Part shown: positions 1 through 64,000 of the stretch, piece by piece | How the letters are laid out: each line of letters starts with the position of its first letter | Position numbering within the stretch: the first letter of the stretch is position 1 | Virus record (IMG/VR): IMGVR_UViG_3300037232_000040 | DNA length: 64,000 nt | From: a virus | Strand: one strand, 5' to 3' | Notes under the pieces: generated by a model | The model's database searches: none | What the model was told of the DNA's origin: nothing | What the model saw: only the letters and a program-made list of their open reading frames with translations | Program-made: the position numbers and the translations under genes

Positions 1-1
1 A

Positions 2-418
2 ATGGCAACTAAAACTTGGATTACCGACGCAAACAATAACCGCTGCTCCATTGATTATTGGGGGTCGCGTGAAGCGGCACAGAAGGCGCTTGATAGCCTC
101 AAAAACTGCTCCGACTGCTCCGACTGCACCGACTGCTCCGACTGCACCGACTGCTCCGACTGCACCGACTGCTACCGCTGCTCCGACTGCTCCGACTGCA
201 CCGACTGCTACCGCTGCTCCGACTGCTCCGGCTGCTTCGGCTGCTCCGACTGCTACCACTGCTCCGGCTGCTTCGGCTGCTCCGACTGCACCGACTGCTA
301 CCGCTGCTCCGACTGCTCCGACTGCACCGACTGCTACCGCTGCTCCGACTGCTCCGACTGCTCCGAATGCTACCGCTGCTCCGACTGCTCCGAATGCAAA
401 TGCAAATCCGATGTGTGA
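2..418 (+). CDS. Cys-x-x tandem-repeat protein, copy 1 (35-aa unique head plus ~32 consecutive C-x-x triplets)
   Basis: ATG at 2, at the window edge, so upstream is unseen. Head is MATKTWITDANNNRCSIDYWGSREAAQKALDSLKN, followed by CSD/CTD/CYR/CSG/CFG/CYH/CSE triplets without interruption. All three forward frames are open through the repeat. This frame was chosen because it carries the ATG and the non-repeat head shared with 3053..3394. Confidence 0.6.
   Translation: MATKTWITDANNNRCSIDYWGSREAAQKALDSLKNCSDCSDCTDCSDCTDCSDCTDCYRCSDCSDCTDCYRCSDCSGCFGCSDCYHCSGCFGCSDCTDCYRCSDCSDCTDCYRCSDCSDCSECYRCSDCSECKCKSDV
105..400 (+). repeat. 9/18-nt tandem repeat (tgc-nnn-nnn)n underlying the Cys-x-x protein
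   Basis: Direct reading: tgctccgac tgcaccgac tgctaccgc ... repeated about 32 times. Confidence 0.9.
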
Positions 419-653
419 TAACCGAACACAAGCGCAGAAGGACGAAGCGGCCGTGCGGAAAGCTGTGGAGCAAACGCGCCGGCTCTGGGAGAGGTATCAG
501 GCCATCTCGCAGGCGGTGGCGCTCCGCCAGCTAGCGGATGATACCGATGATCCCGTGGCAGTCGGGGAGATGGTAGAGTTGCTGGCGCAACAGTGGGTCA
601 CGCTGACGCTGTTGCTGGGGATTTCTGAAAAGGAGAAACGCAATGAACGATGA
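411..653 (+). CDS. hypothetical protein (80 aa)
   Basis: ATG at 411 overlaps the previous stop (ATGTGTGA). It sits in the frame of track ORF 51..653 downstream of the repeat. No motif recognised. Confidence 0.4.
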   Translation: MCDNRTQAQKDEAAVRKAVEQTRRLWERYQAISQAVALRQLADDTDDPVAVGEMVELLAQQWVTLTLLLGISEKEKRNER

Positions 654-1002
654 CGACGAGATCGAGGAAGAGTCCGAACCGAAAGTTTTATGCGATCTCT
701 GCGAGAAGCGCCCCGCCCTAAGCATCACCGACGTAGCTGGGACGAATGCACGAGCCGAGGCCGCGGAGTCGGAGCGCGACCGACAGTACGAGTTCAACGC
801 TGGAATGATTGCCAAACTTGCGGCAGCGGAGTCCCAGGTAGCTGCGCTCACCAGCCACTTGGCTAAAATGGAGTGTCCCGTATGCCGAGAAAGCCTCGGT
901 AGACCCCATTCAGAGTTTTGGAAAGACTGTTCTGACTGCGAAGAGCAACGCGCTGCCCTCTCTCATTCCAAGGAAGCCGCGCCGGGAAAGGATGGATTCT
1001 GA
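643..1002 (+). CDS. hypothetical protein, acidic N-terminus, two CxxC pairs
   Basis: Track ORF of 119 aa. Start overlaps the previous gene end. Contains CDLC and CPVC pairs. Confidence 0.5.
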   Translation: MNDDDEIEEESEPKVLCDLCEKRPALSITDVAGTNARAEAAESERDRQYEFNAGMIAKLAAAESQVAALTSHLAKMECPVCRESLGRPHSEFWKDCSDCEEQRAALSHSKEAAPGKDGF

Positions 1003-1180
1003 TGCCGCATGTAGCGCTGCCCGAAGTGTCTCAGGCTGATGCTGGCAGTCTGGAAACGGTGTCCTGTTGCGAGGCCGAGCCCCGGCGGTTCTTGGCCAAG
1101 TTTGGACGGCACTCTAGTAACCAACGCAACTAGCACGAAATAGGGATTTACAAACGGTTGGGTTGTAGTAATCTGATTGC

Positions 1181-1312
1181 ATGAAACGTTGTCAAGCAGG
1201 TGGTTGCAAGGAGCGATACAAGCCGAGAGTCTGGTGGCAACGCTATTGCAGCCTGAGATGCAAAAACCGGGAACTGATACGCCGATACAGGGCAAAAAAG
1301 AGAAAACTGTGA
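1181..1312 (+). CDS. small basic Cys-containing protein (43 aa)
   Basis: Own translation: MKRCQAGGCKERYKPRVWWQRYCSLRCKNRELIRRYRAKKRKL. The QRYCSxxC plus basic tail pattern is common in small phage proteins. Too short for the ORF track. Confidence 0.4.
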   Translation: MKRCQAGGCKERYKPRVWWQRYCSLRCKNRELIRRYRAKKRKL

Positions 1313-1467
1313 TCGACCAAGAGAAATGCGAAGAATGCGGCAAGTACCTGGATGACTGCGACTGCGACGAGCTTGCAGTCATCGCTGACGAAGGCGCCCC
1401 TCAGTTTGACAGCAATCGCAACTGGAGCAACCTACCCATGGCCGAGCCGGAAGATGAGGAGTCCTGA
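1309..1467 (+). CDS. hypothetical acidic protein (alternative ATG start at 1258)
   Basis: GTG at 1309 overlaps the TGA of the 1181..1312 ORF (GTGA). Frame is that of track ORF 1177..1467 and ends ...EPEDEES. The last 24 nt lie inside the 35-bp repeat also found at 48230. Confidence 0.35.
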   Translation: MIDQEKCEECGKYLDDCDCDELAVIADEGAPQFDSNRNWSNLPMAEPEDEES

Positions 1468-1478
1468 TATGAAACCGA
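1444..1478 (+). repeat. 35-bp exact repeat (partner at 48230..48264) spanning a stop codon, an RBS-like GAGGAG and the ATG-AAA-CCG start
   Basis: gagccggaagatgaggagtcctgatatgaaaccga is read identically at both loci. Confidence 0.9.
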
Positions 1479-1747
1479 AATTCACCCTCACGATCGTGCT
1501 GGAAAAACACGAGATCGGAGTTCCAGCAACAACGGTACAAAGCGGCCATCTCGTCGATGTGGCGGCCAACGAATCCGAAGCGGTGGAACTCTACGCTGCG
1601 CTGCTCAACATGGCTTACAAGTGGCGCGACAAGATGGATTCCGAGCATATCGTAGCTCAACCGATCAAGCCGCTCACTTGGTGGGAAGAGTGCCATACCG
1701 AGCCGATCAAGCCGTTCATTCACGTATTCACGGAGCCTAAGCCATGA
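1469..1747 (+). CDS. hypothetical protein (92 aa)
   Basis: ATG at 1469, one nt after the previous stop, with GAGGAG upstream. Begins MKPKF. Confidence 0.55.
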   Translation: MKPKFTLTIVLEKHEIGVPATTVQSGHLVDVAANESEAVELYAALLNMAYKWRDKMDSEHIVAQPIKPLTWWEECHTEPIKPFIHVFTEPKP

Positions 1748-1842
1748 CCGCCTACACCGCTATCGTGTTCGTGATCGGCCTGCTGTGCGGCACCACCGTG
1801 GGGTTCGCTGTCTCATCTATCTTGCTGGCAGGAAAGGAGTAA
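1744..1842 (+). CDS. small single-pass membrane protein (32 aa)
   Basis: ATGA overlap with the previous stop. Own translation: MTAYTAIVFVIGLLCGTTVGFAVSSILLAGKE. Confidence 0.4.
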   Translation: MTAYTAIVFVIGLLCGTTVGFAVSSILLAGKE

Positions 1843-1845
1843 GCC

Positions 1846-2028
1846 ATGGCTGACACAGGCATACGAGAAAGTGGAATGACCGGAATCGAGCGTCACTGGT
1901 TCGAGCAAGCCGAGGAGCAGCAAGCCGCTATCGAAAAGTTCTGGCAAGAAATCATCGTGGCCGATATTGACGAGCTACGAAAACTGGAGGAGGCGTTCCG
2001 TGGAAGACCAAACGACACAGCCCACTAA
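1846..2028 (+). CDS. hypothetical protein (60 aa)
   Basis: Track ORF, tightly packed after the previous gene. Confidence 0.45.
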   Translation: MADTGIRESGMTGIERHWFEQAEEQQAAIEKFWQEIIVADIDELRKLEEAFRGRPNDTAH

Positions 2029-2941
2029 CCTGATTCAGAAACTTGCCGAAGCCTGCGATGCGGTTGGAGGGGTCGAAAAGAAGGGCCACAACGACGCCCA
2101 ACGCTACAAGTACGTCAAGGCAGCAGATATTGCCAAGGCGATCCGGCATGAACTGTTTGGCCGGGGAATTGTCATCCTCCAACACGAACATGAGCCCGAA
2201 TACCTTGAGGTCGAACTCACTCCAGATCGGGACAACAAGCCTCGTAAGGCATTCGAGGTTCGCATCCAAATCGAGTTCCGGGTAACAGACGGAACCACGA
2301 GTATTTCGCTGGACGCCTACGGCACGGCCCGCGACTCTGGCGATAAGGCTATCTGGAAGGCCAAGACCGGAGCTCTGAAATACTTCCTGCGAGGCCTGGG
2401 GCTGATCCCTGACGAGAAGGACGATCCCGAACACGACGCACCGGGCGACGAGGAAGCAGGCGAACTCCACAGCGCCACCAAGCAAGACAATACTGTAACT
2501 CTGGCTGGAGTCATAACCGCCGAGAAGCAGAGCGAGAAGGGTATCTGGTACACCATCCACACCTTGACTGCTGAGGGCGAAGCCGATGCCTATGTGCTAT
2601 CTCCGAATGATTCAGGCCGGCTGGCCGAGAAGATTGACTGGCTGGTGAACCTGCGCGTCCGCCCGCTGGTTGTCTCCAAGCCGGGACTGTTCTTTACCCT
2701 GGTTGACGTGCTCACTGTGCGCAAGCCGGAAAATCCGGACTCCGAGCCTGCTACCCAAAACGAGCGCAAGAGCGGGATAACCACGAGGCAGATCAATCGG
2801 CTATACGCCATCAAGAGTTCAAAGGGTATATCGGACACATGGCTGACCGACGCCCTGGGCCGGGAAGGCTTCGAGCATACAAACGATCTAACCCCTCTGG
2901 CCTACAAGCGGATTTGCGATGAAATGGAGTTGATGGCATGA
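1967..2941 (+). CDS. erf: ERF-family single-strand annealing (recombination) protein
   Basis: Motifs QRYKYVKAADIAKAIRHELFGRGIVI and GDKAIWKAKTGALKYFLRGLGLI resemble the ERF superfamily core. The true start may be a downstream GTG near 2000, because the ATG at 1967 overlaps the previous ORF by 62 nt. Confidence 0.7.
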   Translation: MTSYENWRRRSVEDQTTQPTNLIQKLAEACDAVGGVEKKGHNDAQRYKYVKAADIAKAIRHELFGRGIVILQHEHEPEYLEVELTPDRDNKPRKAFEVRIQIEFRVTDGTTSISLDAYGTARDSGDKAIWKAKTGALKYFLRGLGLIPDEKDDPEHDAPGDEEAGELHSATKQDNTVTLAGVITAEKQSEKGIWYTIHTLTAEGEADAYVLSPNDSGRLAEKIDWLVNLRVRPLVVSKPGLFFTLVDVLTVRKPENPDSEPATQNERKSGITTRQINRLYAIKSSKGISDTWLTDALGREGFEHTNDLTPLAYKRICDEMELMA

Positions 2942-3052
2942 GCGAAGTACGCATCGTGGTGCCTCTCCTGAAATAAATATCAAAGTGGGTACGAACGGGG
3001 GATGACAGAGTGATGGCGTGGGAGCATTATGCAGACATCAGGAGGCAATCAG

Positions 3053-3394
3053 ATGGCAACTAAAACTTGGATTACCGACGCAAACAATAACCGCTGCTCC
3101 ATTGATTATTGGGGGTCGCGTGAAGCGGCACAGAAGGCGCTTGATAGCCTCAAAAACTGCTTCGACTGCACCGACTGCTCCGACTGCTTCGACTGCTCCG
3201 ACTGCACCGGCTGCTACCGCTGCTCCGACTGCTCCGACTGCTACCACTGCTCCGGCTGCTTCGGCTGCTCCGACTGCTCCGGCTGCTCCGGCTGCTTCGG
3301 CTGCTCCGACTGCACCGACTGCTCCGACTGCTCCGACTGCTACCACTGCTCCGGCTGCTTCGGCTGCTCCGGCGATATTGGTTTTACGGTGTGA
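3053..3394 (+). CDS. Cys-x-x tandem-repeat protein, copy 2 (~24 triplets)
   Basis: AGGAGG lies 7 nt upstream of the ATG at 3053. The first 109 nt are identical to 2..110. The repeat array and C-terminus then differ (ends CSGDIGFTV). Confidence 0.65.
   Translation: MATKTWITDANNNRCSIDYWGSREAAQKALDSLKNCFDCTDCSDCFDCSDCTGCYRCSDCSDCYHCSGCFGCSDCSGCSGCFGCSDCTDCSDCSDCYHCSGCFGCSGDIGFTV
3159..3372 (+). repeat. 9/18-nt tandem repeat of Cys-x-x copy 2
   Basis: Direct reading: tgcttcgac tgcaccgac tgctccgac ... Confidence 0.9.
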
Positions 3395-3657
3395 GTAGGG
3401 CAGGTGAACTTGCGTGTTGCAACGCAGATAGTTACGCTGCTAAGTGGTTGGAAAATATACAATTAATGAGTGTGTTACAGCACACAAACTTAGTGTTGCT
3501 AAGTTGCATAATGCCTTACGCAAACAGCCTGCCCGTAGTACCGAACACGCGGGGTACCTGCAATAGTTGCCAGCGTGGCGGCATTGTAGTCCTACAACAT
3601 GGTGGCGGAGTGCACGTGCTGGCCATGCACACGGTTGCCAGTGCACAGTGCCCCGGT

Positions 3658-3695
3658 AGCTATAGCATCCCGGAAGCTATAAGCATCCCGGAAGC
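3658..3695 (+). repeat. tandem 17/18-bp repeat in a non-coding leader
   Basis: agctatagcatcccgga is followed directly by agctataagcatcccgga. Confidence 0.8.
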
Positions 3696-3901
3696 CACCT
3701 ATGCCATACCACCCAACCAAGCCGTATGGCCCTGTGAGAATGTACCGGTGGCCCTAGCTACTGAAAAGCGCAAGCTATGCTCCGCCGTGCGCCACAGCAG
3801 CCCCACGGTAAGCGCACAGCCGGTGTATGCGCCTAACCGTACTACCAAGCCCTGCTGCGGTGGCAGTGGTGCGCACACCAAGGAATGCAAGGCGGTGCAG
3901 C

Positions 3902-4897
3902 ATGGCTAGCCCACACAGTGCCACCGCAGCCAAGCGCATACAGGCCGCACAGCGCAGCGGCAAACCGGCTAAGGCAGCTAAGGCAGCTAAGGCAGCTAAG
4001 CTGCTAGCCAAAGCTACAAAGCCCGTACCAAAGGTTACACACGAAATACTTGGTCCTGATATAGTTGAAGACTTCCTGCCTGAGTACCCACAGATAGGGG
4101 CTGGAATGCTGCTGCCTTCTATACTTACTGCGCCTACCGTAAGTAAGGCAGCACAGAAACGCGCTGAGAAAGCAGCGGCCCTGCAAGCCAAGGTTGCAGC
4201 CGCGCAGCAAACCGCTAAGCAGCGGTTGCTGGTAGTGGGCGACCACGTTGTAGAGTGCCGCCCATTTGCGGGGCAGCTTAAGCCCGAACCGGAGCCTGAA
4301 ACGCAAGTGGTGCCGCGTAAGCCTGCCACTAGGGTGGACGTTAACGTGTACCAAGTGTACCGAGACATTAACGGTGTGGCCTACTTGCGCGTAGGCCAAA
4401 GCAAAGACGGCGCAATGCTGGTAGTGAACAAGGGCTTTCAGGTGGAGCTAGTGGACATGCCCAACGACACCATCAAGGCTTTGAATCTACAGCCCGTAGT
4501 GGGTAGTAGCATATTGGATGCTGCAGAAAAGTTGTTGCACCCTATGAACGACCAAGCTACAATTTCTTTGCGTGCAAAAACACAACTGATTTTAATACTT
4601 GAAAACGAGGAGTTACAAAACATGGCTACCAAGAGCGTTGAAGCGAAGAACAAACCGGCGAAGTTTGCCAGTGTTAATGCCCCGGCTGCCAAGGGCAGCA
4701 AAGCCACCAAACCTGCCAAGGCTGAGAAGCCTGCTAAGGTTGAGAAGCCTGCTATGGTTGAGAAGCCTGCTATGGTTGAGAAGCCTGCTAAGGCCGCGAA
4801 GAATGCCACTAGCGGTGAACCAGCATCGCAACGCCCCAAAGCAGACAAAAACGACGAACTACGGGGCAGCCGCTTCGGCTACCTGTACAACAGCTAA
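3902..4897 (+). CDS. Lys/Ala-rich histone-H1-like protein (putative DNA-binding)
   Basis: ATG at 3902 within track ORF 3827..4897. N-terminal KPAKAAKAAKAAKLLAKATKP and C-terminal (EKPAKV/EKPAMV)x4 KAAK tails flank a globular middle. Confidence 0.55.
   Translation: MASPHSATAAKRIQAAQRSGKPAKAAKAAKAAKLLAKATKPVPKVTHEILGPDIVEDFLPEYPQIGAGMLLPSILTAPTVSKAAQKRAEKAAALQAKVAAAQQTAKQRLLVVGDHVVECRPFAGQLKPEPEPETQVVPRKPATRVDVNVYQVYRDINGVAYLRVGQSKDGAMLVVNKGFQVELVDMPNDTIKALNLQPVVGSSILDAAEKLLHPMNDQATISLRAKTQLILILENEELQNMATKSVEAKNKPAKFASVNAPAAKGSKATKPAKAEKPAKVEKPAMVEKPAMVEKPAKAAKNATSGEPASQRPKADKNDELRGSRFGYLYNS
4724..4795 (+). repeat. 18-bp x4 in-frame tandem repeat (EKPA[KM][VA])
   Basis: gagaagcctgctaaggtt / gagaagcctgctatggtt x2 / gagaagcctgctaaggcc. 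Confidence 0.9.
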
Positions 4898-4921
4898 AAA
4901 GATTAAGGAGACTAGTTCTTT

Positions 4922-5713
4922 ATGGCAGTGCAATGGAACGCAAAATGCACCCGCACTTCGGAGTATCGTTTCTATCCCGAAGACATCAAAATTAAACCTG
5001 AACTCAATGGTCGCCACGAACTCCCCGACGTGGAATGTTTGATCGAAGACATTACTCGCAACGGTCAGATTTCGCCGGTGACGGTACGCAACGATGGCGG
5101 AACGCCTGTCCTGGTCGCGGGATTCTCCCGCTGGCGCGCGGTGAGCGAAATCAACAAGCGCAAGTTGCTTCCCGTCAAGTTACAGATGCGCTGCACTTAC
5201 GTGCAGTGTTCGGAGATGGAGGGCTTCGTCGCTAACATCGCAGAGAACCGCTTTCGCAACGGCACTTCCTTGTTGGACGATGCTCACAACATCGCCAAGC
5301 TGATTCACAAGTGGAACCTGACGGAGCAGCAGGTCGCGGCGATCTACTTCCCCGACGCAGCGAAAGACGAGACGGTTGGGAAGGAAGCGCTGCGCTTCGT
5401 GAAGAAGCGTTTGGGACTGGCAACGCTGACCCCGGAAGCAGAGGCAGCTATTTTGAATGGCCGGTTGAAAGAGACCGCTGCGAGCGCTATCGCCAAACTG
5501 GACGCGGAGAACCAGCGTGCAGTGATCGCCAAATCAAAGGGCGGAGCAGTGAAGGGTAGCACTGTGGCCGCTGCTGGTGACAAGAAGACTCGCCGTTCGA
5601 TCAAGGAGCAGATCCGCGAAGTCATCGAGAGTGGTACGTTCAAGCTTGGCAAAGTAGAACATACTGCTGATCAAACCGTGATCGATTGGCTTTCCAGCCT
5701 TCTCAGCAGCTAA
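4922..5713 (+). CDS. ParB/Srx-fold N-terminal domain protein (ParB-like)
   Basis: ECLIEDITRNGQISPVTVRNDGGTPVLVAGFSRWRAV matches the ParB N-terminal box pattern (SI..G...P..V......G.rR..A). Confidence 0.7.
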   Translation: MAVQWNAKCTRTSEYRFYPEDIKIKPELNGRHELPDVECLIEDITRNGQISPVTVRNDGGTPVLVAGFSRWRAVSEINKRKLLPVKLQMRCTYVQCSEMEGFVANIAENRFRNGTSLLDDAHNIAKLIHKWNLTEQQVAAIYFPDAAKDETVGKEALRFVKKRLGLATLTPEAEAAILNGRLKETAASAIAKLDAENQRAVIAKSKGGAVKGSTVAAAGDKKTRRSIKEQIREVIESGTFKLGKVEHTADQTVIDWLSSLLSS

Positions 5714-5985
5714 CTCGGAAGCGCGAATCGAAGCTGGTTCGCGCTTTCGTTCAGGAAAACTGGCAGCTTGGGTTCTGTCTGGGAAACGTAGTGAAGTACG
5801 TAGCGCGCGCAGGGCACAAAGATAACGCACACATGTACTTTGATCGTGCACTTACATCCGCAGAAAGACGCACGCTGGCTCTGGCCAATAAGTTAGCCGG
5901 TATGCTGGAGTGTGTGCACGAGCGCAGCCTTGGTAACCGTTACGTAGAGCTAGCCTTTAAACATTGGCTTACTCATCCTGCGTGA
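5686..5985 (+). CDS. DUF3310-like protein
   Basis: FCLGNVVKYVARAGHKD resembles the DUF3310 GN..KY..R motif. Start is uncertain because the ATG overlaps the ParB-like gene by 28 nt. Confidence 0.5.
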   Translation: MAFQPSQQLTRKRESKLVRAFVQENWQLGFCLGNVVKYVARAGHKDNAHMYFDRALTSAERRTLALANKLAGMLECVHERSLGNRYVELAFKHWLTHPA

Positions 5986-6039
5986 AACCATAACCCCTAA
6001 CGAGACGGAGCTCGCAGTTGTTAAAGCAGTGCTGCAACT

Positions 6040-6567
6040 GTGGGAGGAGGCTACAACGTAATGACAGTGACACACATGCACACACCCGGTAAAGACGTAG
6101 ATAAGGGTGGTAGTGGCTACGTATACGCTACCTGTGTAATTTGCAGCCGCAAAATACGTCGTTGGACTGGCAGTGAAGGAGCACAGTGGGAGGTGCTAGC
6201 AGAAGCAAAGCAACCGGTGGTAGCAACAGCAACAGTCGCAACCTTAGCAGTACCCAAAGATGTTAAGGATGCCATTGATGACGACCAGCTTGCTGCTGTG
6301 GCTCGCAGTGCTAATGCATGGCAGGTAGGCGGTACGCACTACCAAGACAACGCAGTGCAGTGCCCACATTGTGGTGGCACGCTGCAGCACTGGGATATTT
6401 ACAAATTCTTTCCGTATATTGAAGGCGTTATTACGAAGTATCTTTGGCGTTGGCGTGATAAGAACGGTGTGCAGGACTTGGATAAGGCGCGCCACTACCT
6501 TGACAAGTTGTTTGAAGTGGCCAGCGGTGAGTTGATGAAACCTAAGCCGCAGCACAGAACACCGTAA
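6040..6567 (+). CDS. DUF3310 domain protein with N-terminal extension
   Basis: QVGGTHYQ ... ITKYLWRWRDKNGVQDLDKARHYLDKL is the DUF3310 signature. Confidence 0.65.
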   Translation: MGGGYNVMTVTHMHTPGKDVDKGGSGYVYATCVICSRKIRRWTGSEGAQWEVLAEAKQPVVATATVATLAVPKDVKDAIDDDQLAAVARSANAWQVGGTHYQDNAVQCPHCGGTLQHWDIYKFFPYIEGVITKYLWRWRDKNGVQDLDKARHYLDKLFEVASGELMKPKPQHRTP

Positions 6568-6584
6568 GCTAGAGCACAAACGAA

Positions 6585-6647
6585 TAAAGGCCAGTAGGCA
6601 CTCCCCCAGTACATCGGGCAAGTGCCTACCGACCTTTGTTGTTTTTA
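6585..6647. terminator. bidirectional hairpin terminator between convergent operons
   Basis: 9-bp stem gtaggcact (6594-6602) pairs with agtgcctac (6621-6629). It is flanked by aataaagg upstream and ctttgttgttttta downstream. Confidence 0.5.
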
Positions 6648-6665
6648 CGGTGGATTTAGTTTGCA

Positions 6666-6705
6666 GGGCACAGTGGGGATGCTGCGTGCCCCGCACACTG
6701 TGCCC
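6666..6705 (-). terminator. 10-bp stem hairpin downstream of the protease gene
   Basis: gggcacagtg pairs with cactgtgccc. No U-run follows, so it is weak as an intrinsic terminator. Confidence 0.3.
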
Positions 6706-6752
6706 CGGGCCGCATGGCTGGCCACCACCTACCATGCGGCAACTTATAGACC

Positions 6753-7553
6753 CTAGTGCCAAGCCGGGCCAAGATGTAGTACCCAAGCATCATTAAGGTA
6801 CTGGTTAACGTAGTTGTACGGCAGCCAGAAGTCACCGCCTTGGCCCCACGTACTGCCCCAGCTGTTGCGTTTGTGCAGTGCACCTTGTGAGCCATCAAGG
6901 TTTTGGTGTTTGTCATCGTAGCCAAAGGTAAGCGTACAATGGCCGCCCAGCGACTGCTCAGTGCTGGCAGGCATAGGTACTTCACCACTGCTGGCTACGG
7001 CATCACTTTCAAAGGAATTAAAAACATCAATGCCATCGACAAAGCAGTAGCCGCTGGCTAGGCACCCTTTCATATCGCCTAAAGTAGGCAGTGTGTGATA
7101 TGCTCCACCCTTGTACTTAATCGCATCTGCTACAGCTTGTGGACTGGGTGGTGTGTTTAATGTGGCTGGCCCATAAGCATCGTCAACTTCTGGGCACACC
7201 CCAAACTTATTTAGTACCTTAGCACCGGTACGCACCATGCCGCCGGCATCATTGGGTAAGGTACCTTCGAGCTGGCGTACTAGGTAGTAAATGTCTTGCG
7301 GGCTAAACTCCGGTACTGCTGTAGTGTACGGACCGAACTTGCGGAATAGCCAAGCCGCAAACCCTTGCCACCCGTGGCCTACGCAGCTGCCTTCCTGTCC
7401 TTGGTCACGTACTGCACCTAACAGTGCACCTTCGTCAGCTGCAATGGGCTGCACAGTAGTACCAGTTAAGCGCAGTATCTTGTCACGGGTGTCAGCGCTG
7501 TCCCTAAGCTGGCCGTACACACGGCCAGCTGGCGAAACTACAAGTGGGTTCAC
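6753..7553 (-). CDS. papain-family (C1A-like) cysteine peptidase
   Basis: All catalytic boxes are present: Q..GSC in DQGQEGSCVGHGW, His in LGGHCTLTFGYDD, and Asn/Trp in KRNSWGSTWGQGGDFWLPY. No signal peptide was seen. Confidence 0.8.
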   Translation of the reverse strand: MNPLVVSPAGRVYGQLRDSADTRDKILRLTGTTVQPIAADEGALLGAVRDQGQEGSCVGHGWQGFAAWLFRKFGPYTTAVPEFSPQDIYYLVRQLEGTLPNDAGGMVRTGAKVLNKFGVCPEVDDAYGPATLNTPPSPQAVADAIKYKGGAYHTLPTLGDMKGCLASGYCFVDGIDVFNSFESDAVASSGEVPMPASTEQSLGGHCTLTFGYDDKHQNLDGSQGALHKRNSWGSTWGQGGDFWLPYNYVNQYLNDAWVLHLGPAWH

Positions 7554-7571
7554 TTTTGTGTATGTCCTTTC

Positions 7572-8048
7572 TTACAGCCTACGGTTGGTACCGGCAATCT
7601 TGGCAGCAGCGTTGAACTGCTGCTTGAATTGCTTTGCAGTAAGGGTTGCGCTACCCCTGACTTGCGCCTTGGCAGCAGATTTAATCACAGCCCCACTGGA
7701 GTTAGTAATGGTGCCTGCCGGGGCTTGCGCGGTAATGAAGCTCTCAATGGCCAGCACTACGGCCTGCACCAAAGCCTGCTGTTTGGGGCTAGCCTTAGTA
7801 GCTGCCTCTTGGTACAGCTGCAGCGCTGCAGCCAAGCAACTGTCAATCTTTTCGGTGGTTGTGCCGGGTGCAGCGGCACAGACAATGGACTGCGCAGCCT
7901 GCTCAACCAGGGGCGCAATGGCAGGGTCGGCAATGACAACCACGATGTCGGATGCAGATACAATATCCTGCATCAGGGTTGGCGCGCTGCACGCGGTACC
8001 TGCCAGCAGTACAACGATGGCTACTACGATAAGGCAAATAGTTTTCAT
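7572..8048 (-). CDS. lipoprotein (o-spanin-like position, 158 aa)
   Basis: ATG at 8048 gives MKTICLIVVAIVVLLAGTAC with lipobox LAGTAC. Confidence 0.6.
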   Translation of the reverse strand: MKTICLIVVAIVVLLAGTACSAPTLMQDIVSASDIVVVIADPAIAPLVEQAAQSIVCAAAPGTTTEKIDSCLAAALQLYQEAATKASPKQQALVQAVVLAIESFITAQAPAGTITNSSGAVIKSAAKAQVRGSATLTAKQFKQQFNAAAKIAGTNRRL

Positions 8049-8107
8049 AGCTTGTGTTTTCTCCTGTGGCACACGGCACACAGTGGGTGGCCACTTCTTT
8101 GTGGGGT

Positions 8108-8461
8108 TTATGTGGGTTGCTTGGGTGGTGTGGCTGTTAGCACCGCTGCAGTTACCAGAGGTGCTCCTTCAGGCGAGCTTGCGTTTATAGCTACCACGGC
8201 AGATGCTACTTGTTTGGGTGGCGTAGCTTGCAGCTGCGCCAGCTGGCCTTCTGTGCTGTGCCCACCAGCATAGCGTGAGTAGGCAAATGCTGCAAAGTTA
8301 AACAGCAGGCAATAGAACGGGTGCTCATTTAGGAATCCTAGCACCTGCCCGCGTGCGCTTGCATCAGCCGCTAGGAACAATGTAAACATTCCGTAGATAC
8401 TGACAAACGTATGCGCTGAAAGATTGTGTTGAACAACCCATAGGTTTATCTTGTTTAGCAA
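8108..8461 (-). CDS. two-TM membrane protein (holin- or spanin-like)
   Basis: TTG start overlaps the end of the transglycosylase gene. Hydrophobic segments are TFVSIYGMFTLFLAA and FYCLLFNFAAFAY. Confidence 0.45.
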   Translation of the reverse strand: MLNKINLWVVQHNLSAHTFVSIYGMFTLFLAADASARGQVLGFLNEHPFYCLLFNFAAFAYSRYAGGHSTEGQLAQLQATPPKQVASAVVAINASSPEGAPLVTAAVLTATPPKQPT

Positions 8462-8985
8462 GGCACCACCCCTCCATTGTAGTAGTTAACAACGTGGGTG
8501 GTATATGCAGGCGATATTTTGGCCTTGGGGTTTCCACCGTTCCAAGTGTCACAAATGTCGTGCAAAGTTTTGTCCTTCCAATGCTCAATTACATAGTGAT
8601 TGAAAAACTTAATGCTAGCTGCAAAAGTTAGCGCCGGGTCGGCCGCTAACTGCTCTGGTGTATAGGGCTGCAGGTTGTAGGCCATGACTTGCAACGGGCC
8701 GTAGCTGCAGGCACCGTCATAGGGGTACTTGGCAATGTACTCCTGCAAATCTGTACTTGCGGTGTACAAGGCACCACCCTTGTCCCAACTAGGCTCGTGG
8801 CGCGGTGCCATGTTAGCACCAAAGCTGCTCTCCACACCACACAGCGCCCACAACAGGCGTACACCGTCAATGGGCTTGCCGTTAGATGTGTCAACGGACT
8901 CAGCAAGTTCAAGCGCTGGTCCATTAGCGTGGCACAACTGCCCAAGCAATTGGCGTGATATGCTTCTTACGTATTTTTCTGTCAT
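8455..8985 (-). CDS. lytic transglycosylase/lysozyme-like endolysin
   Basis: LWALCGVESSFG (catalytic Glu box) and SYGPLQVM match the SLT-type goose-lysozyme-like motif. Confidence 0.75.
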   Translation of the reverse strand: MTEKYVRSISRQLLGQLCHANGPALELAESVDTSNGKPIDGVRLLWALCGVESSFGANMAPRHEPSWDKGGALYTASTDLQEYIAKYPYDGACSYGPLQVMAYNLQPYTPEQLAADPALTFAASIKFFNHYVIEHWKDKTLHDICDTWNGGNPKAKISPAYTTHVVNYYNGGVVPC

Positions 8986-9010
8986 GCTCCTCCACGATAT
9001 GTTTACTCTT

Positions 9011-9334
9011 TTACCTGTGACTCCGGTAATTCGACCACTCTAATCGCATTTGTTTCAGTTCCAACTGCAAAGCGACCAACTGCTCGTTGTTATCTTTCAG
9101 CGCTTCGGTAAGGTTCTGAATCTGAATCGCCTTGATCCCCTGGTCGCCCAGATTCTTTTGGACCTCTATTGCGAGCTGATCCTTGGAAACATACACTTCC
9201 TTGATGTTCTGGACATCGTTGCTCAGTTTGAAGTAACCCCCAATGGCCGGTAGCCACGAAGCCAGCAACGCCACGGTGAGGATGATATCGCGTATCGTGT
9301 ACGGCTTGTTGGGTTGGGGATCGTCCATCGTCAT
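9011..9334 (-). CDS. N-terminally anchored coiled-coil protein (i-spanin- or holin-regulator-like)
   Basis: TM segment IILTVALLASWLPAIGGYF is followed by heptad-rich NLTEALKDNNEQLVALQLELKQMRLE. Confidence 0.5.
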   Translation of the reverse strand: MTMDDPQPNKPYTIRDIILTVALLASWLPAIGGYFKLSNDVQNIKEVYVSKDQLAIEVQKNLGDQGIKAIQIQNLTEALKDNNEQLVALQLELKQMRLEWSNYRSHR

Positions 9335-9336
9335 TG

Positions 9337-9606
9337 CTAACTCCGACGAGACGCTGCTGGGGGGTCCATACGTTCGTCACTATCTTCTTGTTGCTCCTCT
9401 GAATCCCGCACCAGTGTGTGTAATGGTTTACCGTTAAAGGGTAAAACGTGGTACTGATCAATGAGTGTTCTCGGTAATGGTGTGCCGGTTTCTTTGGCTA
9501 CATAGATGATAGCCATGTTCAACCACTGAACATAACGTATCAGAGCGAATAGTAGCCGCCAAAGTATACCGGCTAGCAGTAGTGTAGACGAAACTCCGCC
9601 TACCAT
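9337..9606 (-). CDS. holin-like membrane protein with acidic C-terminus
   Basis: ATG at 9606 avoids overlap with the upstream gene (alternative start 9675). Hydrophobic LLLAGILWRLLFALI is followed by the charged tail SEEQQEDSDE. Confidence 0.5.
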   Translation of the reverse strand: MVGGVSSTLLLAGILWRLLFALIRYVQWLNMAIIYVAKETGTPLPRTLIDQYHVLPFNGKPLHTLVRDSEEQQEDSDERMDPPAASRRS

Positions 9607-9628
9607 TAGAATGATTTGGCCTCCAAGG

Positions 9629-11860
9629 CTAGCACGCACTGAGAATGTTCCCAAGAATAGGTTCCAAATGTACACCTACAACGTTCGGCTTATGGCCAAG
9701 CCTACTCCGCCTTTCTTTTAGAGATAGGAGCGCTACTGTACTGCTGTACTGGAAAATCTCATTCGGCTCGTTCCTTACGTGGATTCCAGGCGCAACAGCT
9801 ATGTTGATAGTGGCGTGTGCCGTGGCCCCCAAACTATCTGTCACCTGTATAAGTGCGCTGCAGGTACAGGTAGCCGTAGGCGTGCCAGTTATAAGCCCGG
9901 TACTGGTGTTGAGGGTTACGCCTGCAGGCAGCGAACCACTAAGTATAGTCCAAGAAGCGTAGACGCCACTGCCGCCTGAGGCTAGTAGCTGGTAGCTATA
10001 CACACCACCTCCCAGGTTTCCAGTTGGTGGAGTGGTGGTGGCGATAGTTAGTGTGCCGCCGCCGCCGCCCGCGCCGCACACGCTCGTCGCGCATAGGGTT
10101 GAGTAGTTTATACCAGCCTGCGTGCCATCGGTTGTGTGCGCGCTCCAATCCGGAATGAGCAGCCGGTAGTCACCTCCTCCGGGATTTACATAGGTGAAAG
10201 GAGTAGTGGTGGCGTCGTTCGACGTTCCCGGCCAAGTTTGTTGCTGATCACCGCTGGGCACGAACATCACATTCCCATAAAAACGGGGAGACAGAGGAGC
10301 CGGATCGCCCATGTAATAGCCTAATCCAACTATCCCGCCATAAATAGTTACCTCACCGCAATCACCATTTGCCTGCCGCGTCATCGCGTTGTCGAGAACC
10401 CAAACATTGTGAGTCGAGGAGTAGCCTTGCGGAGGGGTGCAGCCCCACGAAAGTTGAGGCAAGCTAAAATAAGCAGAATTCCAAAGAACCGAGCTATCAG
10501 CCATCAGCACGGTGTTGTGTTGAAAAATAAAATCAGTTTCCCCCGGCAAGCTACCATTGACTGGACCGCATCCGCTGCAGCCGCCGTCTAGCTTGAGGGC
10601 CCCATGCTGATAAGTGTCTTGGGTGTCTCTGAGCAAGATCAGGTTATTGTCAATCCACAGCCGCTTGCTTTCTCCCGCATTCGTACATTGCGGATAGCCG
10701 AAGGGTGCACCGCAATTGTTGTCGGCCTCCAGCGTCGAAATACCGGAATTAACGTTATTCAGGAGGTTACTCTGGAACGAAACGTCATCGACGACAGCGA
10801 TGTTGCCGCTTTGGCTGGTGCGTGGAGTGAAAACAACAGACGTCCCGGTTGTCGCGCTCATCCAGGTGTTCTGGAAGACATTGCCGGTGACCACCACTCG
10901 CTGCGCGCTCTTGAATTCTAAGTTGTCCTTCTCAACCCACTGATTATTAGTCCCCACCGGACAGGTGCTCCCATTCGCCAGTTGCTCCCCGGCTGGCACG
11001 GTTCCGCCAGCGCCGCAGGATTCCCAGGTTAGAGGTTTGAAGAAAAGATTCCGGCGAATCTCTATGTCCGAAGGAATATAAGGATCGTTGTAGCCACCAG
11101 CACCGCCGAACATCACGTCTTCCGTGGTGGCAGACAGGTAGTCATCAACGATCTTGATTGGACCTGGGGTCCAGAAGGCAAGTACTGCCTGAGAGTCAAA
11201 GACACTCTCGTGGATATCGGAAATGTAGCTGTCGATGACGGCGAAGTTGCTGCCATTGGCTTGCACGCCCTGGCCTACATCCTGGGTGGGCGAGCCATGA
11301 ATGTAGTCGCGATCAATGGTTATCGAGTCAGGAATAACTACTCCCAATACAGGGTTGACGTTTAAGCAGACTAGACAGTATGTGAAGTTATTGCTGGGCG
11401 GATTGTTGCTTGGGTTGCCGCCCTGGGTCGAATTGGACGTGATCTCTAATCCCACCAGGCGATAGTGGTTTGCGCCAGGCGCCAAATTGATCGGGGCGCT
11501 GGTATTGGTGGTTGTAATTGTCGGCATGTTCGGGGTGTTGCCGGGAGCAACCCTCGTCCCCGGAGCCGGCAAACTGGATAGCGCTGAACTCTCGATGTAA
11601 ATCCACTGGCCGCTCGGGTTAGGCTTCAAAGGCAGTGTGAAGTTGCCGCTGTAGGTCGTGCCGGCGTGGAGAACAATGGTGTCGCCGGGAAAGGATTGCA
11701 TAAGGTCGAGGCTCAACTGAGCGGCGGTAAGGGGGGACCATATGCGACCGTTCGGCGCATTCCAGGTGGTATCGATGTACACGTGCGGCGGTGTTGGGAC
11801 CGGCTCTTGGGCTGCGGCGACAACCATAAATAGAAGAACAAGAATCAACAGTTTCTTCAT
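9629..11860 (-). CDS. right-handed beta-helix protein with Sec-type signal peptide and C-terminal Ig-like domain (depolymerase or tailspike-like)
   Basis: AGGAG lies upstream. Starts MKKLLILVLLFMVVAAAQEP. Beta-helix style repeats are present (ITIDRDYIHGS, VVVTGNVFQNTWM). C-terminal LPAGVTLNTSTGLITGTP is a putative-Ig motif. Confidence 0.7.
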   Translation of the reverse strand: MKKLLILVLLFMVVAAAQEPVPTPPHVYIDTTWNAPNGRIWSPLTAAQLSLDLMQSFPGDTIVLHAGTTYSGNFTLPLKPNPSGQWIYIESSALSSLPAPGTRVAPGNTPNMPTITTTNTSAPINLAPGANHYRLVGLEITSNSTQGGNPSNNPPSNNFTYCLVCLNVNPVLGVVIPDSITIDRDYIHGSPTQDVGQGVQANGSNFAVIDSYISDIHESVFDSQAVLAFWTPGPIKIVDDYLSATTEDVMFGGAGGYNDPYIPSDIEIRRNLFFKPLTWESCGAGGTVPAGEQLANGSTCPVGTNNQWVEKDNLEFKSAQRVVVTGNVFQNTWMSATTGTSVVFTPRTSQSGNIAVVDDVSFQSNLLNNVNSGISTLEADNNCGAPFGYPQCTNAGESKRLWIDNNLILLRDTQDTYQHGALKLDGGCSGCGPVNGSLPGETDFIFQHNTVLMADSSVLWNSAYFSLPQLSWGCTPPQGYSSTHNVWVLDNAMTRQANGDCGEVTIYGGIVGLGYYMGDPAPLSPRFYGNVMFVPSGDQQQTWPGTSNDATTTPFTYVNPGGGDYRLLIPDWSAHTTDGTQAGINYSTLCATSVCGAGGGGGTLTIATTTPPTGNLGGGVYSYQLLASGGSGVYASWTILSGSLPAGVTLNTSTGLITGTPTATCTCSALIQVTDSLGATAHATINIAVAPGIHVRNEPNEIFQYSSTVALLSLKERRSRLGHKPNVVGVHLEPILGNILSAC

Positions 11861-11932
11861 TTTTTGAGAACTCCTAGTAACGCAAAAACATAGGTTTTGG
11901 TGCTTTGGAAACTAAACCGGAACCACACTTGA

Positions 11933-14900
11933 TCATCGATCTTGCGTACACGTCACCGCAACTTCGAACACGGGATAGGTCGAGCAGCCGACCGGAGGGG
12001 TCACAACATTGGTGCAGTAGGAAACCTGTCCGTTGGCGGCATCGTAGATTCTGCCCGCACCCAGGTCGCGCCATACCTCCGCAATGGTAAGGGTGGTGCC
12101 AACCGACGTCAGATTGGCGTTAGCGAGCGAGGTGCTGCCCAGAGTGCTGTTGGCCATAATGATGTTGTTGTTCCCACTCACCGTCAGACCCGAGAAGTTA
12201 TCGATCCAATTCAGCTGGTTGGCAATCGTGGCCTGAGTGGTGCAGCCTGCGCTGGCAACGGTTTGCGAAACGTCAAACTTGCAGGCGTAGTGGGTGGCCG
12301 CAGTCGGCTTGATTATGTTAATGGTGCTGATACAGCCGGTGCTCATTCCGGATGTGGTGGTGACAATTGTATCTGCTGGAGCATATTGGATATCGGGAAC
12401 GTTGGTGACGCCGGTTCCCGAAGAATTATTTAACTGAACTAGACCGCTGCTGATAGTAATCGGCGACGTCGCTCCTACAATCGATGCGCAAGGCCGAAAC
12501 GGGTTTGAAGCGTTGAAGTCTCCGATCTGCCCAGCGCCGGACGCCGCTGTGGTGACGATGCCCAGATATTCCAGGCAGCCGGAACCTGGCGGCGGCGGTG
12601 GAGAGTTTACGGTATAGCCGGAGTCGTGCCCGTAGCCCGACGTGGTGGTGCTGGCTACAATGTAGTGACCGACCACGCTGGCCCCGTCCATGTAAAGCGG
12701 AGTGTTCCCGGCTACGGAAAATTCCCCGGTCGCGCCGAGCTTGCACATGTCCACGCAAACATTCAGCGGGATGGCGGTGTCTCCGGTTGCCGCCGTGGTC
12801 CAGCCCGCCGGACCCTCTTTCGCCAGCTCGAAAAGGGTGGGCGCGCTGCTGGCGTTGATGCCATCGATCGTGGTCAGCCCTTTGCCCAGGCGGCGGCGAG
12901 CATGCAGATGAGGATAGGTTCGGACGATGTTCTGCGTGATCTGCTCGCCGACAAACTGCTTGCCCTCATCGCTGAGATGGACGCCATCGAGATACAAATA
13001 GCGGTTGTTGCCCACCGTCTCGTTCCCGATAAGGTCATTTACGTTGAAAAAAGAAATGGGACGGGCGGGCGTGGTCGCCATCCATGCCGTAGTCGAATCC
13101 AATACCGCGTTGCTGTAAGCCTGGGTCGTGTAGGCGCAAGTTCCAAGGCAAGTCTGGTTATTATCTTGCTGGCTGATCCAGCCTTCATCCGAGTTGGGGT
13201 TGGCCGCAGCCAGAGTGTTATGCAGCGTCGTCCATGTGCCCTGGGCGGTGGCCGGGGAGACCCCGGTATTGCGCTCATTTGTGCTGTAGCTCACCAGAAA
13301 GCTGTTGGCACAAAAATTGGTGCTGGCCGGAGTTGTGCCCTGGCAGTTGCTGGTGTTCCAGAGTTGCGCGCCGAAGCCGGTATTCAGGTTCCGCATGGCG
13401 GCGGTCTCGGAATCGGAGGCAAGTTTTTCCACGCGCACACCATAGCCATTGCTCAGGGCCGCAACCTGGTCCTGGGCGTCGGCACCAAGGAAGTAAGTGC
13501 GGGTTGCCGTGGTCGTAGTGAGTTTCAGGGAGTGAGACCCTTCGGGAATCGGGTTAGTGCCGTCCAGGGTGGCGACCAGCTGGGTGGCCCACCCCGCCGT
13601 GCCCGTGGTCTCGTTAATGGTCCCCTGGGAAGCGTTCGCATCGATGCCATAACTGAAACTGCCGCAACCGCTCACACAGGTGGGGTAGTAGATGACGAAT
13701 CCACCGCCATTGGCGCTGCTGCCGCTGACGTTGGGGCAGGTGATGGTCAGAGTGTCGCCCGAGGTTGCGTCGGAAATCTCGGTGTCGTCCGGGCTGTAAA
13801 TGCTGTTGCCGGTGCCGTTGGTTTCCTGGGTCCAGTGGCTGGCGTTGATGACGGAGGCGCTACAGCCGTCGGGCGCGGGGTTATGCACGTTCCCGTCCCA
13901 TCCGGTGAAGCCGACCTGACCCGCTGCCTGGGCCGACACCCAGCCCGGTCCGGCGTTGCCGTACATCTCGTGTAGGATGCCGGCCATGACCGTACACCAA
14001 GACTTCCCATCGTTCGCGCCGGAGGTGATCGAATCGCCGATGCAGGCAATAACGTTCTGCGGTTGCTGGCCCGTTGCCGGGGTACCCCGAATCTCGCTCA
14101 GCGCATTCTGCCCAAAAGCAAAGGCGGCAGCGTATTCAGAGTGGACAGCCAACTCTGCCAACTCGGTTTCTGACTGGTTGCTAGTTCCGTCATAGACCCG
14201 TGAGTGTCCTAGCGCGGTGTTGAACCAGCTCCAACCCGTCCCTGGGGAGGAGACGTCGCCGGTGTTGAGGGAAAAGAAAGTGTTGACCGCCGTAGGTACG
14301 GCTGGGGAACTAGTGTTGTTGGCCAGGACTGTATAAGCAGCCTGGGACCCGAGTCCGCCGGTGCTCAGCGCCACATTCGACCAGATATGAGTACTGGTGC
14401 TGTAGCCGCAGGCGTGCGTGGCGTCACCGCAATTAACGAACTGCCCGGCTATAGGATCGCTGCTGCCCACGCCAGCTAGATACTGATCCGTACCCAGTGC
14501 GACGAAGTTAAAAGCTGATGCACCTTCGGCGATCGGTACTTCATGGGCTGACGGACTCACAGTTCCCGTTCCGCCCAGAGGCGCGCCAACTGCGCCCGAA
14601 AGATTGGCCGGGTTGAGCGCGGTCAAAGCCGAGGCGTTTACTGCCGGAAGGTGCGCACTGCCGTCTAACTGCACCAGGTCATCGGCTGCGACTCCAAGCG
14701 CGTAGGAAGATGAGCACCAGGCCGACCCAGTTGAGCAAGCAACTCCCGCCGACGGATAGATCATGCTGCTGCTACCGCCGGGGCATGGCGAACCAGAGCA
14801 GGTGAAGCTGGTAACAGCTAACGCGCCGGTGGAGTTGACGCTAAAACCCGTGCCTACCACCAGCGAGTTGGCGATCTGCGTCCCCGCCGGATTGACGTAC

Positions 14901-17173
14901 AAGGCCCCCGAGTCTCCAGGGAGCGAGACCGCGAAGGTGTGAGTGCTACGGCAGTAATTGATGTAGCCGTTGGCCTCGAAGTTAAAAACCGGGCAGCCGG
15001 TAGACCCCAGCTGGGTATAGAACTGCGGGTCACCAAAGAATGTTTCGCCATTCAAATTGGTGGCCCCATTGAATGTGGTAGGCCCGATGTTATGCGCGAA
15101 TTGCTCTGTCAGATCGTTCTGGGTGGTGTTGGTGTTGCCAAACTGCTCGAAGTAGCCCAGCACTCCCGCGTTGCTAATGCTGCCCACGCTGTTGTAGGAG
15201 AGGTTGTTGCCAATGATCGAAACGTTCTGATTGCTAGCATTGGCCAGTAGGATGCCGTAAGCCGTGGTGAACGAGTAGAGCTGGCCAATCTTGTTATTGA
15301 TGATGCCCAGTCCGTTGACCTGGTATGGTGTGACCGCGATGCCGTCATAGTTGGCGGCGGAGCGGTTGTTGTCGTAAATCTCGTTGCCGGTGATCAGATA
15401 GTTGGCATAATCGATGGCCACGCGATCAATGAGGATGCCATGGCCGCAGTTGGCGCGGATTTGCGTGGTGCTGAGGGTCAGCTGGTTGCCACCCGAGATG
15501 TGCATACCAGCGGCGGAGGGGGTCGAGCATCCCGACGGTCCATTGCCCGCTCCCGCAAACCACGAGTTTGAAATGTTGTAGGCGTAGCCGTGCGCTCCAG
15601 CGCCGTGATCAAGGCTCTGGTCCATGAGGAAGGCATCGCCGCCGGTCGAGGTATCACCAACCAACATATCGCCGAAGAAAGCGTTTCCCGGAGCTAGACC
15701 GCAGGAAACCTTGGAGCCTATCGGATAGCTGCCGGTGACCAGCGCCAGAACAATATGGGTGCCATCGGGAATCGAGACAACCGAGGTTTGGCTCACGGTA
15801 TTGGTGGTGGGGATGTAGAGTTCGGCGAACTGGGTGGCTTGGCACAGGTTGGCGTTGTCAACCGGGACCGAGACGTTGCTGCCGGAGTTGACTATCGCGG
15901 TAGTCGTCGCTTCGCTGATGGTGTTGCGCAGATCGAAGGCGTGCAGCCCAGCAAATGAAAAAGAAACGTCCACGAGGTTGATGCCGTTGGCTCCGGAGTC
16001 CAAGACCAAGCCCTCAGAGGTCAAGCCATAGGAGCCGCCGAAGCCATCGATTGAGTGCATATGGATGTCAATGGCGTGGTCGATCCAAAAGGCCTTGCCA
16101 GCATAGTTCTGTAGATAGATGTTGTTAAAAATGTCGAAATTCTGCTCGTTGCCGCGCGTGCCGGTGATGCGGAACAAGGTTGAGGTTGCCGAACCGCCAG
16201 TCGTGTACAAGTTGGTAAAGCTGTGGTACTGCGAGAACGTGGGGCCTTGCACCACGACGAGGCCCAGGGCTGAACTGCCCAGAGTGAAGCTCATGTCTCG
16301 TAGCATGGTGAAGCTGGTCGATGGCTGATTGAATAAATAGCTGGAACCGGTGTAATTGATGACCGTGTCCCAGCCGGAGCCTTCGATAGTCACGCCGGTG
16401 GCATAGTTTACGGTGGTGGCTGCGTTATAGGTGCCTGCCTGGGTGGTAATGCGGCAGTTAGTGTATCCCGCACAGCTGCCAATGGCGGTGTTAACAGCCG
16501 CTCCCCAATCGCCGGAATAGTACGTATTAGCGCTGACTTCCCACGGCGCTATAGAGACCTCTATTATCTGCCAATTAAGCGGGTGCGTATCAGGCTCTAA
16601 GTCCAAACTACTTGTTATAGCTGCATAGCTAACACTACCATAATCAACTAGGTCAGCCACATTATAGGTTGTACTACTATTCCACACACCACGTGGGTTA
16701 AGCGGCGGTCCCGGTGGCCCTGCAGCAAGCATAACCAATGGAGTTTGCGGATACTGATAGAGTGCAAAGTTACAAGTACCACCGCCGCACCAAGGATTAC
16801 TAGCAGGACCATCATGCACCGGCTGCACACACTTGTAGTAGCCCAGTTGTTGGTTGGTAGCTAGGTCCTTCCACGCAAACCGCTCGCACAAGTTCTGCGG
16901 AAACGTTAAATTACTATCAGCCACCATGCACCCACCAGCTATAGCACCGCTAGTAATTACGCAGCTCACACCACGCGAGTTTACCTGCCCACCACCGCCA
17001 ACCTGCGCATTGATTGGTTGGTCAGCGGCATTAGTGGGTACAATTGTGAGCATACCATGTGCCAACTGATTTCCATTGACATCCTGAATACCACCACCTG
17101 CAACAGCCACATACTGTGCATGGGACAGCGTGGTAAGCAGCACGAACAATGACAACAACGATAGTTTATGCAC
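11933..17173 (-). CDS. giant tail-fibre-like protein (1746 aa): signal-like N-terminus, CBM5/12-like motif, parallel beta-helix, SGNH/GDSL esterase domain
   Basis: GTG start with GGAGGG upstream. Starts MHKLSLLSLFVLLTTLSHAQ. WNSSTTYNVADLVDYGSVSYAA...PLNW is a carbohydrate-binding-like motif. NNRSAANYDGIAVTPYQVNGLGIINNKIG is a PbH1-like repeat. GDS box IACIGDSITSG is at 14040-14048 and DGVH box YLDGVHLSDEG at 12977-12988. Confidence 0.75.
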   Translation of the reverse strand: MHKLSLLSLFVLLTTLSHAQYVAVAGGGIQDVNGNQLAHGMLTIVPTNAADQPINAQVGGGGQVNSRGVSCVITSGAIAGGCMVADSNLTFPQNLCERFAWKDLATNQQLGYYKCVQPVHDGPASNPWCGGGTCNFALYQYPQTPLVMLAAGPPGPPLNPRGVWNSSTTYNVADLVDYGSVSYAAITSSLDLEPDTHPLNWQIIEVSIAPWEVSANTYYSGDWGAAVNTAIGSCAGYTNCRITTQAGTYNAATTVNYATGVTIEGSGWDTVINYTGSSYLFNQPSTSFTMLRDMSFTLGSSALGLVVVQGPTFSQYHSFTNLYTTGGSATSTLFRITGTRGNEQNFDIFNNIYLQNYAGKAFWIDHAIDIHMHSIDGFGGSYGLTSEGLVLDSGANGINLVDVSFSFAGLHAFDLRNTISEATTTAIVNSGSNVSVPVDNANLCQATQFAELYIPTTNTVSQTSVVSIPDGTHIVLALVTGSYPIGSKVSCGLAPGNAFFGDMLVGDTSTGGDAFLMDQSLDHGAGAHGYAYNISNSWFAGAGNGPSGCSTPSAAGMHISGGNQLTLSTTQIRANCGHGILIDRVAIDYANYLITGNEIYDNNRSAANYDGIAVTPYQVNGLGIINNKIGQLYSFTTAYGILLANASNQNVSIIGNNLSYNSVGSISNAGVLGYFEQFGNTNTTQNDLTEQFAHNIGPTTFNGATNLNGETFFGDPQFYTQLGSTGCPVFNFEANGYINYCRSTHTFAVSLPGDSGALYVNPAGTQIANSLVVGTGFSVNSTGALAVTSFTCSGSPCPGGSSSMIYPSAGVACSTGSAWCSSSYALGVAADDLVQLDGSAHLPAVNASALTALNPANLSGAVGAPLGGTGTVSPSAHEVPIAEGASAFNFVALGTDQYLAGVGSSDPIAGQFVNCGDATHACGYSTSTHIWSNVALSTGGLGSQAAYTVLANNTSSPAVPTAVNTFFSLNTGDVSSPGTGWSWFNTALGHSRVYDGTSNQSETELAELAVHSEYAAAFAFGQNALSEIRGTPATGQQPQNVIACIGDSITSGANDGKSWCTVMAGILHEMYGNAGPGWVSAQAAGQVGFTGWDGNVHNPAPDGCSASVINASHWTQETNGTGNSIYSPDDTEISDATSGDTLTITCPNVSGSSANGGGFVIYYPTCVSGCGSFSYGIDANASQGTINETTGTAGWATQLVATLDGTNPIPEGSHSLKLTTTTATRTYFLGADAQDQVAALSNGYGVRVEKLASDSETAAMRNLNTGFGAQLWNTSNCQGTTPASTNFCANSFLVSYSTNERNTGVSPATAQGTWTTLHNTLAAANPNSDEGWISQQDNNQTCLGTCAYTTQAYSNAVLDSTTAWMATTPARPISFFNVNDLIGNETVGNNRYLYLDGVHLSDEGKQFVGEQITQNIVRTYPHLHARRRLGKGLTTIDGINASSAPTLFELAKEGPAGWTTAATGDTAIPLNVCVDMCKLGATGEFSVAGNTPLYMDGASVVGHYIVASTTTSGYGHDSGYTVNSPPPPPGSGCLEYLGIVTTAASGAGQIGDFNASNPFRPCASIVGATSPITISSGLVQLNNSSGTGVTNVPDIQYAPADTIVTTTSGMSTGCISTINIIKPTAATHYACKFDVSQTVASAGCTTQATIANQLNWIDNFSGLTVSGNNNIIMANSTLGSTSLANANLTSVGTTLTIAEVWRDLGAGRIYDAANGQVSYCTNVVTPPVGCSTYPVFEVAVTCTQDR
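15327..15355. repeat. 29-bp exact repeat (partner at 43159..43187)
   Basis: ggtgtgaccgcgatgccgtcatagttggc is read identically at both loci in the same orientation. Confidence 0.9.
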
Positions 17174-17207
17174 TTCTCAACCCTCCGCCAGCCTGTGCTT
17201 TGCACAC

Positions 17208-20200
17208 TTATGGTTTCCTCGTGTTGTGGCTATACACACGTTTGCTACCTGCCTTGCCGCAGGCAAATGTGCGACCGCCTATGCTAATCCTGCCTACCCA
17301 GCGTTTACCTATGCGTATTGCCTGCATAGCTGTGGATAACTCTGTAGGTGTACTAGGTCCACTGTCCGTCCATGCTTGCTTACCAGCCATGCCAAACGCG
17401 TACACAGTTTCACCGGTAGGCAGCTCAAACGGTGTAGATTCACTGCCTTCCCACACTGCGCCGTTACTAAACACAAGCCGCACACAAGGTTCTAGCGAAA
17501 CCCCGGTGGCTTCAACTTGCGCCGCGTACACTTCTCCTGTGACAGTATTAACGCAGTCAAGCCAAGTACCAGCAACTACGGCTCCGATGCAGGTATGCTC
17601 ATCCAACATCATGCCCATTGCAGGACAGCCACCACCACCTATCCCACCGCCGCCGCCACCTTGTCCACCGCTACCGCTAGCATCGACTGTAAATACATAC
17701 CCTAAACAAATATGCCCGTTATATACGGCTTGTGTCATGGCCGCGTAGCTAGTGAGCAGGTAAGCGTAGGCTGTACCGTAGAATCCAGGGTCCCACATAA
17801 CATAGTATCCTGTAGCTAGCGCCTGACCAGGAAAAGTAAAAGGCCCTATGTTCGTTACAGTGCCGTCACTTTTATTTATTTCAATAGGGTCACTGATACC
17901 TGATGGGCCATAAGCGCGTACTGTAGCTGCCGTAAACGGCGGGCCACCGGTACCTATGGAGTCCACAGTAGCATCGTTGCCAACAAATTGCCCGAAGTTG
18001 TTGTACGAACCGTTAAACACGAAGGTGTACGCAGTTACGTTGGCAATGTCTTGCTCTTGCGTACCTAGTTCATTAAATGACGTAAACTTAAATGACATTG
18101 TACTCCCAACAAGCGTAGGGTCTACGGGCAGTACAAATATGGCTTGGTCAAGTCGCAGAAAATTGCTGGACGCAGGGAACGACTCTATAGGACTACCAAA
18201 TACTCCACGACGCAACAGTGTTCCCAGTTGATATTGTTGAGGTCCTAGCAGCGTGGCGGTCTGATATGAAATTAGCTCTACTGCACCACTCGGTGTGCGG
18301 AAGAGGCACAACGTACGGTAGTTGTTACAATCGCTGGCTGTACCGCTCAGCAGTACGCCACCTATGTCTTGCAGTTGCACATCAACCGAATGGGTGGTAT
18401 CAGGGTCACTGCTAGCGGGCAGCACCGTAGTAGTGTAGCCCATGCGCGCAGCACCGTATATGCGGCCAACCTGCTTATAGGTTACTCCGTCTACGGCCAT
18501 CCAAACAGTAGCACCTGCCCACGTAGTCAATTGCCCACAGATACCAATCCACACTTCGTACTCACCGGGGTTAAGTGCTAGCCTATCATTGGCTTCAAAG
18601 ATAATGGGCGGCAAAACATTTCCGGGGTCAGCATTGCCATTGGGCTGATAGCCGCTGCCCGACTGTACGGGCTGACCAGTAGGGCTGGAGCTACCGAATA
18701 TAAACTGGTAAGCCTCGAACTCATAAGTGCCATCTTCTTTTTCTGTGACTGAAGAAATTCGCACTGGGGTGTTAACCAAACCAAGCACAGAGTCATTCAG
18801 AGCGATTACGTCCATAGGTTCAATTCTGCAGTACTGCAAACCCAGCGTAAACTTGAACGTCTGGTTCAAATATACGTTCTGCTTAGCATATGTATCGGCC
18901 ACTAGCTGTGCAACTGCAGCGCTGGTAATAGGGTGCATTGTTCTAACATCGTCCCGCTTTTCACCGAACACATTTATGTTAGCTTCGTTCTTAACTTCCA
19001 CGGTGGAAACATTGTAGTCGTTAGAACGGTCTATGTACTCTACGGCCACCACATTCATAGCGTCTGCAGGGTCTTTTACGGCCACCTGTACCGGTGCTGT
19101 GGTGCCTGTCCGTATATAGTCGTTGTCGCACACGAAGTACTTAGGGTAGGTATCCGGTACGAACACGTAGCCGTTGCCCGCAACCGTCTTCTCACCGGCT
19201 GGAACAAACTTTAGCTTACCCTCGCTCCAAAATGCGGCCGTATTAACTATGTCCAGTATAGTTTGTAGTTGGTTGGCGTGTGTGTCCTGCGAATCAAATA
19301 CTGGAGATAGCAAAATGCCGTTGGCGTAGCAGTAATTCTGCATGGCCGACATATCGCCTATGTACGAAGGGTTAAAGCTAGCTCCATAATATACGCTGGT
19401 AAGCATATCATAAATTATGAAGCTAGGGTCAGCGTCCAACAACCCACCACCAGTAACACCTATACCCAAAACCTCCCAATTTAGATTAGGTAGTTCCCCG
19501 GAGCTGCCTAGATCAAAGTCTGAATTAGCAAGGTAAGCAATACCGGTATAACCTAGCGCCTGCGTAGGGTGCGCACTGGTCAGGTAGCTCCAAGGAGTTT
19601 GCGGCCGGGCACCATTAAAGTCAGTCATAAATACTTCGCTGGGCGGTAGTGCAGCAGTTACAGCGGTCACGTACTTATACTGCACTGAAATTTGTTTGCC
19701 CGCATCAGCACCTGAAAAGTAGTATACCCAAGGGCTACTAGGTGACATGGAGTATTGGCCAGCTAAAATAGGATCACCGTAAGCCACAGGCTGCATGGGT
19801 GTGGTCATAAAACCAGAAAGGGTAACTGGGCCATCAGAGCCATAGTCGTCAGCCACCACGTAGTAACTATCAACACGACCACAACCAATGTTGCCATAGT
19901 ACAGCGGTGCATTGTATACCGGGCTGTAGCTACCCCCACCACCGGGTACAGTATAGGTCTCGTTAGCATCCACGAGTTCTGCCACACCTGAAGTATCCCA
20001 CACGTTAGCAAAGTAAGCGATTGGCCCTTCACAGGCACCCATGGCCACAGCTGCAGTATAGGTGTATGAAGTAGTTTTAGTGGTGCCCCCTCCGAATCCT
20101 TTGCCACCTGATGCCTGCTGTGAAGTGTGCGCAATGGTGGTAAAGTCGCCATACCACATTATAAATGAGGCTACCCGGCTAGTTCCGTATACCACAGGTA

Positions 20201-20300
20201 TAGCTTGTCCGTAGTTGCTGGCGGTTACACGTAAAGTAACCAGCGCTGACGGTGTTTGTGCTGCCACAGAGTTGCTAGAACTGCTACCGAATAAGCCCAT
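17208..20300 (-). CDS. host-specificity / central tail protein (gpJ- and GTA gp15-like) with C-terminal Hint domain
   Basis: N-terminus SNYGQAIPVVYGTSRVASFIMWYGDF is typical of the Phage-tail_3 / GTA ORFg15 family. It sits directly after the NlpC/P60 gene. The C-terminal 135 aa are intein-like (see findings). Confidence 0.8.
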   Translation of the reverse strand: MGLFGSSSSNSVAAQTPSALVTLRVTASNYGQAIPVVYGTSRVASFIMWYGDFTTIAHTSQQASGGKGFGGGTTKTTSYTYTAAVAMGACEGPIAYFANVWDTSGVAELVDANETYTVPGGGGSYSPVYNAPLYYGNIGCGRVDSYYVVADDYGSDGPVTLSGFMTTPMQPVAYGDPILAGQYSMSPSSPWVYYFSGADAGKQISVQYKYVTAVTAALPPSEVFMTDFNGARPQTPWSYLTSAHPTQALGYTGIAYLANSDFDLGSSGELPNLNWEVLGIGVTGGGLLDADPSFIIYDMLTSVYYGASFNPSYIGDMSAMQNYCYANGILLSPVFDSQDTHANQLQTILDIVNTAAFWSEGKLKFVPAGEKTVAGNGYVFVPDTYPKYFVCDNDYIRTGTTAPVQVAVKDPADAMNVVAVEYIDRSNDYNVSTVEVKNEANINVFGEKRDDVRTMHPITSAAVAQLVADTYAKQNVYLNQTFKFTLGLQYCRIEPMDVIALNDSVLGLVNTPVRISSVTEKEDGTYEFEAYQFIFGSSSPTGQPVQSGSGYQPNGNADPGNVLPPIIFEANDRLALNPGEYEVWIGICGQLTTWAGATVWMAVDGVTYKQVGRIYGAARMGYTTTVLPASSDPDTTHSVDVQLQDIGGVLLSGTASDCNNYRTLCLFRTPSGAVELISYQTATLLGPQQYQLGTLLRRGVFGSPIESFPASSNFLRLDQAIFVLPVDPTLVGSTMSFKFTSFNELGTQEQDIANVTAYTFVFNGSYNNFGQFVGNDATVDSIGTGGPPFTAATVRAYGPSGISDPIEINKSDGTVTNIGPFTFPGQALATGYYVMWDPGFYGTAYAYLLTSYAAMTQAVYNGHICLGYVFTVDASGSGGQGGGGGGIGGGGCPAMGMMLDEHTCIGAVVAGTWLDCVNTVTGEVYAAQVEATGVSLEPCVRLVFSNGAVWEGSESTPFELPTGETVYAFGMAGKQAWTDSGPSTPTELSTAMQAIRIGKRWVGRISIGGRTFACGKAGSKRVYSHNTRKP

Positions 20301-20758
20301 TACTGCTCCTTAAGTTTGAACAACTTTCTTTCTAGCCAGCGCAGTTCCCTACTTAGATCGCAGTACACAACCCCGCGTCCTTTAGTAGCGTGGATAACCA
20401 TGGGGTATTCTACGACAATAGCGCCGTGTGAATACGGATGTTCTATAACATTTCCACCGCTCTTAAAAGCCGGTGCGGTGCGGAACATCATAAAATCAGC
20501 CGGTAGAGGCACGTCCTGTATTTCTTCAGCATACTGCAGCACAAACTCTAGGTACAACTCCCTAGTATGGTGTAAATGCCATTGCGCCGCGTACTGGGGG
20601 GCTGCTGCGCTATCCAGCATATTGCAGGCTTGGTACACAGCCAATGGGAACATGGCACAGTCCGCACCGCAGCCCTTTACAGCCTGCCTATCTTGGTAGG
20701 GTGTACCCAACCAAGTTTTAGCTTCAGTCACTACTGCTGCACGCTGTTCGTCATTCAT
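20300..20758 (-). CDS. NlpC/P60-family phage cell-wall peptidase (GTA gp14-like)
   Basis: AKTWLGTPYQDRQAVKGCGADCAMFPLAVY contains the NlpC/P60 Cys box. Confidence 0.8.
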   Translation of the reverse strand: MNDEQRAAVVTEAKTWLGTPYQDRQAVKGCGADCAMFPLAVYQACNMLDSAAAPQYAAQWHLHHTRELYLEFVLQYAEEIQDVPLPADFMMFRTAPAFKSGGNVIEHPYSHGAIVVEYPMVIHATKGRGVVYCDLSRELRWLERKLFKLKEQ

Positions 20759-20761
20759 AGC

Positions 20762-21637
20762 TTAGTATGCCGTTTCTGGTGCTGGTACATAAGGCAGCCC
20801 GCTAAAGTTAATCAAGTTGTTGAACTTAGCGCTGCAGGTGGCCTGCGTCTTATCACAGCCGGGGTAGGCAGTAAACGTGTCCCCGCCATTAGGCGCGAAC
20901 AACATAGGCACGGCCATGTATATAAATTCATTTACGTAATTGTCCACATAGTAAGTGAGCCCGACATTGGGGCCAGAAGTAAACACTACCTGCCCTTGGT
21001 TGAAATACCCGTCCGGGTTACTTAGCGTAGAAGCAATCTTGTTCTGCGTAGACCCGGCTACCACGGTAGCACTGACTGCGAAGCTAGACTGGTGAAGTGT
21101 ACAACCGGGGCTAAACAAAGTCCAACGGCAGCCCGGCTGGATTATATTGCGTGGAAACTGTTGGTCAAACAATATGGTCAGAGCTTTGCACACCACCACG
21201 GCATGTACGCGGTCAACACTGGTTACATTGCCCAGCACACCTGTAAACACATTGATAGTGCCGTAGGCTGTGCCGCCATTGCCGGGATCCTGCATAAACA
21301 GCTTGTCAACAACTATACTAGCCTGTTGCCACACGCCTACACGTATGCTCTGCAGTAAAGGAATAGTGCCTATCAACACAGGTGGTAGTTCAGACGGGGC
21401 GTCACCTATGGTCATATCCAGGGTAGCCACTTCAAACCCTAGCTTAGTAGAAGCCTTGCCGCGCTTAAAATAGGGCGGCCCCGGTAAATAGACATTACCG
21501 TTGTAAGTTATGGGACCATCGTAGCTGGTAGCTCTAATCACCATACCGCTGGGCAGCGTTACGGTAATTAAATCGGCTACGTTGGCCTCTGTCAGTGTGG
21601 GTAAAGCTGCAATCAATGCTGGTGGAGCGTATTTCAT
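20762..21637 (-). CDS. BR0599/DUF2163-like tail protein (GTA gp13-like)
   Basis: C-terminal CDKTQATCSAKFNNLINFSGLPYVP is the BR0599 C-terminal signature. Confidence 0.75.
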   Translation of the reverse strand: MKYAPPALIAALPTLTEANVADLITVTLPSGMVIRATSYDGPITYNGNVYLPGPPYFKRGKASTKLGFEVATLDMTIGDAPSELPPVLIGTIPLLQSIRVGVWQQASIVVDKLFMQDPGNGGTAYGTINVFTGVLGNVTSVDRVHAVVVCKALTILFDQQFPRNIIQPGCRWTLFSPGCTLHQSSFAVSATVVAGSTQNKIASTLSNPDGYFNQGQVVFTSGPNVGLTYYVDNYVNEFIYMAVPMLFAPNGGDTFTAYPGCDKTQATCSAKFNNLINFSGLPYVPAPETAY

Positions 21638-22275
21638 AGGCGCACCGTCATAAGCTCAACTTTGTTGCACTTCCAGATAAGGTACATGAACTCGCTGAAC
21701 TGCAAGCTATCTTTGGTAAACCTGCAGCGGTATGCCCATGTAAAGTCAGCGCTTATAGCCGCGCCAAGGGCAGGGGGAGTAGAGAAAACTATAATGCCAG
21801 TTGTGCCCAGTGTGAAGGCCGTAGTGGGCACACCACCCACATATACCGTAGGTGTGCCCTGCGGATTCTGTACTATGTCCAATATGCCATATACGGTCTG
21901 CACCATTTGAAACGCAGTAGTAGTACCGTCGCCCACACCCAGCAGCTGCCCCTGCACGCTGCTATCAGCAGGTACTAGGGTTAGCAGCGAAGGCTGCAGT
22001 AGAAACGATGTAAATGAACCACGACACTGCCCGAAGAACTGCATCAATGCCGTGCGCTCCGTAAATCCGGTAGGTGCACCGCTGGCGTCTGAGGTCTGCA
22101 CATAATCTCGTAAGTAACTGTAGACTAAGGAAAGTGACCAGGTAGGGTACAGCTGACTACTTTGCCTTGTCTCACGGCCATTCTCAGATTCTTGGATTAT
22201 AGTGCGGTACTGCGGCATCCAACCTATATTCCAAGTAAGTCCGGGCAACTGAGGAAACCACAGTGGTGTCGGCAT
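21634..22275 (-). CDS. DUF2460-like distal tail protein (GTA gp12-like)
   Basis: N-terminus FPQLPGLTWNIGWMPQYRTIIQESENGRETRQ, plus position between tape measure and the BR0599-like gene. Confidence 0.6.
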   Translation of the reverse strand: MPTPLWFPQLPGLTWNIGWMPQYRTIIQESENGRETRQSSQLYPTWSLSLVYSYLRDYVQTSDASGAPTGFTERTALMQFFGQCRGSFTSFLLQPSLLTLVPADSSVQGQLLGVGDGTTTAFQMVQTVYGILDIVQNPQGTPTVYVGGVPTTAFTLGTTGIIVFSTPPALGAAISADFTWAYRCRFTKDSLQFSEFMYLIWKCNKVELMTVRL

Positions 22276-22280
22276 ATAGG

Positions 22281-24614
22281 CTATGCAAACCTCATGTGCC
22301 TAAAATCAGTTTTGATCTTGGCAACAAATCGCTCATACTGGTCATCCATAATTGCGTTAACGGACTTGGCATCCATGGCTGTAATGTTAGGTGAGAAATG
22401 CGTGTGTAGCTCGGAACTATTTTGCTGCCCACCGGTGGTTGTGAAGTTTGAAACTGAACTGGTTATCAGGTTGCTTATGTTCTTAGGCAGAACCATTTCC
22501 TGCTCATGCAATTTATGGAAGCCAGTGTTAGGCACCAGTCCACCCGCTTCAAATGCGCCAAATGCCATCACACCAGCAAAGGCTGCGGCTGCAGCAATAG
22601 CACCGGCTACCGGGCCGCCCCACGCGCTAGCCCAGCTGTAGGAATTACCAGCTGCAGTCTTAGCATCTACAAGTATCTGCTTGAGCCCAGCTAACTTTTG
22701 AGTTTCCAACATCTTTAGTATGTTGTTAGCCATACCTTCAAACATGGACTCGCCTAGCTTCAACATTCCTTGCGAGAACGTAGTTTGCCCAGTAAGAATA
22801 CCAACGAAGGCGCTGTTAAACTCAGACCTTTCCTTCGCCAGTGCATTAGCATCAAACTGCTCCATTTGAGTCATTATCTGTTGGTGTTTGGTGGCGTATT
22901 GCTGGTCTAGTTCTACCTTTTTATCGATAAGCGCTTGGTACTGCTCCTTATCCTGGCCATAAATGGTTTCAGCGTCGATAAGCTGCTGTGTTAGCAAAGC
23001 ATTTTCTGTATTATACCAGTTGTTCAGTGCAGCAAGGGAGTGCGCTGTCCACTGGTCTATACTCTCATCGTGGTGCTTAAGTGCGAAGTCATCACTTTTT
23101 ACTTGCTCAGCCAGCACCTGCGTAGCTATCTTTTCCTCAGTCTGCAGTATTTTCTGCTGTGCCGCGTTGTACGCAGTTACTTTCTTGAGTTGAGCCTTAG
23201 TCCACGCATCCTCATCTTTCTGATATGCGGCTTCCAACACAGTAAGCGAGTCTTCATTAATTTTGTCGTAATCTGCGGCAGCTTCCTTAACCAGCTTTAG
23301 CTTAGCTTCTTCGTACGTAGTTACAATGGCGTTGCTCCGTTCTTGGTGCGCGTAAGTCTCTGCCTCTTCCTGCCCATTAATACGTGCGAAGGTCGCGGCC
23401 TCACTAGCACCAGTCGCAGCTTGTCGTTGCGCAGCTTCACTAGCTTGCTCCTGAAGCGCCTTTATAATAATCTGGTGCTTCTGATCTTCCAAACTTAGCA
23501 GTGTGGCCAGTTCATCAGCAGCGGAACTCATATCTAAAGCATGTAGGCTCTTAGCGTAAGATTCTTGGTAAGCTATACGCGCCTCGTCAGCCTGCTTATG
23601 TGCCTCAGTTACGGCAGCCATTTCGGCGAGCTGATCATCAATGCCAGACTTAGCCTTGTCACCTTGTAACGCAGCTTCTTTAGCTGGGAACGCATATTTA
23701 ACCTTGTCCGAAAGTTGATCTAAAAGTTTACCGTACACTTCCAGCGACTTATTATTTTCTGCAATGCGCTCACTATTCTGGTGTATCTGAAACCCAGTCT
23801 TGCTCCATAAATCACTGATGTGAAAAGCAAGTTGTGCGTCCTCAGCTGTAACTTGCTCAATGGTAGCTTGTACTTCTTTAATCTTAGATATAGTGTTGGA
23901 TTTCTCTTGCTGCAATATCTTTTCTTCGGCTACTACACGTGCTGTACCGGTAAGTGCAGCAGCGCTAGCTTCTAGCTCAGAGTCCTTTAGCTCAGCATTC
24001 TTACTGATGATTTCAATATTGCGTTCTACAGCAGCAGCCTCAGACTTCTTTACCTCAGCAGTCCACCCAGCTAAGTAGTCAGTAGCGCTGGCAATGGCAC
24101 TGCCTATCTGATAAAACACGCTGAGCAATGCTACAGCACCTATGACAGGAAAAGCTGCCTGCAGTACTGGCCCTAGTCCCAGCGTGGTAGCCAGGAAAGC
24201 ACCGGCAGCCCGGGTGGTACCTGTAAGGTTGCCCTCCATAACATGCAGGCTGGTGCTGGCTGCTATGCGTGCCGATATACCGCGTGTGGTGGCTGCCGTG
24301 TTAGCATCTTCACTGGCAGTTTCGTCGTCTACAGCTACAGTCAGTTGGTTGTACGCAGCCTGTGCTTCGCGGGCTGCTACTGCGTACTGCGCAATAATGG
24401 CGGCAGCTTGCTGGTTGCCAGTTGCCGCAGCCGCGCCCAGCTGCAACTGCGCATCAGCAAGATTCTTTACCGCAGCGTCCACCACAGTGTACGCCTGAGC
24501 CATTTGGCCAGTAGTGACCTGAGTGGTGGCAGCTAGATCGGTAAGCCCAGCCTTAAGCTGCGAGCCATCAAACCTAGCTGTCATCACCAGAACGTTGTCA
24601 GTTGTTGCCGACAT
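22281..24614 (-). CDS. tape measure protein
   Basis: 777 aa, long alpha-helical Ala/Gln/Glu-rich sequence with a central hydrophobic segment. Follows the G/T chaperone pair. Confidence 0.8.
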   Translation of the reverse strand: MSATTDNVLVMTARFDGSQLKAGLTDLAATTQVTTGQMAQAYTVVDAAVKNLADAQLQLGAAAATGNQQAAAIIAQYAVAAREAQAAYNQLTVAVDDETASEDANTAATTRGISARIAASTSLHVMEGNLTGTTRAAGAFLATTLGLGPVLQAAFPVIGAVALLSVFYQIGSAIASATDYLAGWTAEVKKSEAAAVERNIEIISKNAELKDSELEASAAALTGTARVVAEEKILQQEKSNTISKIKEVQATIEQVTAEDAQLAFHISDLWSKTGFQIHQNSERIAENNKSLEVYGKLLDQLSDKVKYAFPAKEAALQGDKAKSGIDDQLAEMAAVTEAHKQADEARIAYQESYAKSLHALDMSSAADELATLLSLEDQKHQIIIKALQEQASEAAQRQAATGASEAATFARINGQEEAETYAHQERSNAIVTTYEEAKLKLVKEAAADYDKINEDSLTVLEAAYQKDEDAWTKAQLKKVTAYNAAQQKILQTEEKIATQVLAEQVKSDDFALKHHDESIDQWTAHSLAALNNWYNTENALLTQQLIDAETIYGQDKEQYQALIDKKVELDQQYATKHQQIMTQMEQFDANALAKERSEFNSAFVGILTGQTTFSQGMLKLGESMFEGMANNILKMLETQKLAGLKQILVDAKTAAGNSYSWASAWGGPVAGAIAAAAAFAGVMAFGAFEAGGLVPNTGFHKLHEQEMVLPKNISNLITSSVSNFTTTGGQQNSSELHTHFSPNITAMDAKSVNAIMDDQYERFVAKIKTDFRHMRFA

Positions 24615-25026
24615 TTTCTACCTTACCTTTGCGAGCATCCGCAATCAACTTAGCCATAGAATCCTGCACACCGGCGGGCAGTTTGCTCCAGCTTTGTGCA
24701 GGCATTTCGTCCATGTACTTCTTCTCTACTTTGGTTAGCTCAGTTGAGCGTTTAGTATTGCCTACTCGGATGCCAAAAGCCGCAGCTATGTTCTGCACTA
24801 GCAGGTGCACCGGCGGATGCACACACCAGTAGTCACTTTGTAGCGCAACGTAGCGCCAAGGCAGGTTGTCTATGTACTCAAGAGACCAACCAGTGGCCGT
24901 AACAATGCAGCAGCGCATATTCTCTATATCTTCTAGAGTTAAAGCTGCGGTGCTGCCGGTGCTTCCCCCGCCGCAGGCACACCTCCCACACCGGCTTCGG
25001 TCTTCACTACTGTCAGCTTGCTCCAA
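24598..25026 (-). CDS. tail assembly chaperone, -1 frame extension (gpT-like segment)
   Basis: Open frame is offset -1 relative to 24939..25292, overlaps its last 88 nt and runs into the tape measure start. Confidence 0.5.
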   Translation of the reverse strand: MEQADSSEDRSRCGRCACGGGSTGSTAALTLEDIENMRCCIVTATGWSLEYIDNLPWRYVALQSDYWCVHPPVHLLVQNIAAAFGIRVGNTKRSTELTKVEKKYMDEMPAQSWSKLPAGVQDSMAKLIADARKGKVENVGNN

Positions 25027-25292
25027 CTTAGTATTTCAGTTTGCAGAAAATCAAACGAAGTGGAGTCAATCTCATTTGCAATTCGTTCAGGTGTCCAGGG
25101 CTGTGCTTCACACATAAACTCAGCATTAGTAAACGAATTAATAACCAAGTTAATGGCCCGCGTCTTTAGTTCTCCAACAGTTTTGCCTTCGGGAGACCAA
25201 GCAACAATGGTCTCAACCTGCCTCATGGTCAGGGAACCAATAACAAACTCGGCTCCATCGATAGTTACTGCCTTCTTGCGCACAATAGACAT
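24939..25292 (-). CDS. tail assembly chaperone (gpG-like)
   Basis: 117 aa, placed between the major tail and tape measure genes. Confidence 0.6.
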   Translation of the reverse strand: MSIVRKKAVTIDGAEFVIGSLTMRQVETIVAWSPEGKTVGELKTRAINLVINSFTNAEFMCEAQPWTPERIANEIDSTSFDFLQTEILSWSKLTVVKTEAGVGGVPAAGEAPAAPQL

Positions 25293-25360
25293 TGCTTTTA
25301 GCTCCTCACTGGTGGATGCGGGTTACGGGGTGGCAGGCTGTGCACCTGCCACCCTAATTG

Positions 25361-26131
25361 TTAATTACCGGGGCTGATCTGGAACCACTCAAACCACTGG
25401 CCAGCGGAGTTAGGGTATGACTCGAACTCAAAGTCACTGATAACGTAGCCATCGCGCTTTAAAGGCGCTGACATCTTGCTAGATCGGCAGTTAAACAAGT
25501 GCAGGCCGTTTGCGCCTTGGTACGGCATGGCAAGGTACAACTCAAACACCGGGCCATAACCTTGCAGTTGATTGATGACCAGCATGGTTTCACCGTCGGT
25601 GCTGTCCGTATACGCGTAGAAGAACAACAACGCGGCACCAGCATCAGCTACGGCAAATGTGTACACACCCTTACCAGCACCTGCCTCTACTACGCTGTAC
25701 TTACCGGCTGCCTCAGCACCAGCTAACACCTGCTGCAACTGCTGCCCTGTGGCTGCATACCTAACACCCAGGTCATTAATAAACGTGGTGTGGTTAGAAA
25801 CCGACACTGTGTAAGGACTAATGGCAGGCACTGTATTAGCTTCGCCGGGGTAAGGCACCAATTTCTTAATGCCAGGGGTAATGGTGCTGCCGAACATCAG
25901 GCTGTTGTAAATCTCTACTTCAATGCGACCAAATGCGGCTTTACCTTTGATATCCATGTCGCCGGGTGCAATGTCATCCGGGCCTTTAAGCTGGCCGCGC
26001 AACGACACCAATTTCTGTGAAAAGTCAACACTAGCGTCTTGAATGGTGCCGAAAATTTGCGGCCCTGAAGGAGTACCCAGATTACCACCGGTAGGCCGCG
26101 CGTACATACCACCAATCCCAAACTGAAACAT
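25361..26131 (-). CDS. major tail protein
   Basis: Called from position and size (256 aa), upstream of the chaperones. No motif recognised. Confidence 0.6.
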   Translation of the reverse strand: MFQFGIGGMYARPTGGNLGTPSGPQIFGTIQDASVDFSQKLVSLRGQLKGPDDIAPGDMDIKGKAAFGRIEVEIYNSLMFGSTITPGIKKLVPYPGEANTVPAISPYTVSVSNHTTFINDLGVRYAATGQQLQQVLAGAEAAGKYSVVEAGAGKGVYTFAVADAGAALLFFYAYTDSTDGETMLVINQLQGYGPVFELYLAMPYQGANGLHLFNCRSSKMSAPLKRDGYVISDFEFESYPNSAGQWFEWFQISPGN

Positions 26132-26183
26132 TGTTTAATTCTCCTTGTGGTGTGCGGCCTTGGCCGCAGAGTTTACCTGCAGG

Positions 26184-26630
26184 CTACATTCCAATCAGTA
26201 CTACGATGGGAATCTCAATCTTGCCTTGCTGGTCAAGCAACCCTTCGTCCCTATCTATGCGGCCTTGTATCATAGCCTGTGTTACAAGGTTGCCTAGAGT
26301 TTGGTTCTCGCCTAGCCTTGGCCCTTGCATAGCTTTGTCAACCATGTCCATAATGTCGTCAAGGTAGTACCCAAAACTATCACCGGGTGCGGCTGGCGTG
26401 GCGTCCCTACGTGCGTAAACCAACGCACTATAGTAGAGTGTGTACTTTATAGCCCCGTATGCTTGCGACTGTTCCCCGGTTTGCACTGGTTGGTATAGCC
26501 CGAAGTAGGGCTGTTCCAAGGCCGTGACTTTAGACCACAGTCGTGCCGTTGGCTCAGCCTTAGCCCATGTGTACGCCCCGGCCAGTAAATTAAATAGTGC
26601 TGTAGAAACTTGTCTGCGAGTAACTTGCAT
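26184..26630 (-). CDS. tail terminator / head-tail joining protein (by position)
   Basis: 148 aa, between the neck genes and the major tail gene. Confidence 0.45.
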   Translation of the reverse strand: MQVTRRQVSTALFNLLAGAYTWAKAEPTARLWSKVTALEQPYFGLYQPVQTGEQSQAYGAIKYTLYYSALVYARRDATPAAPGDSFGYYLDDIMDMVDKAMQGPRLGENQTLGNLVTQAMIQGRIDRDEGLLDQQGKIEIPIVVLIGM

Positions 26631-26636
26631 AGTGGC

Positions 26637-27197
26637 CTACCCTTGCACACCATACGCTTCCAAAATTGCAGCAGCGTAGGCGGTTTGTAGATTTTCTAGT
26701 ATGTTGGCGCTCTGTTCATCTAGGCCAGCACGCATAAAGCTGCGCTGTGGGTAAGTAGCGGGGTGCGCGTGCACCACAATGTCAGTACGCACGAAGTTTA
26801 TCTGCCTACGCTGGCTAGTAAGGCCACCCTTAGTAAGCAGCCGCACCACGCCACCGCTAGCACTGCGTGCGGAGCGCCGCGTATACTCCGGTATCTGGAA
26901 TGTTCCACCTTCTTCGTGCACAATACCGTAAGGTGCTAAGCCGCCACCACCGTTCACTGAGCCTTCAACAGTAGTATCGTCTACAATGGTAGCTGGTACA
27001 TAGTTAACCGATGACTGCAGCCTGCCACTGCGGTGCTGCAGCGGATTGCCCTCCAACTTGTTGGCCCGTATATACCCCTCTAGGCTTATCATCTGCGCGT
27101 CCATGGCGTTTACCATGGCATCCAGCACAGGGGAAATTAAACTGCCCAGCCGAGCTACAATGCGCTGGTCGCCACCACCAAAGTCAGCGGATATCAT
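26637..27197 (-). CDS. HK97 gp10-like neck / tail-completion protein
   Basis: PLQHRSGRLQSSVNYVP resembles the gp10-family tG.L..Si motif. Position is consistent. Confidence 0.5.
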   Translation of the reverse strand: MISADFGGGDQRIVARLGSLISPVLDAMVNAMDAQMISLEGYIRANKLEGNPLQHRSGRLQSSVNYVPATIVDDTTVEGSVNGGGGLAPYGIVHEEGGTFQIPEYTRRSARSASGGVVRLLTKGGLTSQRRQINFVRTDIVVHAHPATYPQRSFMRAGLDEQSANILENLQTAYAAAILEAYGVQG

Positions 27198-28123
27198 AGG
27201 ACTATGGCCTCGCGCCTATAGTCGCACAGCGTGCCTAGTGCTTCCACAGGTACCTCTAAGTCACTGTAGCTAGTAGTGCCACCACCAGGCCCACTAAGTG
27301 ACTCGCTCTTTAAGCCAAGTCTGTCGTGCTTTTTATAGTTGTAGGCCACAGTAGTTAGCGCGGCCCAGCGCAAGTCCTCTGGGCACCCTATGTCGGTGCC
27401 GTAGCTTATCTGTACTTGCGCGTTAGCGTCTGCGGCATTGAATAGGTAATCACCACCACCCTGCACAAAGTACTGCCCAGGAGCCGGTGACACCTGCACT
27501 TGCTGCAATGGTGCACCGCCTACAAAGTACTGCACACCTAGATCGACTATCCAAGGTTCGTCCACCTGCACAACGTAGGGGCCACTGGCCGGTACCTGCT
27601 GCAATTCGTTGTCTACCTGCTGCATAGGAAAACCAGCTGTGTATTGAACAACAACATTTTGCCTACCACGCAGGAATCTAGGCCAGCTATTACCACGAAT
27701 AAGATAGTACTGCGAAGTATAACCACGACTACTAGTACCGCCCATAAGCACAATGCGCTTGCCGTCATCGCTTACCTGGTAACCATAACTACCAAAGCCA
27801 ATACTCAGCGGCACCTGCACGTTGTTAATTACTAAGCTCTGTACCGACTGTATGGGGAACATACGCGTATAGAGTTCCTGCGCATCATTGCCATCACGAA
27901 CTTCTGTCACAGATACGGGCTGCACAAACGGCGATTGCAGTGTGCTCTGCCATGCTCCGGAGTAGTTACCAGTGCGCCGTAGAAACATGCGCGAAATGCC
28001 AGTTATAATGCGTTGGATATTATCGTCGTCGCTGGTAGCGCTGGTGTTAACAGTTCCATCACTTGACAGGTAGCTCTTAGCACTGGCAAGAGTAACCAAA
28101 TCAACCGGGCTGGGGCTTAGCAT
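27194..28123 (-). CDS. head-tail connector (gp6-like N-terminal domain) with long C-terminal extension
   Basis: LVTLASAKSYLSS....SDDDNIQRIITGISRMFLRRTG follows the gp6-like connector pattern. Confidence 0.55.
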   Translation of the reverse strand: MLSPSPVDLVTLASAKSYLSSDGTVNTSATSDDDNIQRIITGISRMFLRRTGNYSGAWQSTLQSPFVQPVSVTEVRDGNDAQELYTRMFPIQSVQSLVINNVQVPLSIGFGSYGYQVSDDGKRIVLMGGTSSRGYTSQYYLIRGNSWPRFLRGRQNVVVQYTAGFPMQQVDNELQQVPASGPYVVQVDEPWIVDLGVQYFVGGAPLQQVQVSPAPGQYFVQGGGDYLFNAADANAQVQISYGTDIGCPEDLRWAALTTVAYNYKKHDRLGLKSESLSGPGGGTTSYSDLEVPVEALGTLCDYRREAIVL

Positions 28124-28128
28124 TGCAG

Positions 28129-28335
28129 CTACTCCTTAACAAACAGCGCGTACACTTGCGGTTCAATTACACCGGGGCGCAGCAATAGTTCAAAACTATG
28201 CAGTCGCAGTGCGCCCTTATTTGCTAAGTTGCACCCGTCAATAAACTCATCAAAACTGTTAAAACGTTCTCCGTGATACGTTGGGGCAACTAAATCAGCA
28301 GGTGCTTTATCGTTCCTACCTTGTAATCTTGGCAC
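28129..28335 (-). CDS. hypothetical protein (68 aa)
   Basis: GTG start 17 nt after the capsid terminator hairpin. Confidence 0.4.
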   Translation of the reverse strand: MPRLQGRNDKAPADLVAPTYHGERFNSFDEFIDGCNLANKGALRLHSFELLLRPGVIEPQVYALFVKE

Positions 28336-28351
28336 CAGTACTCCTAACTAC

Positions 28352-28385
28352 TAAAAGCAAGGCAGGCCGCTAAGCCTGCCTTGCT
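28352..28385 (-). terminator. intrinsic terminator/attenuator after the capsid gene
   Basis: Perfect 12-bp stem agcaaggcaggc / gcctgccttgct with a 6-nt loop, followed on the minus strand by UUUU. Confidence 0.65.
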
Positions 28386-28431
28386 CCAGTCTGTAACCAA
28401 CTGGCTAGCTCTGCCTTACCTAATCAGTTGA

Positions 28432-30102
28432 TTAAGGGGCCACGAACGGACCAACACCAGTACGAATACCGGACACCCACGGCATGTAGTGCGCCAGAAC
28501 TTCGTGCACATACGTACCATAAGTCCAGCTACGGGTGGTGATGGGCCACTCAAGGCTGTAGTAGTCGCGCTGCGCCAAGAACTCGCGCACCGCAGGAATA
28601 CGGCTGTGTGGGTACGGATTGTTGGCCAGATCGTAGTAGATAGTACCCAGCGGAATCATCGGGTGCATGCGGATAGGAATAGCCGCGCCACCGGTCGGAT
28701 TCATGCTGTACTTAGACTTATAGCTGTCCACAAAGTAGCCACCCATCATGCTACCCTGCGAAGCCTTGTCGTACATAAAGATATACGAGTTGGTTCCAGT
28801 GGCGCTGTACGCAATGCACTGGTCAAGTGCCAGCCGCGTATCCACCGCGCTCCAGATAGTGTCCGGCTGAACCTGGAAGTTCTGCCAGAAATATTGCAGG
28901 TCGCTTTCTACTTCCTTAACCAACCCATTGCCCTGCGGCGTCAACGTGCCACCAGCCATATCCACCCAGCGGCCAAACCGCATAGCGTAAGTAAGCAGGC
29001 CGTCGAAGTCAGTAGGCGCAAAGCTGTTATCAGAACTCAGCCCGGCAAAGTTACCAGCCTGCGTGCCCTGCCCAGCCGTAGTGGTAAGGGTAAGATTGCA
29101 GGTGTTGGTAATCGCAGTGATAAACGAGTTAGCCAGCGTAGGTGCGTTATTGAAGCTGACATACCACGCGTAAGCGAACGCTCCCTGCACAGCGCCACCC
29201 GGAATGGTAGCTGTAAAACTGTTACTACCGCCACCCGTAGTTACGCTGTTGGACAGCGCACTAATGTGGCTAACACCACCGGCCTGCGTACGTACACTAC
29301 CGTCAGCGCCGTTCACAGTGTAGGTGGTGGTTAGACCACTAGTAACCGTAGGCGGAGGCACGTAGCCACCCTGCCCACCGGGGTTAAGCCCCATGCCGCT
29401 AATGGCCACCACGGCCACAGTACACACGGTAGCGTTGGCAATGCTGCCGCCCACAGCCAAGGTGGCCACCGGGGCGGTAGGTGTACCCAGCGCAAAGCCT
29501 TGATTGCCTGCGCCAGTGCCGCTGTTGCCCAGCAACGTCATCATTTCTTCACCCAAGCGCAAACGCGCAAGGTTGCGGAAATGCTCGTCACCAAGGTTGT
29601 CGGTGTAGCCTTCACCGGCGAACTGCGAAGTGAAGGTGTTGCCGCCTTCCATTCCCAGTTCCTTGTAGGTTGCAAAGTAATCAATTTCGTTCGGGGTGGC
29701 CGTAGGGCCGCGCTGGCCTTCAAGCACGCCGACGTAAACGTTAGTGCTGTTCGGGTTGCGCGTGGCTTTCCAGTTTGCCGCCGTGCCTACTCCAGCGTTA
29801 ACCTTGCCCTTCTTTCCAATCATTTGTATAAAGGGCGTGTTAATGGGGAACAGGAAGTATGCAGGGCCGCGCAAATCGTAAAAGTTAAACCCGGTGCCGG
29901 TGCTAATACCAGCTTTGATAAGGGCGCGTGAAGCGGCCTTGATAAGTGGATGGTCAACACGCCACTCCGTAGGGCTCAGGGCGCGGGCTTTGCGGCACGT
30001 ATCAGCAATGCTAGCGTTAGCCAGTGCCTTGCTGATGCCTGCGCGTGCTTCTAGCACCGCACCAACGTACATATTCTGCGGAACTTTTGTAGTTACGCTC
30101 AT
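28432..30102 (-). CDS. major capsid protein (large, probably with an inserted domain)
   Basis: Directly follows the protease/scaffold gene and is followed by a strong terminator. 556 aa with a Gly/Thr-rich central segment. Family not recognised by eye. Confidence 0.65.
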   Translation of the reverse strand: MSVTTKVPQNMYVGAVLEARAGISKALANASIADTCRKARALSPTEWRVDHPLIKAASRALIKAGISTGTGFNFYDLRGPAYFLFPINTPFIQMIGKKGKVNAGVGTAANWKATRNPNSTNVYVGVLEGQRGPTATPNEIDYFATYKELGMEGGNTFTSQFAGEGYTDNLGDEHFRNLARLRLGEEMMTLLGNSGTGAGNQGFALGTPTAPVATLAVGGSIANATVCTVAVVAISGMGLNPGGQGGYVPPPTVTSGLTTTYTVNGADGSVRTQAGGVSHISALSNSVTTGGGSNSFTATIPGGAVQGAFAYAWYVSFNNAPTLANSFITAITNTCNLTLTTTAGQGTQAGNFAGLSSDNSFAPTDFDGLLTYAMRFGRWVDMAGGTLTPQGNGLVKEVESDLQYFWQNFQVQPDTIWSAVDTRLALDQCIAYSATGTNSYIFMYDKASQGSMMGGYFVDSYKSKYSMNPTGGAAIPIRMHPMIPLGTIYYDLANNPYPHSRIPAVREFLAQRDYYSLEWPITTRSWTYGTYVHEVLAHYMPWVSGIRTGVGPFVAP

Positions 30103-30209
30103 AGTGTTTATGCTATCTCCTAAAGAATTTTGAACTGAACTACCTTGTGGGCCATTACCAAGGCAGATTGGCAGACCCTACTTTGAAACAACTGCAAAGT
30201 TCTGCAGGG

Positions 30210-32114
30210 TTAGTCGTCGGTGTGGACGGTTTCAGTAAAGTCCTGCAAATCCAGCGGTACTTCGGTAGTGTTGTCGGTAGTTCCTGCCCGTTGGATAAGC
30301 TGCGGCTGCTTAATACCAGTTACTCGCACATCGGTCGGCTTAACCACTCCACCCATAGTGGTCTTAAACTGCTCAAGTAGAGCAGCCTTGGCCATAGTTT
30401 TGAACTCTCCAGTGTTCATAAACTCGGCACCAATGGCAGCCATGGCATTCTTGATTAGAATACTCATGTCCGTGACACCATTTGCAGCTACCACAGTAGC
30501 CGCAGGAGCGGCAGGCACGGCAGCCTTGGTTACGCTCTCAGCTGCAGCAGTCTGTGCAGCTTGATCGCCACCGGCAGCCTTAACAGCTGCCGCAGCGGCA
30601 TTGGCCATGGCCTTAACCACGGCGGCGTCAATGGCCACAACAGCCGGAGCAGCAACGGTAGTATCCGATGTAGCTTTGTCAGTATTGGCCGGAGCGGCCT
30701 TCTCATTACCTTCCTCAGCATCGCCCACAGCGCCCATAGCATCAGCAATCTTGCCGTGTTCCTTGGACGCTTTCTCACTGTGCGCTGCCATGGCCTTGTG
30801 GAAACTCTTCGTGACCTTGCAGTGCTCGTGGCCCGGCTCAGTAGCTTTGCAGGCCTCCAGGGCCTTAGCCATTGCACCGTGTTCTTCAGCTTGGTCGGCG
30901 TGGACAGCGGCCAACTTCTCGTGTGCCACAGCAGTCTTCTTAAAATGACCCTTCGCTGCCTTGACTACATTGTTTGCAGTGGTTGCCATGTAGATTGCTC
31001 CTCCTCCTCCTGCCTCAGCATTGGCAGCGAGTTCTTCGGTTTCTTCCACGACCTGATCGCGGAAAGTTTCAATTATGTTTTTGAGGTCTTCAAGCAACGC
31101 TTCCGGTAAATCAGAACCGTCATCTTCAAGCTCAGCCTCGTACTTAGCAGAAATCACAAGATAGGCCAGGTCCTGTATAAGCGCTGCCAACTGCTGGACA
31201 GCATACATTCCCTTTTCCACCTTCCACTCTGCCAGCTTAGCTTTCAAAGCCTTTGGCACTGCACGTTCCAGTGCCAGCGAAACTTTGTCAGCGTTTCCAA
31301 CAACTACAGCAGTTGACACAGCTGCGGCTCCCTTCTCACTAGAAACCTGTATGTCATGCGCTTTAGCGGCACGCACAATTTTTTCCCATACCTTGTCCTT
31401 TTCGGACTCAGGTATATCACCAGTAAGGCTGAACATAGCTATAGCCAGCCGTATGTGCTTCTTGGTTTTTTCCTCACTAGAAAACTTTATAGGCAGGTGC
31501 CACGTATCAACCTTATCAGGGTCGCCTACGTAGGCAAAAGCACTGGGCGGCAATGCTTCGCCATCTACTTCCTTTGTTTTTCCAGCCTTGCCTATAAGCG
31601 GCACGTCGTACACACTGCGCAGTTTCACCAGTTCCACGGCACCGTTGGCGCGCACCATGGTGTAGTGGGCTACGCCTAAGCAAGGGTTGTCAACCAGACT
31701 TACTTCGCTAGGTGAAACAATGTAGCGCTGGCAATTCTTAAAATCAGGGTCGGCCCACATCTTGCCGACCACCGTGCCGCCGTGGCTAAAACCGGTGTAC
31801 ACGTCTTCCAACACCTTTTGCCACTCATCTTTGTCAACTACCTTGAACCCCATGTGTATTTCTTTGTCTGAGTCACGGAAGTCAACGTTGATGCACTTAC
31901 CAGCTGCCTTAAGTTGGTGCATGGCCCGCAAGGGAAACATATTGGCCCCGTTAGTGGCCTTAGTAAACTCATCTATCACGGCCTGGTAGTACGGCTTACT
32001 ACCTTCGTAGTCACAAACCTCGTTTTCCTTATCAGGTACTTCGGCAGTAACTAAACCCCATACTTCCTGCTGCGCTTCCAGCACTTTGCTGAAAGGTACA
32101 AAAATTGTTTTCAC
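30210..32114 (-). CDS. XkdF-like prohead protease domain fused to an Ala/Lys/Glu-rich scaffold region
   Basis: N-terminal VWGLVTAEVPDKENEVCDY...MHQ...GFKVVDKDEWQKVLEDVYTGFSHGG resembles the PBSX XkdF / S78-like domain. The C-terminal ~330 aa are low-complexity and helical. Confidence 0.65.
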   Translation of the reverse strand: MKTIFVPFSKVLEAQQEVWGLVTAEVPDKENEVCDYEGSKPYYQAVIDEFTKATNGANMFPLRAMHQLKAAGKCINVDFRDSDKEIHMGFKVVDKDEWQKVLEDVYTGFSHGGTVVGKMWADPDFKNCQRYIVSPSEVSLVDNPCLGVAHYTMVRANGAVELVKLRSVYDVPLIGKAGKTKEVDGEALPPSAFAYVGDPDKVDTWHLPIKFSSEEKTKKHIRLAIAMFSLTGDIPESEKDKVWEKIVRAAKAHDIQVSSEKGAAAVSTAVVVGNADKVSLALERAVPKALKAKLAEWKVEKGMYAVQQLAALIQDLAYLVISAKYEAELEDDGSDLPEALLEDLKNIIETFRDQVVEETEELAANAEAGGGGAIYMATTANNVVKAAKGHFKKTAVAHEKLAAVHADQAEEHGAMAKALEACKATEPGHEHCKVTKSFHKAMAAHSEKASKEHGKIADAMGAVGDAEEGNEKAAPANTDKATSDTTVAAPAVVAIDAAVVKAMANAAAAAVKAAGGDQAAQTAAAESVTKAAVPAAPAATVVAANGVTDMSILIKNAMAAIGAEFMNTGEFKTMAKAALLEQFKTTMGGVVKPTDVRVTGIKQPQLIQRAGTTDNTTEVPLDLQDFTETVHTDD

Positions 32115-32950
32115 GCTGCCTCCTCCGCGTACCAGAACTTTCCGACCTTGCGTGTCACCTTAACCTCAAACCCGCCGGCCACCTTGGTAACTACAATCGT
32201 ACATTCGCACCACGGATGAATAGGCAACAGCCCTATAGCTTGCTGCACGGTGTAAGGGCCGCTATCCACAACGTCATCACACTCATCGGGTTCGCCGTGG
32301 TCAAAGCTAAGCATTACACTTATCTCTTCAACCACACCTGACTCTTGCCATGCGCTTAAACTGCCGTTGGCCTGTGCGTTACTGGCCTCCGTAGCGGCCA
32401 CCATGTTGGCCCGGTACTGGCTAAAGGTAGTAGCTTCAAGTATCTGGTCGGCAAGTTCGTTAATTGTGGTGTGCTCCGCGAACGCTTGCGTAACCAATTC
32501 CTGTATATCTTCACGCGTTGTTTGCGCGATTGACCACTCGGCATTGGGGTTGTCCACCAAGTTACCACTGTCGTCGTACTGCATACCTACCATTGCAGCT
32601 GCTCTATCCGTGGCCCACTTACGCGCTGCCTCATTCACCGTAGTCATCATAGTGGCATCGCTTATGCCCAACTGGTACAAGCCGCGCCTAGCGTACTCAG
32701 TAGCTATGGCTACAATGTCCTTAGTAGTATCCAGCGCCAAGTCAGCCCACGGAATGCTGTCTAGCCCACTAAGTACATCGTCCTCTGCAGTCTTGCGCAC
32801 CTTTACTTGTTTACGCACGTGCGCCGCTAGTTGCTTAGCTGCAACCTGCATAAACTTATGTATTATGCTGGCAATATTCTCACGGTGGTGGGTTAGCTCA
32901 GTGTGCAGCTTTCCCAGTCTAAAATATGGCAGCCGTATGTGCGTCTTCAC
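32111..32950 (-). CDS. head morphogenesis protein, SPP1 gp7 / Mu F family
   Basis: ATEASNAQANGSLSAW... and the C-terminal PIHPWCECTIV motif. Confidence 0.75.
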   Translation of the reverse strand: MKTHIRLPYFRLGKLHTELTHHRENIASIIHKFMQVAAKQLAAHVRKQVKVRKTAEDDVLSGLDSIPWADLALDTTKDIVAIATEYARRGLYQLGISDATMMTTVNEAARKWATDRAAAMVGMQYDDSGNLVDNPNAEWSIAQTTREDIQELVTQAFAEHTTINELADQILEATTFSQYRANMVAATEASNAQANGSLSAWQESGVVEEISVMLSFDHGEPDECDDVVDSGPYTVQQAIGLLPIHPWCECTIVVTKVAGGFEVKVTRKVGKFWYAEEAA

Positions 32951-34560
32951 TAACTGCCTCCGGCACGCACCACTTCGTACACCATGTGGTTGCTGGTAAG
33001 GTTGCGGTACTTAACCACACCCTTGCCCTTGGGTGGTTTACCGGCGGGGTTAGGCGCTGGCTCTTCAACGGTAGCTTCAGCGCTGGCGTGCGTAGCTGCG
33101 GTCTGCGCAGCTACTTGGTCCAAGCTAGCCTGCGCGCGTTCGATTGCACCTTCCAGCGGTACCACGGCAGTAGCACTTATTACCATGAGCTGATTAACTT
33201 CATCCAAATCTATAGGATCAAGCCCGCGCTTATCGCGCACTTCAGCACGCGTAACAATACCAGCACCAACATCACTAGCGTCGGCCTGTGCCAACTTAAG
33301 TACGTCGGTTTCCTTGCGCGGATCGAACGACATTTCATAGTCAGTAAGCCCAAACTTACGCTGGATAATGTAGTCAATCACGCTGTATTTAAGCCACATC
33401 AAGAACGGCCAGTAACCCTCCACGTCCGCTGACTCCTGTGTTTGCTCAGCACTGGCCCGGTTCATCATCTTCATCAAGCGCTGCGGGCTGGTACCAAACG
33501 CAAAACAAATGAACCGAATTAGCAGGTCGTCAAACGGATCAGTAAGCAGCTTCTCCTTAGAAAATATAATCTGCTCTGGCTTACCGTCAGTTTGGAAGCC
33601 TTGTATCATGCGCCACTGTTGCCGCGCCCAAAGGTTGCCAGCCATTTCACTGTTAATCTGATTCATGGTACTGGCAATTTTCTCAGGCGTAGCATCAGGC
33701 GGCACCACGTGGATAAGCCCCGGTATGCTGCCTTCTGTGTAGTACGACTCTTGAAACTTAAGCCGCAGCGCACCGGTGCGGCACCAAGTAGCGGCCTGCT
33801 CAACTGGAGACATACCATATATCTGTGAGCTAAGCGTATTGCGGCGCACAATATTGCGCGGCTTGTATATCAGCTGTGTAGTGTCAAGGTTCACACGCGG
33901 CAGCCCTTCCCACAGCTGTGCATAAGCTGGGTCAGGGGGCTGTGGAGTAAAGCCATTATCATCAATGTAGCGCGTAATGCTATCACCCGGCACTACGCGT
34001 AGTTCCGCCACTTCCTCGTTAAAATTTTTGCGCACCAGCACACTGGCTGCGTCAATAACCAACATATCTTCAAGCAGGGGCCGCACCCAGGTAGCCCAGT
34101 CATCCTCGTTGTTAGGGTACTCAAAAAACCTGCTTAGTTTAAGAATGTTCTGGTCGCCCTTCTCCTTTTGCTTACGTTCCGTAGTAGTCTCACCGGGCAC
34201 GGCACGACGCTGAATTTCCCAAGGCGTGAAGCACAATTGGTCTTTAACGTTTTCTATGACCACACGTACCAGATCATAAGTAGCCAACCCCTGCAGCTCA
34301 GCCGCTGTGTACTCAGCGTCAGGCCGGGGTGTGTAGTTCATGTTTTGGCCGTAGGTTATGTTGATACCTAACGGCTCGGCGTTGCGCGGCGCAATGGGAC
34401 TTACAGGCTGGCCAGCGCTAGGGAAGTTCTCAGGGCCAATACCATCAATGGTGGTACCGGGTTTTTGGTATAGCGAATTACGAAACCTACGTGCCGCGCC
34501 AATAATGCCGCCCATATCCACGATACGCAGTGGATTACCATCGTTGCCATTACGTGCCAT
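32950..34560 (-). CDS. portal protein
   Basis: 536 aa, upstream of the gp7-like gene. Central IYGMSPVEQA...YYTEGSIPGLIHVVP region is portal-like. Confidence 0.8.
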   Translation of the reverse strand: MARNGNDGNPLRIVDMGGIIGAARRFRNSLYQKPGTTIDGIGPENFPSAGQPVSPIAPRNAEPLGINITYGQNMNYTPRPDAEYTAAELQGLATYDLVRVVIENVKDQLCFTPWEIQRRAVPGETTTERKQKEKGDQNILKLSRFFEYPNNEDDWATWVRPLLEDMLVIDAASVLVRKNFNEEVAELRVVPGDSITRYIDDNGFTPQPPDPAYAQLWEGLPRVNLDTTQLIYKPRNIVRRNTLSSQIYGMSPVEQAATWCRTGALRLKFQESYYTEGSIPGLIHVVPPDATPEKIASTMNQINSEMAGNLWARQQWRMIQGFQTDGKPEQIIFSKEKLLTDPFDDLLIRFICFAFGTSPQRLMKMMNRASAEQTQESADVEGYWPFLMWLKYSVIDYIIQRKFGLTDYEMSFDPRKETDVLKLAQADASDVGAGIVTRAEVRDKRGLDPIDLDEVNQLMVISATAVVPLEGAIERAQASLDQVAAQTAATHASAEATVEEPAPNPAGKPPKGKGVVKYRNLTSNHMVYEVVRAGGS

Positions 34561-34849
34561 GGGCTATCACCTTCTTTTCTTTATACATAGCAGCATCAAG
34601 CATAGGCACAAACCACCGACCCTTACAAACGTGGCACAGGTGCTCAACGTACACGGTGCCCAGCTTTATAGCGCCGTCTATAACCAGCACTGGGTTTTCC
34701 CACGTGGCCTTAATCTCACCATCGCAATGGCCGCACACCGGGCAGCGAGCATTCACATCTATCTGCTGCGGCAACGCTGCTGGTGGCGGTGGGGGCACCA
34801 GCAATTTAAGCAGCAATACTACAAACTTACGAAGCCAAGTCCAAAACAT
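34550..34849 (-). CDS. hypothetical protein with hydrophobic/Pro-rich N-terminus and CxxC...CxxC zinc-ribbon-like core
   Basis: Track ORF of 99 aa with RCPVCGHC ... LCHVCKG. Confidence 0.5.
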   Translation of the reverse strand: MFWTWLRKFVVLLLKLLVPPPPPAALPQQIDVNARCPVCGHCDGEIKATWENPVLVIDGAIKLGTVYVEHLCHVCKGRWFVPMLDAAMYKEKKVIAHGT

Positions 34850-34874
34850 TGGTTTCCTTTTGATTCCGTCGAAC

Positions 34875-34985
34875 CTACATCGCTGGGTCTGCGTGCAACT
34901 CTGCGTTCATCTTCGCCTTCTGCGCGGGCGTCAACGTACTGCCTTTACTTTCCAGAAACCGAACTTGTCTGCGCGTCCAGGGCAT
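34875..34985 (-). CDS. small hypothetical protein (36 aa)
   Basis: Own translation: MPWTRRQVRFLESKGSTLTPAQKAKMNAELHADPAM. The ATG is one nt after the upstream stop. Confidence 0.3.
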   Translation of the reverse strand: MPWTRRQVRFLESKGSTLTPAQKAKMNAELHADPAM

Positions 34986-34986
34986 T

Positions 34987-35205
34987 TTAGTTACGTGGTT
35001 CCATCTGGCGAATGTGGCAGTCCGCATTACTGCCACTGCACTTCTGTTCCGGAGAGATCCCCGGATTCGCGCCCGTACATGTCGATACAGAAGCGCCCAT
35101 AACGGGCTGGCCGGTATTCGTCATGACAGGGTTTCCGGTATAGACCGACTGGGCAAACGCAGTGGAGACGAGAAATAGAAGACAGATTAGTTTCTTAATG
35201 TTCAT
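34987..35205 (-). CDS. small secreted Cys-containing peptide precursor (72 aa)
   Basis: ATG at 35205 gives MNIKKLICLLFLVSTAFAQS (Sec-type, AFA-Q) followed by a 52-aa Gly/Thr/Pro-rich peptide with 3 Cys. The 3' end reads through one copy of a 25-bp repeat. Confidence 0.45.
   Translation of the reverse strand: MNIKKLICLLFLVSTAFAQSVYTGNPVMTNTGQPVMGASVSTCTGANPGISPEQKCSGSNADCHIRQMEPRN
34995..35019. repeat. 25-bp direct repeat, copy 1 (partner 35220..35244, 24/25 identical)
   Basis: gtgg[t/c]tccatctggcgaatgtggca is read at both sites. Confidence 0.9.
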
Positions 35206-35219
35206 GTTGTTGGTATCCA

Positions 35220-35244
35220 GTGGCTCCATCTGGCGAATGTGGCA
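35220..35244. repeat. 25-bp direct repeat, copy 2
   Basis: Same sequence as 34995..35019. Lies between the stop of the 1011-aa ORF and the small peptide gene. Confidence 0.9.
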
Positions 35245-35252
35245 CATGCTTA

Positions 35253-38200
35253 TTAATGGTTGGTTATCAAGCAACTATTCATCAAGCGAACGGCATTTCC
35301 AGCCGTGTTAGCACTAAAGAACAGGTTCTGCTCTAGGGTCCAAGCTGTATTCGTTATAGCAGTAGGCTGTGTTGTGGAAGTCGAACTAGTTTGTGGAGTC
35401 GAGCCAGGGATTCCTAACGATTGCGGAGAGCATATTGCTTGCGTAGCGGAAACCCCGCCAACATTCCAAACTCCTGTAGCGTACCAACCTGTCTGACTGG
35501 CCGTTGGCCCGGTTGCCGCCGTCTGGGAGCATAGGCTGGCTGTTCCAGATCCTTTGGTTACAGTCCAACTTATCGTTGGAGCAGAACTAGAGGTGAACAC
35601 TTGGTAATCTTGTTGCAATGCAAAGCGCTGTCCAGCAACAGGAGCAGGCATTGCATGTGTAGCGTTGAAATATGCCTTCGTAGCGCTCACGTCGTCAGAC
35701 GCTTGGTTATTGCAGGCCAATGATACTGTTGCCGCATTGCAATTACCCGGATTTCCTGTGTTATTAACTGTGATAGAAGTGCCATGAACGAATGAAAGAA
35801 TCGCGAAATGCCCTGCGCATCCCGCTCCTCCACCAAGAACCGTTACCGGAAGACTCGCGGGATATTCAAACAACGTAGTAGAAGAGAAATTAAGGGTAGT
35901 AGATACTCCGTTGACAGACGAACCTCCCGTAACGGTCTGTACAGCTATAGTTCCATCATCAGCCTTGGCGCACAGCAAGTCACCGGCAGAACTTTGGCAG
36001 TCGGCGGGAGTCCATGAGCCGGGGAGCGTCGCCGTATTTAGCACTGTAAGATTTGAAAAAGTGGTGTTGGCTGCTCCCGTTGGCACCCAGAACGAATCAC
36101 CGGAGTAGGTTCCTCCATTCCCAAGATTGGGTGCGGCATCGGTAGTGAGCACGTCGCCCTGCACGCGCACGCCAGTTTCAGTGTTGATCTCAATATCGTG
36201 AGTCGAAGTCGCGCCCCAATTGTTGCCCACTAACTCATCTCCGCTGTTTGCGGCTGGCTCAATACTATATGCCATCGTTCCACTAGTTCGATTGCCTTGA
36301 TAACGAACGTTCCTAGTGGTTATTCCCCCAGAACCGCCAGCGCTATAGATTCCGACGTCGGTGTTTACGCTCCCAGTTATCAGGTTGTTACTAACCAATC
36401 CAGGTCCAACATTGTTGTAGCTGGTTGCCTCAATTACGATACCAATTTGCGAGCCTGCCAGATTATCGATAGTGTTCCCAGAAACCTCAAACCTCTGCGC
36501 ACAGTCATCGACAGCAATTCCCCCAGCGGCAGCCGGAGGCAATGCACTAATCACATTGTTCATCGCTATGATGCCGTAACACGGCGTGTTCGCCCCGGTC
36601 TGCCCCCCTATCGTGATGGCATACTGCAAGGCCGAATTGACCAATAGATTGTTAGCTACGGTGCTGTACTTGCCAGCATCTTCGATTCCACCACTGTTAT
36701 AAAAATGATTTCCTATCTGGTGGGAATATCCAGAGTTATTGTTGAGTCCCTTGAGTACATGGACATAAGTGTTGTACAGATCGTCAATGCGAGCACCGTG
36801 TCCAGCGTGTTGGTGACCAAAGCCGTAGAAGTCCTGGAAGTAGGTATTCCGTATCGTGACATCGGTGATGTTAGTATCAGACGAACCAGTTGCCACGATG
36901 ACGTTGTAGTGGTCATAGGTAGTATCTGACGGATTGGTGTTCTCGCCGTAGAATTGCACCCCATCAACCACAATGTGGTTAGTTCCGTTAGGATACGTGA
37001 ACCAGTTGTATGCCGTGTTGGACGGATTACCGGAATCACCAATCAGATAGAGCTTGCAGCCTTCGTTGCCGATGTAGGTAGTATTACTGGATAGGTTGAA
37101 TAGATTAGCATTCTTGATTTCCAGAACGTAAGAACCAAGTCCGGGGCAGATGTTGGCTGTGGACCCTACCGCTGCTGTAAGCAGGTTAGCCATTGGCGTA
37201 GCGTTGTCAGTACCCCAAATCGCGGTTTGTGTGCCGCTCGCATTAGACGATACCTGCGACAAAACTGCTACCGTGGAACTGGAGCAAGATGCGACTGTGA
37301 CCGAAGAACCACTAGTTCCGTAGGTCAGCGAGTAGCCACCTGTCGCAGCATTAGGCACGCTGACAACCGCTCCAACCGGGCATGTAGAGAACGGCGCATC
37401 AGCACATGTCAGGTTGGCTGTGCTGCCATCCATCGAACATGTAGCATCAGCAACAGCATCAGATATTGGCGATAATGTCTTAAAGTTGTACTGCGCTCCG
37501 CCCTTATCGAGCAGCGAGCCTTTAACTACTCCCCCGACTTCCGACACTCCCGTATCCTGTAACACCTTGCCTGTGCCATCGGCAAAGCCTGCACTATCGT
37601 TTGCCGTAGCCGAGCCGGGGCCGGTGACGTTGCCTCCGATCGCCGAGCCGTTAGCATACACCCCGGTTGCGTTGAGAGTTCCCGCCCCTTGTGGCCCACC
37701 TGTGGGTGAACCTATCGTAACTCCAGAACCGTTATCTGTAACGCTGCTATCTTGCAGTGTGTGCGCTGTAGCTGACCCCTTGGACAGCACATTCTGAGTG
37801 CCAGTGTAAGAAGCCTCACCAGAACCGGAGCCACTACTACCAGCATTGCGGCTGATAGTAATGCGGCCATCCATTGTAAAAGTACCACTTCCACCCGTCC
37901 AAGTAGAAATAATCAAGTAGTACTTGTACGGTGCCTGCGGTGCACCACCGGTAAACTGACTACTCTTACGCACAGTAGCTGTGCTGCCACTGTATGTATC
38001 CAGCAAGTCGCAGTTACCCAACGTACCGCAACCCTGCACCGTGGTGCTTACCCCAGACTGACTCCCCACCCAACCATATTCAAAAGATGGAGTTAGTCCG
38101 CCATTAGCCGGTATCTTAATTACCGTACCACTGCTGTTGGCTGTAGCCTGCAGCTCACACGCTGGTAGCCCTCCGGTAGTACAGGTATCTATAACTACCT

Positions 38201-38264
38201 GCTGTGCAGCCAGCGACGATATACACAACGTCAGCAACAGCGCAATCCAAAGCAATTTCCTCAT
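35253..38264 (-). CDS. parallel beta-helix fibre/depolymerase-like protein with Sec-type signal peptide
   Basis: ATG at 38264 with AAGGGGA upstream. Starts MRKLLWIALLLTLCISSLAAQQ. Beta-helix repeats are present (NNLLVNSALQYAITIGG, SGNTIDNLAGSQIGIVIEA, SNNLITGSVNTDVGIYSAGG). Confidence 0.7.
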   Translation of the reverse strand: MRKLLWIALLLTLCISSLAAQQVVIDTCTTGGLPACELQATANSSGTVIKIPANGGLTPSFEYGWVGSQSGVSTTVQGCGTLGNCDLLDTYSGSTATVRKSSQFTGGAPQAPYKYYLIISTWTGGSGTFTMDGRITISRNAGSSGSGSGEASYTGTQNVLSKGSATAHTLQDSSVTDNGSGVTIGSPTGGPQGAGTLNATGVYANGSAIGGNVTGPGSATANDSAGFADGTGKVLQDTGVSEVGGVVKGSLLDKGGAQYNFKTLSPISDAVADATCSMDGSTANLTCADAPFSTCPVGAVVSVPNAATGGYSLTYGTSGSSVTVASCSSSTVAVLSQVSSNASGTQTAIWGTDNATPMANLLTAAVGSTANICPGLGSYVLEIKNANLFNLSSNTTYIGNEGCKLYLIGDSGNPSNTAYNWFTYPNGTNHIVVDGVQFYGENTNPSDTTYDHYNVIVATGSSDTNITDVTIRNTYFQDFYGFGHQHAGHGARIDDLYNTYVHVLKGLNNNSGYSHQIGNHFYNSGGIEDAGKYSTVANNLLVNSALQYAITIGGQTGANTPCYGIIAMNNVISALPPAAAGGIAVDDCAQRFEVSGNTIDNLAGSQIGIVIEATSYNNVGPGLVSNNLITGSVNTDVGIYSAGGSGGITTRNVRYQGNRTSGTMAYSIEPAANSGDELVGNNWGATSTHDIEINTETGVRVQGDVLTTDAAPNLGNGGTYSGDSFWVPTGAANTTFSNLTVLNTATLPGSWTPADCQSSAGDLLCAKADDGTIAVQTVTGGSSVNGVSTTLNFSSTTLFEYPASLPVTVLGGGAGCAGHFAILSFVHGTSITVNNTGNPGNCNAATVSLACNNQASDDVSATKAYFNATHAMPAPVAGQRFALQQDYQVFTSSSAPTISWTVTKGSGTASLCSQTAATGPTASQTGWYATGVWNVGGVSATQAICSPQSLGIPGSTPQTSSTSTTQPTAITNTAWTLEQNLFFSANTAGNAVRLMNSCLITNH

Positions 38265-38340
38265 TGCACTTTCCCCTTTCTTGCGCACACTCTAAGTACA
38301 GTAGGGCCAGTCCTATTAGGAAACTGGCCCTAGAATTAAC

Positions 38341-39195
38341 CTAGGATGCTGGAGGGGTAAACAGCAGGTAGAACACCGTCACACGCAGCTGGCCCGCGCC
38401 CGGTGTGCCGTTGCAAGTAATACGCAGCTTAGCCGCCGCAGCCTGCACCATTGCTACCGTACCGGCCCAGTGCGCCAACCCTATGGCTGTGTGCCCCACA
38501 GTCAGCACATTGTCAGCAGCTAAGAAGCGTGCCGCCGTGCTACTGTCGCCCAGTGCCCACGTGGTTGCTGTGGTAATAGCCTGCTCAATGCGAGCTACAA
38601 TGCCTAGCAAAATAGCTCCGGCAGGCAACATGTTACCGGCCGTATCGGTAGTGGCACCGCTGGTGCTCAAAGCAAGCAACTCGGTGTTCTTACCGATGGT
38701 AACACCCTCGCCTGCTCCCCCGAAAATTCCCAGATTAGCAGTAGTGTCATACGACGGATTAGCTGCACCGGCCACAATGCCGTTGTCAACAAAGGTAAGC
38801 GGCGCATAGGGTTGTGACTTGTACAATTCGTTGGGCAAGCTAACACTACCCACATAGCCTTGCGATGCCCCACCCGCACTGCGGTAAATATCGTAGCTAG
38901 GGAAAAAGTTGTTAGGCACAAAGCTAATGGTGTTGTAAGCAGCGGCGCTCAGCGTAGTAGGGCCGTTGGTAACGCTGGCCGTTACGTTGTCGCTGGTGCG
39001 GCTACCCGTGTTGCCCACCACAATATAGGTATAGCTGCCAGCCGCGCCACCCGTAGGTACAACGGTAAGTCCGGTAGGTGGTGCTGCCCTGACACTGCCT
39101 TGGTTGTTGAAAGAATTTAGACATGCCTCAATAGAGGCAATGCGATCGAAGAGTGACAACGGCGTTGTAGCTAACGGTTGCATGTACTTCTCCAA
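38341..39195 (-). CDS. hypothetical structural (fibre-adaptor-like) protein
   Basis: 284 aa, Gly/Thr/Ala-rich, immediately upstream of the beta-helix gene. No motif recognised. Confidence 0.5.
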   Translation of the reverse strand: MEKYMQPLATTPLSLFDRIASIEACLNSFNNQGSVRAAPPTGLTVVPTGGAAGSYTYIVVGNTGSRTSDNVTASVTNGPTTLSAAAYNTISFVPNNFFPSYDIYRSAGGASQGYVGSVSLPNELYKSQPYAPLTFVDNGIVAGAANPSYDTTANLGIFGGAGEGVTIGKNTELLALSTSGATTDTAGNMLPAGAILLGIVARIEQAITTATTWALGDSSTAARFLAADNVLTVGHTAIGLAHWAGTVAMVQAAAAKLRITCNGTPGAGQLRVTVFYLLFTPPAS

Positions 39196-39209
39196 TTAAA
39201 CTAGATTGC

Positions 39210-40799
39210 CTATCTTGTCTTGGCTAAGTACTCGCCACGTGTAGGACCATGGTGTACCTTTGGCAGTTCTCCCCACTGATGCCCACAAGCATTGCAATGT
39301 TGCTGCGCGCCTATACGCACCAAGCACACAGCAGCGCACTGCGGACAACTGGGAGTGCTGGGCGCAGTCGTGGGTTTTATCGTGGTACTGGTTTGTATGC
39401 CGAACTTCTTCTTAGCCATAGTATCCTCTTCAGGTTTTTGGCCTACGGTGTACTCGCCTTTCATTATTTTGTCCAGCAAGGTAGTAAGCCCGTACAAGCC
39501 ACCACCTTCGCTTAACTCGGTAAGTGCCCACACCAAAGCGTCCATGCGATCAGGACTAGACTGATCTTCTAACTGCGGATCAAAGTCGCACATCTGGTCT
39601 TCCAACGCGGCGAACGTGCCCACGTGGTGCACGCGGCCCTGCTCGTACAACGCGGCAATGGGCTCTGCCCTAACTACCTTGCCGCGCGTAGCGTGCACAG
39701 CCTTAAACGGTATGCCTACGCGCTTGTTTCTAACATTATTCTCTACTAGATCACCACCGTTGTTGACCTCACCAATAACGCGGTCGGCACCGGTGCCGTC
39801 ATAGGTTGCCACTACGCGCTCGGCCCACTTATCGGGGCTGGCAGACAAGGTGTTGTCCATTAGCACATAGTAGTGCGGTGGCGTGCGGCTATCACGGCCT
39901 GCAGCTACAATGCCCGTTTCGTCGCTGTTTTTGTTGGCTGTTACGGCAGGGTCAACCCCCACCACTATTCGGTTCAGCGTGCTGGGCAACTGCTCCATGG
40001 CTACGCGCAGTTCATCAATACGCTTGCGTGTCCACAAGGCGTTAGGGTTGTCGTCCAGCAGTTCAGCGTTAAGTTCTTGGCGGCCCAACCTAGTGTTCTC
40101 ATACTTGGTAATAATCTTAGCTAGGAAGGCACCGGCTAGGTTATGTTTGTTGTCGTAGGTACTACCACGAGTAACTACCGTGGTGGGGTCCTTGATAAGT
40201 TCCTTGATCAGCTTCACCGGCTTAGGTGTGGTGGTTACTACAATCTGCGGGTTGCTACCCAAGCGCAAACCGAAACTAGCCTGATCCCAACTTTCATGGT
40301 ATCGCCACGCAGCCACTTCGTCGCCCCACAACTTACTATGCTGCTTACCGCGCAACCGTTCCGGCTCTTCGGCGCTGAACAATAGGCTTACCACACCGTT
40401 AGGCCACACTAACCGTGCCTTACTGGGTTGATACAGCGGCCGCTCGCCCTTAGGACAAATAGCCATGATGCCGCTTTCACCCTCGATCATAATATCGCGA
40501 ACGTCACTGCTAGTAGCACCAATCAGGTTTACGGTGCGGTACTCCCCAGTAAGTACCCAGCTACGAATAGTCTCAGCGCCCACACGCGTCTTGCCAAAGC
40601 CACGGCCTGCCAACACCAGCCAAGTTACCCACACACCACTAGGCAGTACATTGTTAGCTGGTAGGCGCTGGCTGGGCCGTGCCCAAAAATCCCAGTCGTA
40701 CACAAGCGCTTCCGCCTGCTCAGTAGTAAGCTGCGCCATGCGCCGTGCTTGCTCAGCCTTACTAAGCTCCCGAAATTCACCCGCCTTGCTTAATTCCAA
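39210..40799 (-). CDS. terL: terminase large subunit
   Basis: Walker A LAGRGFGKT. WDFWARPSQ N-terminal motif and the WGDE Walker B region are typical of GTA/HK97-like TerL. Confidence 0.85.
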   Translation of the reverse strand: MELSKAGEFRELSKAEQARRMAQLTTEQAEALVYDWDFWARPSQRLPANNVLPSGVWVTWLVLAGRGFGKTRVGAETIRSWVLTGEYRTVNLIGATSSDVRDIMIEGESGIMAICPKGERPLYQPSKARLVWPNGVVSLLFSAEEPERLRGKQHSKLWGDEVAAWRYHESWDQASFGLRLGSNPQIVVTTTPKPVKLIKELIKDPTTVVTRGSTYDNKHNLAGAFLAKIITKYENTRLGRQELNAELLDDNPNALWTRKRIDELRVAMEQLPSTLNRIVVGVDPAVTANKNSDETGIVAAGRDSRTPPHYYVLMDNTLSASPDKWAERVVATYDGTGADRVIGEVNNGGDLVENNVRNKRVGIPFKAVHATRGKVVRAEPIAALYEQGRVHHVGTFAALEDQMCDFDPQLEDQSSPDRMDALVWALTELSEGGGLYGLTTLLDKIMKGEYTVGQKPEEDTMAKKKFGIQTSTTIKPTTAPSTPSCPQCAAVCLVRIGAQQHCNACGHQWGELPKVHHGPTRGEYLAKTR

Positions 40800-41274
40800 G
40801 TTTCCCTGCCAGAATGTCTTTAGCTTCGGCGCCAGCTGTGTAGTCTATCTTACCGTCTAGGTTAAGACTTTCTGGTAGCTTGCCCTCCGTTACCTCACGA
40901 ATTTCCTTAGCAGCCGGAGTATCGTGGGTTACGGCGCGGTTTAGCATACCAGCGGCCATGGCCTCAGCCCATGTTACGGGGTGGTCGGGGTCAAACCCTA
41001 ACTGACGGGCCATAGCAGCGGGCACCTTGTTGCTAAGCATGGTCACGTATGCCTTGCTGATGACCGTTATGTTGCGGCCCTGTATCCCAGTGGGATTACC
41101 ACTTTGCCCCGGCTTAAAAGTGTATGGGTTGCCTTTTTTAAAAGGTTGGCCGCGCCCCTCGTATACTTTCCTAGGCACTTCCTCGGTAAGGTCCAACTTA
41201 ACCACGGCTACTTTCTTCTTACCGTAGGACTTAATCACTACGTTAGGCTCTTGGCCCGGCTTAGGTTTTCTCAT
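40777..41274 (-). CDS. terS: terminase small subunit (DUF5681-like)
   Basis: FKKGNPYTFKPGQSGNPTG motif, and position directly upstream of TerL. Confidence 0.6.
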   Translation of the reverse strand: MRKPKPGQEPNVVIKSYGKKKVAVVKLDLTEEVPRKVYEGRGQPFKKGNPYTFKPGQSGNPTGIQGRNITVISKAYVTMLSNKVPAAMARQLGFDPDHPVTWAEAMAAGMLNRAVTHDTPAAKEIREVTEGKLPESLNLDGKIDYTAGAEAKDILAGKLGIKQGG

Positions 41275-41381
41275 TTTTCACGCTCGCAGTATTAAAGTGC
41301 CCCAGCTAGACTTACGCAGTAAACCACGCAATGGATTTTTGTGAGTACGTGTTCTGCTGCTGCTGAGGCACTAACTTAGGA

Positions 41382-41633
41382 TTACACAGGCACCAGCTGC
41401 ATTACCCGGTACCCACTGCTGGGACGGCCACACCAGCGACGATTGTTACTACCCTGCTCGCACACGGCCCGCAACTGCGCTGTATTACCGGTAGCACGGT
41501 GGGTGTCGTTAGTTATAAGCTGCATGGCTTCTTTCACAGTTACGTGCAGGTGTTCACTGTGGTTAGGCTCTAAGCCGTAATGATCCAGGCGGCCTACCTC
41601 ACGCTTGCTTAGCAGGCATACACGGTTGCTCAA
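41382..41633 (-). CDS. hypothetical protein
   Basis: Track ORF of 83 aa in the operon upstream of terS. Confidence 0.45.
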   Translation of the reverse strand: MSNRVCLLSKREVGRLDHYGLEPNHSEHLHVTVKEAMQLITNDTHRATGNTAQLRAVCEQGSNNRRWCGRPSSGYRVMQLVPV

Positions 41634-41836
41634 TTGTTGGCCTCTGGGCTGGGCACAGCCGCAAGCATAGCAACAAAATCAGCTAAACTTATGGCATACA
41701 CCGTGTGTTGGCAACACATGCCTACCACACATACACGGTCGTCAGGCATTAGCAGCAATTGTGGGGACCAATCAGTACGCTCCAGTAAGAACTCAGCTAC
41801 AAGTTGCGCAGGATCGTGTGTAGGTAGTCTGTCCAT
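41630..41836 (-). CDS. hypothetical protein
   Basis: ATG at 41836 (MDRLPTHDPAQL) within track ORF 41630..41860. Confidence 0.4.
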   Translation of the reverse strand: MDRLPTHDPAQLVAEFLLERTDWSPQLLLMPDDRVCVVGMCCQHTVYAISLADFVAMLAAVPSPEANN

Positions 41837-41999
41837 GTGCGCCGCTCTCCTTAATTGCAACAGCTTTCAAATGTACGTCGGTAATGCGCAAAGCATCGGT
41901 TTTGTTTAGAACGTCCAGGGGTTTAATGCCGCAGGAACAAACTACTCGCAGGCACCCTTTGTTAGTTGGGTGTTTTTCGTATGTGATAGTGTGCTGCAT
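41793..41999 (-). CDS. hypothetical protein
   Basis: Track ORF of 68 aa. Confidence 0.4.
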   Translation of the reverse strand: MQHTITYEKHPTNKGCLRVVCSCGIKPLDVLNKTDALRITDVHLKAVAIKESGAHGQTTYTRSCATCS

Positions 42000-42012
42000 G
42001 CACGCGCACCCC

Positions 42013-42183
42013 CTAGTTGCTGAAAAACATACTGGCCACTAAACAAGCCAGCCCTGCCGACAACAGACGGTTGCGCCACGGCCAGGGCTCCAGCCAAGTA
42101 ACAGCGTTAATCGTAAACAGTACAAATGCTGCTACCAACAAGATAAGGCGAAAAGGCATACCACCACTGTTGTGTTGGTTCAT
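42013..42183 (-). CDS. small membrane protein (56 aa), first gene of the leftward operon
   Basis: Own translation: MNQHNSGGMPFRLILLVAAFVLFTINAVTWLEPWPWRNRLLSAGLACLVASMFFSN. GAGGAA lies upstream. Confidence 0.35.
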   Translation of the reverse strand: MNQHNSGGMPFRLILLVAAFVLFTINAVTWLEPWPWRNRLLSAGLACLVASMFFSN

Positions 42184-42317
42184 TGTTTAAGGTTCCTCAG
42201 TAAATTCAAATTTCAGAAAGTGTGCATAGCAGCAAGTGCCCCGACGCCCGAAAAAAATCCTATTGCTGCAGAATAGTCAGTGGCATGGTTCGTAGCGCCT
42301 ACGACACCGAGTGCCTA

Positions 42318-42422
42318 TGTGTTGTGTGTTGTGTGTTGTGTGTTGTGTGTTGTGTGTTGTGTGTTGTGTGTTGTGTGTTGTGTGTTGTGTGTTGTGTGTT
42401 GTGTGTTGTGTGTTGTGTGTTG
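42318..42422. repeat. heptanucleotide microsatellite (TGTGTTG)x15
   Basis: Direct reading, uninterrupted over 105 bp. Confidence 0.95.
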
Positions 42423-42582
42423 CGACACACTAACAACACCCAAGTTGTGTGTTGTAACACCCAAGTTGTGTGTTGTAACAACGAACAACTACGTGTTGCG
42501 ACACACTAACAACACCCAAGTTGTGTGTTGTAACACCCAAGTTGTGTGTTGTAACAACGAACAACTACGTGTTGCGACACAC
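42423..42582. repeat. 76-bp tandem repeat x2 (plus 8-bp third start), each with an internal ~22-bp duplication
   Basis: cgacacactaacaacacccaagttgtgtgttgtaacacccaagttgtgtgttgtaacaacgaacaactacgtgttg starts at 42423 and again at 42499. cgacacac starts a third time at 42575. Confidence 0.9.
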
Positions 42583-42771
42583 GTTCCTCAACAGCCCTGT
42601 GTATCACAATGTGGTACACATAGTTGTACACATAGTTAGACCAGAACGTAGCACGTGGCTGCACACTGTGCGGCAGTGCAGCGCCGTGCCCGGTGTGTAC
42701 GACTATGCACCGGGCTGCATGGTTACCGGCAGCCGTGCTACAGGCTGCCGACACATGCCGCAATGTTCAGG

Positions 42772-43140
42772 TTAGCTTGCCACTTCCTGAATTATAAACG
42801 AATCCACATTGTCGGCATCTTGAACAATGTCGAACGGCGCGCTGGTGTTGGACACAACCGTGTTGTCGGCGAGCGTAAGCGAGATCGTAGCCGTGAACGC
42901 TGTACCGTCAATCGGAGGAGCAGGAAGCGTGCCGGTAGCGATCAAGCCAGTTGAATCGACCGCAAGGTTAAGAATGCCAACCTGGCTCAGAGTCCACGTG
43001 GGCACTTGGCCGGGTTGCAGGGTTACTGGGTTACCGTTCTTGGTGGGTACCGCGGTGAACACGATCCCCTTGCCGTCGTCCTTAATTTGTAGATCCACGT
43101 TGTCCTCAATTCGTTGTGGAAATATCTCGAACCCATTCAA
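42772..43140 (-). CDS. Ig-like/beta-sandwich-looking hypothetical protein, possibly a relic of a fibre gene
   Basis: TTG start only. GC3-rich composition unlike its neighbours. A short fibre-gene fragment (..ANYDGIAVTPR stop) lies just upstream in another frame. Confidence 0.35.
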   Translation of the reverse strand: MNGFEIFPQRIEDNVDLQIKDDGKGIVFTAVPTKNGNPVTLQPGQVPTWTLSQVGILNLAVDSTGLIATGTLPAPPIDGTAFTATISLTLADNTVVSNTSAPFDIVQDADNVDSFIIQEVAS

Positions 43141-43158
43141 CGTGGGCCGAACTATCTC

Positions 43159-43187
43159 GGTGTGACCGCGATGCCGTCATAGTTGGC
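43159..43187. repeat. 29-bp exact repeat (partner 15327..15355)
   Basis: Identical string, same orientation. Confidence 0.9.
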
Positions 43188-43314
43188 AACCAGCGGACCA
43201 AAAATGCAAACCGCTACGGCCAGCGTTAACTAGTTAGCAAGATACACAACAGCTAGGCACACTTGCAAGCACAAAGAACCGCCTTCGCGCTCTGTGGTGG
43301 GTGTGATAATTGTG

Positions 43315-43330
43315 TAAACACCAATGTTTA
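43315..43330. promoter_or_regulatory. operator-like palindrome TAAACA-N4-TGTTTA
   Basis: taaaca ccaa tgttta is a perfect 6-bp inverted repeat. Confidence 0.4.
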
Positions 43331-43372
43331 AGCACCCGGGAGCCACAAAACCGAGCGCTAAAATATAATGTG

Positions 43373-43388
43373 TAAACAAATATGTTAA
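43373..43388. promoter_or_regulatory. second operator-like site TAAACA-N4-TGTTAA, overlapping a TATAAT hexamer at 43364-43369
   Basis: tataatgtg taaaca aata tgttaa. A third half-site, gcgtaaaca, lies at 43401-43409. Confidence 0.35.
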
Positions 43389-43649
43389 TTGCAAAAACCT
43401 GCGTAAACATTGGCTGTAACCATCTCTATTTAACACATTAACACATTAACATATATATATATATGTATGTAATAGAGAGGGACACTAAGGATAATACTAT
43501 AGATTGAGATACCTAAGAGTTTTGCCCCTGCTAATTGGTTACTGTTAATTTTTCAAACAGCAGCTAAACACAAGCAAACAAAACACTTATGCAATTAACA
43601 CACTTTAGATTGCTTAGGCCTGTGCGGCTGTGCTAGCCTAGCTTAGCGC

Positions 43650-44066
43650 TTGCACTCACAGTACTTAGTTTTATGTGGTGCTGCCCGCCGCCACAAACTA
43701 GTTCTCGAAAGGACACAAAAAGCATTGTCTCAACAAGAATGCACACTGCTAATACACATACCCACAGACTTGCTGTTGGCCCTAGATGCCGCTGTACAAC
43801 GTGCCATGTGCCTGCACCTGCAGCAGCCTGTACACAAACCTATAAAGGTAATAAACACACAGCAGGAGATAAACCAAGCCCTGTTATGGCTAAGGGCTGG
43901 CAGCCGCACCACTAGTGAAGTAAACATATGGCTACGCTTAAAGGCCCGCGAACGTGCTACCAACAGCGGTATACCACGCGTTAACCGCCAGCCCAGCCGC
44001 ACCAGCGTAGCACTGCAAATGTTGCGTACGGCGCTAAAACAAGACGAAGCGCAGCATGGCGCATAA
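43650..44066 (+). CDS. hypothetical protein, possible ribbon-helix-helix-like regulator
   Basis: Non-ATG start. LLIHIPTDLLLALDAAVQRA resembles an RHH strand-helix. Weak. Confidence 0.3.
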   Translation: MHSQYLVLCGAARRHKLVLERTQKALSQQECTLLIHIPTDLLLALDAAVQRAMCLHLQQPVHKPIKVINTQQEINQALLWLRAGSRTTSEVNIWLRLKARERATNSGIPRVNRQPSRTSVALQMLRTALKQDEAQHGA

Positions 44067-44280
44067 CTACACAACTGCTACCGCCGTGTGCCAACATTGC
44101 CAAGTAGAGCTGTACAAGGTTGCCGTACCTTTGTTGCAGGGCTATTGGCGTGACTTGCAGGGCGGCCGCTACTGTGCCCGGCCGGCCAACCAGTACAAGC
44201 TGCATGTACCCACGCCGTTAAGCGTAAAGGAAATTGCCACAGCGCCCACACACACATCACCAAATAAGTTTGCCAAATAG
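44056..44280 (+). CDS. hypothetical protein (74 aa)
   Basis: Track ORF with a CQHC pair. Confidence 0.4.
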   Translation: MAHNYTTATAVCQHCQVELYKVAVPLLQGYWRDLQGGRYCARPANQYKLHVPTPLSVKEIATAPTHTSPNKFAK

Positions 44281-44303
44281 GCACGACAAAGGGAACATAC
44301 ACC

Positions 44304-46406
44304 ATGGAGGTATTAAGTGCTACCGTGGGTAAGCCGCACAGCGTATTTGCAACTATTAAACAGGTAGAGCAGGCTATGCTAGAGAAGCTACATGCTAGCG
44401 CACTCAGCAGCCAAGACGCCCACCTGTTGCAGTACACACCTTTAACCAGCCAACAAGTGGCCACTGCCCACGCCACGTTGCCCGCACACCGGGCTGGGTT
44501 TGTGATTCCGTACTTTAGTATAAACGGCAAGCCTAGTAAGTTTTACCGATTTAGGTACTTGGAGTATGGCCACGACAGTGGGTTTGCTCGGCTAGTGGCT
44601 GCGCAGTTAAAACAGTTGCGCTACGGGCAGACCGTAGGCACCATGAATGAGTTGTATCTGCCACCCTACATAGACTGGGCTGCGTACAGCAAGGATGCCA
44701 GCAAGCCGGTGCTAATTACCGAAGGGGAATTAAAGGCTGCCTGCAGCACTAAGCACGGTGTGCCCTGCATAGGTTTGGGTGGAGTGTGGTGCTTTAAGGC
44801 CGGTGCCAGTGGTGTACATTTGTTGCCACAGTTTGCCGAATTTACTTGGAAGGATCGTGTGGTGTACATAGTGTACGATAGCGACGCGGCCAGCAACCAC
44901 CAAGTTGTAAAAGCTGAGAATGCGCTGGCCCGCGAGCTGTGTAATCTGGGCGCAGTACCAGCTGTAGTGCGTTTGCCCGCGCTACAGGCCGGTAGCAAGA
45001 CTGGGCTGGACGACTACATTGTGGCCCTTGGTACGGACAAATTAATGGAAGCACTATTGCTGCCAGCTGAGCCATGGCTGCGGGCAGCGGAGTTGCATCA
45101 GCTGAATGAGGAGGTGATTTACGTAGAAGAACCCGGCCTAATACTTAAGCTGGCTAACCTGCAACGCATGGCACCCCGTGCTTTTACTGACCACGCCTAC
45201 AGCACGCGCATATATCACGAGAACCAGGTTACGGCTACAACTACAAAGATGGTGGAGAAGAGCGCCGCTAAGGAGTGGCTTAAGTGGCCCGCGCGCGCCA
45301 CTGTGCACAAGGTAACGTACGCACCGGGGCAGCCTCGTGTAACTGCCAGCGGGGAGTTAAATGTGTGGAAAGGTTGGGCCGTGCAGCCTGCAGCGGGCAT
45401 TGTAGCGCCATGGACGCAACTGCTGGATTACTTGTTTGTCGGGGCTAAGTCCGATGATCGCACATGGTTTGAGCAATGGCTAGCTTATCCGCTGCAGTAC
45501 CCTGGTGAGAAGTTGTACAGTTGCTGCGTATTGTGGGGCAACCACCACGGCACTGGCAAAAGCGCTATAGGCTACACCATGTTTAAGATATATGGTGATA
45601 ACAGCACGGAAATAGGGGACCGCGATTTGTACAGCACCCATAATGAGTGGGCTGAGAACAAACAATTTGTCATGGGGGATGAGATAACCAGTGGCGGCGA
45701 GAACAAACGTAGTAGTGCTGACCGCATGAAGAGCATGATAACACAACGTTTGTTGCGGCTAAACCCCAAGTATATTAGTAGCTACACCGTGCCCGATTGC
45801 TTGAACTACTACTTTACCAGTAATCATCCGGACAGTTTTTTTATTGATGACAATGATCGCCGTTATTTTGTACACGAGGTTAAGGGGCAGCCGCAGCCCC
45901 GTAGTTTTTACATTAGTTATTTTGATTGGTTGGCGCAGAATGGCGCAGCGGCGCTGTTTTATTACCTGCTTAACCTGGACATGACAGGTTTTGATCCGGC
46001 TGGCAAAGCCCCGAGTACTAGCAGCAAGTTGGACATGATAGATAGTGGCCGTAGTGACTGCGCTAGCTGGGTAGCCATGCTAAAGGAAGAACCCGACCGT
46101 GTGTTGCAGGTGGGTGGTAAGCCGCTACACTACCAACTATGGACTACCACGGAGCTGCATGGTATCTACGACCCACAACGCGAAACCAGGGTAACGGCCA
46201 ATGGGTTGGCTAGAGAATTAAGACGTGCCGGGTTGTGTAAAGTGTTCGATGGGCAAGGTGTACCTACTACCTTGGGAGGCCGCCAGCGTTTGTGGGCCAT
46301 ACGCAATGCCGATAAGTTACTGCCGTTGGATAGTGGTAAGTTGGGCAAGATATACGATCAAGAAAGAGAGGCCGGTGGTGCAAGAAAAAGACAAACCAAA
46401 TTCTAA
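44304..46406 (+). CDS. bifunctional primase-helicase-like protein (Toprim/DUF3854-like N-domain plus P4/D5-type P-loop NTPase)
   Basis: VLITEGELKAAC...VVYIVYDSDAASN...GLDDYI is Toprim-like. ELNVWKGW and the Walker A GNHHGTGKS are D5/P4 helicase-like. Confidence 0.8.
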   Translation: MEVLSATVGKPHSVFATIKQVEQAMLEKLHASALSSQDAHLLQYTPLTSQQVATAHATLPAHRAGFVIPYFSINGKPSKFYRFRYLEYGHDSGFARLVAAQLKQLRYGQTVGTMNELYLPPYIDWAAYSKDASKPVLITEGELKAACSTKHGVPCIGLGGVWCFKAGASGVHLLPQFAEFTWKDRVVYIVYDSDAASNHQVVKAENALARELCNLGAVPAVVRLPALQAGSKTGLDDYIVALGTDKLMEALLLPAEPWLRAAELHQLNEEVIYVEEPGLILKLANLQRMAPRAFTDHAYSTRIYHENQVTATTTKMVEKSAAKEWLKWPARATVHKVTYAPGQPRVTASGELNVWKGWAVQPAAGIVAPWTQLLDYLFVGAKSDDRTWFEQWLAYPLQYPGEKLYSCCVLWGNHHGTGKSAIGYTMFKIYGDNSTEIGDRDLYSTHNEWAENKQFVMGDEITSGGENKRSSADRMKSMITQRLLRLNPKYISSYTVPDCLNYYFTSNHPDSFFIDDNDRRYFVHEVKGQPQPRSFYISYFDWLAQNGAAALFYYLLNLDMTGFDPAGKAPSTSSKLDMIDSGRSDCASWVAMLKEEPDRVLQVGGKPLHYQLWTTTELHGIYDPQRETRVTANGLARELRRAGLCKVFDGQGVPTTLGGRQRLWAIRNADKLLPLDSGKLGKIYDQEREAGGARKRQTKF

Positions 46407-46731
46407 ATGTTGCTACTCGTTGGTGTTTGTGTTTACCCCACAACTAGATAAGTTGGTGCTGCTTACTAACAGGATTTGGTTACGCAGTGAGGGAATTGTC
46501 GCGCTTGTGAAGATAAAGGCATTACGGCATGGTGGGTTGTTAAACGGGCCGGGAGGTAGGATGCATGCGTTTGAAGTCGCTCATCTTGCGCAGGTCGGCT
46601 CGCAGGCGCTTGTCAAATTCCTGCACGACCTTGTCGGGGTCTCGTTTGAGTTGCTCCGCGCGGTCCTCGGCAAGTTTGGTAACTGTGGGTTGCGTCGAAC
46701 ACCAGTAACGCGCCCCGTCCTGATAAAGGGA

Positions 46732-46761
46732 ATTATATACATGAGTCGCTAACCCTTTCAA
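46732..46761 (-). promoter_or_regulatory. sigma70-like promoter facing left (TTGAAA-N18-TATAAT)
   Basis: Read on the minus strand: ttgaaa gggttagcgactcatgta tataat. Confidence 0.4.
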
Positions 46762-46780
46762 AATAAAGCGAATAAAGTTC

Positions 46781-46809
46781 TTGACAAAATGCAGCGAGTT
46801 ATCTACTAT
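46781..46809 (+). promoter_or_regulatory. sigma70-like promoter facing right (TTGACA-N17-TACTAT)
   Basis: ttgaca aaatgcagcgagttatc tactat lies 40 nt upstream of the AGGAG-ATG of 46849. Confidence 0.5.
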
Positions 46810-46848
46810 AAAGACAGTTAAGCGGCATCCAGCCGCAGGAGAAATCAG

Positions 46849-47439
46849 ATGACAGCCACTCACACGACCCCGACCGGAAGCACCATCACGGTAGAGGGGA
46901 GCAAGCTCACAATCATCACCGCCGCCGGAAAGACCATCAACCTCAAATTGCAGCGCACCACCAAGCGGCTCGACAACAAGGCCGGATACCGAGTGATAGG
47001 CGATAACGTCTCGGTGCCTGACATCACAGCCGACTGGGTTGATGCTCAAGTCGCCGCATCCGAGCAGGCCGCGCAAGATGCTCTGGAGGCCGCCGTCCCT
47101 GGCATCCAAGAAATGATTCGCTTGAGCGATGCCGCTTACAACGAGCGCGAGCGCTACAGCCGCGAATTTAACCGCATGATGGACGACGAGTCGAATGACG
47201 GATGCCGCCCGCCGAAAGTCGAGAATAAGAGCTTTGCAGAGCAACTGGCTGCCATGATCGCCGCCAATCCCCGCGCTGCCCTGTACCTTAAGGCCAAACA
47301 GCAAGATGAGAGTGCGCACTGGGCCGATAACACTGGCAAAGGGTCGGCTGGTCGGAAAGCTATGGACATCCTTGCGGCTGGCGGATCGATTGCCGACGCG
47401 GAAGCGGCGATTGCTGTACGTCGCGAATTTATCGACTAA
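46849..47439 (+). CDS. hypothetical protein (196 aa), first gene of accessory cassette
   Basis: AGGAG RBS and GC3-rich codon usage. No motif recognised. Confidence 0.6.
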   Translation: MTATHTTPTGSTITVEGSKLTIITAAGKTINLKLQRTTKRLDNKAGYRVIGDNVSVPDITADWVDAQVAASEQAAQDALEAAVPGIQEMIRLSDAAYNERERYSREFNRMMDDESNDGCRPPKVENKSFAEQLAAMIAANPRAALYLKAKQQDESAHWADNTGKGSAGRKAMDILAAGGSIADAEAAIAVRREFID

Positions 47440-47466
47440 CTCACAATCACTGAGAGGAGCCCTAAA

Positions 47467-47709
47467 ATGAGAGCCACTGTAATCATCGACAAAAGAGCCA
47501 ACCATTACGTCGCGACCGTGAGCGGCAAATTCGGGGGCGGATTTATGGGAGCGCACGTCGGAACCACCCCAGAGCAGGCTGCCGGATTCGCAGCAAGGCA
47601 AATGGTCAGATATGCTTGTAGCAATAGCGAGGGCGGCGATCTGGTTGCGCCCGCCGAAGTGCTGCAACTTGTCCCGGATAATTTGCGATCTGTGCCAGCG
47701 CGAACTTGA
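47467..47709 (+). CDS. hypothetical protein (80 aa)
   Basis: GAGGAG lies upstream. Track ORF. Confidence 0.5.
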   Translation: MRATVIIDKRANHYVATVSGKFGGGFMGAHVGTTPEQAAGFAARQMVRYACSNSEGGDLVAPAEVLQLVPDNLRSVPART

Positions 47710-47790
47710 TCTCCACCACAGCCCACTCCGGGCTTGAGGAGCGTCGGGGCTGGAACCTCGGGCCGGTACGTAACCCGGCATGGAGTCTTT

Positions 47791-48165
47791 ATGAGCAAGA
47801 GCACGATCAGTACCTTCCAGCTTTTCGAGATGTTCCCGACGCCTGAGTCGGCACGGTTGTACCTCGAATCGCGCATCTGGCCCGATGGTCCGTTCTGCCC
47901 TGAGTGCAAGAGCCGTGAGCGCATCGGTAAGCAGCCCAAAGTTGGCTTCTATCGCTGCAACGCCTGTAAGCTCGATTTTACGATTCGTACTGGCACCATC
48001 TTCGAGCGGTCGCACATCCCGCTTCACAAATGGCTTTACGCCATGTATCTGCTCGTCACTGCTCGCAAGGGTATTTCCTCTCTGCAACTTGGAAAGGAAA
48101 TTGGAGTTACACAGAAATCCGCGTGGTTTATGCTGCAACGGCTCCGCGAGGCTAGAAACGGGTGA
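47791..48165 (+). CDS. IS1595-family transposase N-terminal Zn-ribbon + HTH domain only (no DDE domain), paralog A
   Basis: FPTPESARLYLESRIWPDGPFCPECKS...FYRCNACKLDFTIRTGTIFERSHIPLHKWLYAMYLL..ARKGISSLQLGKEIGVTQKSAWFMLQRLR matches the IS1595 zinc-ribbon/HTH module. The ORF stops after 124 aa. Confidence 0.75.
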   Translation: MSKSTISTFQLFEMFPTPESARLYLESRIWPDGPFCPECKSRERIGKQPKVGFYRCNACKLDFTIRTGTIFERSHIPLHKWLYAMYLLVTARKGISSLQLGKEIGVTQKSAWFMLQRLREARNG

Positions 48166-48229
48166 GACCATGTTGCAGTGTGCCGCGCGTGAGTTTTTCG
48201 GGCGCGCTCCGGATGGTGTCAAAGCCCAA

Positions 48230-48264
48230 GAGCCGGAAGATGAGGAGTCCTGATATGAAACCGA
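48230..48264 (+). repeat. 35-bp exact repeat (partner 1444..1478)
   Basis: Identical string spanning a stop codon, RBS and start. Confidence 0.9.
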
Positions 48265-49055
48265 CATTCTTTGACCGCAAAGCAGTTGTCTACAAGCTGA
48301 CCGATGCCAACTCCCAGACCTACGACAAAACTCAATGGGGCGAAGGCGTGACCCACAGGACAAACGGAACCGATGAGCTGTGCGGGCCGGGATGGTTACA
48401 TGCTTATACCCATCCGTTGCTTGCGGTTTTCCTCAATCCGATACATGCGAATTTTGTCAATCCGATTTTGTGGGAAGCGGAGGCCGACGGGAAAACTCTT
48501 TCCGATAAAGGACTAAAAGTCGGCTACTCCGAGATCACCACAATACGCCAAATCCCGTTACCCGTTGTAACCACTTTCCATCGAATCCGCTTTGCTATAC
48601 TTTGCGCCCAATCCGTGTATAAAAACTCGGATTGGCTTGCTTGGGCCGACAACTGGCTATCCGGTAAGGACCGCTCGGCGGAGGCGGCGGCGGCGGCGGA
48701 GGCGGAGGCGCGGGCGGCGTGGGCGGCGGAGGCGCGGGCGGCGTGGGCGGCGAAGTGGGCACCGGGGGCGGCGTGGGCGGAGGCGCGGGCGGCGTGGGCG
48801 GCGAAGTGGGCACCGGGGGCGGCGTGGGCGGAGGCGCGGGCGGCGTGGGCGGCGAAGTGGGCACCGGGGGCGGCGGCGTGGGCGGCGTGGGCGGCGGGGG
48901 CGAAGTGGGCGGCGGAGGCGGCGGGGGCGGCGGCGCGGGCGGCGGAGTGGGCGGCGGAGGCGGATATAGACCTTATCGCAATCGCACAGCAGGTCGGCGA
49001 ATTCGATACTGACGTTCCGAAGGTCATTTGCGACAATTTTGCTGGCAGATATTGA
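48255..49055 (+). CDS. two-part protein: conserved-looking N-domain plus Ala/Trp tandem-repeat region
   Basis: ATG at 48255. N-domain reads YKLTDANSQTY..TQWGEGVTH..LCGPGWLHAYTHPLLAVFLNPIHANF. It is followed by (EARAAWAAKWAPGAAWA)x3 within a ~95-aa A/W/E/R tract, then a unique tail. Confidence 0.6.
   Translation: MKPTFFDRKAVVYKLTDANSQTYDKTQWGEGVTHRTNGTDELCGPGWLHAYTHPLLAVFLNPIHANFVNPILWEAEADGKTLSDKGLKVGYSEITTIRQIPLPVVTTFHRIRFAILCAQSVYKNSDWLAWADNWLSGKDRSAEAAAAAEAEARAAWAAEARAAWAAKWAPGAAWAEARAAWAAKWAPGAAWAEARAAWAAKWAPGAAAWAAWAAGAKWAAEAAGAAARAAEWAAEADIDLIAIAQQVGEFDTDVPKVICDNFAGRY
48676..48962 (+). repeat. extremely GC-rich tandem repeat, core 51 bp x3 (48729..48881)
   Basis: gaggcgcgggcggcgtgggcggcgaagtgggcaccgggggcggcgtgggcg starts at 48729, 48780 and 48831. 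Confidence 0.9.
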
Positions 49056-49115
49056 GCAAGCATACCAACAGCTTGACGTTATTGTTGAGCGTATTAAACG
49101 GAGGGTACAAATCTC

Positions 49116-49319
49116 ATGAGTGTTATTGCAACCTGTATACATTGCAGTAGCGTGCTTACTATTGTCCCGCTTGGTCCGGCTACTGGTGGTTTGCTGCGGC
49201 GTGCCTTTGCTGCTACATGCGGCACCTGTCAATCGGGGTACACCATTGAGATACAGCAGAGAGTGGCCAGCCCACTAACCGCTGCAAGGCTAAGCGAAGT
49301 AAAGAACAGGAACCACTAA
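49116..49319 (+). CDS. hypothetical zinc-ribbon-like protein (67 aa)
   Basis: CIHC ... CGTC pairs. Track ORF. Confidence 0.45.
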   Translation: MSVIATCIHCSSVLTIVPLGPATGGLLRRAFAATCGTCQSGYTIEIQQRVASPLTAARLSEVKNRNH

Positions 49320-49371
49320 CCATGCTAACTAACATTGAGATGCAGCTTGGTAAGAATGGGAGGTTGCTAAA

Positions 49372-49776
49372 ATGAAGATTCCTCGTACAACCGTGCCCCG
49401 GCCTACCAGGGTTAAGCCGCGTTGCGTCACATACTACGAGCTGTTGGCCGCGCCACCGGGCAGCACCGTAGAGGAGCTACACATCAGTTTTAAGCGCTTG
49501 GTTGTGCTGTGGCACCCCGACAAGGCTACAGGCAACACGGCAGTGTACCAACGTATAACACAAGCATGGGGTGTGCTTAAGAACTCGCAACTGCGTAGGG
49601 AGTACGATGCCCGGCTAACCCTGCAGGGTAGTCAATGTATGTATTGCCAAGGCAAAGGGCTGCGCAGTATGCAGCAGAGCCTTACGGTGCGTCTGCAGCA
49701 CATGTGCGATAAATGCAACGGCACTGGGCAGGCCGACGGTGGGCTGCTCGCTAACGAAGTGTGGGAGTGTGTGTAA
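49372..49776 (+). CDS. DnaJ-like protein: J-domain plus CxxCxGxG zinc-finger repeats
   Basis: YYELLAAPPGSTVEELHISFKRLVVLWHPDK contains the HPD motif. CMYCQGKG and CDKCNGTG repeats follow. Confidence 0.8.
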   Translation: MKIPRTTVPRPTRVKPRCVTYYELLAAPPGSTVEELHISFKRLVVLWHPDKATGNTAVYQRITQAWGVLKNSQLRREYDARLTLQGSQCMYCQGKGLRSMQQSLTVRLQHMCDKCNGTGQADGGLLANEVWECV

Positions 49777-49835
49777 GTGAAAAAAACCTGGGCAATCTCC
49801 AACAGCAAGTTGGAGAACTGGCAGGGTTGGAAATA

Positions 49836-50132
49836 ATGGCTTTCAAGGTTTACACGGTGGCGCACCCGGTGCAGCGTGTGCTTAATAAGGAAAACAAGTT
49901 GTGGTGCTACGCTTGCCGCCGTAGCAAGCACCAACAGTGTGCTGGTAGGCGCAGGCTGGGCCATGGGCAGTGGGCCGTGGGGCGCGAAAGTAGGAGCATA
50001 GATGCCAGCAATCAAGCTCCGTGGGACGTTGTGGCGGACAACCACATTAAAGCAAGTAACTGCAAACGCTGCCCGCGGTGCGGTTTGTATGTGGGCACTG
50101 ACGGAGAATGTCGCAGTGTGTATTGTGCCTGA
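49836..50132 (+). CDS. hypothetical Cys-rich protein
   Basis: ATG at 49836 within track ORF 49761..50132. Contains CYAC and CKRCPRC. Confidence 0.4.
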   Translation: MAFKVYTVAHPVQRVLNKENKLWCYACRRSKHQQCAGRRRLGHGQWAVGRESRSIDASNQAPWDVVADNHIKASNCKRCPRCGLYVGTDGECRSVYCA

Positions 50133-50171
50133 CAACCTGACTAAACCGTGCACTTGCACGTGTGTGCTATA

Positions 50172-50669
50172 ATGCGTGGAAGGAGTTACCTGATTGTGAA
50201 GCATCGTAAACAAACTGTGGTAAAGGGGGTTGAGATAGTTCCGCAGGGCGCGATACTGCGTCAGCACTTCTTCCGTGACTGCAGCCCGGTAGCTGTAAGC
50301 GATCTGGTGTTGTGCATGGCCACTGGCACAGTAATGGATGTAGCGCGTATACATGTGGACTTGTTGCCCGCCGTGGTGTTGCTGGCCACCATAGGTCTGC
50401 GTGCGTACCACCAGCAGATTATTAACGACTATACTGAGCTACTGCAGCGCATGGTGGATGTAAGCCGTGAACATGATTTTACGCACCGTACGTTTTATCA
50501 CCCCCAGCTGCACTTGGCTTTTGCTATTTGTGACCGTGGGCCAAGCGGTGAGTTCGTGCTGGACACAGTGCCGGAAGCTAGCTACATGTTCCAAGTGTAC
50601 GAGGAGCTTATCAATGCCACATCTGAGGAATTGTTCAAAGGAACTAAGGGAAAAATCATCGCCGACTAA
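50172..50669 (+). CDS. hypothetical protein
   Basis: ATG at 50172 within track ORF 50148..50669. The N-terminal half is of uncertain coding quality. Confidence 0.35.
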   Translation: MRGRSYLIVKHRKQTVVKGVEIVPQGAILRQHFFRDCSPVAVSDLVLCMATGTVMDVARIHVDLLPAVVLLATIGLRAYHQQIINDYTELLQRMVDVSREHDFTHRTFYHPQLHLAFAICDRGPSGEFVLDTVPEASYMFQVYEELINATSEELFKGTKGKIIAD

Positions 50670-50810
50670 GCTGCGCCGTTTTGCTAATGATCGTAAGCGC
50701 AGTGTCGGGCGCAGGCGCTACAGTTTGTTTCTAAAAATGGCCCGTAGACTTAAACGTGTAGGTCGCTGGGCCACATACAGCAATAAACAGAATAGCCAAA
50801 ACCAAGGAGA

Positions 50811-51047
50811 ATGTCAGTGAAAATTGCGCATTACGTTCTGTTGTACGTTCTGATTATCTTGCTGTTCTACAGCAGCTACCAGGAGCATGCACACCTCACC
50901 GCCTCCGAGAACCAGACCATGGAAGCGCTCAGGGCCACCCGTAACCTGCACGATTCGTTCAAGATGCTGGAAGCGGCAAACGCTCAGAACTATCAAACGG
51001 CGCGGGGTTGTGTGGCGACTTTGCGGAGTATGACGGCTGGGCGATAA
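50811..51047 (+). CDS. small membrane protein
   Basis: AAGGAGA RBS. TM segment IAHYVLLYVLIILLFYSSY. Confidence 0.45.
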   Translation: MSVKIAHYVLLYVLIILLFYSSYQEHAHLTASENQTMEALRATRNLHDSFKMLEAANAQNYQTARGCVATLRSMTAGR

Positions 51048-51236
51048 TGAACTGGAGCGCCCCGGAGAAGCGTGGTCAGGATTTCACGCGAATTGCTGGC
51101 AGCCAAACCGGGGTGAAAACCGTAGGCCACGCCAACGCGCCGGGATTTGGAAACACGGCTGTTGTAGCGCCTCCGGCATCGGCGCCAGCAGCTTAACCGG
51201 GCGGGCTTCCGTGGAAGCGGAGGCCCAACCAAGTTC

Positions 51237-51512
51237 GTGCGAAACATGAAAAAAGATACGGCAAGACAGAGGGTTCGTGACGCCGTTAGGTATGGAAAGA
51301 TCGCGAAGCCGGAAAAGTGTTCGGTTTGCGGAGCCATAACAGAGCCATCGAAACTACACGGGCACCATCACAAGGGTTATGAAAACCCCCTAGACGTGCA
51401 GTGGGTATGCGTACATTGTCACAACGTCAAAGATCGGGAGTCCATTGTAGCCAATGGATTCCGAATGAGGTCAAACCTGATTCCCGGAGCTAGTCACCTA
51501 GTGAAGGGATAG
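51237..51512 (+). CDS. small HNH-like zinc-binding protein
   Basis: CSVCG...LHGHHHKGYENPLDVQWVCVHCH follows the pattern common in small phage HNH-type proteins. Start is GTG 51237 or ATG 51246. Confidence 0.6.
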   Translation: MRNMKKDTARQRVRDAVRYGKIAKPEKCSVCGAITEPSKLHGHHHKGYENPLDVQWVCVHCHNVKDRESIVANGFRMRSNLIPGASHLVKG

Positions 51513-51697
51513 GGATTGATAATCGTGCGCGCGGCGTGGAAGGGACACGCAATAAAAGTGTTGAGGTCGGGGCCGAAAGGTTCAGGGGTTAAGGCCGCCG
51601 TTTCATCGAGCACCTTTGGCGGGGTTCCGCTATACCCTAACCGACTGGAGCCGGTATCAAGCCCGGCCCGCACGATTCAACCAAGTGGAGTGATATA

Positions 51698-52219
51698 ATG
51701 GCTGAACATCACGTTCGTATTCGAGGTACGAAGATGACCCGCAAACGCTCTGTAAAGCGTCATGCAGTTGTTCAGCCACGCGATAACTCTATCCAACTCA
51801 GCTTGCTTCCGCAAGCCCCGCTCCCGTCATCCAAATTCTGGTATAGACGTAGCAAGGCGCAAGGTTTATGTGGATGCGGCAAAGAGCTTCCCATTGGTAA
51901 GGGCGCACAATGCGCGCAGTGTCGTAGGCGAGGCCGGGAGTATTGCGCCCGCCTGAGAAAGGAAACCGTTTCGGCCTATGGCGGCAGGTGTCAATGTCCT
52001 GGAGGGTGCGACGTTGATATTGCGGAGTTCCTATCTATAGATCACATCTTTAACGACGGGAAAGCACACAGGAAGAAAATTGGAATGAGCACGGCTATCT
52101 ATCGTTGGTTGAAGCGTGAGGGATGGCCGAAGGATCGCTTCCGGTTGCTCTGCTACAACTGCAACTTTGCAAGGGCTAAGTACAAAGTTTGCCCGCATGA
52201 ATCGACGGTAGCAAAGTGA
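51698..52219 (+). CDS. HNH endonuclease
   Basis: YGGRCQCPGGCDV....LSIDHIFNDG ... LLCYNCNFAR is an HNH core. Confidence 0.75.
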   Translation: MAEHHVRIRGTKMTRKRSVKRHAVVQPRDNSIQLSLLPQAPLPSSKFWYRRSKAQGLCGCGKELPIGKGAQCAQCRRRGREYCARLRKETVSAYGGRCQCPGGCDVDIAEFLSIDHIFNDGKAHRKKIGMSTAIYRWLKREGWPKDRFRLLCYNCNFARAKYKVCPHESTVAK

Positions 52220-52261
52220 ACTCAACACAGCGGGCGGAGGCCGAACCATAGGAGGGAAAGC

Positions 52262-52735
52262 ATGTTGAAAGAGCTAGATAGTTACGATTGGGAAGAGGTT
52301 TTTGGCGAGGGTGGCGGATGGAACTGTACCCCGATCACTCCGAACCGATGGTTTGTTGCTCGCGGCGGTTGCGACTATAGCGGGTGGGGCTGCCAAGCCA
52401 GCAACTCCGGCGACGTGGCGTCTTCACAGGACGATATTATCCGATTCGGTATGAGCGACGGCGAGCGCGAGCGTTTCGGACCTGCTGAAATCCGCGCCGC
52501 TATCGAGGCTGCGGTTCCGTGCGGGCGCACCGACAATGGTTGCGCAGAGGACATTGGCGCGTGGAAAGCTGGAGTTCCGTCGGAGATTCAACAGCGATGG
52601 GATGAGGAGTTCGGCACTGCATATTGGCAGCTTGTCGCCAAGCATCCCGGCATGGAGTCCAAGAATCTGTCCCGGCACCTCGGAACGCTTGGATTTCGAT
52701 ACCTCGGAAGCAGCTTATCAGTGGTCAAAATTTAG
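52262..52735 (+). CDS. hypothetical protein with SYDWEE and CDYSGWGC motifs
   Basis: Track ORF of 157 aa. The motifs recall an uncharacterised family seen in actinobacterial and myxobacterial genomes. This rests on memory only and is unverified. Confidence 0.5.
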   Translation: MLKELDSYDWEEVFGEGGGWNCTPITPNRWFVARGGCDYSGWGCQASNSGDVASSQDDIIRFGMSDGERERFGPAEIRAAIEAAVPCGRTDNGCAEDIGAWKAGVPSEIQQRWDEEFGTAYWQLVAKHPGMESKNLSRHLGTLGFRYLGSSLSVVKI

Positions 52736-52860
52736 GGGAATTACATACTTAACTCCCGTCGAGCAGAAAAAAGATGAAAATAATGCTTGACAAGTGTGAG
52801 GGAGTAAAGTATATTAAGAACAGATCGAACAAGAGGTGCCAACCTCAAAGGAGCAGGAAA

Positions 52861-53379
52861 ATGACGAACTACACCGAAACCGAACTCGCTGAGATCATCA
52901 ACACGCTGTGCGAACAAGGTGTTAAGCCAACCGACGACTTTACCGCTGATGTTGGAAAAGATTACGGGTACGTCGCGGCCTATGAACTTGCATCCAGTAA
53001 AGGGTATGCGATTGCCTACGGCGATAATGGCCAAACAAATTATGCGATTGCCGAGACTGCCGACGATTTGGGCGATTGGCTCATCAGCCAAGATTTGAGC
53101 GGCCTCGACCTGCTCCGAAACCGTGCAAACGTATTCGGGATAAAATCCGTAGATGCTGCCGCAGAGAACACCACGAATCCTTGTGCGGTACTCATCAGCC
53201 GTGATTATTACGGACCCCACTCAGAGATCAGCGTGGCGATGGAAGATAATGGCCAGCGCGAAGCCGAGTTTGACAACGCAGAAGCCGCTCAGGTGTGGAT
53301 AAACGAAGCCGAAGAAGGCACCTATTACCTATCCCACAATGAGAGCGGTCGCCCCGAATACAAAGTGGTCGAACTCTAA
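52861..53379 (+). CDS. strongly acidic hypothetical protein (172 aa)
   Basis: AAGGAG RBS with ATG at 52861. Many Asp/Glu and few basic residues. Confidence 0.55.
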   Translation: MTNYTETELAEIINTLCEQGVKPTDDFTADVGKDYGYVAAYELASSKGYAIAYGDNGQTNYAIAETADDLGDWLISQDLSGLDLLRNRANVFGIKSVDAAAENTTNPCAVLISRDYYGPHSEISVAMEDNGQREAEFDNAEAAQVWINEAEEGTYYLSHNESGRPEYKVVEL

Positions 53380-53465
53380 GCTCCGCCGCGCCCTCAACCT
53401 TGGGTAAGCGGTGCGTCCCGCATGGCAGCGGGGGCCGGTACGGAACCCGGCAGAAGGTTAAAGCC

Positions 53466-53885
53466 ATGAGTAAAAGCACAATCAGCACATTCGAGCTTTT
53501 CCAAATGTTCCCCGATGAGGATACGGCGCGGACATACCTTGAGGCGCGATTGTGGCCGAACGGCGCGGTATGCCCAACTTGCGCAAGCAGCGACCGCATA
53601 ACTCCACGCCGGAAGGGTTTTTACCGCTGCAACGCCTGCCAGATTGACTTTACGATTCGCACCGGAACCATCTTCGAGCGGTCGCATATCCCCTTGCATA
53701 AGTGGCTCTACTCCATGTATTTGCTCGTGAGGGCCCGCAAGGGTATCTCTTCCATGCAACTTGCTAAAGAGATCGGGATTACCCAAAAATCTGCATGGTT
53801 TATGCTCGGTCGGCTCCACGAGGCTAAGCCTCGCGGAGGCGCGGTTGACGGCAAGCGGTTAACCTACGCGAGGTTGATTCGATGA
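53466..53885 (+). CDS. IS1595-family transposase N-terminal Zn-ribbon + HTH domain only, paralog B
   Basis: Same module as 47791..48165, about three quarters identical at nt level by eye. It ends ...GKRLTYARLIR, which resembles the extreme C-terminus of full-length ISXO2-like transposases and suggests an internal deletion of the DDE core. Confidence 0.75.
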   Translation: MSKSTISTFELFQMFPDEDTARTYLEARLWPNGAVCPTCASSDRITPRRKGFYRCNACQIDFTIRTGTIFERSHIPLHKWLYSMYLLVRARKGISSMQLAKEIGITQKSAWFMLGRLHEAKPRGGAVDGKRLTYARLIR

Positions 53886-54027
53886 CCAAGCCACCCGAAA
53901 TACTCAATAAGATGGCCGATTTGGTCCTTACCTACCGGCCACCATCAAAGGTCAAGCCACTGCGCAAGCGGAAGATCGCAGCGAGTAGGCGAGTCAAAGA
54001 AAACAAACAAGTGATATCAATGTGTGA

Positions 54028-54228
54028 GCCGGAGTGAAGTCCGCGATAACGAGCTGCAGATTCGTCGTAGCTTTCCGCATAGGCGAAGGCATCGTGCTCC
54101 CATGTCAACAGCGCCAGCCCGGCGCGAACAGCGTTCAGGAGAACACCGGTAGTCTGCAGGCGCGGCAGGTAAAGGTAGCGGCCAAAGTCCTCGACCAGCT
54201 GCCGGATCGCGACGTAATTTCCACGCCA
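54028..54228 (-). pseudogene. fragment resembling the C-terminal region of a DUF499-type ATPase (defence-island protein family)
   Basis: WRGNYVAIRQLVEDFGRYLYLPRLQTTGVLLNAVRAGLALLTWEHDAFAYAESYDESAARYRGL lies inside track ORF 53932..54363. There is no upstream ATPase region. Recognition is from memory only. Confidence 0.35.
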
Positions 54229-54262
54229 TTGTGTTGGGGTTGACACAAGGAGAGTCAGTGAA

Positions 54263-54424
54263 ATGACAGACTGGATGCTTCTTTTTGGGTGGATTTTGGG
54301 GTGGGTTATCCTTCTCTGCATCAACGGCAATCTGTTGCGAGTTAGCCGGGAGTTAAAACGCATGAACGATAACCAGGCAGCCGTGCGAATTCGCCAAGAG
54401 CTGAAACAAGGGAGGCAGTTGTGA
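54263..54424 (+). CDS. small membrane protein (53 aa)
   Basis: AAGGAGAG RBS. Own translation: MTDWMLLFGWILGWVILLCINGNLLRVSRELKRMNDNQAAVRIRQELKQGRQL. The stop overlaps the next GTG start. Confidence 0.35.
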   Translation: MTDWMLLFGWILGWVILLCINGNLLRVSRELKRMNDNQAAVRIRQELKQGRQL

Positions 54425-55413
54425 GCAAGAAACTGGAAAAGAAGTTGGCAACGTTTGAGGACGCTGCCAAAATTGAGGTAGCCCGCTTAACTGTATTAAA
54501 CGAGAACCTGCTGTGCTTGCTTATTAAGGTGGTGCAGGACGTAGGTTATACGCAGCACTGGCTAGACGCTGCTGGCAATCCGTGCAGCCAAATGCACCCA
54601 CAGGCCAAGCTAGTAAACAACGTATGGGACGGGCGTAAGTTTCTGTGCATTAGTAAACTAGAGTTTATGGGTGTGGACACTACGCGCTGGGCCATTGAAA
54701 CCAAGCACCAAGAAACGCAGCCTTACATGTACGTTATCCTTACACCGCATGAACCTACCACTGTCGAGCCGCTACCTGTGGCACTAGCCAGCGGTGGCTA
54801 CAGTACCGTGCAGCAGCCCATTACCAGCCCAGCGCAACCTACGGCCATGCGGTGCGCCGTGCACGGTATGTACGGTAATGTGGGTGCGTACTGTCCGGAG
54901 TGCGACGAAGAACGCGCTCAGCGCATTGTGTGCCGCAATGTGTTGCGCTACAAGCGTGATGATGGTGTGGTGGTAGATACCGTCGAAGAAGCTGCGTATG
55001 GAGATAGCGGTTATCACCTTATCCAGTGCGGGCACACTGCTAAGCAGCACATATACGGCGCTGGTAGGTGCAAGGTATGTGAGTGCACTGAGTTTTTATG
55101 CGCCCACAATGAGCGCAGGGTCAACTCAGAAACTGGAGATATAGGTTGTATGAACCCGGTTTGCGGCTGGCTTATAACCAAGGAACAGGCAATGGAGATG
55201 GCACAGCGCGGTCAACCACTGCCAGTGCAGGTCAGCGCGGCAGAGCTAGAAGCTGCACCTGCATGTCCTAGTTGCGGCAGCACAGGACGTAGCGAGCGGT
55301 TGTTTGTATTGGTAGACAACGCAGCGCACAGCTGTGAAAATGTGTGCACTGATGCGTGGCATGAAGAGACCGAAGGGGAACCAAGTGCGGATAACGAAAG
55401 AGACAGCAGCTAA
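54421..55413 (+). CDS. hypothetical Cys-rich protein (330 aa)
   Basis: Track ORF with several CxxC pairs in the C-terminal half. Confidence 0.55.
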   Translation: MSKKLEKKLATFEDAAKIEVARLTVLNENLLCLLIKVVQDVGYTQHWLDAAGNPCSQMHPQAKLVNNVWDGRKFLCISKLEFMGVDTTRWAIETKHQETQPYMYVILTPHEPTTVEPLPVALASGGYSTVQQPITSPAQPTAMRCAVHGMYGNVGAYCPECDEERAQRIVCRNVLRYKRDDGVVVDTVEEAAYGDSGYHLIQCGHTAKQHIYGAGRCKVCECTEFLCAHNERRVNSETGDIGCMNPVCGWLITKEQAMEMAQRGQPLPVQVSAAELEAAPACPSCGSTGRSERLFVLVDNAAHSCENVCTDAWHEETEGEPSADNERDSS

Positions 55414-56407
55414 GGCCGCAACGCCAAAAGCGGAGAAGGTCGCACCATCAACCTACCTCGCAAAGCTGAAGCAAGAAAGGATTGATCTCGATAATGAGTG
55501 CGAAGCCTTAGACCAACGGATCAGCGATATGGACGATAAGCGGAAGCTGTTGTTGCGGCGAAAGCAACTTATCGCGAAAATCAACGAAGAGCAGACCTAC
55601 CTCGCAAAGCTGAAGCAAGAAAGGATTGATCTCGATAATGAGTGCGAAGCCTTAGACCAACGGATCAGCGATACGGACGATGAGTGGAAGCCGCTGTCAG
55701 ACAAAAAGGCGTTGCTGAACTTGCGGCGGAAGCAACTTATCGCGAAAATCAACGAAGAGCAGAAAATCATTAGTTATGAAGAGCAATGGGTAAAAACTCC
55801 GCGCACCGAACCTAAAAACAAGATCATTATCGACTCCTATAAAAATAAGTGGGACTACCAGCGTGAGTACTTTATGAAAGCTCTGGAACCCGCGCGAGAT
55901 GCTTGGCTAGATCACGCCAATGAAATTTGCAAGACGGGTGAGCTGTGGGATTTCGAGGAACTCGCGAAGGCGGTTGTCTGGAATGAGTGCAATGAGAAGT
56001 TCCGACCGGAGGAATTTCCCAACGAGTTTATCCGCATCGAAGTTCCCGGCGCTGGCAAGTATTTAATCAAGAACACGGCCGCCGCAATTTACAAGATTCT
56101 AAAATCCGCGCCCACTGCATTCTCGAAACCCAAGTGCAACCAGCATCCCGAGGGATATCACAAAATCCTGGGCGAGAACGCCAAACAGGGGCGCCCCAAC
56201 CCAGAACTCAACCCTGAGAAGCTAATCTTGTTCCATGAGAAGCAGATCGCAGAACTTCGTGACAAGCGCAAGAAACTAACAGACGCAAAGGACGCCTCCT
56301 TCAATATAGACGCAAAGGACGTCTTCAATATAGACGAACAGATCAAGCAAGGCGAGAGCGACTTACGAGAAGCTCGCAATCTCAAAGGAGGATTCAAGTG
56401 CGTATAA
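55385..56407 (+). CDS. coiled-coil protein with an internal 144-bp tandem duplication
   Basis: GTG at 55385 gives VRITKETAAKAA, paralogous to the start of 56398. An alternative ATG is at 55361. TYLAKLKQERIDLDNECEALDQRISD occurs twice. Confidence 0.55.
   Translation: MRITKETAAKAATPKAEKVAPSTYLAKLKQERIDLDNECEALDQRISDMDDKRKLLLRRKQLIAKINEEQTYLAKLKQERIDLDNECEALDQRISDTDDEWKPLSDKKALLNLRRKQLIAKINEEQKIISYEEQWVKTPRTEPKNKIIIDSYKNKWDYQREYFMKALEPARDAWLDHANEICKTGELWDFEELAKAVVWNECNEKFRPEEFPNEFIRIEVPGAGKYLIKNTAAAIYKILKSAPTAFSKPKCNQHPEGYHKILGENAKQGRPNPELNPEKLILFHEKQIAELRDKRKKLTDAKDASFNIDAKDVFNIDEQIKQGESDLREARNLKGGFKCV
55451..55762 (+). repeat. tandem duplication, unit 144 bp (second copy carries a ~24-bp insertion)
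   Basis: acctacctcgcaaagctgaagcaagaaaggattgatctcgataatgagtgcgaagcc... starts at 55451 and 55595. Confidence 0.85.
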
Positions 56408-56610
56408 CGAAAGAACAGGCTGCGGAAGCAGCGCAGGCGTTAATAGACAGATTCTTCGGCAATAAAACTAGCCGGCGAGTGTGGGTACATATTCCTCCCC
56501 ATGCAACTGACACCGATGTAATCCTGATGGACTACATCAAACAGTCTGCCGCTGAGATCGCAGAGTTGAGGGCTGAATTGGAAGCGCTCTACACAAAGGT
56601 ATCGTTTTAA
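56398..56610 (+). CDS. hypothetical protein (70 aa)
   Basis: AGGAGGA RBS with GTG start. Begins MRITKEQAAEAA. Confidence 0.5.
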   Translation: MRITKEQAAEAAQALIDRFFGNKTSRRVWVHIPPHATDTDVILMDYIKQSAAEIAELRAELEALYTKVSF

Positions 56611-56654
56611 CTAATGTTTACTGTGTAATTACGCAGTTGCATAGCTGCAGGGTA

Positions 56655-56672
56655 CTAGGTATACTTACCTAG
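56655..56672. promoter_or_regulatory. perfect 7-bp inverted repeat CTAGGTA-N4-TACCTAG upstream of 56716
   Basis: Direct reading. Function unknown. Confidence 0.25.
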
Positions 56673-56715
56673 GGCCAGCAAACTACCCAACTAACAAAAG
56701 AAGAGGGATGTAGCC

Positions 56716-56967
56716 ATGAGCATGCTAGACGCGAAAAAGATTGGCGAAATGGCACTTTACTACTCAAGCTGCGCGGAGCGAGACCGCCAGTACGCAGCCG
56801 GAGAAAGACAAGGGTCGCGCTTGTTAGAGATATTCCGGGCGGCCATCATTGATACAATTGCTCAATGCGAGTCCGAGGAGCTGAGAGAGAGAGGCTGCGC
56901 GAAGCTTGGAGCGAGGCGCGACGGCCTCACCGTGTCGAAGAAAGCAGGTGCCCATGCCCAAAGTTAG
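56716..56967 (+). CDS. hypothetical protein
   Basis: Track ORF of 83 aa. Confidence 0.45.
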   Translation: MSMLDAKKIGEMALYYSSCAERDRQYAAGERQGSRLLEIFRAAIIDTIAQCESEELRERGCAKLGARRDGLTVSKKAGAHAQS

Positions 56968-57361
56968 CGGCAATGAGGAGCTTATCAAGCTGCCTAAGAC
57001 TGACGGTGCCTGTGCTGACCTGCTGTACACTACCCGGCAGGCTCGCTACAAACTGCAGCACGAAGTTGCTAAGCTGCAAGCTGTAGAAACCGCCATAGAG
57101 CAGCGCTTTATTGATACGTTAAGCGCTAAGGACAGTACGGGCGTGGCCGGTAAGGTAGGCCGCGCACAGGTGCAGACAAAGATAGTCCCCGTGGTGGAGG
57201 ATTGGCCTAAGCTATATGCGCACATTAAGAAGACAGGCGAGTTTGAGCTTATGCAGCGTCGCTTGGGTGAGACTGCTGTAAAAGAGCGCTGGGACGCTGA
57301 TAAGCAAGTGCCCGGTGTAGGCCGGTTTACTGCTAAGAAAGTAAGCTGTACCAGGGTGTAG
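56954..57361 (+). CDS. hypothetical protein (135 aa)
   Basis: ATG at 56954 within track ORF 56906..57361. Confidence 0.5.
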   Translation: MPKVSGNEELIKLPKTDGACADLLYTTRQARYKLQHEVAKLQAVETAIEQRFIDTLSAKDSTGVAGKVGRAQVQTKIVPVVEDWPKLYAHIKKTGEFELMQRRLGETAVKERWDADKQVPGVGRFTAKKVSCTRV

Positions 57362-57367
57362 AAGAAC

Positions 57368-57601
57368 ATGACTAACACAGCAATGGACGGGCCGGTCGAA
57401 ATCAAGATTTGCGAAACCTGTGCGGTGGTGGATGTGAGAGTTGAAATGAGGGTCGGCCTGATCGGGCCTGTGCTGTGTGCGGTTTGCTCAGAAATGCTTA
57501 AGGTGACTACCGACAGTAAATATTTCTTCGGGCTATGGCAGGCAGACCAGGTGTTGGAGAACGAACGCATCGCTGAAAAGAAGCGCCTTCTGGGAGATTA
57601 A
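57368..57601 (+). CDS. hypothetical protein with two CxxC pairs
   Basis: Track ORF with CETC ... CAVC. Confidence 0.45.
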   Translation: MTNTAMDGPVEIKICETCAVVDVRVEMRVGLIGPVLCAVCSEMLKVTTDSKYFFGLWQADQVLENERIAEKKRLLGD

Positions 57602-57755
57602 ATGCGGTACCTACGAAACTGGGGGAAGAACTTGTACAGCGCAGACCGGAGCTAGCTGAATGCTGTTGTGATAACAACCCCGTAGTACCATGCCCGGTGC
57701 ATGATGCTACTTACAAAGACATGCAGCTTGAAGATATTCTGCATAAGGAGCATTG

Positions 57756-57986
57756 ATGCTAGGCAAGAAGGGCAAGGATGTAATCACTGGGTTTGAGGGC
57801 GTCATTATTGGCAAGGTTAAGTACCTTACCGGCTGTAACCAGTATCTGCTTAGTGGGCCATCCTTAAATGGCAAGGTGGGTGAGAGCAACTGGTTTGATA
57901 CCGACCGCGTGGAAATATTGGACGGCGACGCCGTGGTACTGCTGCGCACTTACAACGGCAGTGACATGCCTGCACCTATTCACTAG
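57756..57986 (+). CDS. hypothetical protein
   Basis: AAGGAG lies 5 nt upstream of the ATG at 57756. Confidence 0.5.
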   Translation: MLGKKGKDVITGFEGVIIGKVKYLTGCNQYLLSGPSLNGKVGESNWFDTDRVEILDGDAVVLLRTYNGSDMPAPIH

Positions 57987-58026
57987 ATAGTTTTAACGAG
58001 GTACTTACAAAGGAGTTCTAAAAACT

Positions 58027-58284
58027 ATGTTGTGCGAACAGCTCGGTTGTAACAGCTATACTGACGGTGTTTCGTCGCTATGCACGCAGCACCAGCCCCA
58101 GCCCCAGCCCTCAGAGCGGCTTATATTTCCTAAGGAGAAGCTGCTTACTGATCTGTTTGGCGGCCAGCCCCAAGCCCAGGAGGTGGTGCTGCCTGTTGGG
58201 AAGGGTGCCACCCCGGTTGACACAGCTGTACCACCTATCCCAGCAGCGGATGGTGCAGTGATCAAAGGTAAGGGCAAGCTCTAA
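58027..58284 (+). CDS. hypothetical protein
   Basis: Track ORF of 85 aa. Confidence 0.4.
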   Translation: MLCEQLGCNSYTDGVSSLCTQHQPQPQPSERLIFPKEKLLTDLFGGQPQAQEVVLPVGKGATPVDTAVPPIPAADGAVIKGKGKL

Positions 58285-58358
58285 GCTACAGGGGGCCACC
58301 AGTTTAAGGAGTAGTAACCAGGGTTGATTTTAAGAGGGTACTAACAGGAGAAAACAAG

Positions 58359-59147
58359 ATGGTAAATAAGAAAGTGGTAAGTGGTAAAGGTACCAGTATG
58401 GTGAAGTGGGACGAGAAGTTTGCCGCGATGGCCAAGAAGAGCGCTAAGATTGTAAGCGGCATTGGTGGTGACAGCAACTTTATAAAGTTGCAGGGCGGCC
58501 AACTGCAGTACCAAGGTGCCGCCGTGCCCGGTAACAGCATGGACGTGGTAATTATTGACCACGTGTTGGTGAACATGTTGTACAAGGATAAGTTTGACTC
58601 TAACAACCCCACCAGCCCGATATGTTTTGCTTTTGGGGAAACCGTGGAGGAAATGGTGCCGCCTAAGGAAGCACATGAGCCGCAGAACGATGGTGAAGGC
58701 TGTGCCACTTGTCCAAATAACGAGTGGGGCACTGCCGACACAGGCCGGGGTAAGCGCTGCAAAAACAGCGTCAGGTTGGCCATGATCAGCATTGAGGATT
58801 TGAAGGACATACCCGAGGCCGAAGTGGCATTTATGCACGTGCCGGTTACTAGCGTGAAGTTGTGGGCTGGGTACGTGCGCATGTTGGACGACACGCACCA
58901 CCGTCCATCGCTGGGTGTGGTTACGCGCATTACTGTAGTGCCGGACAAGGACACACAGTTCAAAGTTAAATTTGACTTGGTTGAACTGACTGAAGACAAC
59001 GAGCAGATTGCCGCACTGTTTGCAAAGTACGAGCAGGTAAACCAAACAATCCGGTTCCCGTTTGTGTTTGTTGAAAGTGAAAACAAACCCGTGGCCAGCG
59101 GCAAGGCGCGGAAGTTTGCGGCACTGGCAGGCAAGGGCAGGAAGTAA
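58359..59147 (+). CDS. hypothetical protein of the replication module (CxxC...C motif, basic C-tail)
   Basis: Track ORF of 262 aa with GEGCATCPNNEWGTADTGRGKRCKN. An ssDNA-binding role is only a positional guess. Confidence 0.55.
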   Translation: MVNKKVVSGKGTSMVKWDEKFAAMAKKSAKIVSGIGGDSNFIKLQGGQLQYQGAAVPGNSMDVVIIDHVLVNMLYKDKFDSNNPTSPICFAFGETVEEMVPPKEAHEPQNDGEGCATCPNNEWGTADTGRGKRCKNSVRLAMISIEDLKDIPEAEVAFMHVPVTSVKLWAGYVRMLDDTHHRPSLGVVTRITVVPDKDTQFKVKFDLVELTEDNEQIAALFAKYEQVNQTIRFPFVFVESENKPVASGKARKFAALAGKGRK

Positions 59148-59186
59148 AGAGTAGGCTACTTGGCAGTTGTGTACAGTTTAACTAGG

Positions 59187-59216
59187 GGCAGCGTAGCTGG
59201 TGCGCTGCCTCTGTTT
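59187..59216 (+). terminator. hairpin plus T-rich tail after 58359..59147
   Basis: ggcagcg / cgctgcc is a 7-bp stem with a 9-nt loop, followed by tctgttt. Confidence 0.35.
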
Positions 59217-59247
59217 AAACTTGGAGAAGCAAATCCATAGGAGGATT

Positions 59248-59442
59248 ATGACAGCAAGGGAAATTGATAAAGCTTTGGACAATTGGCTTGTACTTAACAA
59301 GGTGCTGCGTACGATAGACATAGATGATTGTAAGGAGATGCTAAGTACAGAGCAGGCTGGCAAACGCCGCTTGAATTACATGCTGCGCATTTATGGGCGG
59401 TATAACCGGCTACGTAGTGACCGCGAGAGGAGGGAATTATGA
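59248..59442 (+). CDS. hypothetical protein (64 aa)
   Basis: TAGGAGGA RBS with ATG at 59248. Confidence 0.45.
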   Translation: MTAREIDKALDNWLVLNKVLRTIDIDDCKEMLSTEQAGKRRLNYMLRIYGRYNRLRSDRERREL

Positions 59443-59591
59443 CAGCATCAGAAATACAAAGCAACATAGAACGGTTGCGTAGTACAGCTTCACCTAGTCG
59501 GCTAAGAATCGTATAGGTGCAGCAACTAAGAAACGCTGGGCTAACAAAGCATATAGGGAAAAGCTGCGTAAAGCGCACCAAAAAGTAAACA

Positions 59592-61478
59592 ATGTCTGTT
59601 CCTAAACCAATAGTTCTGGATTTTGAAACTGAGGCCATTGAGCGCAGACCGCAGTACCCACCCAAGCCCGCAGGGGTTGCCATTAAGTGGTCTGCACAGA
59701 AAATTAACAAGTACTACAGCTGGGCACACGACAGTGATAATAACTGTACCAAGGCGGATGCGCAAAAGGTGCTGTGTGATGCGTACCGTAGTGGTGAACC
59801 GCTGTTGTTCCAAAACGGTAAGTTTGATACCGATGTAGCAGCCACGCATATGGGCTTGCCGGTGCCTAGTTGGGAGCGCATACATGATACTTTGTTTTTG
59901 CTGTTCCTTGAGAACCCGCACGCCACTAGCCTGAGCCTTAAGCCCAGTGCCCAGCGTTTGCTGGGTATAAAGCCCAGCGAGCGGGATGCTTTGCACACAT
60001 GGATAACCACCAACATACCGGCAGCCAAGCGCAAGCCTAGCGAGGCCGGTGCTTACATTGCGCGTGCACCGGGCAGCTTAGTAGGCCGTTACGCACTGCA
60101 GGGCGATGTACGCAGCACTGAGAAACTGTTTAGGCACCTGTACCCCATCATAAGTAAACGTGGGATGCTAGAAGCTTACGACCGTGAGCGGCATTTAATG
60201 CCTATACTGCTGCGCAATGAGCAAGAAGGTATACGTGTAGATTTGCCGCGCATGGAGTGTGACTACGCTGTGTACTGTGCGGCCTTGGAAAAGGCTGATA
60301 ATTGGCTGCGTAAGACACTAGGTGTGCCGGGGCTTAACCTGGATGCTGATAAAGACGTGGGTAATGCCTTGGATGCCAGCGGCACGGTTACAGAGTGGGT
60401 GTACACCAAACCCACTAAGGGACACCCACAGGGCCAACGCAGCGTAGCTAAGAAGAACATGACACTGGACATGTTCAACAATGCTAAAGTGGCCAGCGTA
60501 TACGGTTACCGCACGCGGCTTAAGACTTGCCTGAGTATGTTCTTTACTCCATGGCTGGAGCAGGCGCGGGCCACCGACGGGTTTATACACACCAGTTGGA
60601 ACCAAGTAAGGCAGACGCACGGTAATGAGAACATGGCCGGGGCGCGTACCGGGCGGTTAAGCAGCACGCCTAACTTCCAGAATATACCGAAGATGTTTGA
60701 AGACCGTGGTGATGGGTTTGTACATCCTAAGTTTTTGAACGTACCACCGCTACCGCTTATGCGCAGCTACCTGCTGCCCGATAAGGGCGAGGTATGGGGC
60801 CACCGCGACTATAGCCAGCAGGAGCTACGCATACTGGCCCACTTTGAAGATGGTGCTTTGTTACAGGCGTACTTAGCCGATCCTAAGCTGGACGTGCACG
60901 GGTTGGTGCACAGCATGATTTTGGAAAAGGTGAAGCGCGACTTTATACGCCTGCGCGTTAAACAGTTTGTGTTTCAGAAAATATACGGCGGTGGGTGGCC
61001 TGCGCTAACAGCCGCGTTGGGCTGTGATATGCCCACGGCCAAGCTGGTAGTAGCGGCCATGATGCAAGCGTTACCCGGTTACGAAACATTAGAAGCTGAC
61101 ATTAAGGCTACGGGCCGGGCCGGGCTGGCTATACGTACTTGGGGCGGCAGAGAGTATTATACAGAGCCGCCTAAGTTTGTGAAGAAGTATGGCCGAGTAA
61201 TGACGTTTGACTACAAGCTGATGAACTACCTTATTCAAGGTAGCGCCGGAGATTGCACTAAGGAGGCACTGATACGGTACGACGAACACCCTAAGCGCGA
61301 GGCACGTATGTTGGTAAGTGTGCACGACGAAATTAACAGCAGCATGGCCAAGAAGCGCTTTAAGCTGGAGATGGAACTACTGCGTGAAGTAATGCAAAGT
61401 ATTCAGTTCGATTTGCCAATGCTTTCGGAGGGAAAGTTTGGTAATGACTGGGGTCATCTAACCAAGATGGAGGCATAG
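59592..61478 (+). CDS. family A DNA polymerase with 3'-5' exonuclease domain
   Basis: Exo I is VLDFETEA. Motif A is DYSQQELRILAH, motif B is RVKQFVFQKIYGGG and motif C is SVHDEI. Confidence 0.9.
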   Translation: MSVPKPIVLDFETEAIERRPQYPPKPAGVAIKWSAQKINKYYSWAHDSDNNCTKADAQKVLCDAYRSGEPLLFQNGKFDTDVAATHMGLPVPSWERIHDTLFLLFLENPHATSLSLKPSAQRLLGIKPSERDALHTWITTNIPAAKRKPSEAGAYIARAPGSLVGRYALQGDVRSTEKLFRHLYPIISKRGMLEAYDRERHLMPILLRNEQEGIRVDLPRMECDYAVYCAALEKADNWLRKTLGVPGLNLDADKDVGNALDASGTVTEWVYTKPTKGHPQGQRSVAKKNMTLDMFNNAKVASVYGYRTRLKTCLSMFFTPWLEQARATDGFIHTSWNQVRQTHGNENMAGARTGRLSSTPNFQNIPKMFEDRGDGFVHPKFLNVPPLPLMRSYLLPDKGEVWGHRDYSQQELRILAHFEDGALLQAYLADPKLDVHGLVHSMILEKVKRDFIRLRVKQFVFQKIYGGGWPALTAALGCDMPTAKLVVAAMMQALPGYETLEADIKATGRAGLAIRTWGGREYYTEPPKFVKKYGRVMTFDYKLMNYLIQGSAGDCTKEALIRYDEHPKREARMLVSVHDEINSSMAKKRFKLEMELLREVMQSIQFDLPMLSEGKFGNDWGHLTKMEA

Positions 61479-61479
61479 T

Positions 61480-62061
61480 ATGTTCTGCACAACTGTAGAA
61501 GCAACCAAGGGCGAGCAGCTTAAAGTAATTCGGTGGCAGTACAAACCGGAGACTAAGCTCCTGGCAGGCCGTTGGGTACCGCTGGCTGCTTACTTAACCG
61601 TTAGCTTAGACAAGGCACCGCGTAGGTTGGCTGCGCAGCCGTGGGTGCTGGAACTGCAGCAACGGCAGAACGCCGCTGCACAGCTCGCTGAGGCCGGTAA
61701 GGGTATCGGCACACAGCAGGCCGTTACAGAGCCACCAGATGCTCCCTGCGTACACTGCGGTAAGCCTCGTAAGGGCAACCACTACCAAACTGGGGCTTGC
61801 TTTACTGGGGACCACAGTTACCAGCCGCGAGTGCGGGGTATCGAGGAAATACTTGCACAGCTGGTAGAAAGTCAAGAGGACGCTGCACTAGATGAACTGC
61901 TAGACCTAACTGTAGAAGTTGTGCCCTATGCAGGTGTGGACGTTAGTACAGATGGCGAGCAGGTGCACCGTGACGTAGGTGAAGTACTTAACCAGCAGGG
62001 CTGTGTAGTACACACTGAGCCTGGCCGTATTTTTAGCATAGAAGAAAAGGAGAGTAAGTAA
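61480..62061 (+). CDS. hypothetical protein
   Basis: Track ORF of 193 aa, starting 2 nt after the polymerase stop. Confidence 0.55.
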   Translation: MFCTTVEATKGEQLKVIRWQYKPETKLLAGRWVPLAAYLTVSLDKAPRRLAAQPWVLELQQRQNAAAQLAEAGKGIGTQQAVTEPPDAPCVHCGKPRKGNHYQTGACFTGDHSYQPRVRGIEEILAQLVESQEDAALDELLDLTVEVVPYAGVDVSTDGEQVHRDVGEVLNQQGCVVHTEPGRIFSIEEKESK

Positions 62062-62062
62062 A

Positions 62063-62737
62063 TTGGTCATACCCGTACTGCAGAAAATATTGGCTTGGAG
62101 TTTCAGCCGGTATATGGATTACCACAAGTGCCCAGCGCTGGCAAAGTACAAGCATGTGCTCAAGTTGAAAGAGCCGGATAACGAAGCCATGGCTGGTGGT
62201 ACGCTAGCCCATAAACAAGCGGAGGACTACACCACTGGCAAGTTAAAGAAACTGCCCGAAAGATGTAAACAGTTTCCTAAGGAGTTTGCCGCGCTTAGAA
62301 AAGCCAAGGCACTGGTAGAGCAGCAGTGGGCATTTAATCGTAAGTGGGAAGAGGTAAGTTGGTTTGCTAAGGACGCGTGGCTGCGTATTAAAGTGGACGC
62401 GCACACTTTGCAGGGTACTAAGGTGCACATTGTTGATCACAAGACAGGCAAGGAGCATGAACCTGACCATGGCTGGCAACGCGACCTATACGCGCTTGGA
62501 GCTTTGCTTAAGTACCTATGGGCTACAGAAGTAGTAGCGGAGCATTGGTATCTAGATGCGGGTGTGGCGCGTGGCGGCGACGTTGTGTACACATTTAAGG
62601 ACTTGCCCCGGCTTAAGCAGGAGTGGGTAGACCGCACTGCCAACATGCTGCAGGATACGCGGTTTGCGCCGTGCCCGGGGCATTACTGCAAGTGGTGCCA
62701 TTTCCGCCGTGATAATGGAGGACCATGCAAATTTTAG
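62063..62737 (+). CDS. PD-(D/E)XK Cas4-like exonuclease
   Basis: N-terminal Cys (YHKCPA). Nuclease core is RIKVDAH ... IVDHKTGK. C-terminal CPGHYCKWC cluster. Confidence 0.75.
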   Translation: MVIPVLQKILAWSFSRYMDYHKCPALAKYKHVLKLKEPDNEAMAGGTLAHKQAEDYTTGKLKKLPERCKQFPKEFAALRKAKALVEQQWAFNRKWEEVSWFAKDAWLRIKVDAHTLQGTKVHIVDHKTGKEHEPDHGWQRDLYALGALLKYLWATEVVAEHWYLDAGVARGGDVVYTFKDLPRLKQEWVDRTANMLQDTRFAPCPGHYCKWCHFRRDNGGPCKF

Positions 62738-62910
62738 TCGGGTTTATATCCGGGGCGTTATTGACTTTGTTTGCCGTAGGCTGGCACCGTGCTTATTTTG
62801 TAGCCACGGTTACAAACCGGGTTAGAAACGAGCAATGGTGTATTGATTCTGCATGGGCTAAGTCTCACAGTAGCTTACCGCCACCGCCTAACGAGTGTGT
62901 AGTGAAATGA
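62725..62910 (+). CDS. small membrane protein
   Basis: Track ORF with TM segment ILVGFISGALLTLFAVGW. Confidence 0.35.
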   Translation: MQILVGFISGALLTLFAVGWHRAYFVATVTNRVRNEQWCIDSAWAKSHSSLPPPPNECVVK

Positions 62911-63335
62911 CTAACTGGGTAGCCATCAACCGTGCCGCTAAGCGAGCCATGGCACACAAAGAGGAAGCAGGCGTGGAAAGCCACGTTGCTTCCTATGCCT
63001 TACGCACCTACGGCTGGGAAAGCATAAAGCTAAACTTGATGGGCCGCCGCAGCCAGCCCGACAGGTTGTTCTACGCCAAGGGTGGTGTGCCACTGCTGAT
63101 AGAGTTCAAGCGTAGGGGTAAGAAGCCCGAACTGTTGCAGCAGCACACAATTAGTAAACTACGGGAGGCAGGCTATGCAGTTGCGTCGTGCGATTCTAGA
63201 GAAGCAGGTTGTCGAGTTATTGACCAGTGGGCGGCAGCCTGCAAAGCAGGTACCCAAGCTGTGGAGGCCACACGGTTATCAGCGGGCGAGTGTGGAATTT
63301 CTGCTAGGGCAAAGGGCAAGCGGACTCTTCCTTGA
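62907..63335 (+). CDS. VRR-NUC domain nuclease
   Basis: ATGA overlap start. SQPDRLFYAKGGVPLLIEFKRRGKKP is the VRR-NUC D...E.K core. The 3' end overlaps the SNF2 start by ~160 nt, so the true stop is uncertain. Confidence 0.6.
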   Translation: MTNWVAINRAAKRAMAHKEEAGVESHVASYALRTYGWESIKLNLMGRRSQPDRLFYAKGGVPLLIEFKRRGKKPELLQQHTISKLREAGYAVASCDSREAGCRVIDQWAAACKAGTQAVEATRLSAGECGISARAKGKRTLP

Positions 63336-64000
63336 TCCCGGAATGGGCAAAACTAGTATTACCCTTAAAGCCTTTGACGTGTTACGGCAAGAAGGTATGG
63401 TTAAGCGAATGTTAGTTATAGCACCGCTGCGGCCATGCTACCTTGTATGGCCTGCGGAGATAGATGAGTGGCAGAATTTTTCCCATCTGCGTTATAGCAT
63501 ACTGCACGGCGGGCAGCGCCAGATGCAGACTGCACTGGAGCAGGACGCCGACGTGTACATTATTAATCCCGAAGGGTTGCCTTGGCTAATGAGCGAAGGC
63601 CGCTTGAAGCAGCTGGGAGCGCAGGTATTAACGATTGATGAAAGCAGTAAGTTTCGGCATTGCAACACCCGTAGGTTTAAGCTGCTTAAGCCCGCGCTGA
63701 AAACTTTTGACTGGCGGTGGATACTTACTGGCAGCCCCAACTCTAACGGCTACCTTGATTTGTTTGGGCAAGTGTACCTGCTGGATTTAGGTGCAGCGTT
63801 GGGGCAGTACATAACACACTATCGTCAACAGTATTTCTACCCTACCGGGTACGGCGGTTACACGTGGAAGCTGCAGGATGGCGCTGAAGAGCGGATACAC
63901 AAGGTGCTAAAGCCGTTGGTGTTGCGCTTAGACGCGGAGGACTACTTAAAGGTACCTAAGCCGGAGCCCAATATTATTCGCGTTGACTTGTCTGCCAATG
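63175..64000 (+). CDS. SNF2-family helicase, N-terminal part (runs off the window)
   Basis: GGGAGG RBS with ATG at 63175. Motif I is LDPGMGKTS and motif II is TIDESSKFR. Still open at 64000. Confidence 0.8.
   Translation, partial: MQLRRAILEKQVVELLTSGRQPAKQVPKLWRPHGYQRASVEFLLGQRASGLFLDPGMGKTSITLKAFDVLRQEGMVKRMLVIAPLRPCYLVWPAEIDEWQNFSHLRYSILHGGQRQMQTALEQDADVYIINPEGLPWLMSEGRLKQLGAQVLTIDESSKFRHCNTRRFKLLKPALKTFDWRWILTGSPNSNGYLDLFGQVYLLDLGAALGQYITHYRQQYFYPTGYGGYTWKLQDGAEERIHKVLKPLVLRLDAEDYLKVPKPEPNIIRVDLSAN

What the first reader, a model, noticed from the sequence alone, without database searches (positions are those of the whole stretch)
2..418. Phage proteins that are almost pure Cys-x-x triplet arrays (about 25% cysteine)
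Two genes (2..418 and 3053..3394) encode the same 35-aa head, MATKTWITDANNNRCSIDYWGSREAAQKALDSLKN. It is followed by about 32 and about 24 uninterrupted C-x-x triplets, with x-x being SD, TD, YR, SG, FG, YH or SE. There is no spacer or second domain.

A cysteine at strict period 3 over about 100 residues does not match metallothioneins (CxC/CxxC clusters). It also does not match the CXXX or Cys-every-fifth repeat peptide precursors, or any phage protein class I can name.

Possible roles:
- a metal- or Fe-S-loaded or disulfide-laddered solenoid;
- a redox or metal sink used during infection;
- a decoy substrate.

The array length differs between the two copies while the head is nucleotide-identical, so the array is evolving by slippage. 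The Cys frame is supported by the ATG, an AGGAGG RBS at copy 2 and the shared non-repeat head. However, all frames are open in the repeat: the others read APT... forward and RSS... reverse.
Basis: partly seen in the sequence, partly recalled or inferred. Interest (0 to 1): 0.75.

Follow-up and report, generated by a model that had tools for sequence, protein, structure and literature searches.

The report
Phage Cys-x-x repeat-rod early proteins
Two small early genes of a ~65 kb tailed phage encode a folded 35-residue cap followed by 33 or 24 Cys-x-x repeats; they belong to a very large family that nobody has studied, in which this cysteine array takes the place that beta-helix repeats occupy in related phage proteins.

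Summary
Window 2..418 (138 aa) and 3053..3394 (113 aa) share a head that is identical for 109 nt. It is followed by 33 and 24 uninterrupted Cys-x-x units (25% and 22% Cys).

The Cys frame is the translated one. In 79 of 79 related loci the head and a conserved C-terminal domain are both in that frame. Different lineages use different synonymous codons yet keep Cys at 99.4% of periodic positions.

The proteins are not orphans.
- They hit PHROG 15341 (function unknown) at E=4e-22.
- 1393 representative protein clusters and 433 IMG/VR viral contigs hold relatives.
- Typical members are head + (C-S-x) array of 6-58 units + a ~95 aa C-terminal domain, which both window copies lack.

The window copies equal one minimal head+array module, a unit that occurs several times in tandem in larger proteins. 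The same C-terminal domains are elsewhere fused to pentapeptide or hexapeptide/bactofilin-like beta-helix repeats, so the array sits where beta-solenoid repeats sit in related proteins.

No maturase or other partner gene is conserved nearby. The neighbours are mostly recombination genes. Function is unknown. My best guess, at low confidence, is a metal-stapled, length-variable rod that binds a host factor early in infection.

Array length among near-identical phages runs from 2 to 33 units. That is either real hypervariability or assembler collapse.

The parts
2..418 (+). Copy 1 gene: head + 33 Cys-x-x units + tail KSDV + stop (138 aa, pI about 4.07)
   Evidence: PHROG 15341 E=4.4e-22. It lies directly downstream of the SNF2 gene once the circular junction is restored from L001.
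2..106 (+). Head of copy 1 (35 aa, MATKTW...DSLKN), a beta-beta-alpha-alpha cap
   Evidence: AF2 pLDDT 93-97, E6-8 E14-16 H17-20 H23-31. Conserved across the family: W6, D9, N13, S16, G21, A26, L30, L33.
107..403 (+). Array 1: 33 x (TGC-NNC-NNC), with an 8-unit (72 nt) internal block duplication
   Evidence: All 34 Cys codons in the array-and-tail region are TGC.
411..653 (+). Context: downstream 80-aa ORF whose ATG overlaps the stop of copy 1 (ATGTGTGA), so probably translationally coupled. No family hit.
1967..2941 (+). Context: ERF-family single-strand annealing protein lying between the two copies
   Evidence: Pfam PF04404 E=6e-8
3040..3045 (+). AGGAGG ribosome-binding site of copy 2
3053..3394 (+). 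Copy 2 gene: identical head + 24 Cys-x-x units + tail DIGFTV + stop (113 aa)
   Evidence: PHROG 15341 E=2.3e-17.
3158..3373 (+). Array 2: 24 units. It shares 4-5-unit blocks with array 1.
59592..64000 (+). Context: DNA polymerase A, a 193-aa ORF, a PDDEXK exonuclease and the start of an SNF2 helicase. This is the module that runs into copy 1 across the window boundary.

Best explanation
Identity (shown). The two genes are paralogous copies of the minimal 'head + Cys-x-x array' module of a very large, uncharacterised family of early proteins of tailed phages (PHROG 15341). They are translated in the Cys frame. The array is a slippage-prone tandem repeat. Its length is unstable, but its Cys, and largely its following Ser, are held by selection on the protein.

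Mechanism (inferred).
1. The 35-aa head is a small folded N-terminal cap that nucleates the first repeats.
2. The array folds into an elongated rod or solenoid stapled by metal-thiolate sites built from overlapping CxxC motifs. Zn is the most likely metal in a reducing cytoplasm.
3. The array is the functional equivalent of the pentapeptide and hexapeptide beta-helices that occupy the same position in proteins sharing the same C-terminal domains.
4. The protein is made early, alongside the phage recombination and replication genes. It acts on its own by binding, as a surface mimic or decoy for a host DNA-handling or defence protein, in the manner of pentapeptide-repeat DNA mimics or lambda Gam. 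Repeat number tunes its length or capacity.
5. In this phage lineage the C-terminal effector domain is absent and the acidic rod (pI about 4.07) works alone.

My confidence by tier: identity and frame about 0.95; rod or solenoid about 0.5; metal stapling about 0.45; DNA-mimic or anti-nuclease role about 0.15-0.2.
For: Frame and selection:
- In 79/79 loci the head and the C-terminal domain are both in the Cys frame.
- 9 lineages use TGT throughout their array, the others TGC.
- Ser is encoded by TCG, TCC, TCT or AGC, yet each single array is nearly uniform in codon choice.
- 99.4% of periodic positions are Cys and 79% of second positions are Ser.

Family size: 583 hits, 433 IMG/VR contigs, 1393 representative clusters, PHROG 15341.

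Head + array is an autonomous module:
- P0240, P0242, P0241 and P0244 each carry several head+array units in tandem.
- Short forms with the same head and conserved tails recur in independent contigs.

Cap role of the head: AF2 gives the head pLDDT 93-97. The first 5-7 units have pLDDT 93 falling to 64, with a beta-bridge every third residue.

Beta-solenoid position:
- The type-A C-terminal domain follows pentapeptide repeats in 19 Ralstonia phage records (PF00805 E=2e-55).
- In 80 cellular-genome loci it follows a Cys-x-x array in 34 and pentapeptide repeats in at least 29.
- The type-B C-terminal domain follows pentapeptide repeats (Staphylococcus KSAP7, Listeria LWP01) or hexapeptide/bactofilin-like repeats (Mannheimia, Chryseobacterium phages).

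Acts alone: no partner gene is conserved in 83 loci.

Neighbourhood: recombination genes lead the neighbour census, with YqaJ 7, RecT 6, AAA_24 5, ERF 4 and PDDEXK 3 of 135 ORFs. An ERF gene lies between the two window copies.

Charge: the window arrays carry -0.5 net charge per unit, and 75% of arrays in the family are net negative.

Chemistry: CxxC is the canonical metal-binding knuckle (established knowledge). The nearest PDB sequence is the Cys-laddered beta-helix 1EZG.
Against: - AF2 gives no confident fold for most of the array (pLDDT 32-43 for residues 58-138).
- Foldseek finds nothing significant.
- The 1EZG match is dominated by composition bias (bias 38.8 against score 26.6).
- Metal binding is purely inferred.
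- 15% of arrays are net positive and the median charge is only -0.16 per unit, so DNA mimicry cannot be a general property of the family.
- Recombination genes are common in phage early regions anyway, and only a minority of loci show them within 3 kb.
- Occupying the same position as beta-helix repeats does not prove a similar structure or function.
- The heads of the Cys-x-x proteins and the pentapeptide proteins show no detectable homology.
Confidence: 0.4

Rival explanations
1. Unstructured cysteine sponge. The array has no defined fold and acts as a metallothionein-like sink for metal ions (Zn, Cu, Fe) or for oxidants and electrophiles during infection. Capacity scales with repeat number.
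For: 22-25% Cys. AF2 finds no confident fold for most of the array. Extreme length variability is tolerated. No partner genes are conserved.
Against: The array is bounded by a conserved folded cap, and its first units are predicted to dock on that cap. In related proteins the same position holds rigid beta-helices, which are not sponges. Ser at position 2 is strongly conserved, which a simple thiol sink would not need. No metallothionein family is hit in Pfam or NCBIfam.
Confidence: 0.2
2. Decaying remnants. The window copies are truncated, non-functional leftovers of full-length genes that lost the C-terminal domain.
For: Both copies lack the C-terminal domain that 85 of the 120 best homologues carry. 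The short tails differ and are altered by indels between alleles. Array length is unstable.
Against: The head is 100% identical between the two copies and across independent contigs. Each allele class keeps its own tail and stop (KSDV, DIGFTV, SSDNGLRWEYAKGR) while unit number varies. Both copies have strong RBSs. No frameshift or internal stop occurs in 297 and 216 nt of slippage-prone repeat. Head+array is a reused module in multi-module proteins.
Confidence: 0.1
3. RiPP precursor. The head is a leader peptide and the (C-S-x) array is a core that is heterocyclised to thiazoles and oxazoles, as in heterocycloanthracin, sonorensin or microcin B17.
For: Cys-Xaa-Xaa repeats define heterocycloanthracin precursors, which also vary between strains in units of three residues (PMC2674419). 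There are faint TIGR03601 hits at E=8.2 and 0.52. Cys-Ser dipeptides are classic bis-heterocycle sites (my own knowledge).
Against: The HMM score is 7.1 bits against a cutoff of 35. None of the 30 window ORFs scanned against Pfam (all but a few of those >=250 aa plus the small early genes) is a YcaO, cyclodehydratase or dehydrogenase. None appears among the recurrent neighbour families of about 70 loci, and no neighbour is conserved. Most members carry a folded ~95 aa domain after the array, or several head+array modules in one protein, which is unlike RiPP precursors. The head is predicted as a folded domain packed on the array. Arrays reach 58 units.
Confidence: 0.04
4. Wrong frame or DNA-level element. 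The 9-nt repeat functions as DNA or RNA, or is translated as the Ala-Pro-Thr or another open frame, and the Cys reading is incidental.
For: Five of six frames are open. GenBank annotates the Ala-Pro-Ile/Val frame in Flavobacterium phage FL-1. Gene callers often call reverse-strand ORFs over the array.
Against: The head and the C-terminal domain flank the array in the Cys frame in 79/79 loci. Synonymous codons differ between lineages while Cys and Ser are kept, which would change the alternative-frame peptides. The FL-1 Cys frame restores a full family member.
Confidence: 0.02

Closest known systems
PHROG 15341 and the metagenomic family 'head + (C-S-x)n + type-A C-terminal domain' (e.g. P0012, P0003; Flavobacterium phage FL-1)
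   Same: Homologous head, with the same Cys-x-x array, the same early-gene context and the same slippage behaviour.
   Different: The window copies stop a few residues after the array and lack the ~95 aa C-terminal domain with the H-x-C-x3-H-C-R-A-G-W motif. The family has no known function.
Phage pentapeptide-repeat proteins carrying the same C-terminal domain (Ralstonia phage RSK1 ORF34, RsoP1IDN gp04, PQ43W_58; Staphylococcus phage KSAP7 orf118 for the type-B domain)
   Same: Same overall layout: a small N-terminal cap, a variable-number tandem repeat, then the same C-terminal domain. They are early genes near recombination genes, and repeat number varies widely, from about 7 to 29.
   Different: Period 5 (A-D/N-L-x-x) and a known quadrilateral beta-helix, against period 3 built on Cys. 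There is no Pfam pentapeptide hit for the window proteins. The heads are not detectably homologous.
Heterocycloanthracin/sonorensin bacteriocin precursors (TIGR03601; Haft 2009, PMC2674419)
   Same: An N-terminal non-repeat region followed by Cys-Xaa-Xaa repeats that vary in number between strains.
   Different: Those have about 13 Cys, mostly Cys-Gly-Gly, in 50-90 aa peptides that depend on a cyclodehydratase, a dehydrogenase and a docking protein. Here there is no such enzyme, the HMM score is far below cutoff, the arrays reach 58 units, and family members usually have a folded domain after the array.
Tenebrio molitor antifreeze protein (PDB 1EZG), a Cys-laddered right-handed beta-helix
   Same: Short Cys/Thr/Ser/Asp-rich repeats with regularly spaced Cys lining a solenoid core. 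It is the best real PDB sequence match (E=3.8e-5).
   Different: That protein has a 12-residue coil with Cys every 6 residues and is a secreted, disulfide-bonded insect protein. The match is largely compositional. The window proteins have no signal peptide (read from the N-terminal sequence; no predictor was run) and are presumably cytoplasmic.
Metallothioneins
   Same: Small, about 25% Cys, no aromatic core, and expected to bind metals through thiolate clusters.
   Different: Metallothioneins use CxC, CC and CxxC clusters in two short domains without strict periodicity. There is no hit to any metallothionein family. Here a folded cap precedes a strictly periodic, hypervariable array.

Membership tests
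PHROG 15341 (phage protein family, function unknown) | Significant match to the family profile | tested here: met
   E=4.4e-22 (copy 1) and 2.3e-17 (copy 2), profile positions 8-137 of 276
Head + Cys-x-x array + type-A C-terminal domain family | Conserved N-terminal head (W..D.N.N..S....G...A...L..L..C) | tested here: met
   phmmer hits at 44-89% identity; conserved columns W6 D9 N13 S16 G21 A26 L30 L33
Head + Cys-x-x array + type-A C-terminal domain family | Uninterrupted Cys-x-x array directly after the head | tested here: met
   33 and 24 units; the family range is 6-58
Head + Cys-x-x array + type-A C-terminal domain family | ~95 aa C-terminal domain with the H-x-C-x3-H-C-[RK]-[AG]-G-W motif | tested here: not met
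   tblastn of four C-terminal domain types against the whole window gives no hit below E=0.005. The window copies are short forms, like P0004 and P0036.
Heterocycloanthracin/sonorensin TOMM precursors (TIGR03601) | HMM score above the curated cutoff (35 bits) | tested here: not met
   7.1 bits, E=8.2 for copy 2; nothing for copy 1
Heterocycloanthracin/sonorensin TOMM precursors (TIGR03601) | Repeated Cys-Xaa-Xaa core | tested here: met
   definition from PMC2674419
Heterocycloanthracin/sonorensin TOMM precursors (TIGR03601) | Cyclodehydratase, dehydrogenase and docking protein encoded in the same genome | tested here: not met
   None in 30 window ORFs scanned with Pfam, and none among the recurrent neighbour families in about 70 loci. 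Host-encoded enzymes cannot be excluded.
Pentapeptide repeat proteins (PF00805) | Pfam match and an A(D/N)LXX period-5 repeat | tested here: not met
   No Pfam hit for the window proteins; the period is 3. Positive control: PQ43W_58 scores E=2e-55.
Metallothioneins | Match to a metallothionein family; CxC/CC cluster pattern | tested here: not met
   No Pfam or NCBIfam hit at E<=10. There is only one CxC (CKC), at the end of copy 1.
Metallothioneins | Stoichiometric thiolate-cluster metal binding | not testable with these tools
   Requires purified protein with ICP-MS and UV-vis
Insect beta-helical antifreeze proteins (1EZG type) | 12-residue TCTxSxxCxxAx coil and a secreted, disulfide-bonded protein | tested here: not met
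   The period here is 3, not 6/12. The N-terminus has no hydrophobic signal sequence (read directly from the sequence). The sequence hit at E=3.8e-5 has bias 38.8.
CXXX-repeat and Cys-every-fifth peptide precursors | Cys period of 4 or 5 | tested here: not met
   Strict period 3; no NCBIfam hit

The most novel reading that the evidence does not exclude
The Cys-x-x array is a previously undescribed metal-templated (Zn or Fe-S) solenoid fold, a 'cysteine ladder'. Phages use it interchangeably with pentapeptide and hexapeptide beta-helices as a length-tunable rod. It mimics nucleic acid or otherwise blocks a host nuclease or defence protein during early infection. Its repeat number changes by slippage fast enough to act as a contingency locus in the arms race with the host.
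Probability: 0.2. Interest if true: 0.85.

Novelty: new variant of a known kind. Interest (0 to 1): 0.62.

Why it matters
- **A widespread module with no known structure or function.** It is among the most cysteine-rich and most strictly periodic protein repeats I know of. It is present in more than a thousand protein clusters, in hundreds of viral contigs, and in prophage-like regions across many bacterial phyla. I found no structure, function or paper for it in the libraries searched here.
- **A concrete route to experiments.** The finding that it swaps with beta-helix repeats in front of the same C-terminal domains gives a testable handle on both structure and function. It also links the array to a second uncharacterised class, the phage pentapeptide-repeat proteins with this C-terminal domain.
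- **An annotation and assembly problem.** The array breaks assemblies, misleads gene callers into wrong-frame, reverse-strand or truncated calls, and has produced wrong GenBank annotations. The family is therefore systematically under-recognised.
- **Possible wider interest.** If the array proves to be a metal-stapled rod, it would be a new repeat fold and a possible building block for protein design.

Tried and rejected
1. **Nucleotide-level constraint on the repeat.** The first four loci all used TGC-TCC-NNC. This was rejected when 79 loci showed TGT-only arrays and four or more Ser codons between lineages.
2. **Homology between the Cys-x-x head and the pentapeptide-protein head.** I suspected this by eye. 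It was rejected: hmmsearch gives -0.9 bits, inside the shuffle null, and hhalign gives probability 0.1. Type-B heads (NNNRWS...) do score above the 99th percentile of shuffles, at 7-11.5 bits. FL-1-type heads do not.
3. **C-terminal domain encoded elsewhere in the window, or downstream in another frame.** Not found.
4. **'Stand-alone' C-terminal domain genes among the top hits.** In 3 of 3 loci checked they were gene-calling truncations or frameshifts inside the array.
5. **Structure-based annotation.** Foldseek against PDB and BFVD for both models gave no informative hit. Profile and sequence searches against PDB gave nothing for the C-terminal domain.
6. **GenBank phage DNA or protein hits to the window.** The first 6 kb of the window, the full protein and the head alone gave none, partly because of the low-complexity filter.
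7. **A GTGTTGC motif downstream of copy 2.** It is not enriched in the window.
8. **Literature.** Seven full-text searches found nothing on this family.
9. **General DNA mimicry from charge.** It fits only partly: array charge varies in sign across the family.

Full report
**1. Observation**

The window contains the two ORFs as described, at 2..418 (138 aa) and 3053..3394 (113 aa).
- Their first 109 nt are identical, covering the 35-aa head MATKTWITDANNNRCSIDYWGSREAAQKALDSLKN plus the first Cys codon.
- The head is followed by 33 uninterrupted Cys-x-x units in copy 1 (107..403) and 24 in copy 2 (3158..3373).
- Tandem Repeats Finder reports period 9, 32.6 and 24.0 copies, scores 394 and 276.
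- Cys makes up 25.4% and 22.1% of the proteins, against 1.7% in the window's other long ORFs.
- Every Cys codon is TGC. Units are TGC-NNC-NNC, with an 8-unit (72 nt) block duplicated inside array 1 and 4-5-unit blocks shared between the arrays.
- Copy 2 has AGGAGG at 3040..3045. The upstream region of copy 1, recovered from a near-identical contig, has AAGGAG.
- Five of six frames are open across the arrays; one reverse frame has stops.
- There is no third head or array in the window.

**2. What the window is**

It is a tailed phage.
- It has a large terminase, a portal, a GTA-like distal tail module, a primase-helicase, DNA polymerase A and a PDDEXK exonuclease.
- Contig L001 is 100% identical to window 55595..64000. 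It shows that window position 1 follows position 64000 after about 705 nt, the end of an SNF2 helicase gene.
- The genome is therefore about 64.7 kb and circularly permuted in the assembly, and copy 1 lies directly after the PolA, PDDEXK and SNF2 genes.
- Between the two copies lie small Cys-containing ORFs and an ERF-family recombinase. A ParB-like gene and a DUF3310 gene follow.

**3. Family**

Pfam and NCBIfam give nothing apart from a faint TIGR03601 hit at 7.1 bits. PHROG 15341 (function unknown) matches at 4.4e-22 and 2.3e-17.
- A search of 5.8 billion proteins gave 583 hits. An exhaustive search of 1.84 billion representatives gave 1393 at E<=1e-3 and 226 at E<=1e-10.
- The typical member is 190-240 aa. 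It has the same head, a (C-S-x) array, a short linker, and a conserved all-helical domain of about 95 aa carrying H-x-C-x3-H-C-R-A-G-W.
- Across the 120 best hits the arrays have 6-34 units. Cys fills 99.4% of periodic positions, and position 2 is Ser in 79%. Position 3 is D, G, R, N, Y or H, in that order of frequency.
- In 79 viral loci the arrays reach 58 units.
- The type-A C-terminal domain alone recruits 3072 proteins, 433 IMG/VR contigs, and prophage-like loci in Alpha-, Beta- and Gammaproteobacteria, Bacteroidota, Acidobacteriota, Planctomycetota, Patescibacteria, Cyanobacteria and others.
- The window copies lack that domain, and it is not encoded anywhere in the window.

**4. Reading frame and mode of evolution**

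In 79 of 79 loci the head and the C-terminal domain are both in the Cys frame. Nine lineages use TGT for every Cys and the rest use TGC. Ser is TCG, TCC, TCT, AGC, TCA or AGT across lineages, yet any single array is almost uniform.
- This combination means protein-level selection for Cys and Ser, with concerted evolution by slippage or unequal exchange inside each lineage.
- It disposes of my interim idea of a nucleotide-level constraint.
- Alleles of the window's own genes in other contigs keep the identical head and the identical tails (CKCKSDV; DIGFTV; SSDNGLRWEYAKGR) but have 2, 4, 7, 10-11 or 13 units.
- Either the arrays are hypervariable in the population or short-read assemblers collapse them. 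About 16 of 80 viral contigs end in or next to the array.
- Gene callers frequently truncate the gene or call other frames. GenBank annotates the Ala-Pro-Ile/Val frame in Flavobacterium phage FL-1, where the Cys frame restores a full family member apart from one frameshift.

**5. Modularity**

The array is combined with at least three kinds of head and at least four kinds of C-terminal domain. Large proteins carry several head+array units in tandem (P0240, P0242, P0241, P0244).
- Head+array is therefore an autonomous module, and the window proteins are one such module each.
- Type-B heads (DKNNNRWSI...KSKTLVNC) score above the 99th percentile of shuffles against the type-A head model. FL-1-type heads do not.

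The C-terminal domains are also found behind other repeats.
- The type-A domain follows genuine pentapeptide repeats (PF00805, E=2e-55) in 19 Ralstonia phage records, with about 7 to 29 repeats.
- Among 80 cellular-genome loci, 34 have a Cys-x-x array and at least 29 have pentapeptide repeats in front of the type-A domain.
- The type-B domain follows pentapeptide repeats in Staphylococcus phage KSAP7 and Listeria phage LWP01.
- The type-B domain follows hexapeptide/bactofilin-like beta-helix repeats in Mannheimia and Chryseobacterium phages.

The Cys-x-x array thus occupies a position otherwise filled by beta-solenoids. The heads of the Cys-x-x and pentapeptide proteins are not detectably homologous.

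**6. Structure**

- AF2 on a full-length homologue gives mean pLDDT 84.7. The head and the C-terminal domain are above 90, the first five or so units are at 86-93, and the rest of the array is low.
- AF2 on window copy 1 gives the head 93-97, residues 34-57 falling from 93 to 64 with an isolated beta-bridge every third residue, and residues 58-138 at 32-43.
- Foldseek finds nothing significant in PDB or BFVD beyond uncharacterised stand-alone copies of the C-terminal domain.
- By sequence, the best real PDB match is the Cys-laddered beta-helical antifreeze protein 1EZG at E=3.8e-5, but that score is dominated by composition.

**7. Context**

No neighbour is conserved across 83 loci. A Pfam census of 135 flanking ORFs is led by recombination genes (YqaJ 7, RecT 6, AAA_24 5, ERF 4, PDDEXK 3). 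No peptide-maturation enzyme appears among the recurrent families. None of the 30 window ORFs scanned against Pfam is a YcaO or related enzyme.

**8. Interpretation**

Shown:
- the genes are real, are in the Cys frame and are under protein-level selection;
- they are members of a huge uncharacterised early-gene family;
- they correspond to one minimal head+array module;
- the array is slippage-driven.

Inferred:
- the head is an N-terminal cap;
- the array forms an elongated repeat structure, probably stapled by metal-thiolate sites from overlapping CxxC motifs, because the cytoplasm is reducing and AF2 sees no metal-free fold;
- it acts as a binder, mimic or decoy by analogy with pentapeptide-repeat DNA mimics and with Gam-type inhibitors that sit beside phage recombinases.

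The window arrays are strongly acidic (-0.5 per unit, pI about 4.07). Across the family the charge varies in sign, so DNA mimicry is at best lineage-specific.

The rivals are an unstructured metal or redox sponge, decaying remnants, a RiPP precursor, and a wrong-frame or DNA-level element. They are weighed separately. The last two are strongly disfavoured.

**9. Comparison with known families**

The HMM, the leader and the maturase criteria all fail. The window proteins are not pentapeptide-repeat proteins, metallothioneins or antifreeze-type beta-helices by any defining test. Seven full-text searches found no paper on the family.

**10. Verdict**

- The window genes are new short-form members of a catalogued but uncharacterised family. 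The family as a whole represents a new variant of tandem-repeat, solenoid-position phage protein.
- Interest is moderately high because the module is extreme, abundant, mis-annotated and now experimentally tractable.
- The mechanism remains a low-confidence inference.

Noticed in passing
window 42318-42582: Perfect tandem repeats, (TGTGTTG) x15 followed by 21-nt and 76-nt repeats at 100% identity. They lie in the gap between the leftward structural module and the rightward early genes. This could be an origin, packaging or regulatory region.
   Followed up: no
window 48676-48963: G-rich degenerate tandem repeats (periods 9, 30 and 51; GGCGGAGGC-like) overlapping ORFs on both strands (48162..49055 + and 48524..49063 -). 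Coding status and frame are unclear.
   Followed up: no
window 3827-4897 (repeats at 3968-4000 and 4712-4793): A 356-aa protein with Lys/Ala-rich tandem repeats, (AKA)n and (PAKVEK/PAMVEK)n. It has no Pfam or PHROG hit and looks like a histone-H1-like basic low-complexity protein, just downstream of copy 2.
   Followed up: partly
window 643-1467: The small early ORFs between copy 1 and the ERF gene are themselves rich in CxxC pairs, such as CDLCEKR...CPVCRE...CSDCEE. One 43-aa ORF resembles a CGNR zinc finger (E=7e-4), and another contains CEECGKYLDDCDCDE. This early operon is unusually rich in putative zinc-binding peptides.
   Followed up: partly
window 1 and 64000; L001 9331-10035: The window is a near-complete, circularly permuted genome of about 64.7 kb. 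The missing ~705 nt is the 3' end of the SNF2 gene. The contig break falls exactly at the duplicated head, and L001 shows a different arrangement with at least two heads (a recombinant or an assembly chimera).
   Followed up: yes
L087 (Flavobacterium phage FL-1, KY421186.2 26567-27271): GenBank CDS APZ82901 is the wrong (Ala-Pro-Ile/Val) frame of an array of about 46 Cys-x-x units. The real gene is split by one frameshift inside the WHSCETTHCRAGW motif, so the C-terminal part is annotated separately (APZ82918).
   Followed up: yes
L088 (Ralstonia phage Adzire NC_054462, record end): The linear genome record ends inside the pentapeptide-repeat array of the homologous gene, so that gene is truncated and annotated only from an internal start. 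Repeat arrays appear to set assembly or record boundaries here too.
   Followed up: partly
L091, L092, L093: Two contigs, L091 and L092, show one to several frameshifts inside the array. I guessed they are long-read assemblies only from their 'contig_NNNNN' record names, which I did not check. In the intact locus L093 the gene caller kept only the last 102 aa and called a reverse-strand ORF over the array. Many '~100 aa' database entries for the C-terminal domain are artefacts of this kind.
   Followed up: yes
L039/L040/L042 about 4527-5300; neighbour census: Hexapeptide/bactofilin-like and YdcK-type beta-solenoid repeat proteins occur as separate genes within 3 kb of Cys-x-x genes in a few loci. 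Several kinds of repeat-rod proteins therefore co-reside in these early regions.
   Followed up: no
window 3652-3695: An 18-nt tandem repeat (CCCGGAAGCTATAAGCAT x2.5) a few hundred bases downstream of copy 2, in a stretch for which I identified no convincing gene (only the mechanical ORF 3391..3909, which has no homology support, spans it).
   Followed up: no

Follow-up and report, generated by a model that had tools for sequence, protein, structure and literature searches.

The region from position 46728 to 48165 of the window (the whole stretch of 64,000 nucleotides that was analysed, from IMG/VR virus record IMGVR_UViG_3300037232_000040) was identified as the left portion of a passenger-carrying transposon of the IS1595 family. 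Together with its surroundings it is best explained, with a probability of about 0.8, as a decayed IS1595 cargo transposon, a scrap of an hmaC gene and separate accessory genes lying in one slot. The features are listed below; the last entries describe copy B, another decayed member of this element family.

44304..46406, plus strand: primase-helicase gene (700 aa; Pfam DUF3854 and DUF5906, PHROG DNA primase), the conserved left anchor
46547..46732, minus strand: internal fragment of hmaC (DUF499 AAA+ ATPase), about 57-62 codons or ~180 bp, adjoining the transposon end
46728..46750, plus strand: left terminal inverted repeat (IRL), beginning GGGAATTATATACATG; its exact 15-mer recurs (alignment A5)
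46761..46732, minus strand: promoter-like site TTGAAA-N18-TATAAT (11/12), with its -10 within the IRL, pointing outward
46781..46809, plus strand: predicted promoter of the element itself, TTGACA-N17-TACTAT (10/12), conserved in related elements
46810..46848, plus strand: 5' leader containing a small GCGGC/GCCGC hairpin (46822-46836) and then AGGAG
46849..47439, plus strand: passenger gene 1 (196 aa); N-terminal beta domain variable, C-terminal helical domain conserved
47467..47709, plus strand: passenger gene 2 (80 aa)
47710..47790, plus strand: two-hairpin leader ahead of the truncated transposase gene, common to copy B (53380-53465)
47791..48165, plus strand: transposase remnant (124 aa, Zn-ribbon and HTH), ATG start
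48255..49055, plus strand: DUF7666-family protein (266 aa) whose tail is an Ala/Trp repeat, ATG start
49116..49319, plus strand: 67-aa CxxC...CxxC protein (open reading frame and gene call), filling the rest of the slot
49372..49776, plus strand: DnaJ-like gene (NCBIfam DnaJ models), the conserved right anchor
52736-54037, plus strand: copy B, with an IRL-like end at 52736-52751
52787-52815, plus strand: promoter-like site of copy B, TTGACA-N17-TATATT
52861-53379, plus strand: passenger gene of copy B (172 aa), very acidic
53466-53885, plus strand: transposase of copy B (139 aa) with an internal DDE deletion
53885-54037, plus strand: small downstream ORF of copy B

Homologues of the primase-helicase gene (45-58% identity) were found in 19 IMG/VR contigs, 16 of which carried a DnaJ-like gene 3' of the primase at a spacing of 0-3.5 kb, while the cassette genes were absent from all 19. 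This synteny agreed with the preliminary description, which had placed an insertion after the primase-helicase gene; as judged from gene order, a variable slot follows that gene and is occupied here by a lineage-specific insertion. In L002 and L018 the slot held a methyltransferase-like ORF and a MazG-like ORF, as read from their translations. The precomputed families of the called DnaJ-like gene were Pfam DnaJ (PF00226) and a weak DnaJ_CXXCXGXG. No empty-site variant was found; every contig whose primase was 90% or more identical belonged to the same phage (99.9-100% identity). No INPHARED reference phage matched the region at the DNA level. The 67-aa protein gave no family match and had no homologue among the 19 relatives; its gene is a lineage-specific accessory gene in the primase-DnaJ slot, separate from the transposon.

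All four rightward genes of the preliminary description were present as open reading frames (46849-47439, 47467-47709, 47791-48165 and 48255-49055). Exact copies of the 196-aa, 80-aa, 124-aa and 266-aa proteins were called in 6-36 independent contigs. The cassette had also been called self-contained, which failed at the 3' end, because no terminator-like site within 46400-49300 closes the unit. Its reported switch to GC3-rich codons was weak: the Ala/Trp repeat (0.84) stood out, but the 196-aa gene (0.68), the 80-aa gene (0.57), the 124-aa gene (0.66) and the N-terminal part of the 266-aa gene (0.59) were within the range of the other window genes (0.47 to 0.70).

The left end of the element was marked by a 16-mer at 46728, and the exact 15-mer was present at the cassette starts in the related loci L115-L118 and L124. 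No right inverted repeat could be found in the window in a search allowing up to 5 substitutions, so that the window held left ends only (46728 and 52736) and no paired terminal repeats; transposition of the window copy is not demonstrable because it has one end only. The third gene was confirmed as a DDE-less Zn-ribbon/HTH protein of the IS1595 type (PF12760, E 1e-8; 2e-11 for the 139-aa protein of copy B). NF033547 was matched by the 124-aa protein at profile positions 1-50 only. Both the 124-aa and the 139-aa protein aligned with residues 1-125 of the full transposase, the former with 71% identity to those residues of the 314-aa transposase of L118, and about 180 residues were missing. The DDE catalytic domain (DDE_Tnp_IS1595, PF12762) was absent from both window copies and present in relatives, therefore the window holds derivatives and not functional members of the family.

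Intact relatives in other viral contigs gave the complete order of the element, namely left repeat, sigma70-type promoter, one or two passenger genes, transposase, an ORF of about 40 aa and right repeat. Their DDE transposases were 314-316 aa, with Zn-ribbon/HTH and DDE domains, and the elements were bounded by 8-bp target duplications. Both terminal repeats were present in L118, L137, L140 and L141. A complete element of 1977 bp was recognized in L140 with the 8-bp target duplication TTAGATTG on both sides, the element of L141 was bounded by CTCGTTTG, and in L137 a T-run formed the target duplication. In L118 a 314-aa transposase (Zn_ribbon_IS1595 and DDE_Tnp_IS1595, E 3e-43) was followed by the inverted repeat; a copy of this repeat also lay 3' of the full-length transposase in L140, and the DDE_Tnp_IS1595 domain was found in L138 and L140 as well. 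The terminal motif in L118 broke into the transposase gene of another copy of the element. One relative, L138, had the same cargo as the window: the repeat and promoter preceded homologues of the 196-aa and 80-aa proteins, and a complete transposase of 314 aa and the small ORF came after them. Set against these relatives, the window copy has lost its right repeat, its small ORF and the DDE domain of its transposase, and so is no longer able to move. The cargo varied between copies, with at least seven unrelated cargos, and the cargo proteins of related elements (six besides those of the window) matched neither Pfam nor PADLOC. Several cargo proteins were very acidic, the 172-aa protein of copy B having a net charge of -22.

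Two divergent sigma70-like promoters had been described. Both sites were present, and they were the two best matches in 43-52 kb, but the window contained 8 matches of at least 10/12 against 7.0 +/- 2.8 in shuffled sequences, which is the level of chance for the consensus alone. The rightward promoter is instead supported because it is conserved in related elements: one architecture, CTTGAC[A/T] or CTTGCAA, N17 and TACTAT at a constant position 50-65 nt inward from the IRL, was shared by L116, L118 (in both of its copies), L124, L135, L137, L138, L140, L141 and copy B. It was also upstream of a lone 196-aa homologue in L024. The claim that the region carries a promoter of its own thus gains from this conservation, and the site is a probable promoter. 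The leftward -10 was kept only as part of the repeat, and canonical copies of the element had a -35-like TTGAAG 20 nt from it. A 30-nt stretch of the 5' leader differed from that of L024 at one loop base although the proteins were only 61% identical; the fold energy of the leader hairpin was unexceptional (z -1.5 to -1.8) and covariation was absent. In the transposase-gene leaders, a direct repeat (47738-47780 and 53410-53452) was shared by the two window copies, and both leaders folded into the same two hairpins, the first of which differed in sequence.

For the 196-aa protein 38 metagenomic homologues were collected (alignment A2), while no Pfam, PHROG, PADLOC or NCBIfam family and no INPHARED protein was matched. 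Structure prediction, which had been suggested as a check, gave a good AF2 model (pLDDT 87), yet no PDB fold was matched and the only hit was one uncharacterised Siphoviridae protein (E 3e-3). The 80-aa protein had 23 metagenomic homologues besides its own cluster and likewise no Pfam, PHROG, PADLOC or NCBIfam family and no PDB match. PDB sequence searches with these two proteins and the leftward ORF yielded nothing useful. The 196-aa, 80-aa and IS1595 genes occurred together in one subclade (L115-L118, L124, L136 and L138), and this trio travels together because a single transposon carries all three, two as cargo and one as its transposase. Elsewhere the 196-aa protein had homologues that stood alone (L024-L028, L119-L133), and so did the 80-aa protein (L032, L033, L114). 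The pair was found without a repeat upstream in L115 and L117, and L024 had the promoter with a 196-aa homologue but neither repeat nor transposase; therefore the cargo unit also occurs outside the element. A view drawn from nine contexts, that the linkage was wholly unconserved, was overturned by the metagenome profile scan, which showed the trio in one subclade.

The co-occurrence of all four genes, whose examination had been proposed, thus existed for the first three in one subclade, but the 266-aa gene was never linked to them in the loci seen. This DUF7666 gene is a separate, widespread phage accessory gene outside the transposon. Its Ala/Trp tandem repeat was recovered as described, with a 51-nt period and about 4.4-4.8 copies (48712-48956). 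Its homologues numbered more than 734, with identities of about 60% and Ala-rich tails throughout, and DUF7666 (PF24703) was matched by 21 of 23 aligned homologues (best E 1.6e-10), the window protein itself scoring 21-23 bits against a gathering cut-off of 27. Elsewhere the gene lay in unrelated arrays of small genes on long metagenomic contigs, beside HNH and UvrD-type helicase genes in L029 and a P22-family gene in L030, and neither an IS nor a cassette gene was linked to it in the loci seen. In INPHARED the domain had one unannotated metagenomic match only. Its best Foldseek match was Arr (2hw2, 9iaf), a weak one (probability 0.82-0.89, E 0.16-0.19, TM 0.46-0.47 over about 128 columns). 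Invariant His and Tyr residues were located on strands of the domain. Neither a PDB profile search nor a permissive Pfam scan supported the Arr link, and the long Ala-rich tail has no counterpart in the rifampin ADP-ribosyltransferase Arr.

The leftward side had been described as ambiguous, with a product of ~70 aa in the minus frame, or equally a small RNA. The product turned out to be an internal fragment of hmaC, and Rfam gave nothing for a small RNA. Hma is a DUF499-centred, BREX-related system of the helicase HmaA, the DUF1156 methylase HmaB and the DUF499 ATPase HmaC (PMC11232893, PMC12839542). The fragment matched PADLOC HmaC at profile positions 493-549 of 941 (E 1e-9). It was matched by 247 cluster representatives, mostly within long proteins. 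In L039 and L040, where the bacterial copy is an ORF of 1110 aa, the match fell near residue 669. Its identity to genes of Acidobacteriota and Planctomycetaceae MAGs reached 91% in protein and 84-88% in DNA. Neither hmaA nor hmaB was present, nor a full-length HmaC ATPase of about 900-1100 aa. The hmaC homology stopped at 46729-46732, exactly at the tip of the repeat that begins at 46728, and this junction was the same in assemblies from at least 8 samples. None of 80 bacterial hmaC loci contained a cassette gene or the transposon repeat. The plus-strand ORF at 46561/46565, whose ATG at 46561 had been noted for its good GGGAGG signal, was only the antisense frame of the hmaC fragment, which is open in most bacterial hmaC genes too.

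In the preliminary description, the four genes had been regarded as a defence, anti-defence or superinfection-exclusion module, that is, one autonomous operon whose genes work together. A promoter of its own, closely packed genes and four uncharacterised proteins would suit such an operon, as would a lineage-specific insert in the slot which holds methyltransferase-like and MazG-like ORFs in L002 and L018. The recurrence of genes 1-3 in several phage loci could be added, but it is accounted for by the cargo and transposase of one transposon. The unit was composite, since its first three genes belong to the transposon and the fourth is nowhere else linked to them, and homologues of the 196-aa and 80-aa proteins were also found singly. 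PADLOC-DB 2.0 matched none of the 196-aa, 80-aa, 124-aa, 266-aa, 67-aa and 172-aa proteins or the six other cargo proteins; the sole PADLOC match was the 57-residue HmaC scrap, which is just a piece of a gene. When the four proteins were scanned, Pfam, PHROGs, NCBIfam and PADLOC returned the IS1595 Zn-ribbon, the weak DUF7666 and the HmaC scrap only. One operon for defence, anti-defence or superinfection exclusion is thus improbable. The cargo by itself may or may not act in defence, anti-defence or exclusion.

Still less probable is that the hmaC fragment was kept for a function, its sense or antisense RNA, or a peptide encoded by it, hampering the host Hma defence and the back-to-back promoters serving to express it. 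Its open frame has 73 codons with 91% protein identity, every genome sampled from this phage carries it, and read-through from the primase gene would yield RNA antisense to hmaC. However, past the predicted start site it lacks a usable start codon, the first in-frame ATG leaving 14 codons, and the 11/12 promoter-like site directed into it simply has a -10 that belongs to the transposon repeat. Three private substitutions fell at residues invariant in 10 bacterial copies, with dN/dS about twice the bacterial value, its DNA identity to sampled genomes was at most 88%, and such a fragment was seen in no other phage locus. It is equally hard to credit that these are ordinary phage early genes, with the GGGAATTATATAC motif as a phage regulatory site and the IS1595-like genes as long-domesticated regulators. 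In L140 and L141, full-length DDE transposases are accompanied by the motif in inverted orientation and by exact target duplications of 8 bp, and in L118 the motif disrupts the transposase gene of another copy. These facts stand against a regulatory site, even though both window copies are without the DDE domain and the right end, DDE-less forms recur in L135, L137 and L141, and the stubs were under strong purifying selection (dN/dS 0.08 for the 124-aa stub against its paralogue in copy B).

For the decayed cargo transposon, the course of events could be as follows. The hmaC scrap may be the footprint of an earlier stay of the element inside a host hmaC gene, and it might have entered the phage by recombination through a shared copy of the element. 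Host RNA polymerase would initiate at about 46816, independent of the phage programme, and the transcript would cover the 196-aa, 80-aa and 124-aa genes and, as no terminator was found, continue into the DUF7666 gene. By analogy with IS1 InsA, the DDE-less stub would still bind the repeat, and the promoters at that end could thereby be tuned. The passenger proteins would serve the phage early in infection. A wider and doubtful proposal is that this IS1595 family of soil and peat phages shuttles accessory genes that come with a promoter, with swapped cargo and with DDE-less copies as regulators. If so, the left repeat and promoter would remain constant while cargo is exchanged, the 196-aa/80-aa pair and the other cargos would be counter-defence or host-takeover factors, and the hmaC scrap would record the element knocking out a host defence gene. 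The passengers (the 196-aa/80-aa pair, the 172-aa protein and others) form a short list of uncharacterised proteins whose movement between phages selection seems to maintain, and are reasonable candidates for anti-defence or host-takeover screens.

IS1595-family insertion sequences with passenger genes are documented (Siguier, Gagnevin and Chandler 2009, Res Microbiol 160:232, as cited in PMC4611040 and PMC7986276). The elements described here resemble them in the Zn-ribbon and HTH N-terminus, the DDE_Tnp_IS1595 domain of the relatives, the short terminal inverted repeats, the 8-bp target duplications and the extra genes without a role in transposition. They differ in that the copies are in phage genomes, that the cargo follows the left repeat and a conserved internal promoter and precedes the transposase, that at least seven unrelated cargos replace one another from copy to copy, and that the window copies have neither DDE domain nor right repeat. 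No major concept is altered, as passenger-carrying IS1595 elements and truncated transposase regulators were already known. IS1 InsA and other truncated transposase derivatives bind the ends of their elements and repress them. Like InsA, the stub is a small Zn-finger/HTH protein that corresponds to the DNA-binding N-terminus of the transposase and is encoded beside the left end with its promoter; in contrast, its short form comes from deletion of the DDE region and that of InsA from programmed frameshifting, and its binding and repression would hold by analogy.

With the Hma system the likeness is limited to the leftward ORF, which shares 78-91% protein identity with an internal HmaC segment; here about 60 of ~1000 codons are present, without hmaA and hmaB, and in a phage. 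The scrap points to DNA having passed into a phage from the defence locus of a host, and it ties an uncultured phage to hosts with Hma (BREX-related) systems, the closest copies being from Acidobacteriota. Phage morons are accessory genes with a promoter of their own, inserted between conserved phage genes, and they are usually seen merely as unexplained inserts. The present region is similar to them as a lineage-specific insert between conserved neighbours with a predicted sigma70-type promoter, and it differs in the absence of a terminator. A further difference is that the vehicle, a transposon, can be identified here, which is unusual for morons: the vehicle of a phage accessory island can be named, with the transposon ends, the promoter and the intact relatives all visible.

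The cassette that follows the primase-helicase gene (44304-46406) was real both as anatomy and as an insertion, but what the preliminary description proposed as a four-gene defence-type system is best classed as an IS1595-family transposon with passenger genes, now decayed, accompanied by a scrap of a host hmaC gene and an unrelated DUF7666 gene. The features concerned were as follows.

about 9.6 to 41.3 kb, minus strand: structural arm, with the terminase at its end
from 44.3 kb, plus strand: replication arm
46849-47439, plus strand: gene of the 196-aa protein, ATG start
47467-47709, plus strand: gene of the 80-aa protein, ATG start
47791-48165, plus strand: gene of the 124-aa IS1595-type protein, ATG start
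48255-49055, plus strand: gene of the 266-aa Ala/Trp protein, ATG start
52736-54037, plus strand: copy B, a second decayed element with a repeat-like end, promoter, 172-aa passenger, 139-aa transposase and small downstream ORF (MTKPPEILNKMADLVLTYRP...)

The four rightward ORFs were present as described earlier, each with its ATG start, and no terminator-like site was found in the cassette region. The reported switch to GC3-rich codons was weak: GC3 of the four genes (0.57-0.68) fell within the range of the window (0.47-0.70), and the only extreme value among the cassette parts was that of the Ala/Trp repeat (0.84).

The window was a nearly complete genome of an uncultured phage (source contig about 64.9 kb) which had been assembled from many samples, and no DNA match to it was found in INPHARED. 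The DUF3854/DUF5906 primase-helicase, a DnaJ-like protein, family A DNA polymerase, PD-(D/E)XK nuclease, ERF and a ParB-like protein were encoded in it. An AT-rich stretch (43200-43800, GC 0.38-0.40) with (AT)n palindromes and short repeats lay between the two divergent arms and may be an origin or regulatory region. Within the ORF 55334-56407, a 103-nt direct repeat (95% identical) and a 64-nt one (84% identical) were observed at 55451-55763.

Nineteen relatives of the primase (45-58% identity) were revealed in IMG/VR, and in 16 of them a DnaJ-like gene lay downstream of the primase, in many cases immediately and in the others at a distance of 0.3-3.5 kb. None of the 19 encoded a homologue of any gene in 46407-49371, and in two compared contigs, L002 and L018, the slot was filled with other cargo, including a 373-aa coiled-coil protein and ORFs that were methyltransferase-like and MazG-type by the look of their translations only. 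Judged from these comparisons, the insertion after the primase gene is real and the slot is a hotspot, of which the 3-kb filling in the window is lineage-specific. No empty-site variant was found, since the closer relatives were all the same phage (99.9-100% identity).

Linkage of the cassette genes seemed absent in the first independent contexts inspected (three each for the 196-aa, 80-aa and 266-aa proteins), and the idea that there was no gene linkage at all was overturned by a profile scan of metagenome contigs. In five of these (L115-L118 and L124) the 196-aa protein had a homologue (53-70% identical) whose gene was directly followed by that of an 80-aa homologue (46-49%), and in L116, L118 and L124 the IS1595 Zn-ribbon gene (64-68%) came next. 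The 16-mer GGGAATTATATACATG, which marks the left repeat at 46728 in the window, recurred exactly (as a 15-mer) at the cassette starts of this set. L118 encoded a 314-aa protein in which Zn_ribbon_IS1595 was combined with DDE_Tnp_IS1595 (E 3e-43), and after it came a 40-aa ORF and an inverted copy of the repeat motif.

A scan of IMG/VR with a 21-mer gave nine viral contigs. With these nine further copies, a small-terminase gene in L115 and a VRR-NUC-like nuclease in L124, the element copies look like residents of phages. A complete element of 1977 bp was identified in L140, with both repeats, a 316-aa transposase and an 8-bp duplication (TTAGATTG); its cargo (184 aa and 70 aa) differed from that of the window. 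In L138 the order was repeat, promoter, 196-aa homologue, 80-aa homologue, full 314-aa transposase and small ORF, which makes the L138 element the undecayed counterpart of the cassette in the window. Two DDE-deleted elements, in L137 (1028 bp, target duplication a T-run) and L141 (flanked by the duplication CTCGTTTG), kept the inverted repeats at either end, with clean target duplications, and resemble non-autonomous derivatives, probably mobilised in trans. At L118:1134-1460 the left repeat of another element interrupted the transposase gene of the first at codon 109; neither a target duplication nor a resumption of the cut gene beyond was found there, which looks like adjacent deletion or recombination between copies.

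The two divergent promoter-like sites reported earlier were indeed the top two matches in 43-52 kb, but the window as a whole had no excess above chance (8 matches of at least 10/12 vs 7.0 +/- 2.8 in shuffles). The real evidence for a functional rightward promoter is its conservation: in every copy it stood 50-65 nt inward of the left repeat, its -10 being TACTAT, and it was kept together with a 30-nt leader 5' of a lone 196-aa homologue in contig L024, where the proteins were only 61% identical. The leftward -10 was the repeat itself, read on the minus strand (CATGTATATAATTCCC), and its -35 was spaced by 18 nt in the window only, against 20 nt in the canonical copies. This site may be an outward promoter, or accidental.

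The leftward side, which had been left ambiguous between a small protein and a small RNA, directly adjoined the 16-mer and is read as pseudogene scrap. The minus-frame product matched positions 493-549 of 941 in the PADLOC HmaC profile (E 1e-9) and 247 cluster representatives in a full phmmer scan, and its residues 11-69 shared 70-81% identity with an internal stretch of long proteins. In L039 and L040 this stretch was located around residue 669 of an ORF of 1110 aa. The Hma system, whose DUF499 ATPase is HmaC, has since been re-described as BREX-related (PMC11232893, PMC12839542). More than 386 loci with homologues were found in a scan of species-representative genomes, and the best matches, in Acidobacteriota/Terriglobia and Planctomycetaceae MAGs, reached 86-91% in protein and 84-88% in DNA over 46547/46559-46729/46732. 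Three substitutions private to the phage copy fell on residues that did not vary among 10 bacterial copies, the dN/dS of the phage copy was about twice the bacterial value, and the only start codon found past the putative leftward start would leave 14 codons. The plus-strand ORF (46561/46565-46752) was the antisense frame of this fragment. The majority of bacterial hmaC genes (74-93% identity) had this frame open too, and its openness most likely follows from the conservation and GC3 richness of the sense frame. A small RNA was also considered, and Rfam gave no match.

The N-terminal 140 residues of the 266-aa protein belonged to a very large family matching DUF7666 (more than 734 matches at about 60% identity), with H34, H49, Y51 and H64 invariant. 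All inspected members (P0080-P0198 among them) had an Ala-rich low-complexity tail of variable length and of AW, AS, AD or AY type, and most longer ones ended in a short, loosely conserved hydrophobic stretch around D/N-L, which reads IDLIAIA in the protein of the window. The family occurred in small-gene arrays on long metagenomic contigs, such as L029 with HNH and UvrD-type helicase genes and L030 with a P22-family gene, and no IS1595 link was found in these arrays. Co-occurrence, proposed earlier as a check on the four genes, held in the loci inspected for the 196-aa, 80-aa and IS1595 genes and not for the 266-aa family, and by its sequence context the Ala/Trp protein is separate from the transposon. 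The top fold match of the domain, the rifampin ADP-ribosyltransferase Arr, was weak and had no sequence support. The Ala/Trp repeat had a period of 51 nt. Members of cluster 4 were 232-266 aa long; several contigs of the same phage (the ends of L143-L145) stopped inside the repeat, so this variation may partly be an assembly artefact.

The 196-aa protein combined a beta-rich N-terminus, which varies, with a helical C-terminal domain that is conserved and bears the motifs PRAALYLKA and WADNTGKGAAG, and its confident structure model, a check proposed earlier, matched no known fold. The 80-aa protein had 23 homologues besides its own cluster and fell into no family. Cargos of the other copies were unrelated, without a Pfam or PADLOC match, and several were strongly acidic; a host-directed early role of the passengers is a guess. 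The lone 196-aa homologue of L024 (ENA contig_89688, 41.9 kb, phage-like) had type IV CRISPR-Cas genes (Csf1 and Csf3 matches) about 3-6 kb off. In L025/L026 a 275-aa homologue adjoined InPase and ART-PolyVal/Zeta-toxin polyvalent proteins as well as a TnpB gene and a methylase-helicase gene of giant size (>2300 aa).

Decay of the transposon was visible in both window copies, and no right repeat was found anywhere in the window. The end of copy B at 52736 matched the repeat at 13 of 16 positions, and was followed by a promoter (TTGACA-N17-TATATT at 52787), a passenger of 172 aa with net charge -22, and a transposase paralogue (53466-53885, 139 aa) which was 75% identical to the 124-aa protein. 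Both stubs aligned to residues 1-125 of the full transposase, with about 180 residues absent from each. The last ten transposase residues and the small downstream ORF were retained in copy B, which indicates an in-frame internal deletion of the DDE part. Similar leaders with two hairpins each (47710-47790 and 53380-53465) preceded the two DDE-less genes; the first hairpin differed in sequence between the copies and kept its folding. Related elements had no such spacer, and in them the transposase start abutted the passenger stop codon.

The two stubs had a dN/dS of 0.08 and DDE-less forms recurred in L135, L137 and L141, so retention of the DNA-binding part looks to be under selection. Siguier et al. 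2009 (a paper that PMC4611040 and PMC7986276 cite) related IS1595 to the IS1 family in its title. Taking InsA of IS1 as the analogue, we infer that the DDE-less stubs would bind the repeat and regulate.

Follow-up and report, generated by a model that had tools for sequence, protein, structure and literature searches.

The window, a 64-kb stretch of viral DNA, contains two copies of a short IS1595-like gene, whose products (P0001 for copy A and P0002 for copy B) share 75% identity. Each copy lies just downstream of a predicted 73-nt structured element, and each element in turn abuts the stop codon of another gene. The features to which we refer below are as follows.

46721..46825, + strand: conserved promoter block (GGGAATTATATAC... 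TTGACA-N17-TACTAT); it heads the rightward unit in which copy A lies
47467..47709, + strand: 80-aa ORF from the ORF list, function unassigned; its TGA stop (47707-47709) abuts element copy A
47709..47781, + strand: predicted structured element copy A (covariance model R1, 79.7 bits, E 8.5e-17)
47713-47716 with 47736-47739, + strand: helix P1 of element copy A, from covariation
47721-47724 with 47730-47733, + strand: helix P2 of element copy A, from covariation
47744-47749 with 47756-47761, + strand: helix P3 of element copy A, from covariation
47762-47766 with 47775-47779, + strand: helix P4 of element copy A, the hairpin of the original prediction
47791..48165, + strand: IS1595-like gene copy A (P0001), 124 aa, truncated
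51650..51667, + strand: GCCGG-N8-CCGGC hairpin, a pattern match inside a 185-nt non-coding stretch (51513-51697)
52774..53379, + strand: gene for an acidic 201-aa protein; its TAA stop (53377-53379) abuts element copy B
53379..53453, + strand: predicted structured element copy B (R1, 88.1 bits, E 1e-18)
53434-53438 with 53447-53451, + strand: helix P4 of element copy B, from covariation
53466..53885, + strand: IS1595-like gene copy B (P0002), 139 aa, with an in-frame internal deletion that has removed the DDE domain
53882..54037, + strand: ORF for a small, strongly basic 51-aa protein; its ATG and the stop of copy B overlap (ATGA)

It had been proposed from the sequence that both IS1595-like ORFs encode only a zinc-ribbon/HTH head and no DDE domain, and Pfam, NCBIfam, PHROG and tblastn searches all agree with this. 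PF12760 (Zn_ribbon_IS1595) scored 35.4 bits in P0001 and 43.9 bits in P0002, above its cut-off of 25.4 bits. Both proteins matched just positions 1-50 of the 215 in NCBIfam NF033547, and both spanned positions 13-129 of the 344 in phrog_25593. The DDE domain PF12762 was absent from both proteins, and tblastn with full-length relatives found no DDE remnant in any of the six frames of the 64-kb window. The predicted structure of P0002 has three helices after the zinc ribbon (moderate confidence, pLDDT 64); a fold search with this model gave no match below E 0.2, its hits being weak resemblances to zinc ribbons and winged HTHs. A PDB sequence search gave no match, the 80-aa ORF upstream of element copy A matched nothing in Pfam or PHROG, no GenBank phage record resembled positions 44000-56000 of the window, and no tRNA or tmRNA was found. 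A literature search found no work on N-terminal-only IS1595 proteins in phages.

A scan of IMG/VR with P0001 returned 303 relatives. Among the best 80 of these 303 loci, most have an ORF of 302-311 aa, and the full-length relatives carry a complete PF12762 (DDE_Tnp_IS1595) domain with an E value of about 1e-45 (for instance L031 and L001). The full-length genes in related phages encode 305-308 aa and are up to 98% identical to the window proteins. The exact P0001 protein is present on 35 contigs and the exact P0002 protein on 31, and the representative of the 90% cluster of P0002 is itself 305 aa long. When the first 121 codons of copy A are aligned with the 308-aa genes of loci L001-L008, the proteins are 94-98% identical and the DNA just 82-85%. 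Homology between copy A and its full-length relatives stops at 48152/48153, that is, at codon 121, after which copy A has three foreign codons (R-N-G) and a stop.

Copy B has a different history. Its syntenic full-length ortholog is the 305-aa gene at L031, which, like copy B, is preceded by the acidic gene and the leader and followed by the small ORF. Compared with L031, copy B has 513 nt (L031 bases 3151-3663) replaced by 15 nt at a junction located at 53826-53840. The net loss is 166 codons, in frame, and takes out the whole DDE domain. What remains downstream is native: the last 14 residues (the C-terminal tail AVDGKRLTYARLI), the stop codon and the small ORF that overlaps it as ATGA. Because related phages hold full-length genes, including a syntenic ortholog of copy B, these alignments show both window genes to be deletion derivatives of a full-length IS1595-like gene.

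The full-length gene does not travel alone. In nearly every locus, as in copy B at 53882, its stop codon overlaps the ATG of a small basic ORF of 45-51 aa (3924-4061 in L001), which has the conserved motif L-D-x-I-x-D-x-V-L-x-Y-R-P(-K) followed by a K/R-rich tail, and for which we found no annotation in Pfam, PHROGs or Atlas. When L001 is compared with L002, L004, L005, L006 and L007, which sit in contexts different from its own, the DNA that they share begins precisely at the ATG of the IS1595-like gene and ends with the small ORF (3001-4066). Full-length relatives, for which the original prediction had suggested searching the host, do exist in phages, with a complete DDE domain, but they have no inverted repeats: none surround the gene in L001, L031, L069 or L019. 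Pairs of full-length genes give dN/dS values of 0.01-0.13, in both halves of the protein. Given the sharp block from ATG to small ORF, the ATGA overlap and the low dN/dS of the full-length pairs, the aligned loci show that the IS1595-like gene and the small basic ORF form a conserved two-gene phage module without IS ends, and this module is resident in many Acidobacteriaceae phages and prophages. The promoter block at 46721-46825, roughly 100 nt, is 90-98% identical in L001-L008, where the coding DNA is only about 83% identical, and in many other phage loci its motif GGGAATTATATAC...TTGAC immediately precedes the IS1595-like gene.

This arrangement both resembles and departs from that of the IS1595 family. 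The window proteins have the same N-terminal zinc ribbon and HTH as the ISXO2-like transposases of that family; the DDE domain is complete in the full-length phage relatives and missing from the window copies. IS1595-family insertion sequences make target-site duplications of 8 bp. In contrast to such elements, the phage genes have no terminal inverted repeats, and the conserved block extends from the ATG to the coupled small ORF. They also occupy syntenic positions and have diverged to a dS of about 0.5-1 under strong purifying selection, unlike an IS that has recently been hopping.

We turn now to the leader that the two window genes share. A 21-mer at 47760-47780 recurs at 53432-53452 with one mismatch, where none would be expected by chance, and it is conserved above the surrounding leader. 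That this 21-mer occurs twice, 20/21 identical and able to fold as GCCGG-loop-CCGGC, had been predicted and was borne out; the hairpin corresponds to helix P4 of a larger fold. In the upstream regions of the relatives, conserved sequence extends 5' of the hairpin. RNAalifold, applied to an unfitted MAFFT alignment of 11 sequences, returned a structure of four helices; of its 19 pairs, 12 show compensatory changes. Further members of the family were collected by a pattern scan of IMG/VR and then with covariance model R1, giving about 35 non-redundant elements at 54-91 bits; within the window, R1 finds exactly two copies, even with its filters off. Across 36 element sequences, 95.2% of the cells were paired, compared with 37-44% in slid controls, 16 of the 19 pairs changed on both sides, and none of 500 shuffles matched the alignment on any of the measures. 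The stem of P4 alone takes the compensating forms GCCGG/CCGGC, GGCGG/CCGCC, GTCGG/CCGAC, GCCGA/TCGGC and GAGGG/CCCTC among the relatives. Altogether, the alignment shows that the 21-mer belongs to neither gene and is predicted to be helix P4 of a 73-nt, four-helix structured element.

While the stems co-vary, hardly any change is seen in the loops NUGGNA and UACGNAAC or in a GCGU linker, a constancy that in the pattern-derived set is partly an effect of ascertainment and that holds too in the 11 seeds found through the protein. The fold contains one U.G pair that never varies and a second pair that is G.U in most members, so that the structure fits the + strand only, and the element is always co-oriented with its flanking genes. 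Because of these strand-specific G.U pairs and the constant co-orientation, the element probably acts as RNA, and the alignment indicates a structure at the RNA level. The folding energies of the single window sequences are no better than those of shuffles (z-scores of +0.09 and -0.99), and hence the case for the fold rests on covariation; the minimum-free-energy fold of copy B recovers P2, P3 and P4. Searching Rfam 15 gave no match on the element at E<=10, and two chance-level matches elsewhere in 46500-54500. We also found no published work on such a 73-nt RNA in a literature search. That the element is an uncatalogued structured RNA, found in phages of Acidobacteriaceae, is in our view well supported.

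Several other structures were considered and set aside. The element is not an intrinsic terminator: P4 is followed by a purine-rich sequence and a Shine-Dalgarno (SD) motif, with no U-tract. In the window copies, the P2 loop, which is pyrimidine-rich and anti-SD-like, can pair with the downstream SD (ACUCC/GGAGU and AACCUU/AAGGUU). As a pseudoknot this was rejected, the cognate loop-SD combinations being no better than permuted ones (p 0.12-0.16) and better only than shuffled loops; of 35 elements, only 13 have a motif resembling an SD within 16 nt. The minimum-free-energy fold of copy A pairs the CUCC after the stop codon with the SD downstream, but such a closing helix found no support (p 0.6-0.8), and covariation assigns these CUCC bases to P1. 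Finally, a similar hairpin had been reported ahead of a putative HNH gene at 51698. A hairpin does exist there, at 51650, but it is no member of this family: R1 gives it only 6.2 bits (E about 8), and the region folds unremarkably (z-score +0.36). The HNH assignment found no support either, as the gene at 51698-52219 (173 aa) has no match in Pfam, PHROG or NCBIfam, even at E<=1. Its protein has Cys pairs and a DH...N...CxxC-like stretch.

The most regular property of the element is its placement. In 29 of 36 cases its first position coincides with the third base of the stop codon upstream, in three more it falls within 3 nt of that base, and information content climbs sharply at the T of that stop codon. 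The genes on either side vary. Those upstream fall into 24 clusters, among them the acidic gene family, which also occurs in L031, L069, L073, L077 and L123; those downstream are diverse and start 4-84 nt after the element. The same element subtype can be found beside different genes on both sides. In L129, for example, the upstream gene of copy B and the element are both present, and homology breaks about 7 nt past the element. In two loci (L312 and L313), the acidic gene ends in TAA-GCTCC as in the window, with the remaining element missing or reduced to a short CCGC..GCGG remnant, a pattern that points to breaks within the element's 5' part. These two were the loci available for an empty-site comparison through the acidic gene; both were ambiguous, and no clean footprint was found.

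An IS1595-like gene follows about a quarter of the elements in the unbiased set, in roughly five independent contexts, which is far above chance. Nevertheless, each can occur without the other: the element is missing from the closest full-length relatives of copy A and from two complete relatives that do have the gene, and three complete phage genomes contain it but no IS1595-like gene. We therefore regard gene and element as independent modules that often adjoin. The idea that the 21-mer is a former terminal inverted repeat, or an autoregulatory site of the gene, was not borne out, as it precedes many unrelated genes. As an IS end it was rejected on three grounds, namely that full-length genes have no repeats, that the conserved block begins at the ATG, and that the element occurs without the gene. 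Related complete genomes (58-64 kb, with terminal repeats) hold zero or one copy of the element, which would make it dispensable.

In a stringent pattern search of 185,579 species genomes there were seven hits, all in Acidobacteriota MAGs (Granulicella, Terracidiphilus, Acidobacteriaceae and Terriglobia) and all among runs of small co-directional ORFs. Within Acidobacteriaceae, 4 of 151 genomes have the element, at 1-2 copies each. Across IMG/VR and these species genomes, the element was found in phages and prophages of Acidobacteriota only. Since the bacterial hits are confined to those MAGs and lie among small co-directional ORFs, we take the element to be borne by phages and prophages, with Acidobacteriaceae as the likely host group. 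On contig C1 of one Granulicella MAG (G006), two copies lie 9.5 kb apart in opposite orientation (1615461-1615532, + strand, and 1624944-1625015, - strand), in one bacterial chromosome and presumably in one prophage.

What might such an element do? Most likely, it is a cis-acting mRNA element at cistron junctions, that is, a module of the polycistronic message that would work where one cistron ends and the next begins. A terminating ribosome occupies some twelve nucleotides downstream of the stop codon. P1 starts 3-4 nt past the stop, and a ribosome terminating there would have to melt P1 and all or part of P2. Because P1 is so close to the stop codon, we infer that the fold senses whether the upstream gene is being translated, or requires that it is. 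Its output would most likely be mRNA processing, mRNA stability, for instance of the upstream message, or expression of the neighbouring cistron. The frequent presence of the IS1595-like module just behind the element could mean that the element marks a junction at which accessory modules are exchanged.

Intercistronic structured elements are known from other systems, including the REP/BIME sequences of enterobacteria, the RNase III sites of T7 and the PeSL cassettes of T4-type phages. Like these, the 73-nt element is a conserved fold that lies between cistrons, near a stop codon and among variable accessory genes. It differs from them in having four helices and invariant loops rather than a simple palindrome, in occurring at 0-2 copies per genome with no Rfam family, and in having the stop codon itself as its 5' edge in about 80% of cases. 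Another point of comparison is put of phage HK022, a processive antitermination RNA in which two adjacent stem-loops act on RNA polymerase in cis. At about 70 nt, with two directly adjacent stem-loops similar to P3 and P4, put is comparable in outline; the 73-nt element has in addition a P1/P2 domain, is linked to a stop codon rather than a promoter, and is dispensable among close relatives.

The resemblance to put raises the prospect that the element is an RNA bound by a protein or by polymerase, either an antitermination signal of that kind or the site of a phage RNA-binding protein. P3 and P4 are adjacent hairpins without a linker and could stack, and a bound partner would fit the near-invariance of the loops and of the GCGU linker over co-varying stems; in general layout, too, the element is like put. 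An essential antitermination device would not, however, be expected at zero or one copy in close complete phages, nor to be tied to stop codons instead of promoters, and we consider this reading quite improbable. Alternatively, the element could work at the level of DNA, as a recombination joint, a cassette boundary or a single-stranded mobile element landing after T(A/G)A. Such roles would account for the scattered occurrence of the element and for the exchange of genes on either side of it. They accord with its variable presence among related complete genomes, with the subtype that has different flanking genes, with the break about 7 nt after the element in L129 and with the IS1595-like modules behind it in about five independent contexts, and the stop-codon edge could be the sole neutral landing site in a tightly packed genome. 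Yet the copies are old and diverged, with compensatory changes, and not near-identical as they would be after recent transposition; they lack terminal repeats; the triplet in front of them is not constant (TAA, TGA or TAG); and three element-bearing complete phage genomes contain no Y1 (IS200-type) transposase. Moreover, L312 and L313 keep TAA-GCTCC and then diverge, without a clean footprint of excision or insertion, and a DNA-level role leaves the invariant loops unexplained. We thus hold DNA-level roles, whether as exchange joint or as mobile element, to be less likely than the cis-acting mRNA element, and quite improbable in themselves.

The second question concerns the short proteins. The original prediction took the two N-terminal-only copies for domesticated DNA-binding regulators; a related version would have them inhibit the full-length protein of co-infecting relatives. 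A dN/dS comparison and a survey of N-terminal-only homologs had both been proposed, and both were carried out. The dN/dS of the head against its relatives is 0.03-0.07, far below 1, a value that derives mostly from the full-length lineages and not from the time after the deletions. For copy A against L001-L008 it is 0.03-0.04, at a dS of about 1 or more, and copy B differs from L031 by 18 synonymous and 5 non-synonymous changes in 120 codons. These values support very strong purifying selection on the head, as estimated from the aligned codons. In the survey, short forms with an intact head recur across IMG/VR and metagenome samples; among the metagenome matches listed, no allele was identical to the window copies.

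The short alleles in these data are frequent and heterogeneous, with 3' truncations at many positions, and the 90% cluster of P0001 alone has more than 10 different C-terminal variants. Frameshifts in relatives had been named as a sign against domestication, and they do occur (L041 and L123), alongside short alleles with an intact head. There are also in-frame nonsense alleles (L266, L273, L283, L305 and L310) and an out-of-frame internal deletion (L064). Nine independent internal deletions are in frame and retain the native tail (copy B, L009, L059, L263, L295, L298, L300, L304 and L307), against one or two that are out of frame, an excess of roughly p 1e-3 under an expectation of one third. 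Every short allele keeps an intact head, in which zinc ligands and HTH are invariant. Two pairs of proteins, P0002/P0003 and P0014/P0019, each share a deletion junction and differ at 14 residues, every one of these in the variable N-terminal part, with the conserved half spared. P0001 and P0126 share the RNG tail and are two conservative changes apart. At L008 (3001-3570) we observed a complex allele in which a 133-aa head is fused out of frame to DNA of the small basic ORF and then continues into a second native-type tail (RLTYAGLTA); P0128 has the same odd middle segment.

These observations pull in two directions. The in-frame excess, together with the restriction of differences to the variable part of the head, argues for some constraint on the short proteins, and the enrichment of in-frame deletions and the diverged variants of two junction classes are also compatible with a retained function. 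Domestication would likewise agree with the invariant zinc ligands and HTH, with the low dN/dS, with the near-identity of P0001 and P0126 and with the presence of the exact proteins on 31-35 contigs. But the in-frame excess has another sufficient explanation in the ATGA overlap with the next ORF, a reason for keeping the frame that is independent of the protein, and the low dN/dS was accumulated mostly by full-length lineages. P0003 is visibly mosaic and looks recombinant rather than like a diverged descendant. Truncations end at widely differing points, alleles with a frameshift or a nonsense codon are common, and C-terminal-only remnants (2 of 24 loci in a search with the C-terminal half) have the same order of frequency as N-terminal-only ones (about 11 of 80 loci). 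The original prediction is supported as to N-terminal-only derivatives, selection on the head, recurrence and in-frame bias; the domestication that it proposed is weakened by the frameshift, nonsense and C-terminal-only remnants.

Truncated transposases that act as inhibitors or regulators are familiar from InsA of IS1, OrfA of IS911, Inh of Tn5 and the KP derivative of the P element. By analogy, the window proteins would be like these in being a DNA-binding head without a catalytic domain, and KP, like copy B, arose by an in-frame internal deletion. InsA, OrfA, Inh and KP work at the ends of an active element resident alongside them, however, and the 64-kb window has neither IS ends to bind nor a DDE-bearing copy to inhibit. 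Weighing all of this, we regard the domesticated regulator or inhibitor as rather unlikely, and rate above it the reading of the short proteins as non-catalytic remnants that are possibly still used. For copy B, the frame may have been kept either because the zinc-ribbon/HTH mini-protein is still in use or because in-frame translation is needed for the ATGA-coupled downstream ORF.

When genes and leader are considered together, the best explanation, and one we think probable, is that the IS1595-like genes are deletion-derived and that the 21-mer is part of an RNA element acting at a cistron junction. A bolder combination is also conceivable. Here the element would be a new phage RNA device, its fold read or reset by the ribosome that terminates at the abutting stop codon, so that what becomes of the downstream cassette (RNA cleavage, stability or expression) would be tied to translation of the gene upstream, and it would serve in addition as a landing or exchange point for IS1595-like modules that lack IS ends and whose zinc-ribbon/HTH mini-proteins persist as functional products. 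As a whole, we consider this combination unlikely.

The window genes and their relatives form a natural series in which a transposase-like phage gene repeatedly loses its catalytic domain and keeps its DNA-binding head, a series that bears on how transposase heads are recycled in phages. The RNA element is the more useful result. It is well supported, uncatalogued and specific to the phages of Acidobacteriaceae, soil bacteria that are abundant but whose phages have hardly been studied, and its unusually strict placement at the stop codon makes it directly testable.
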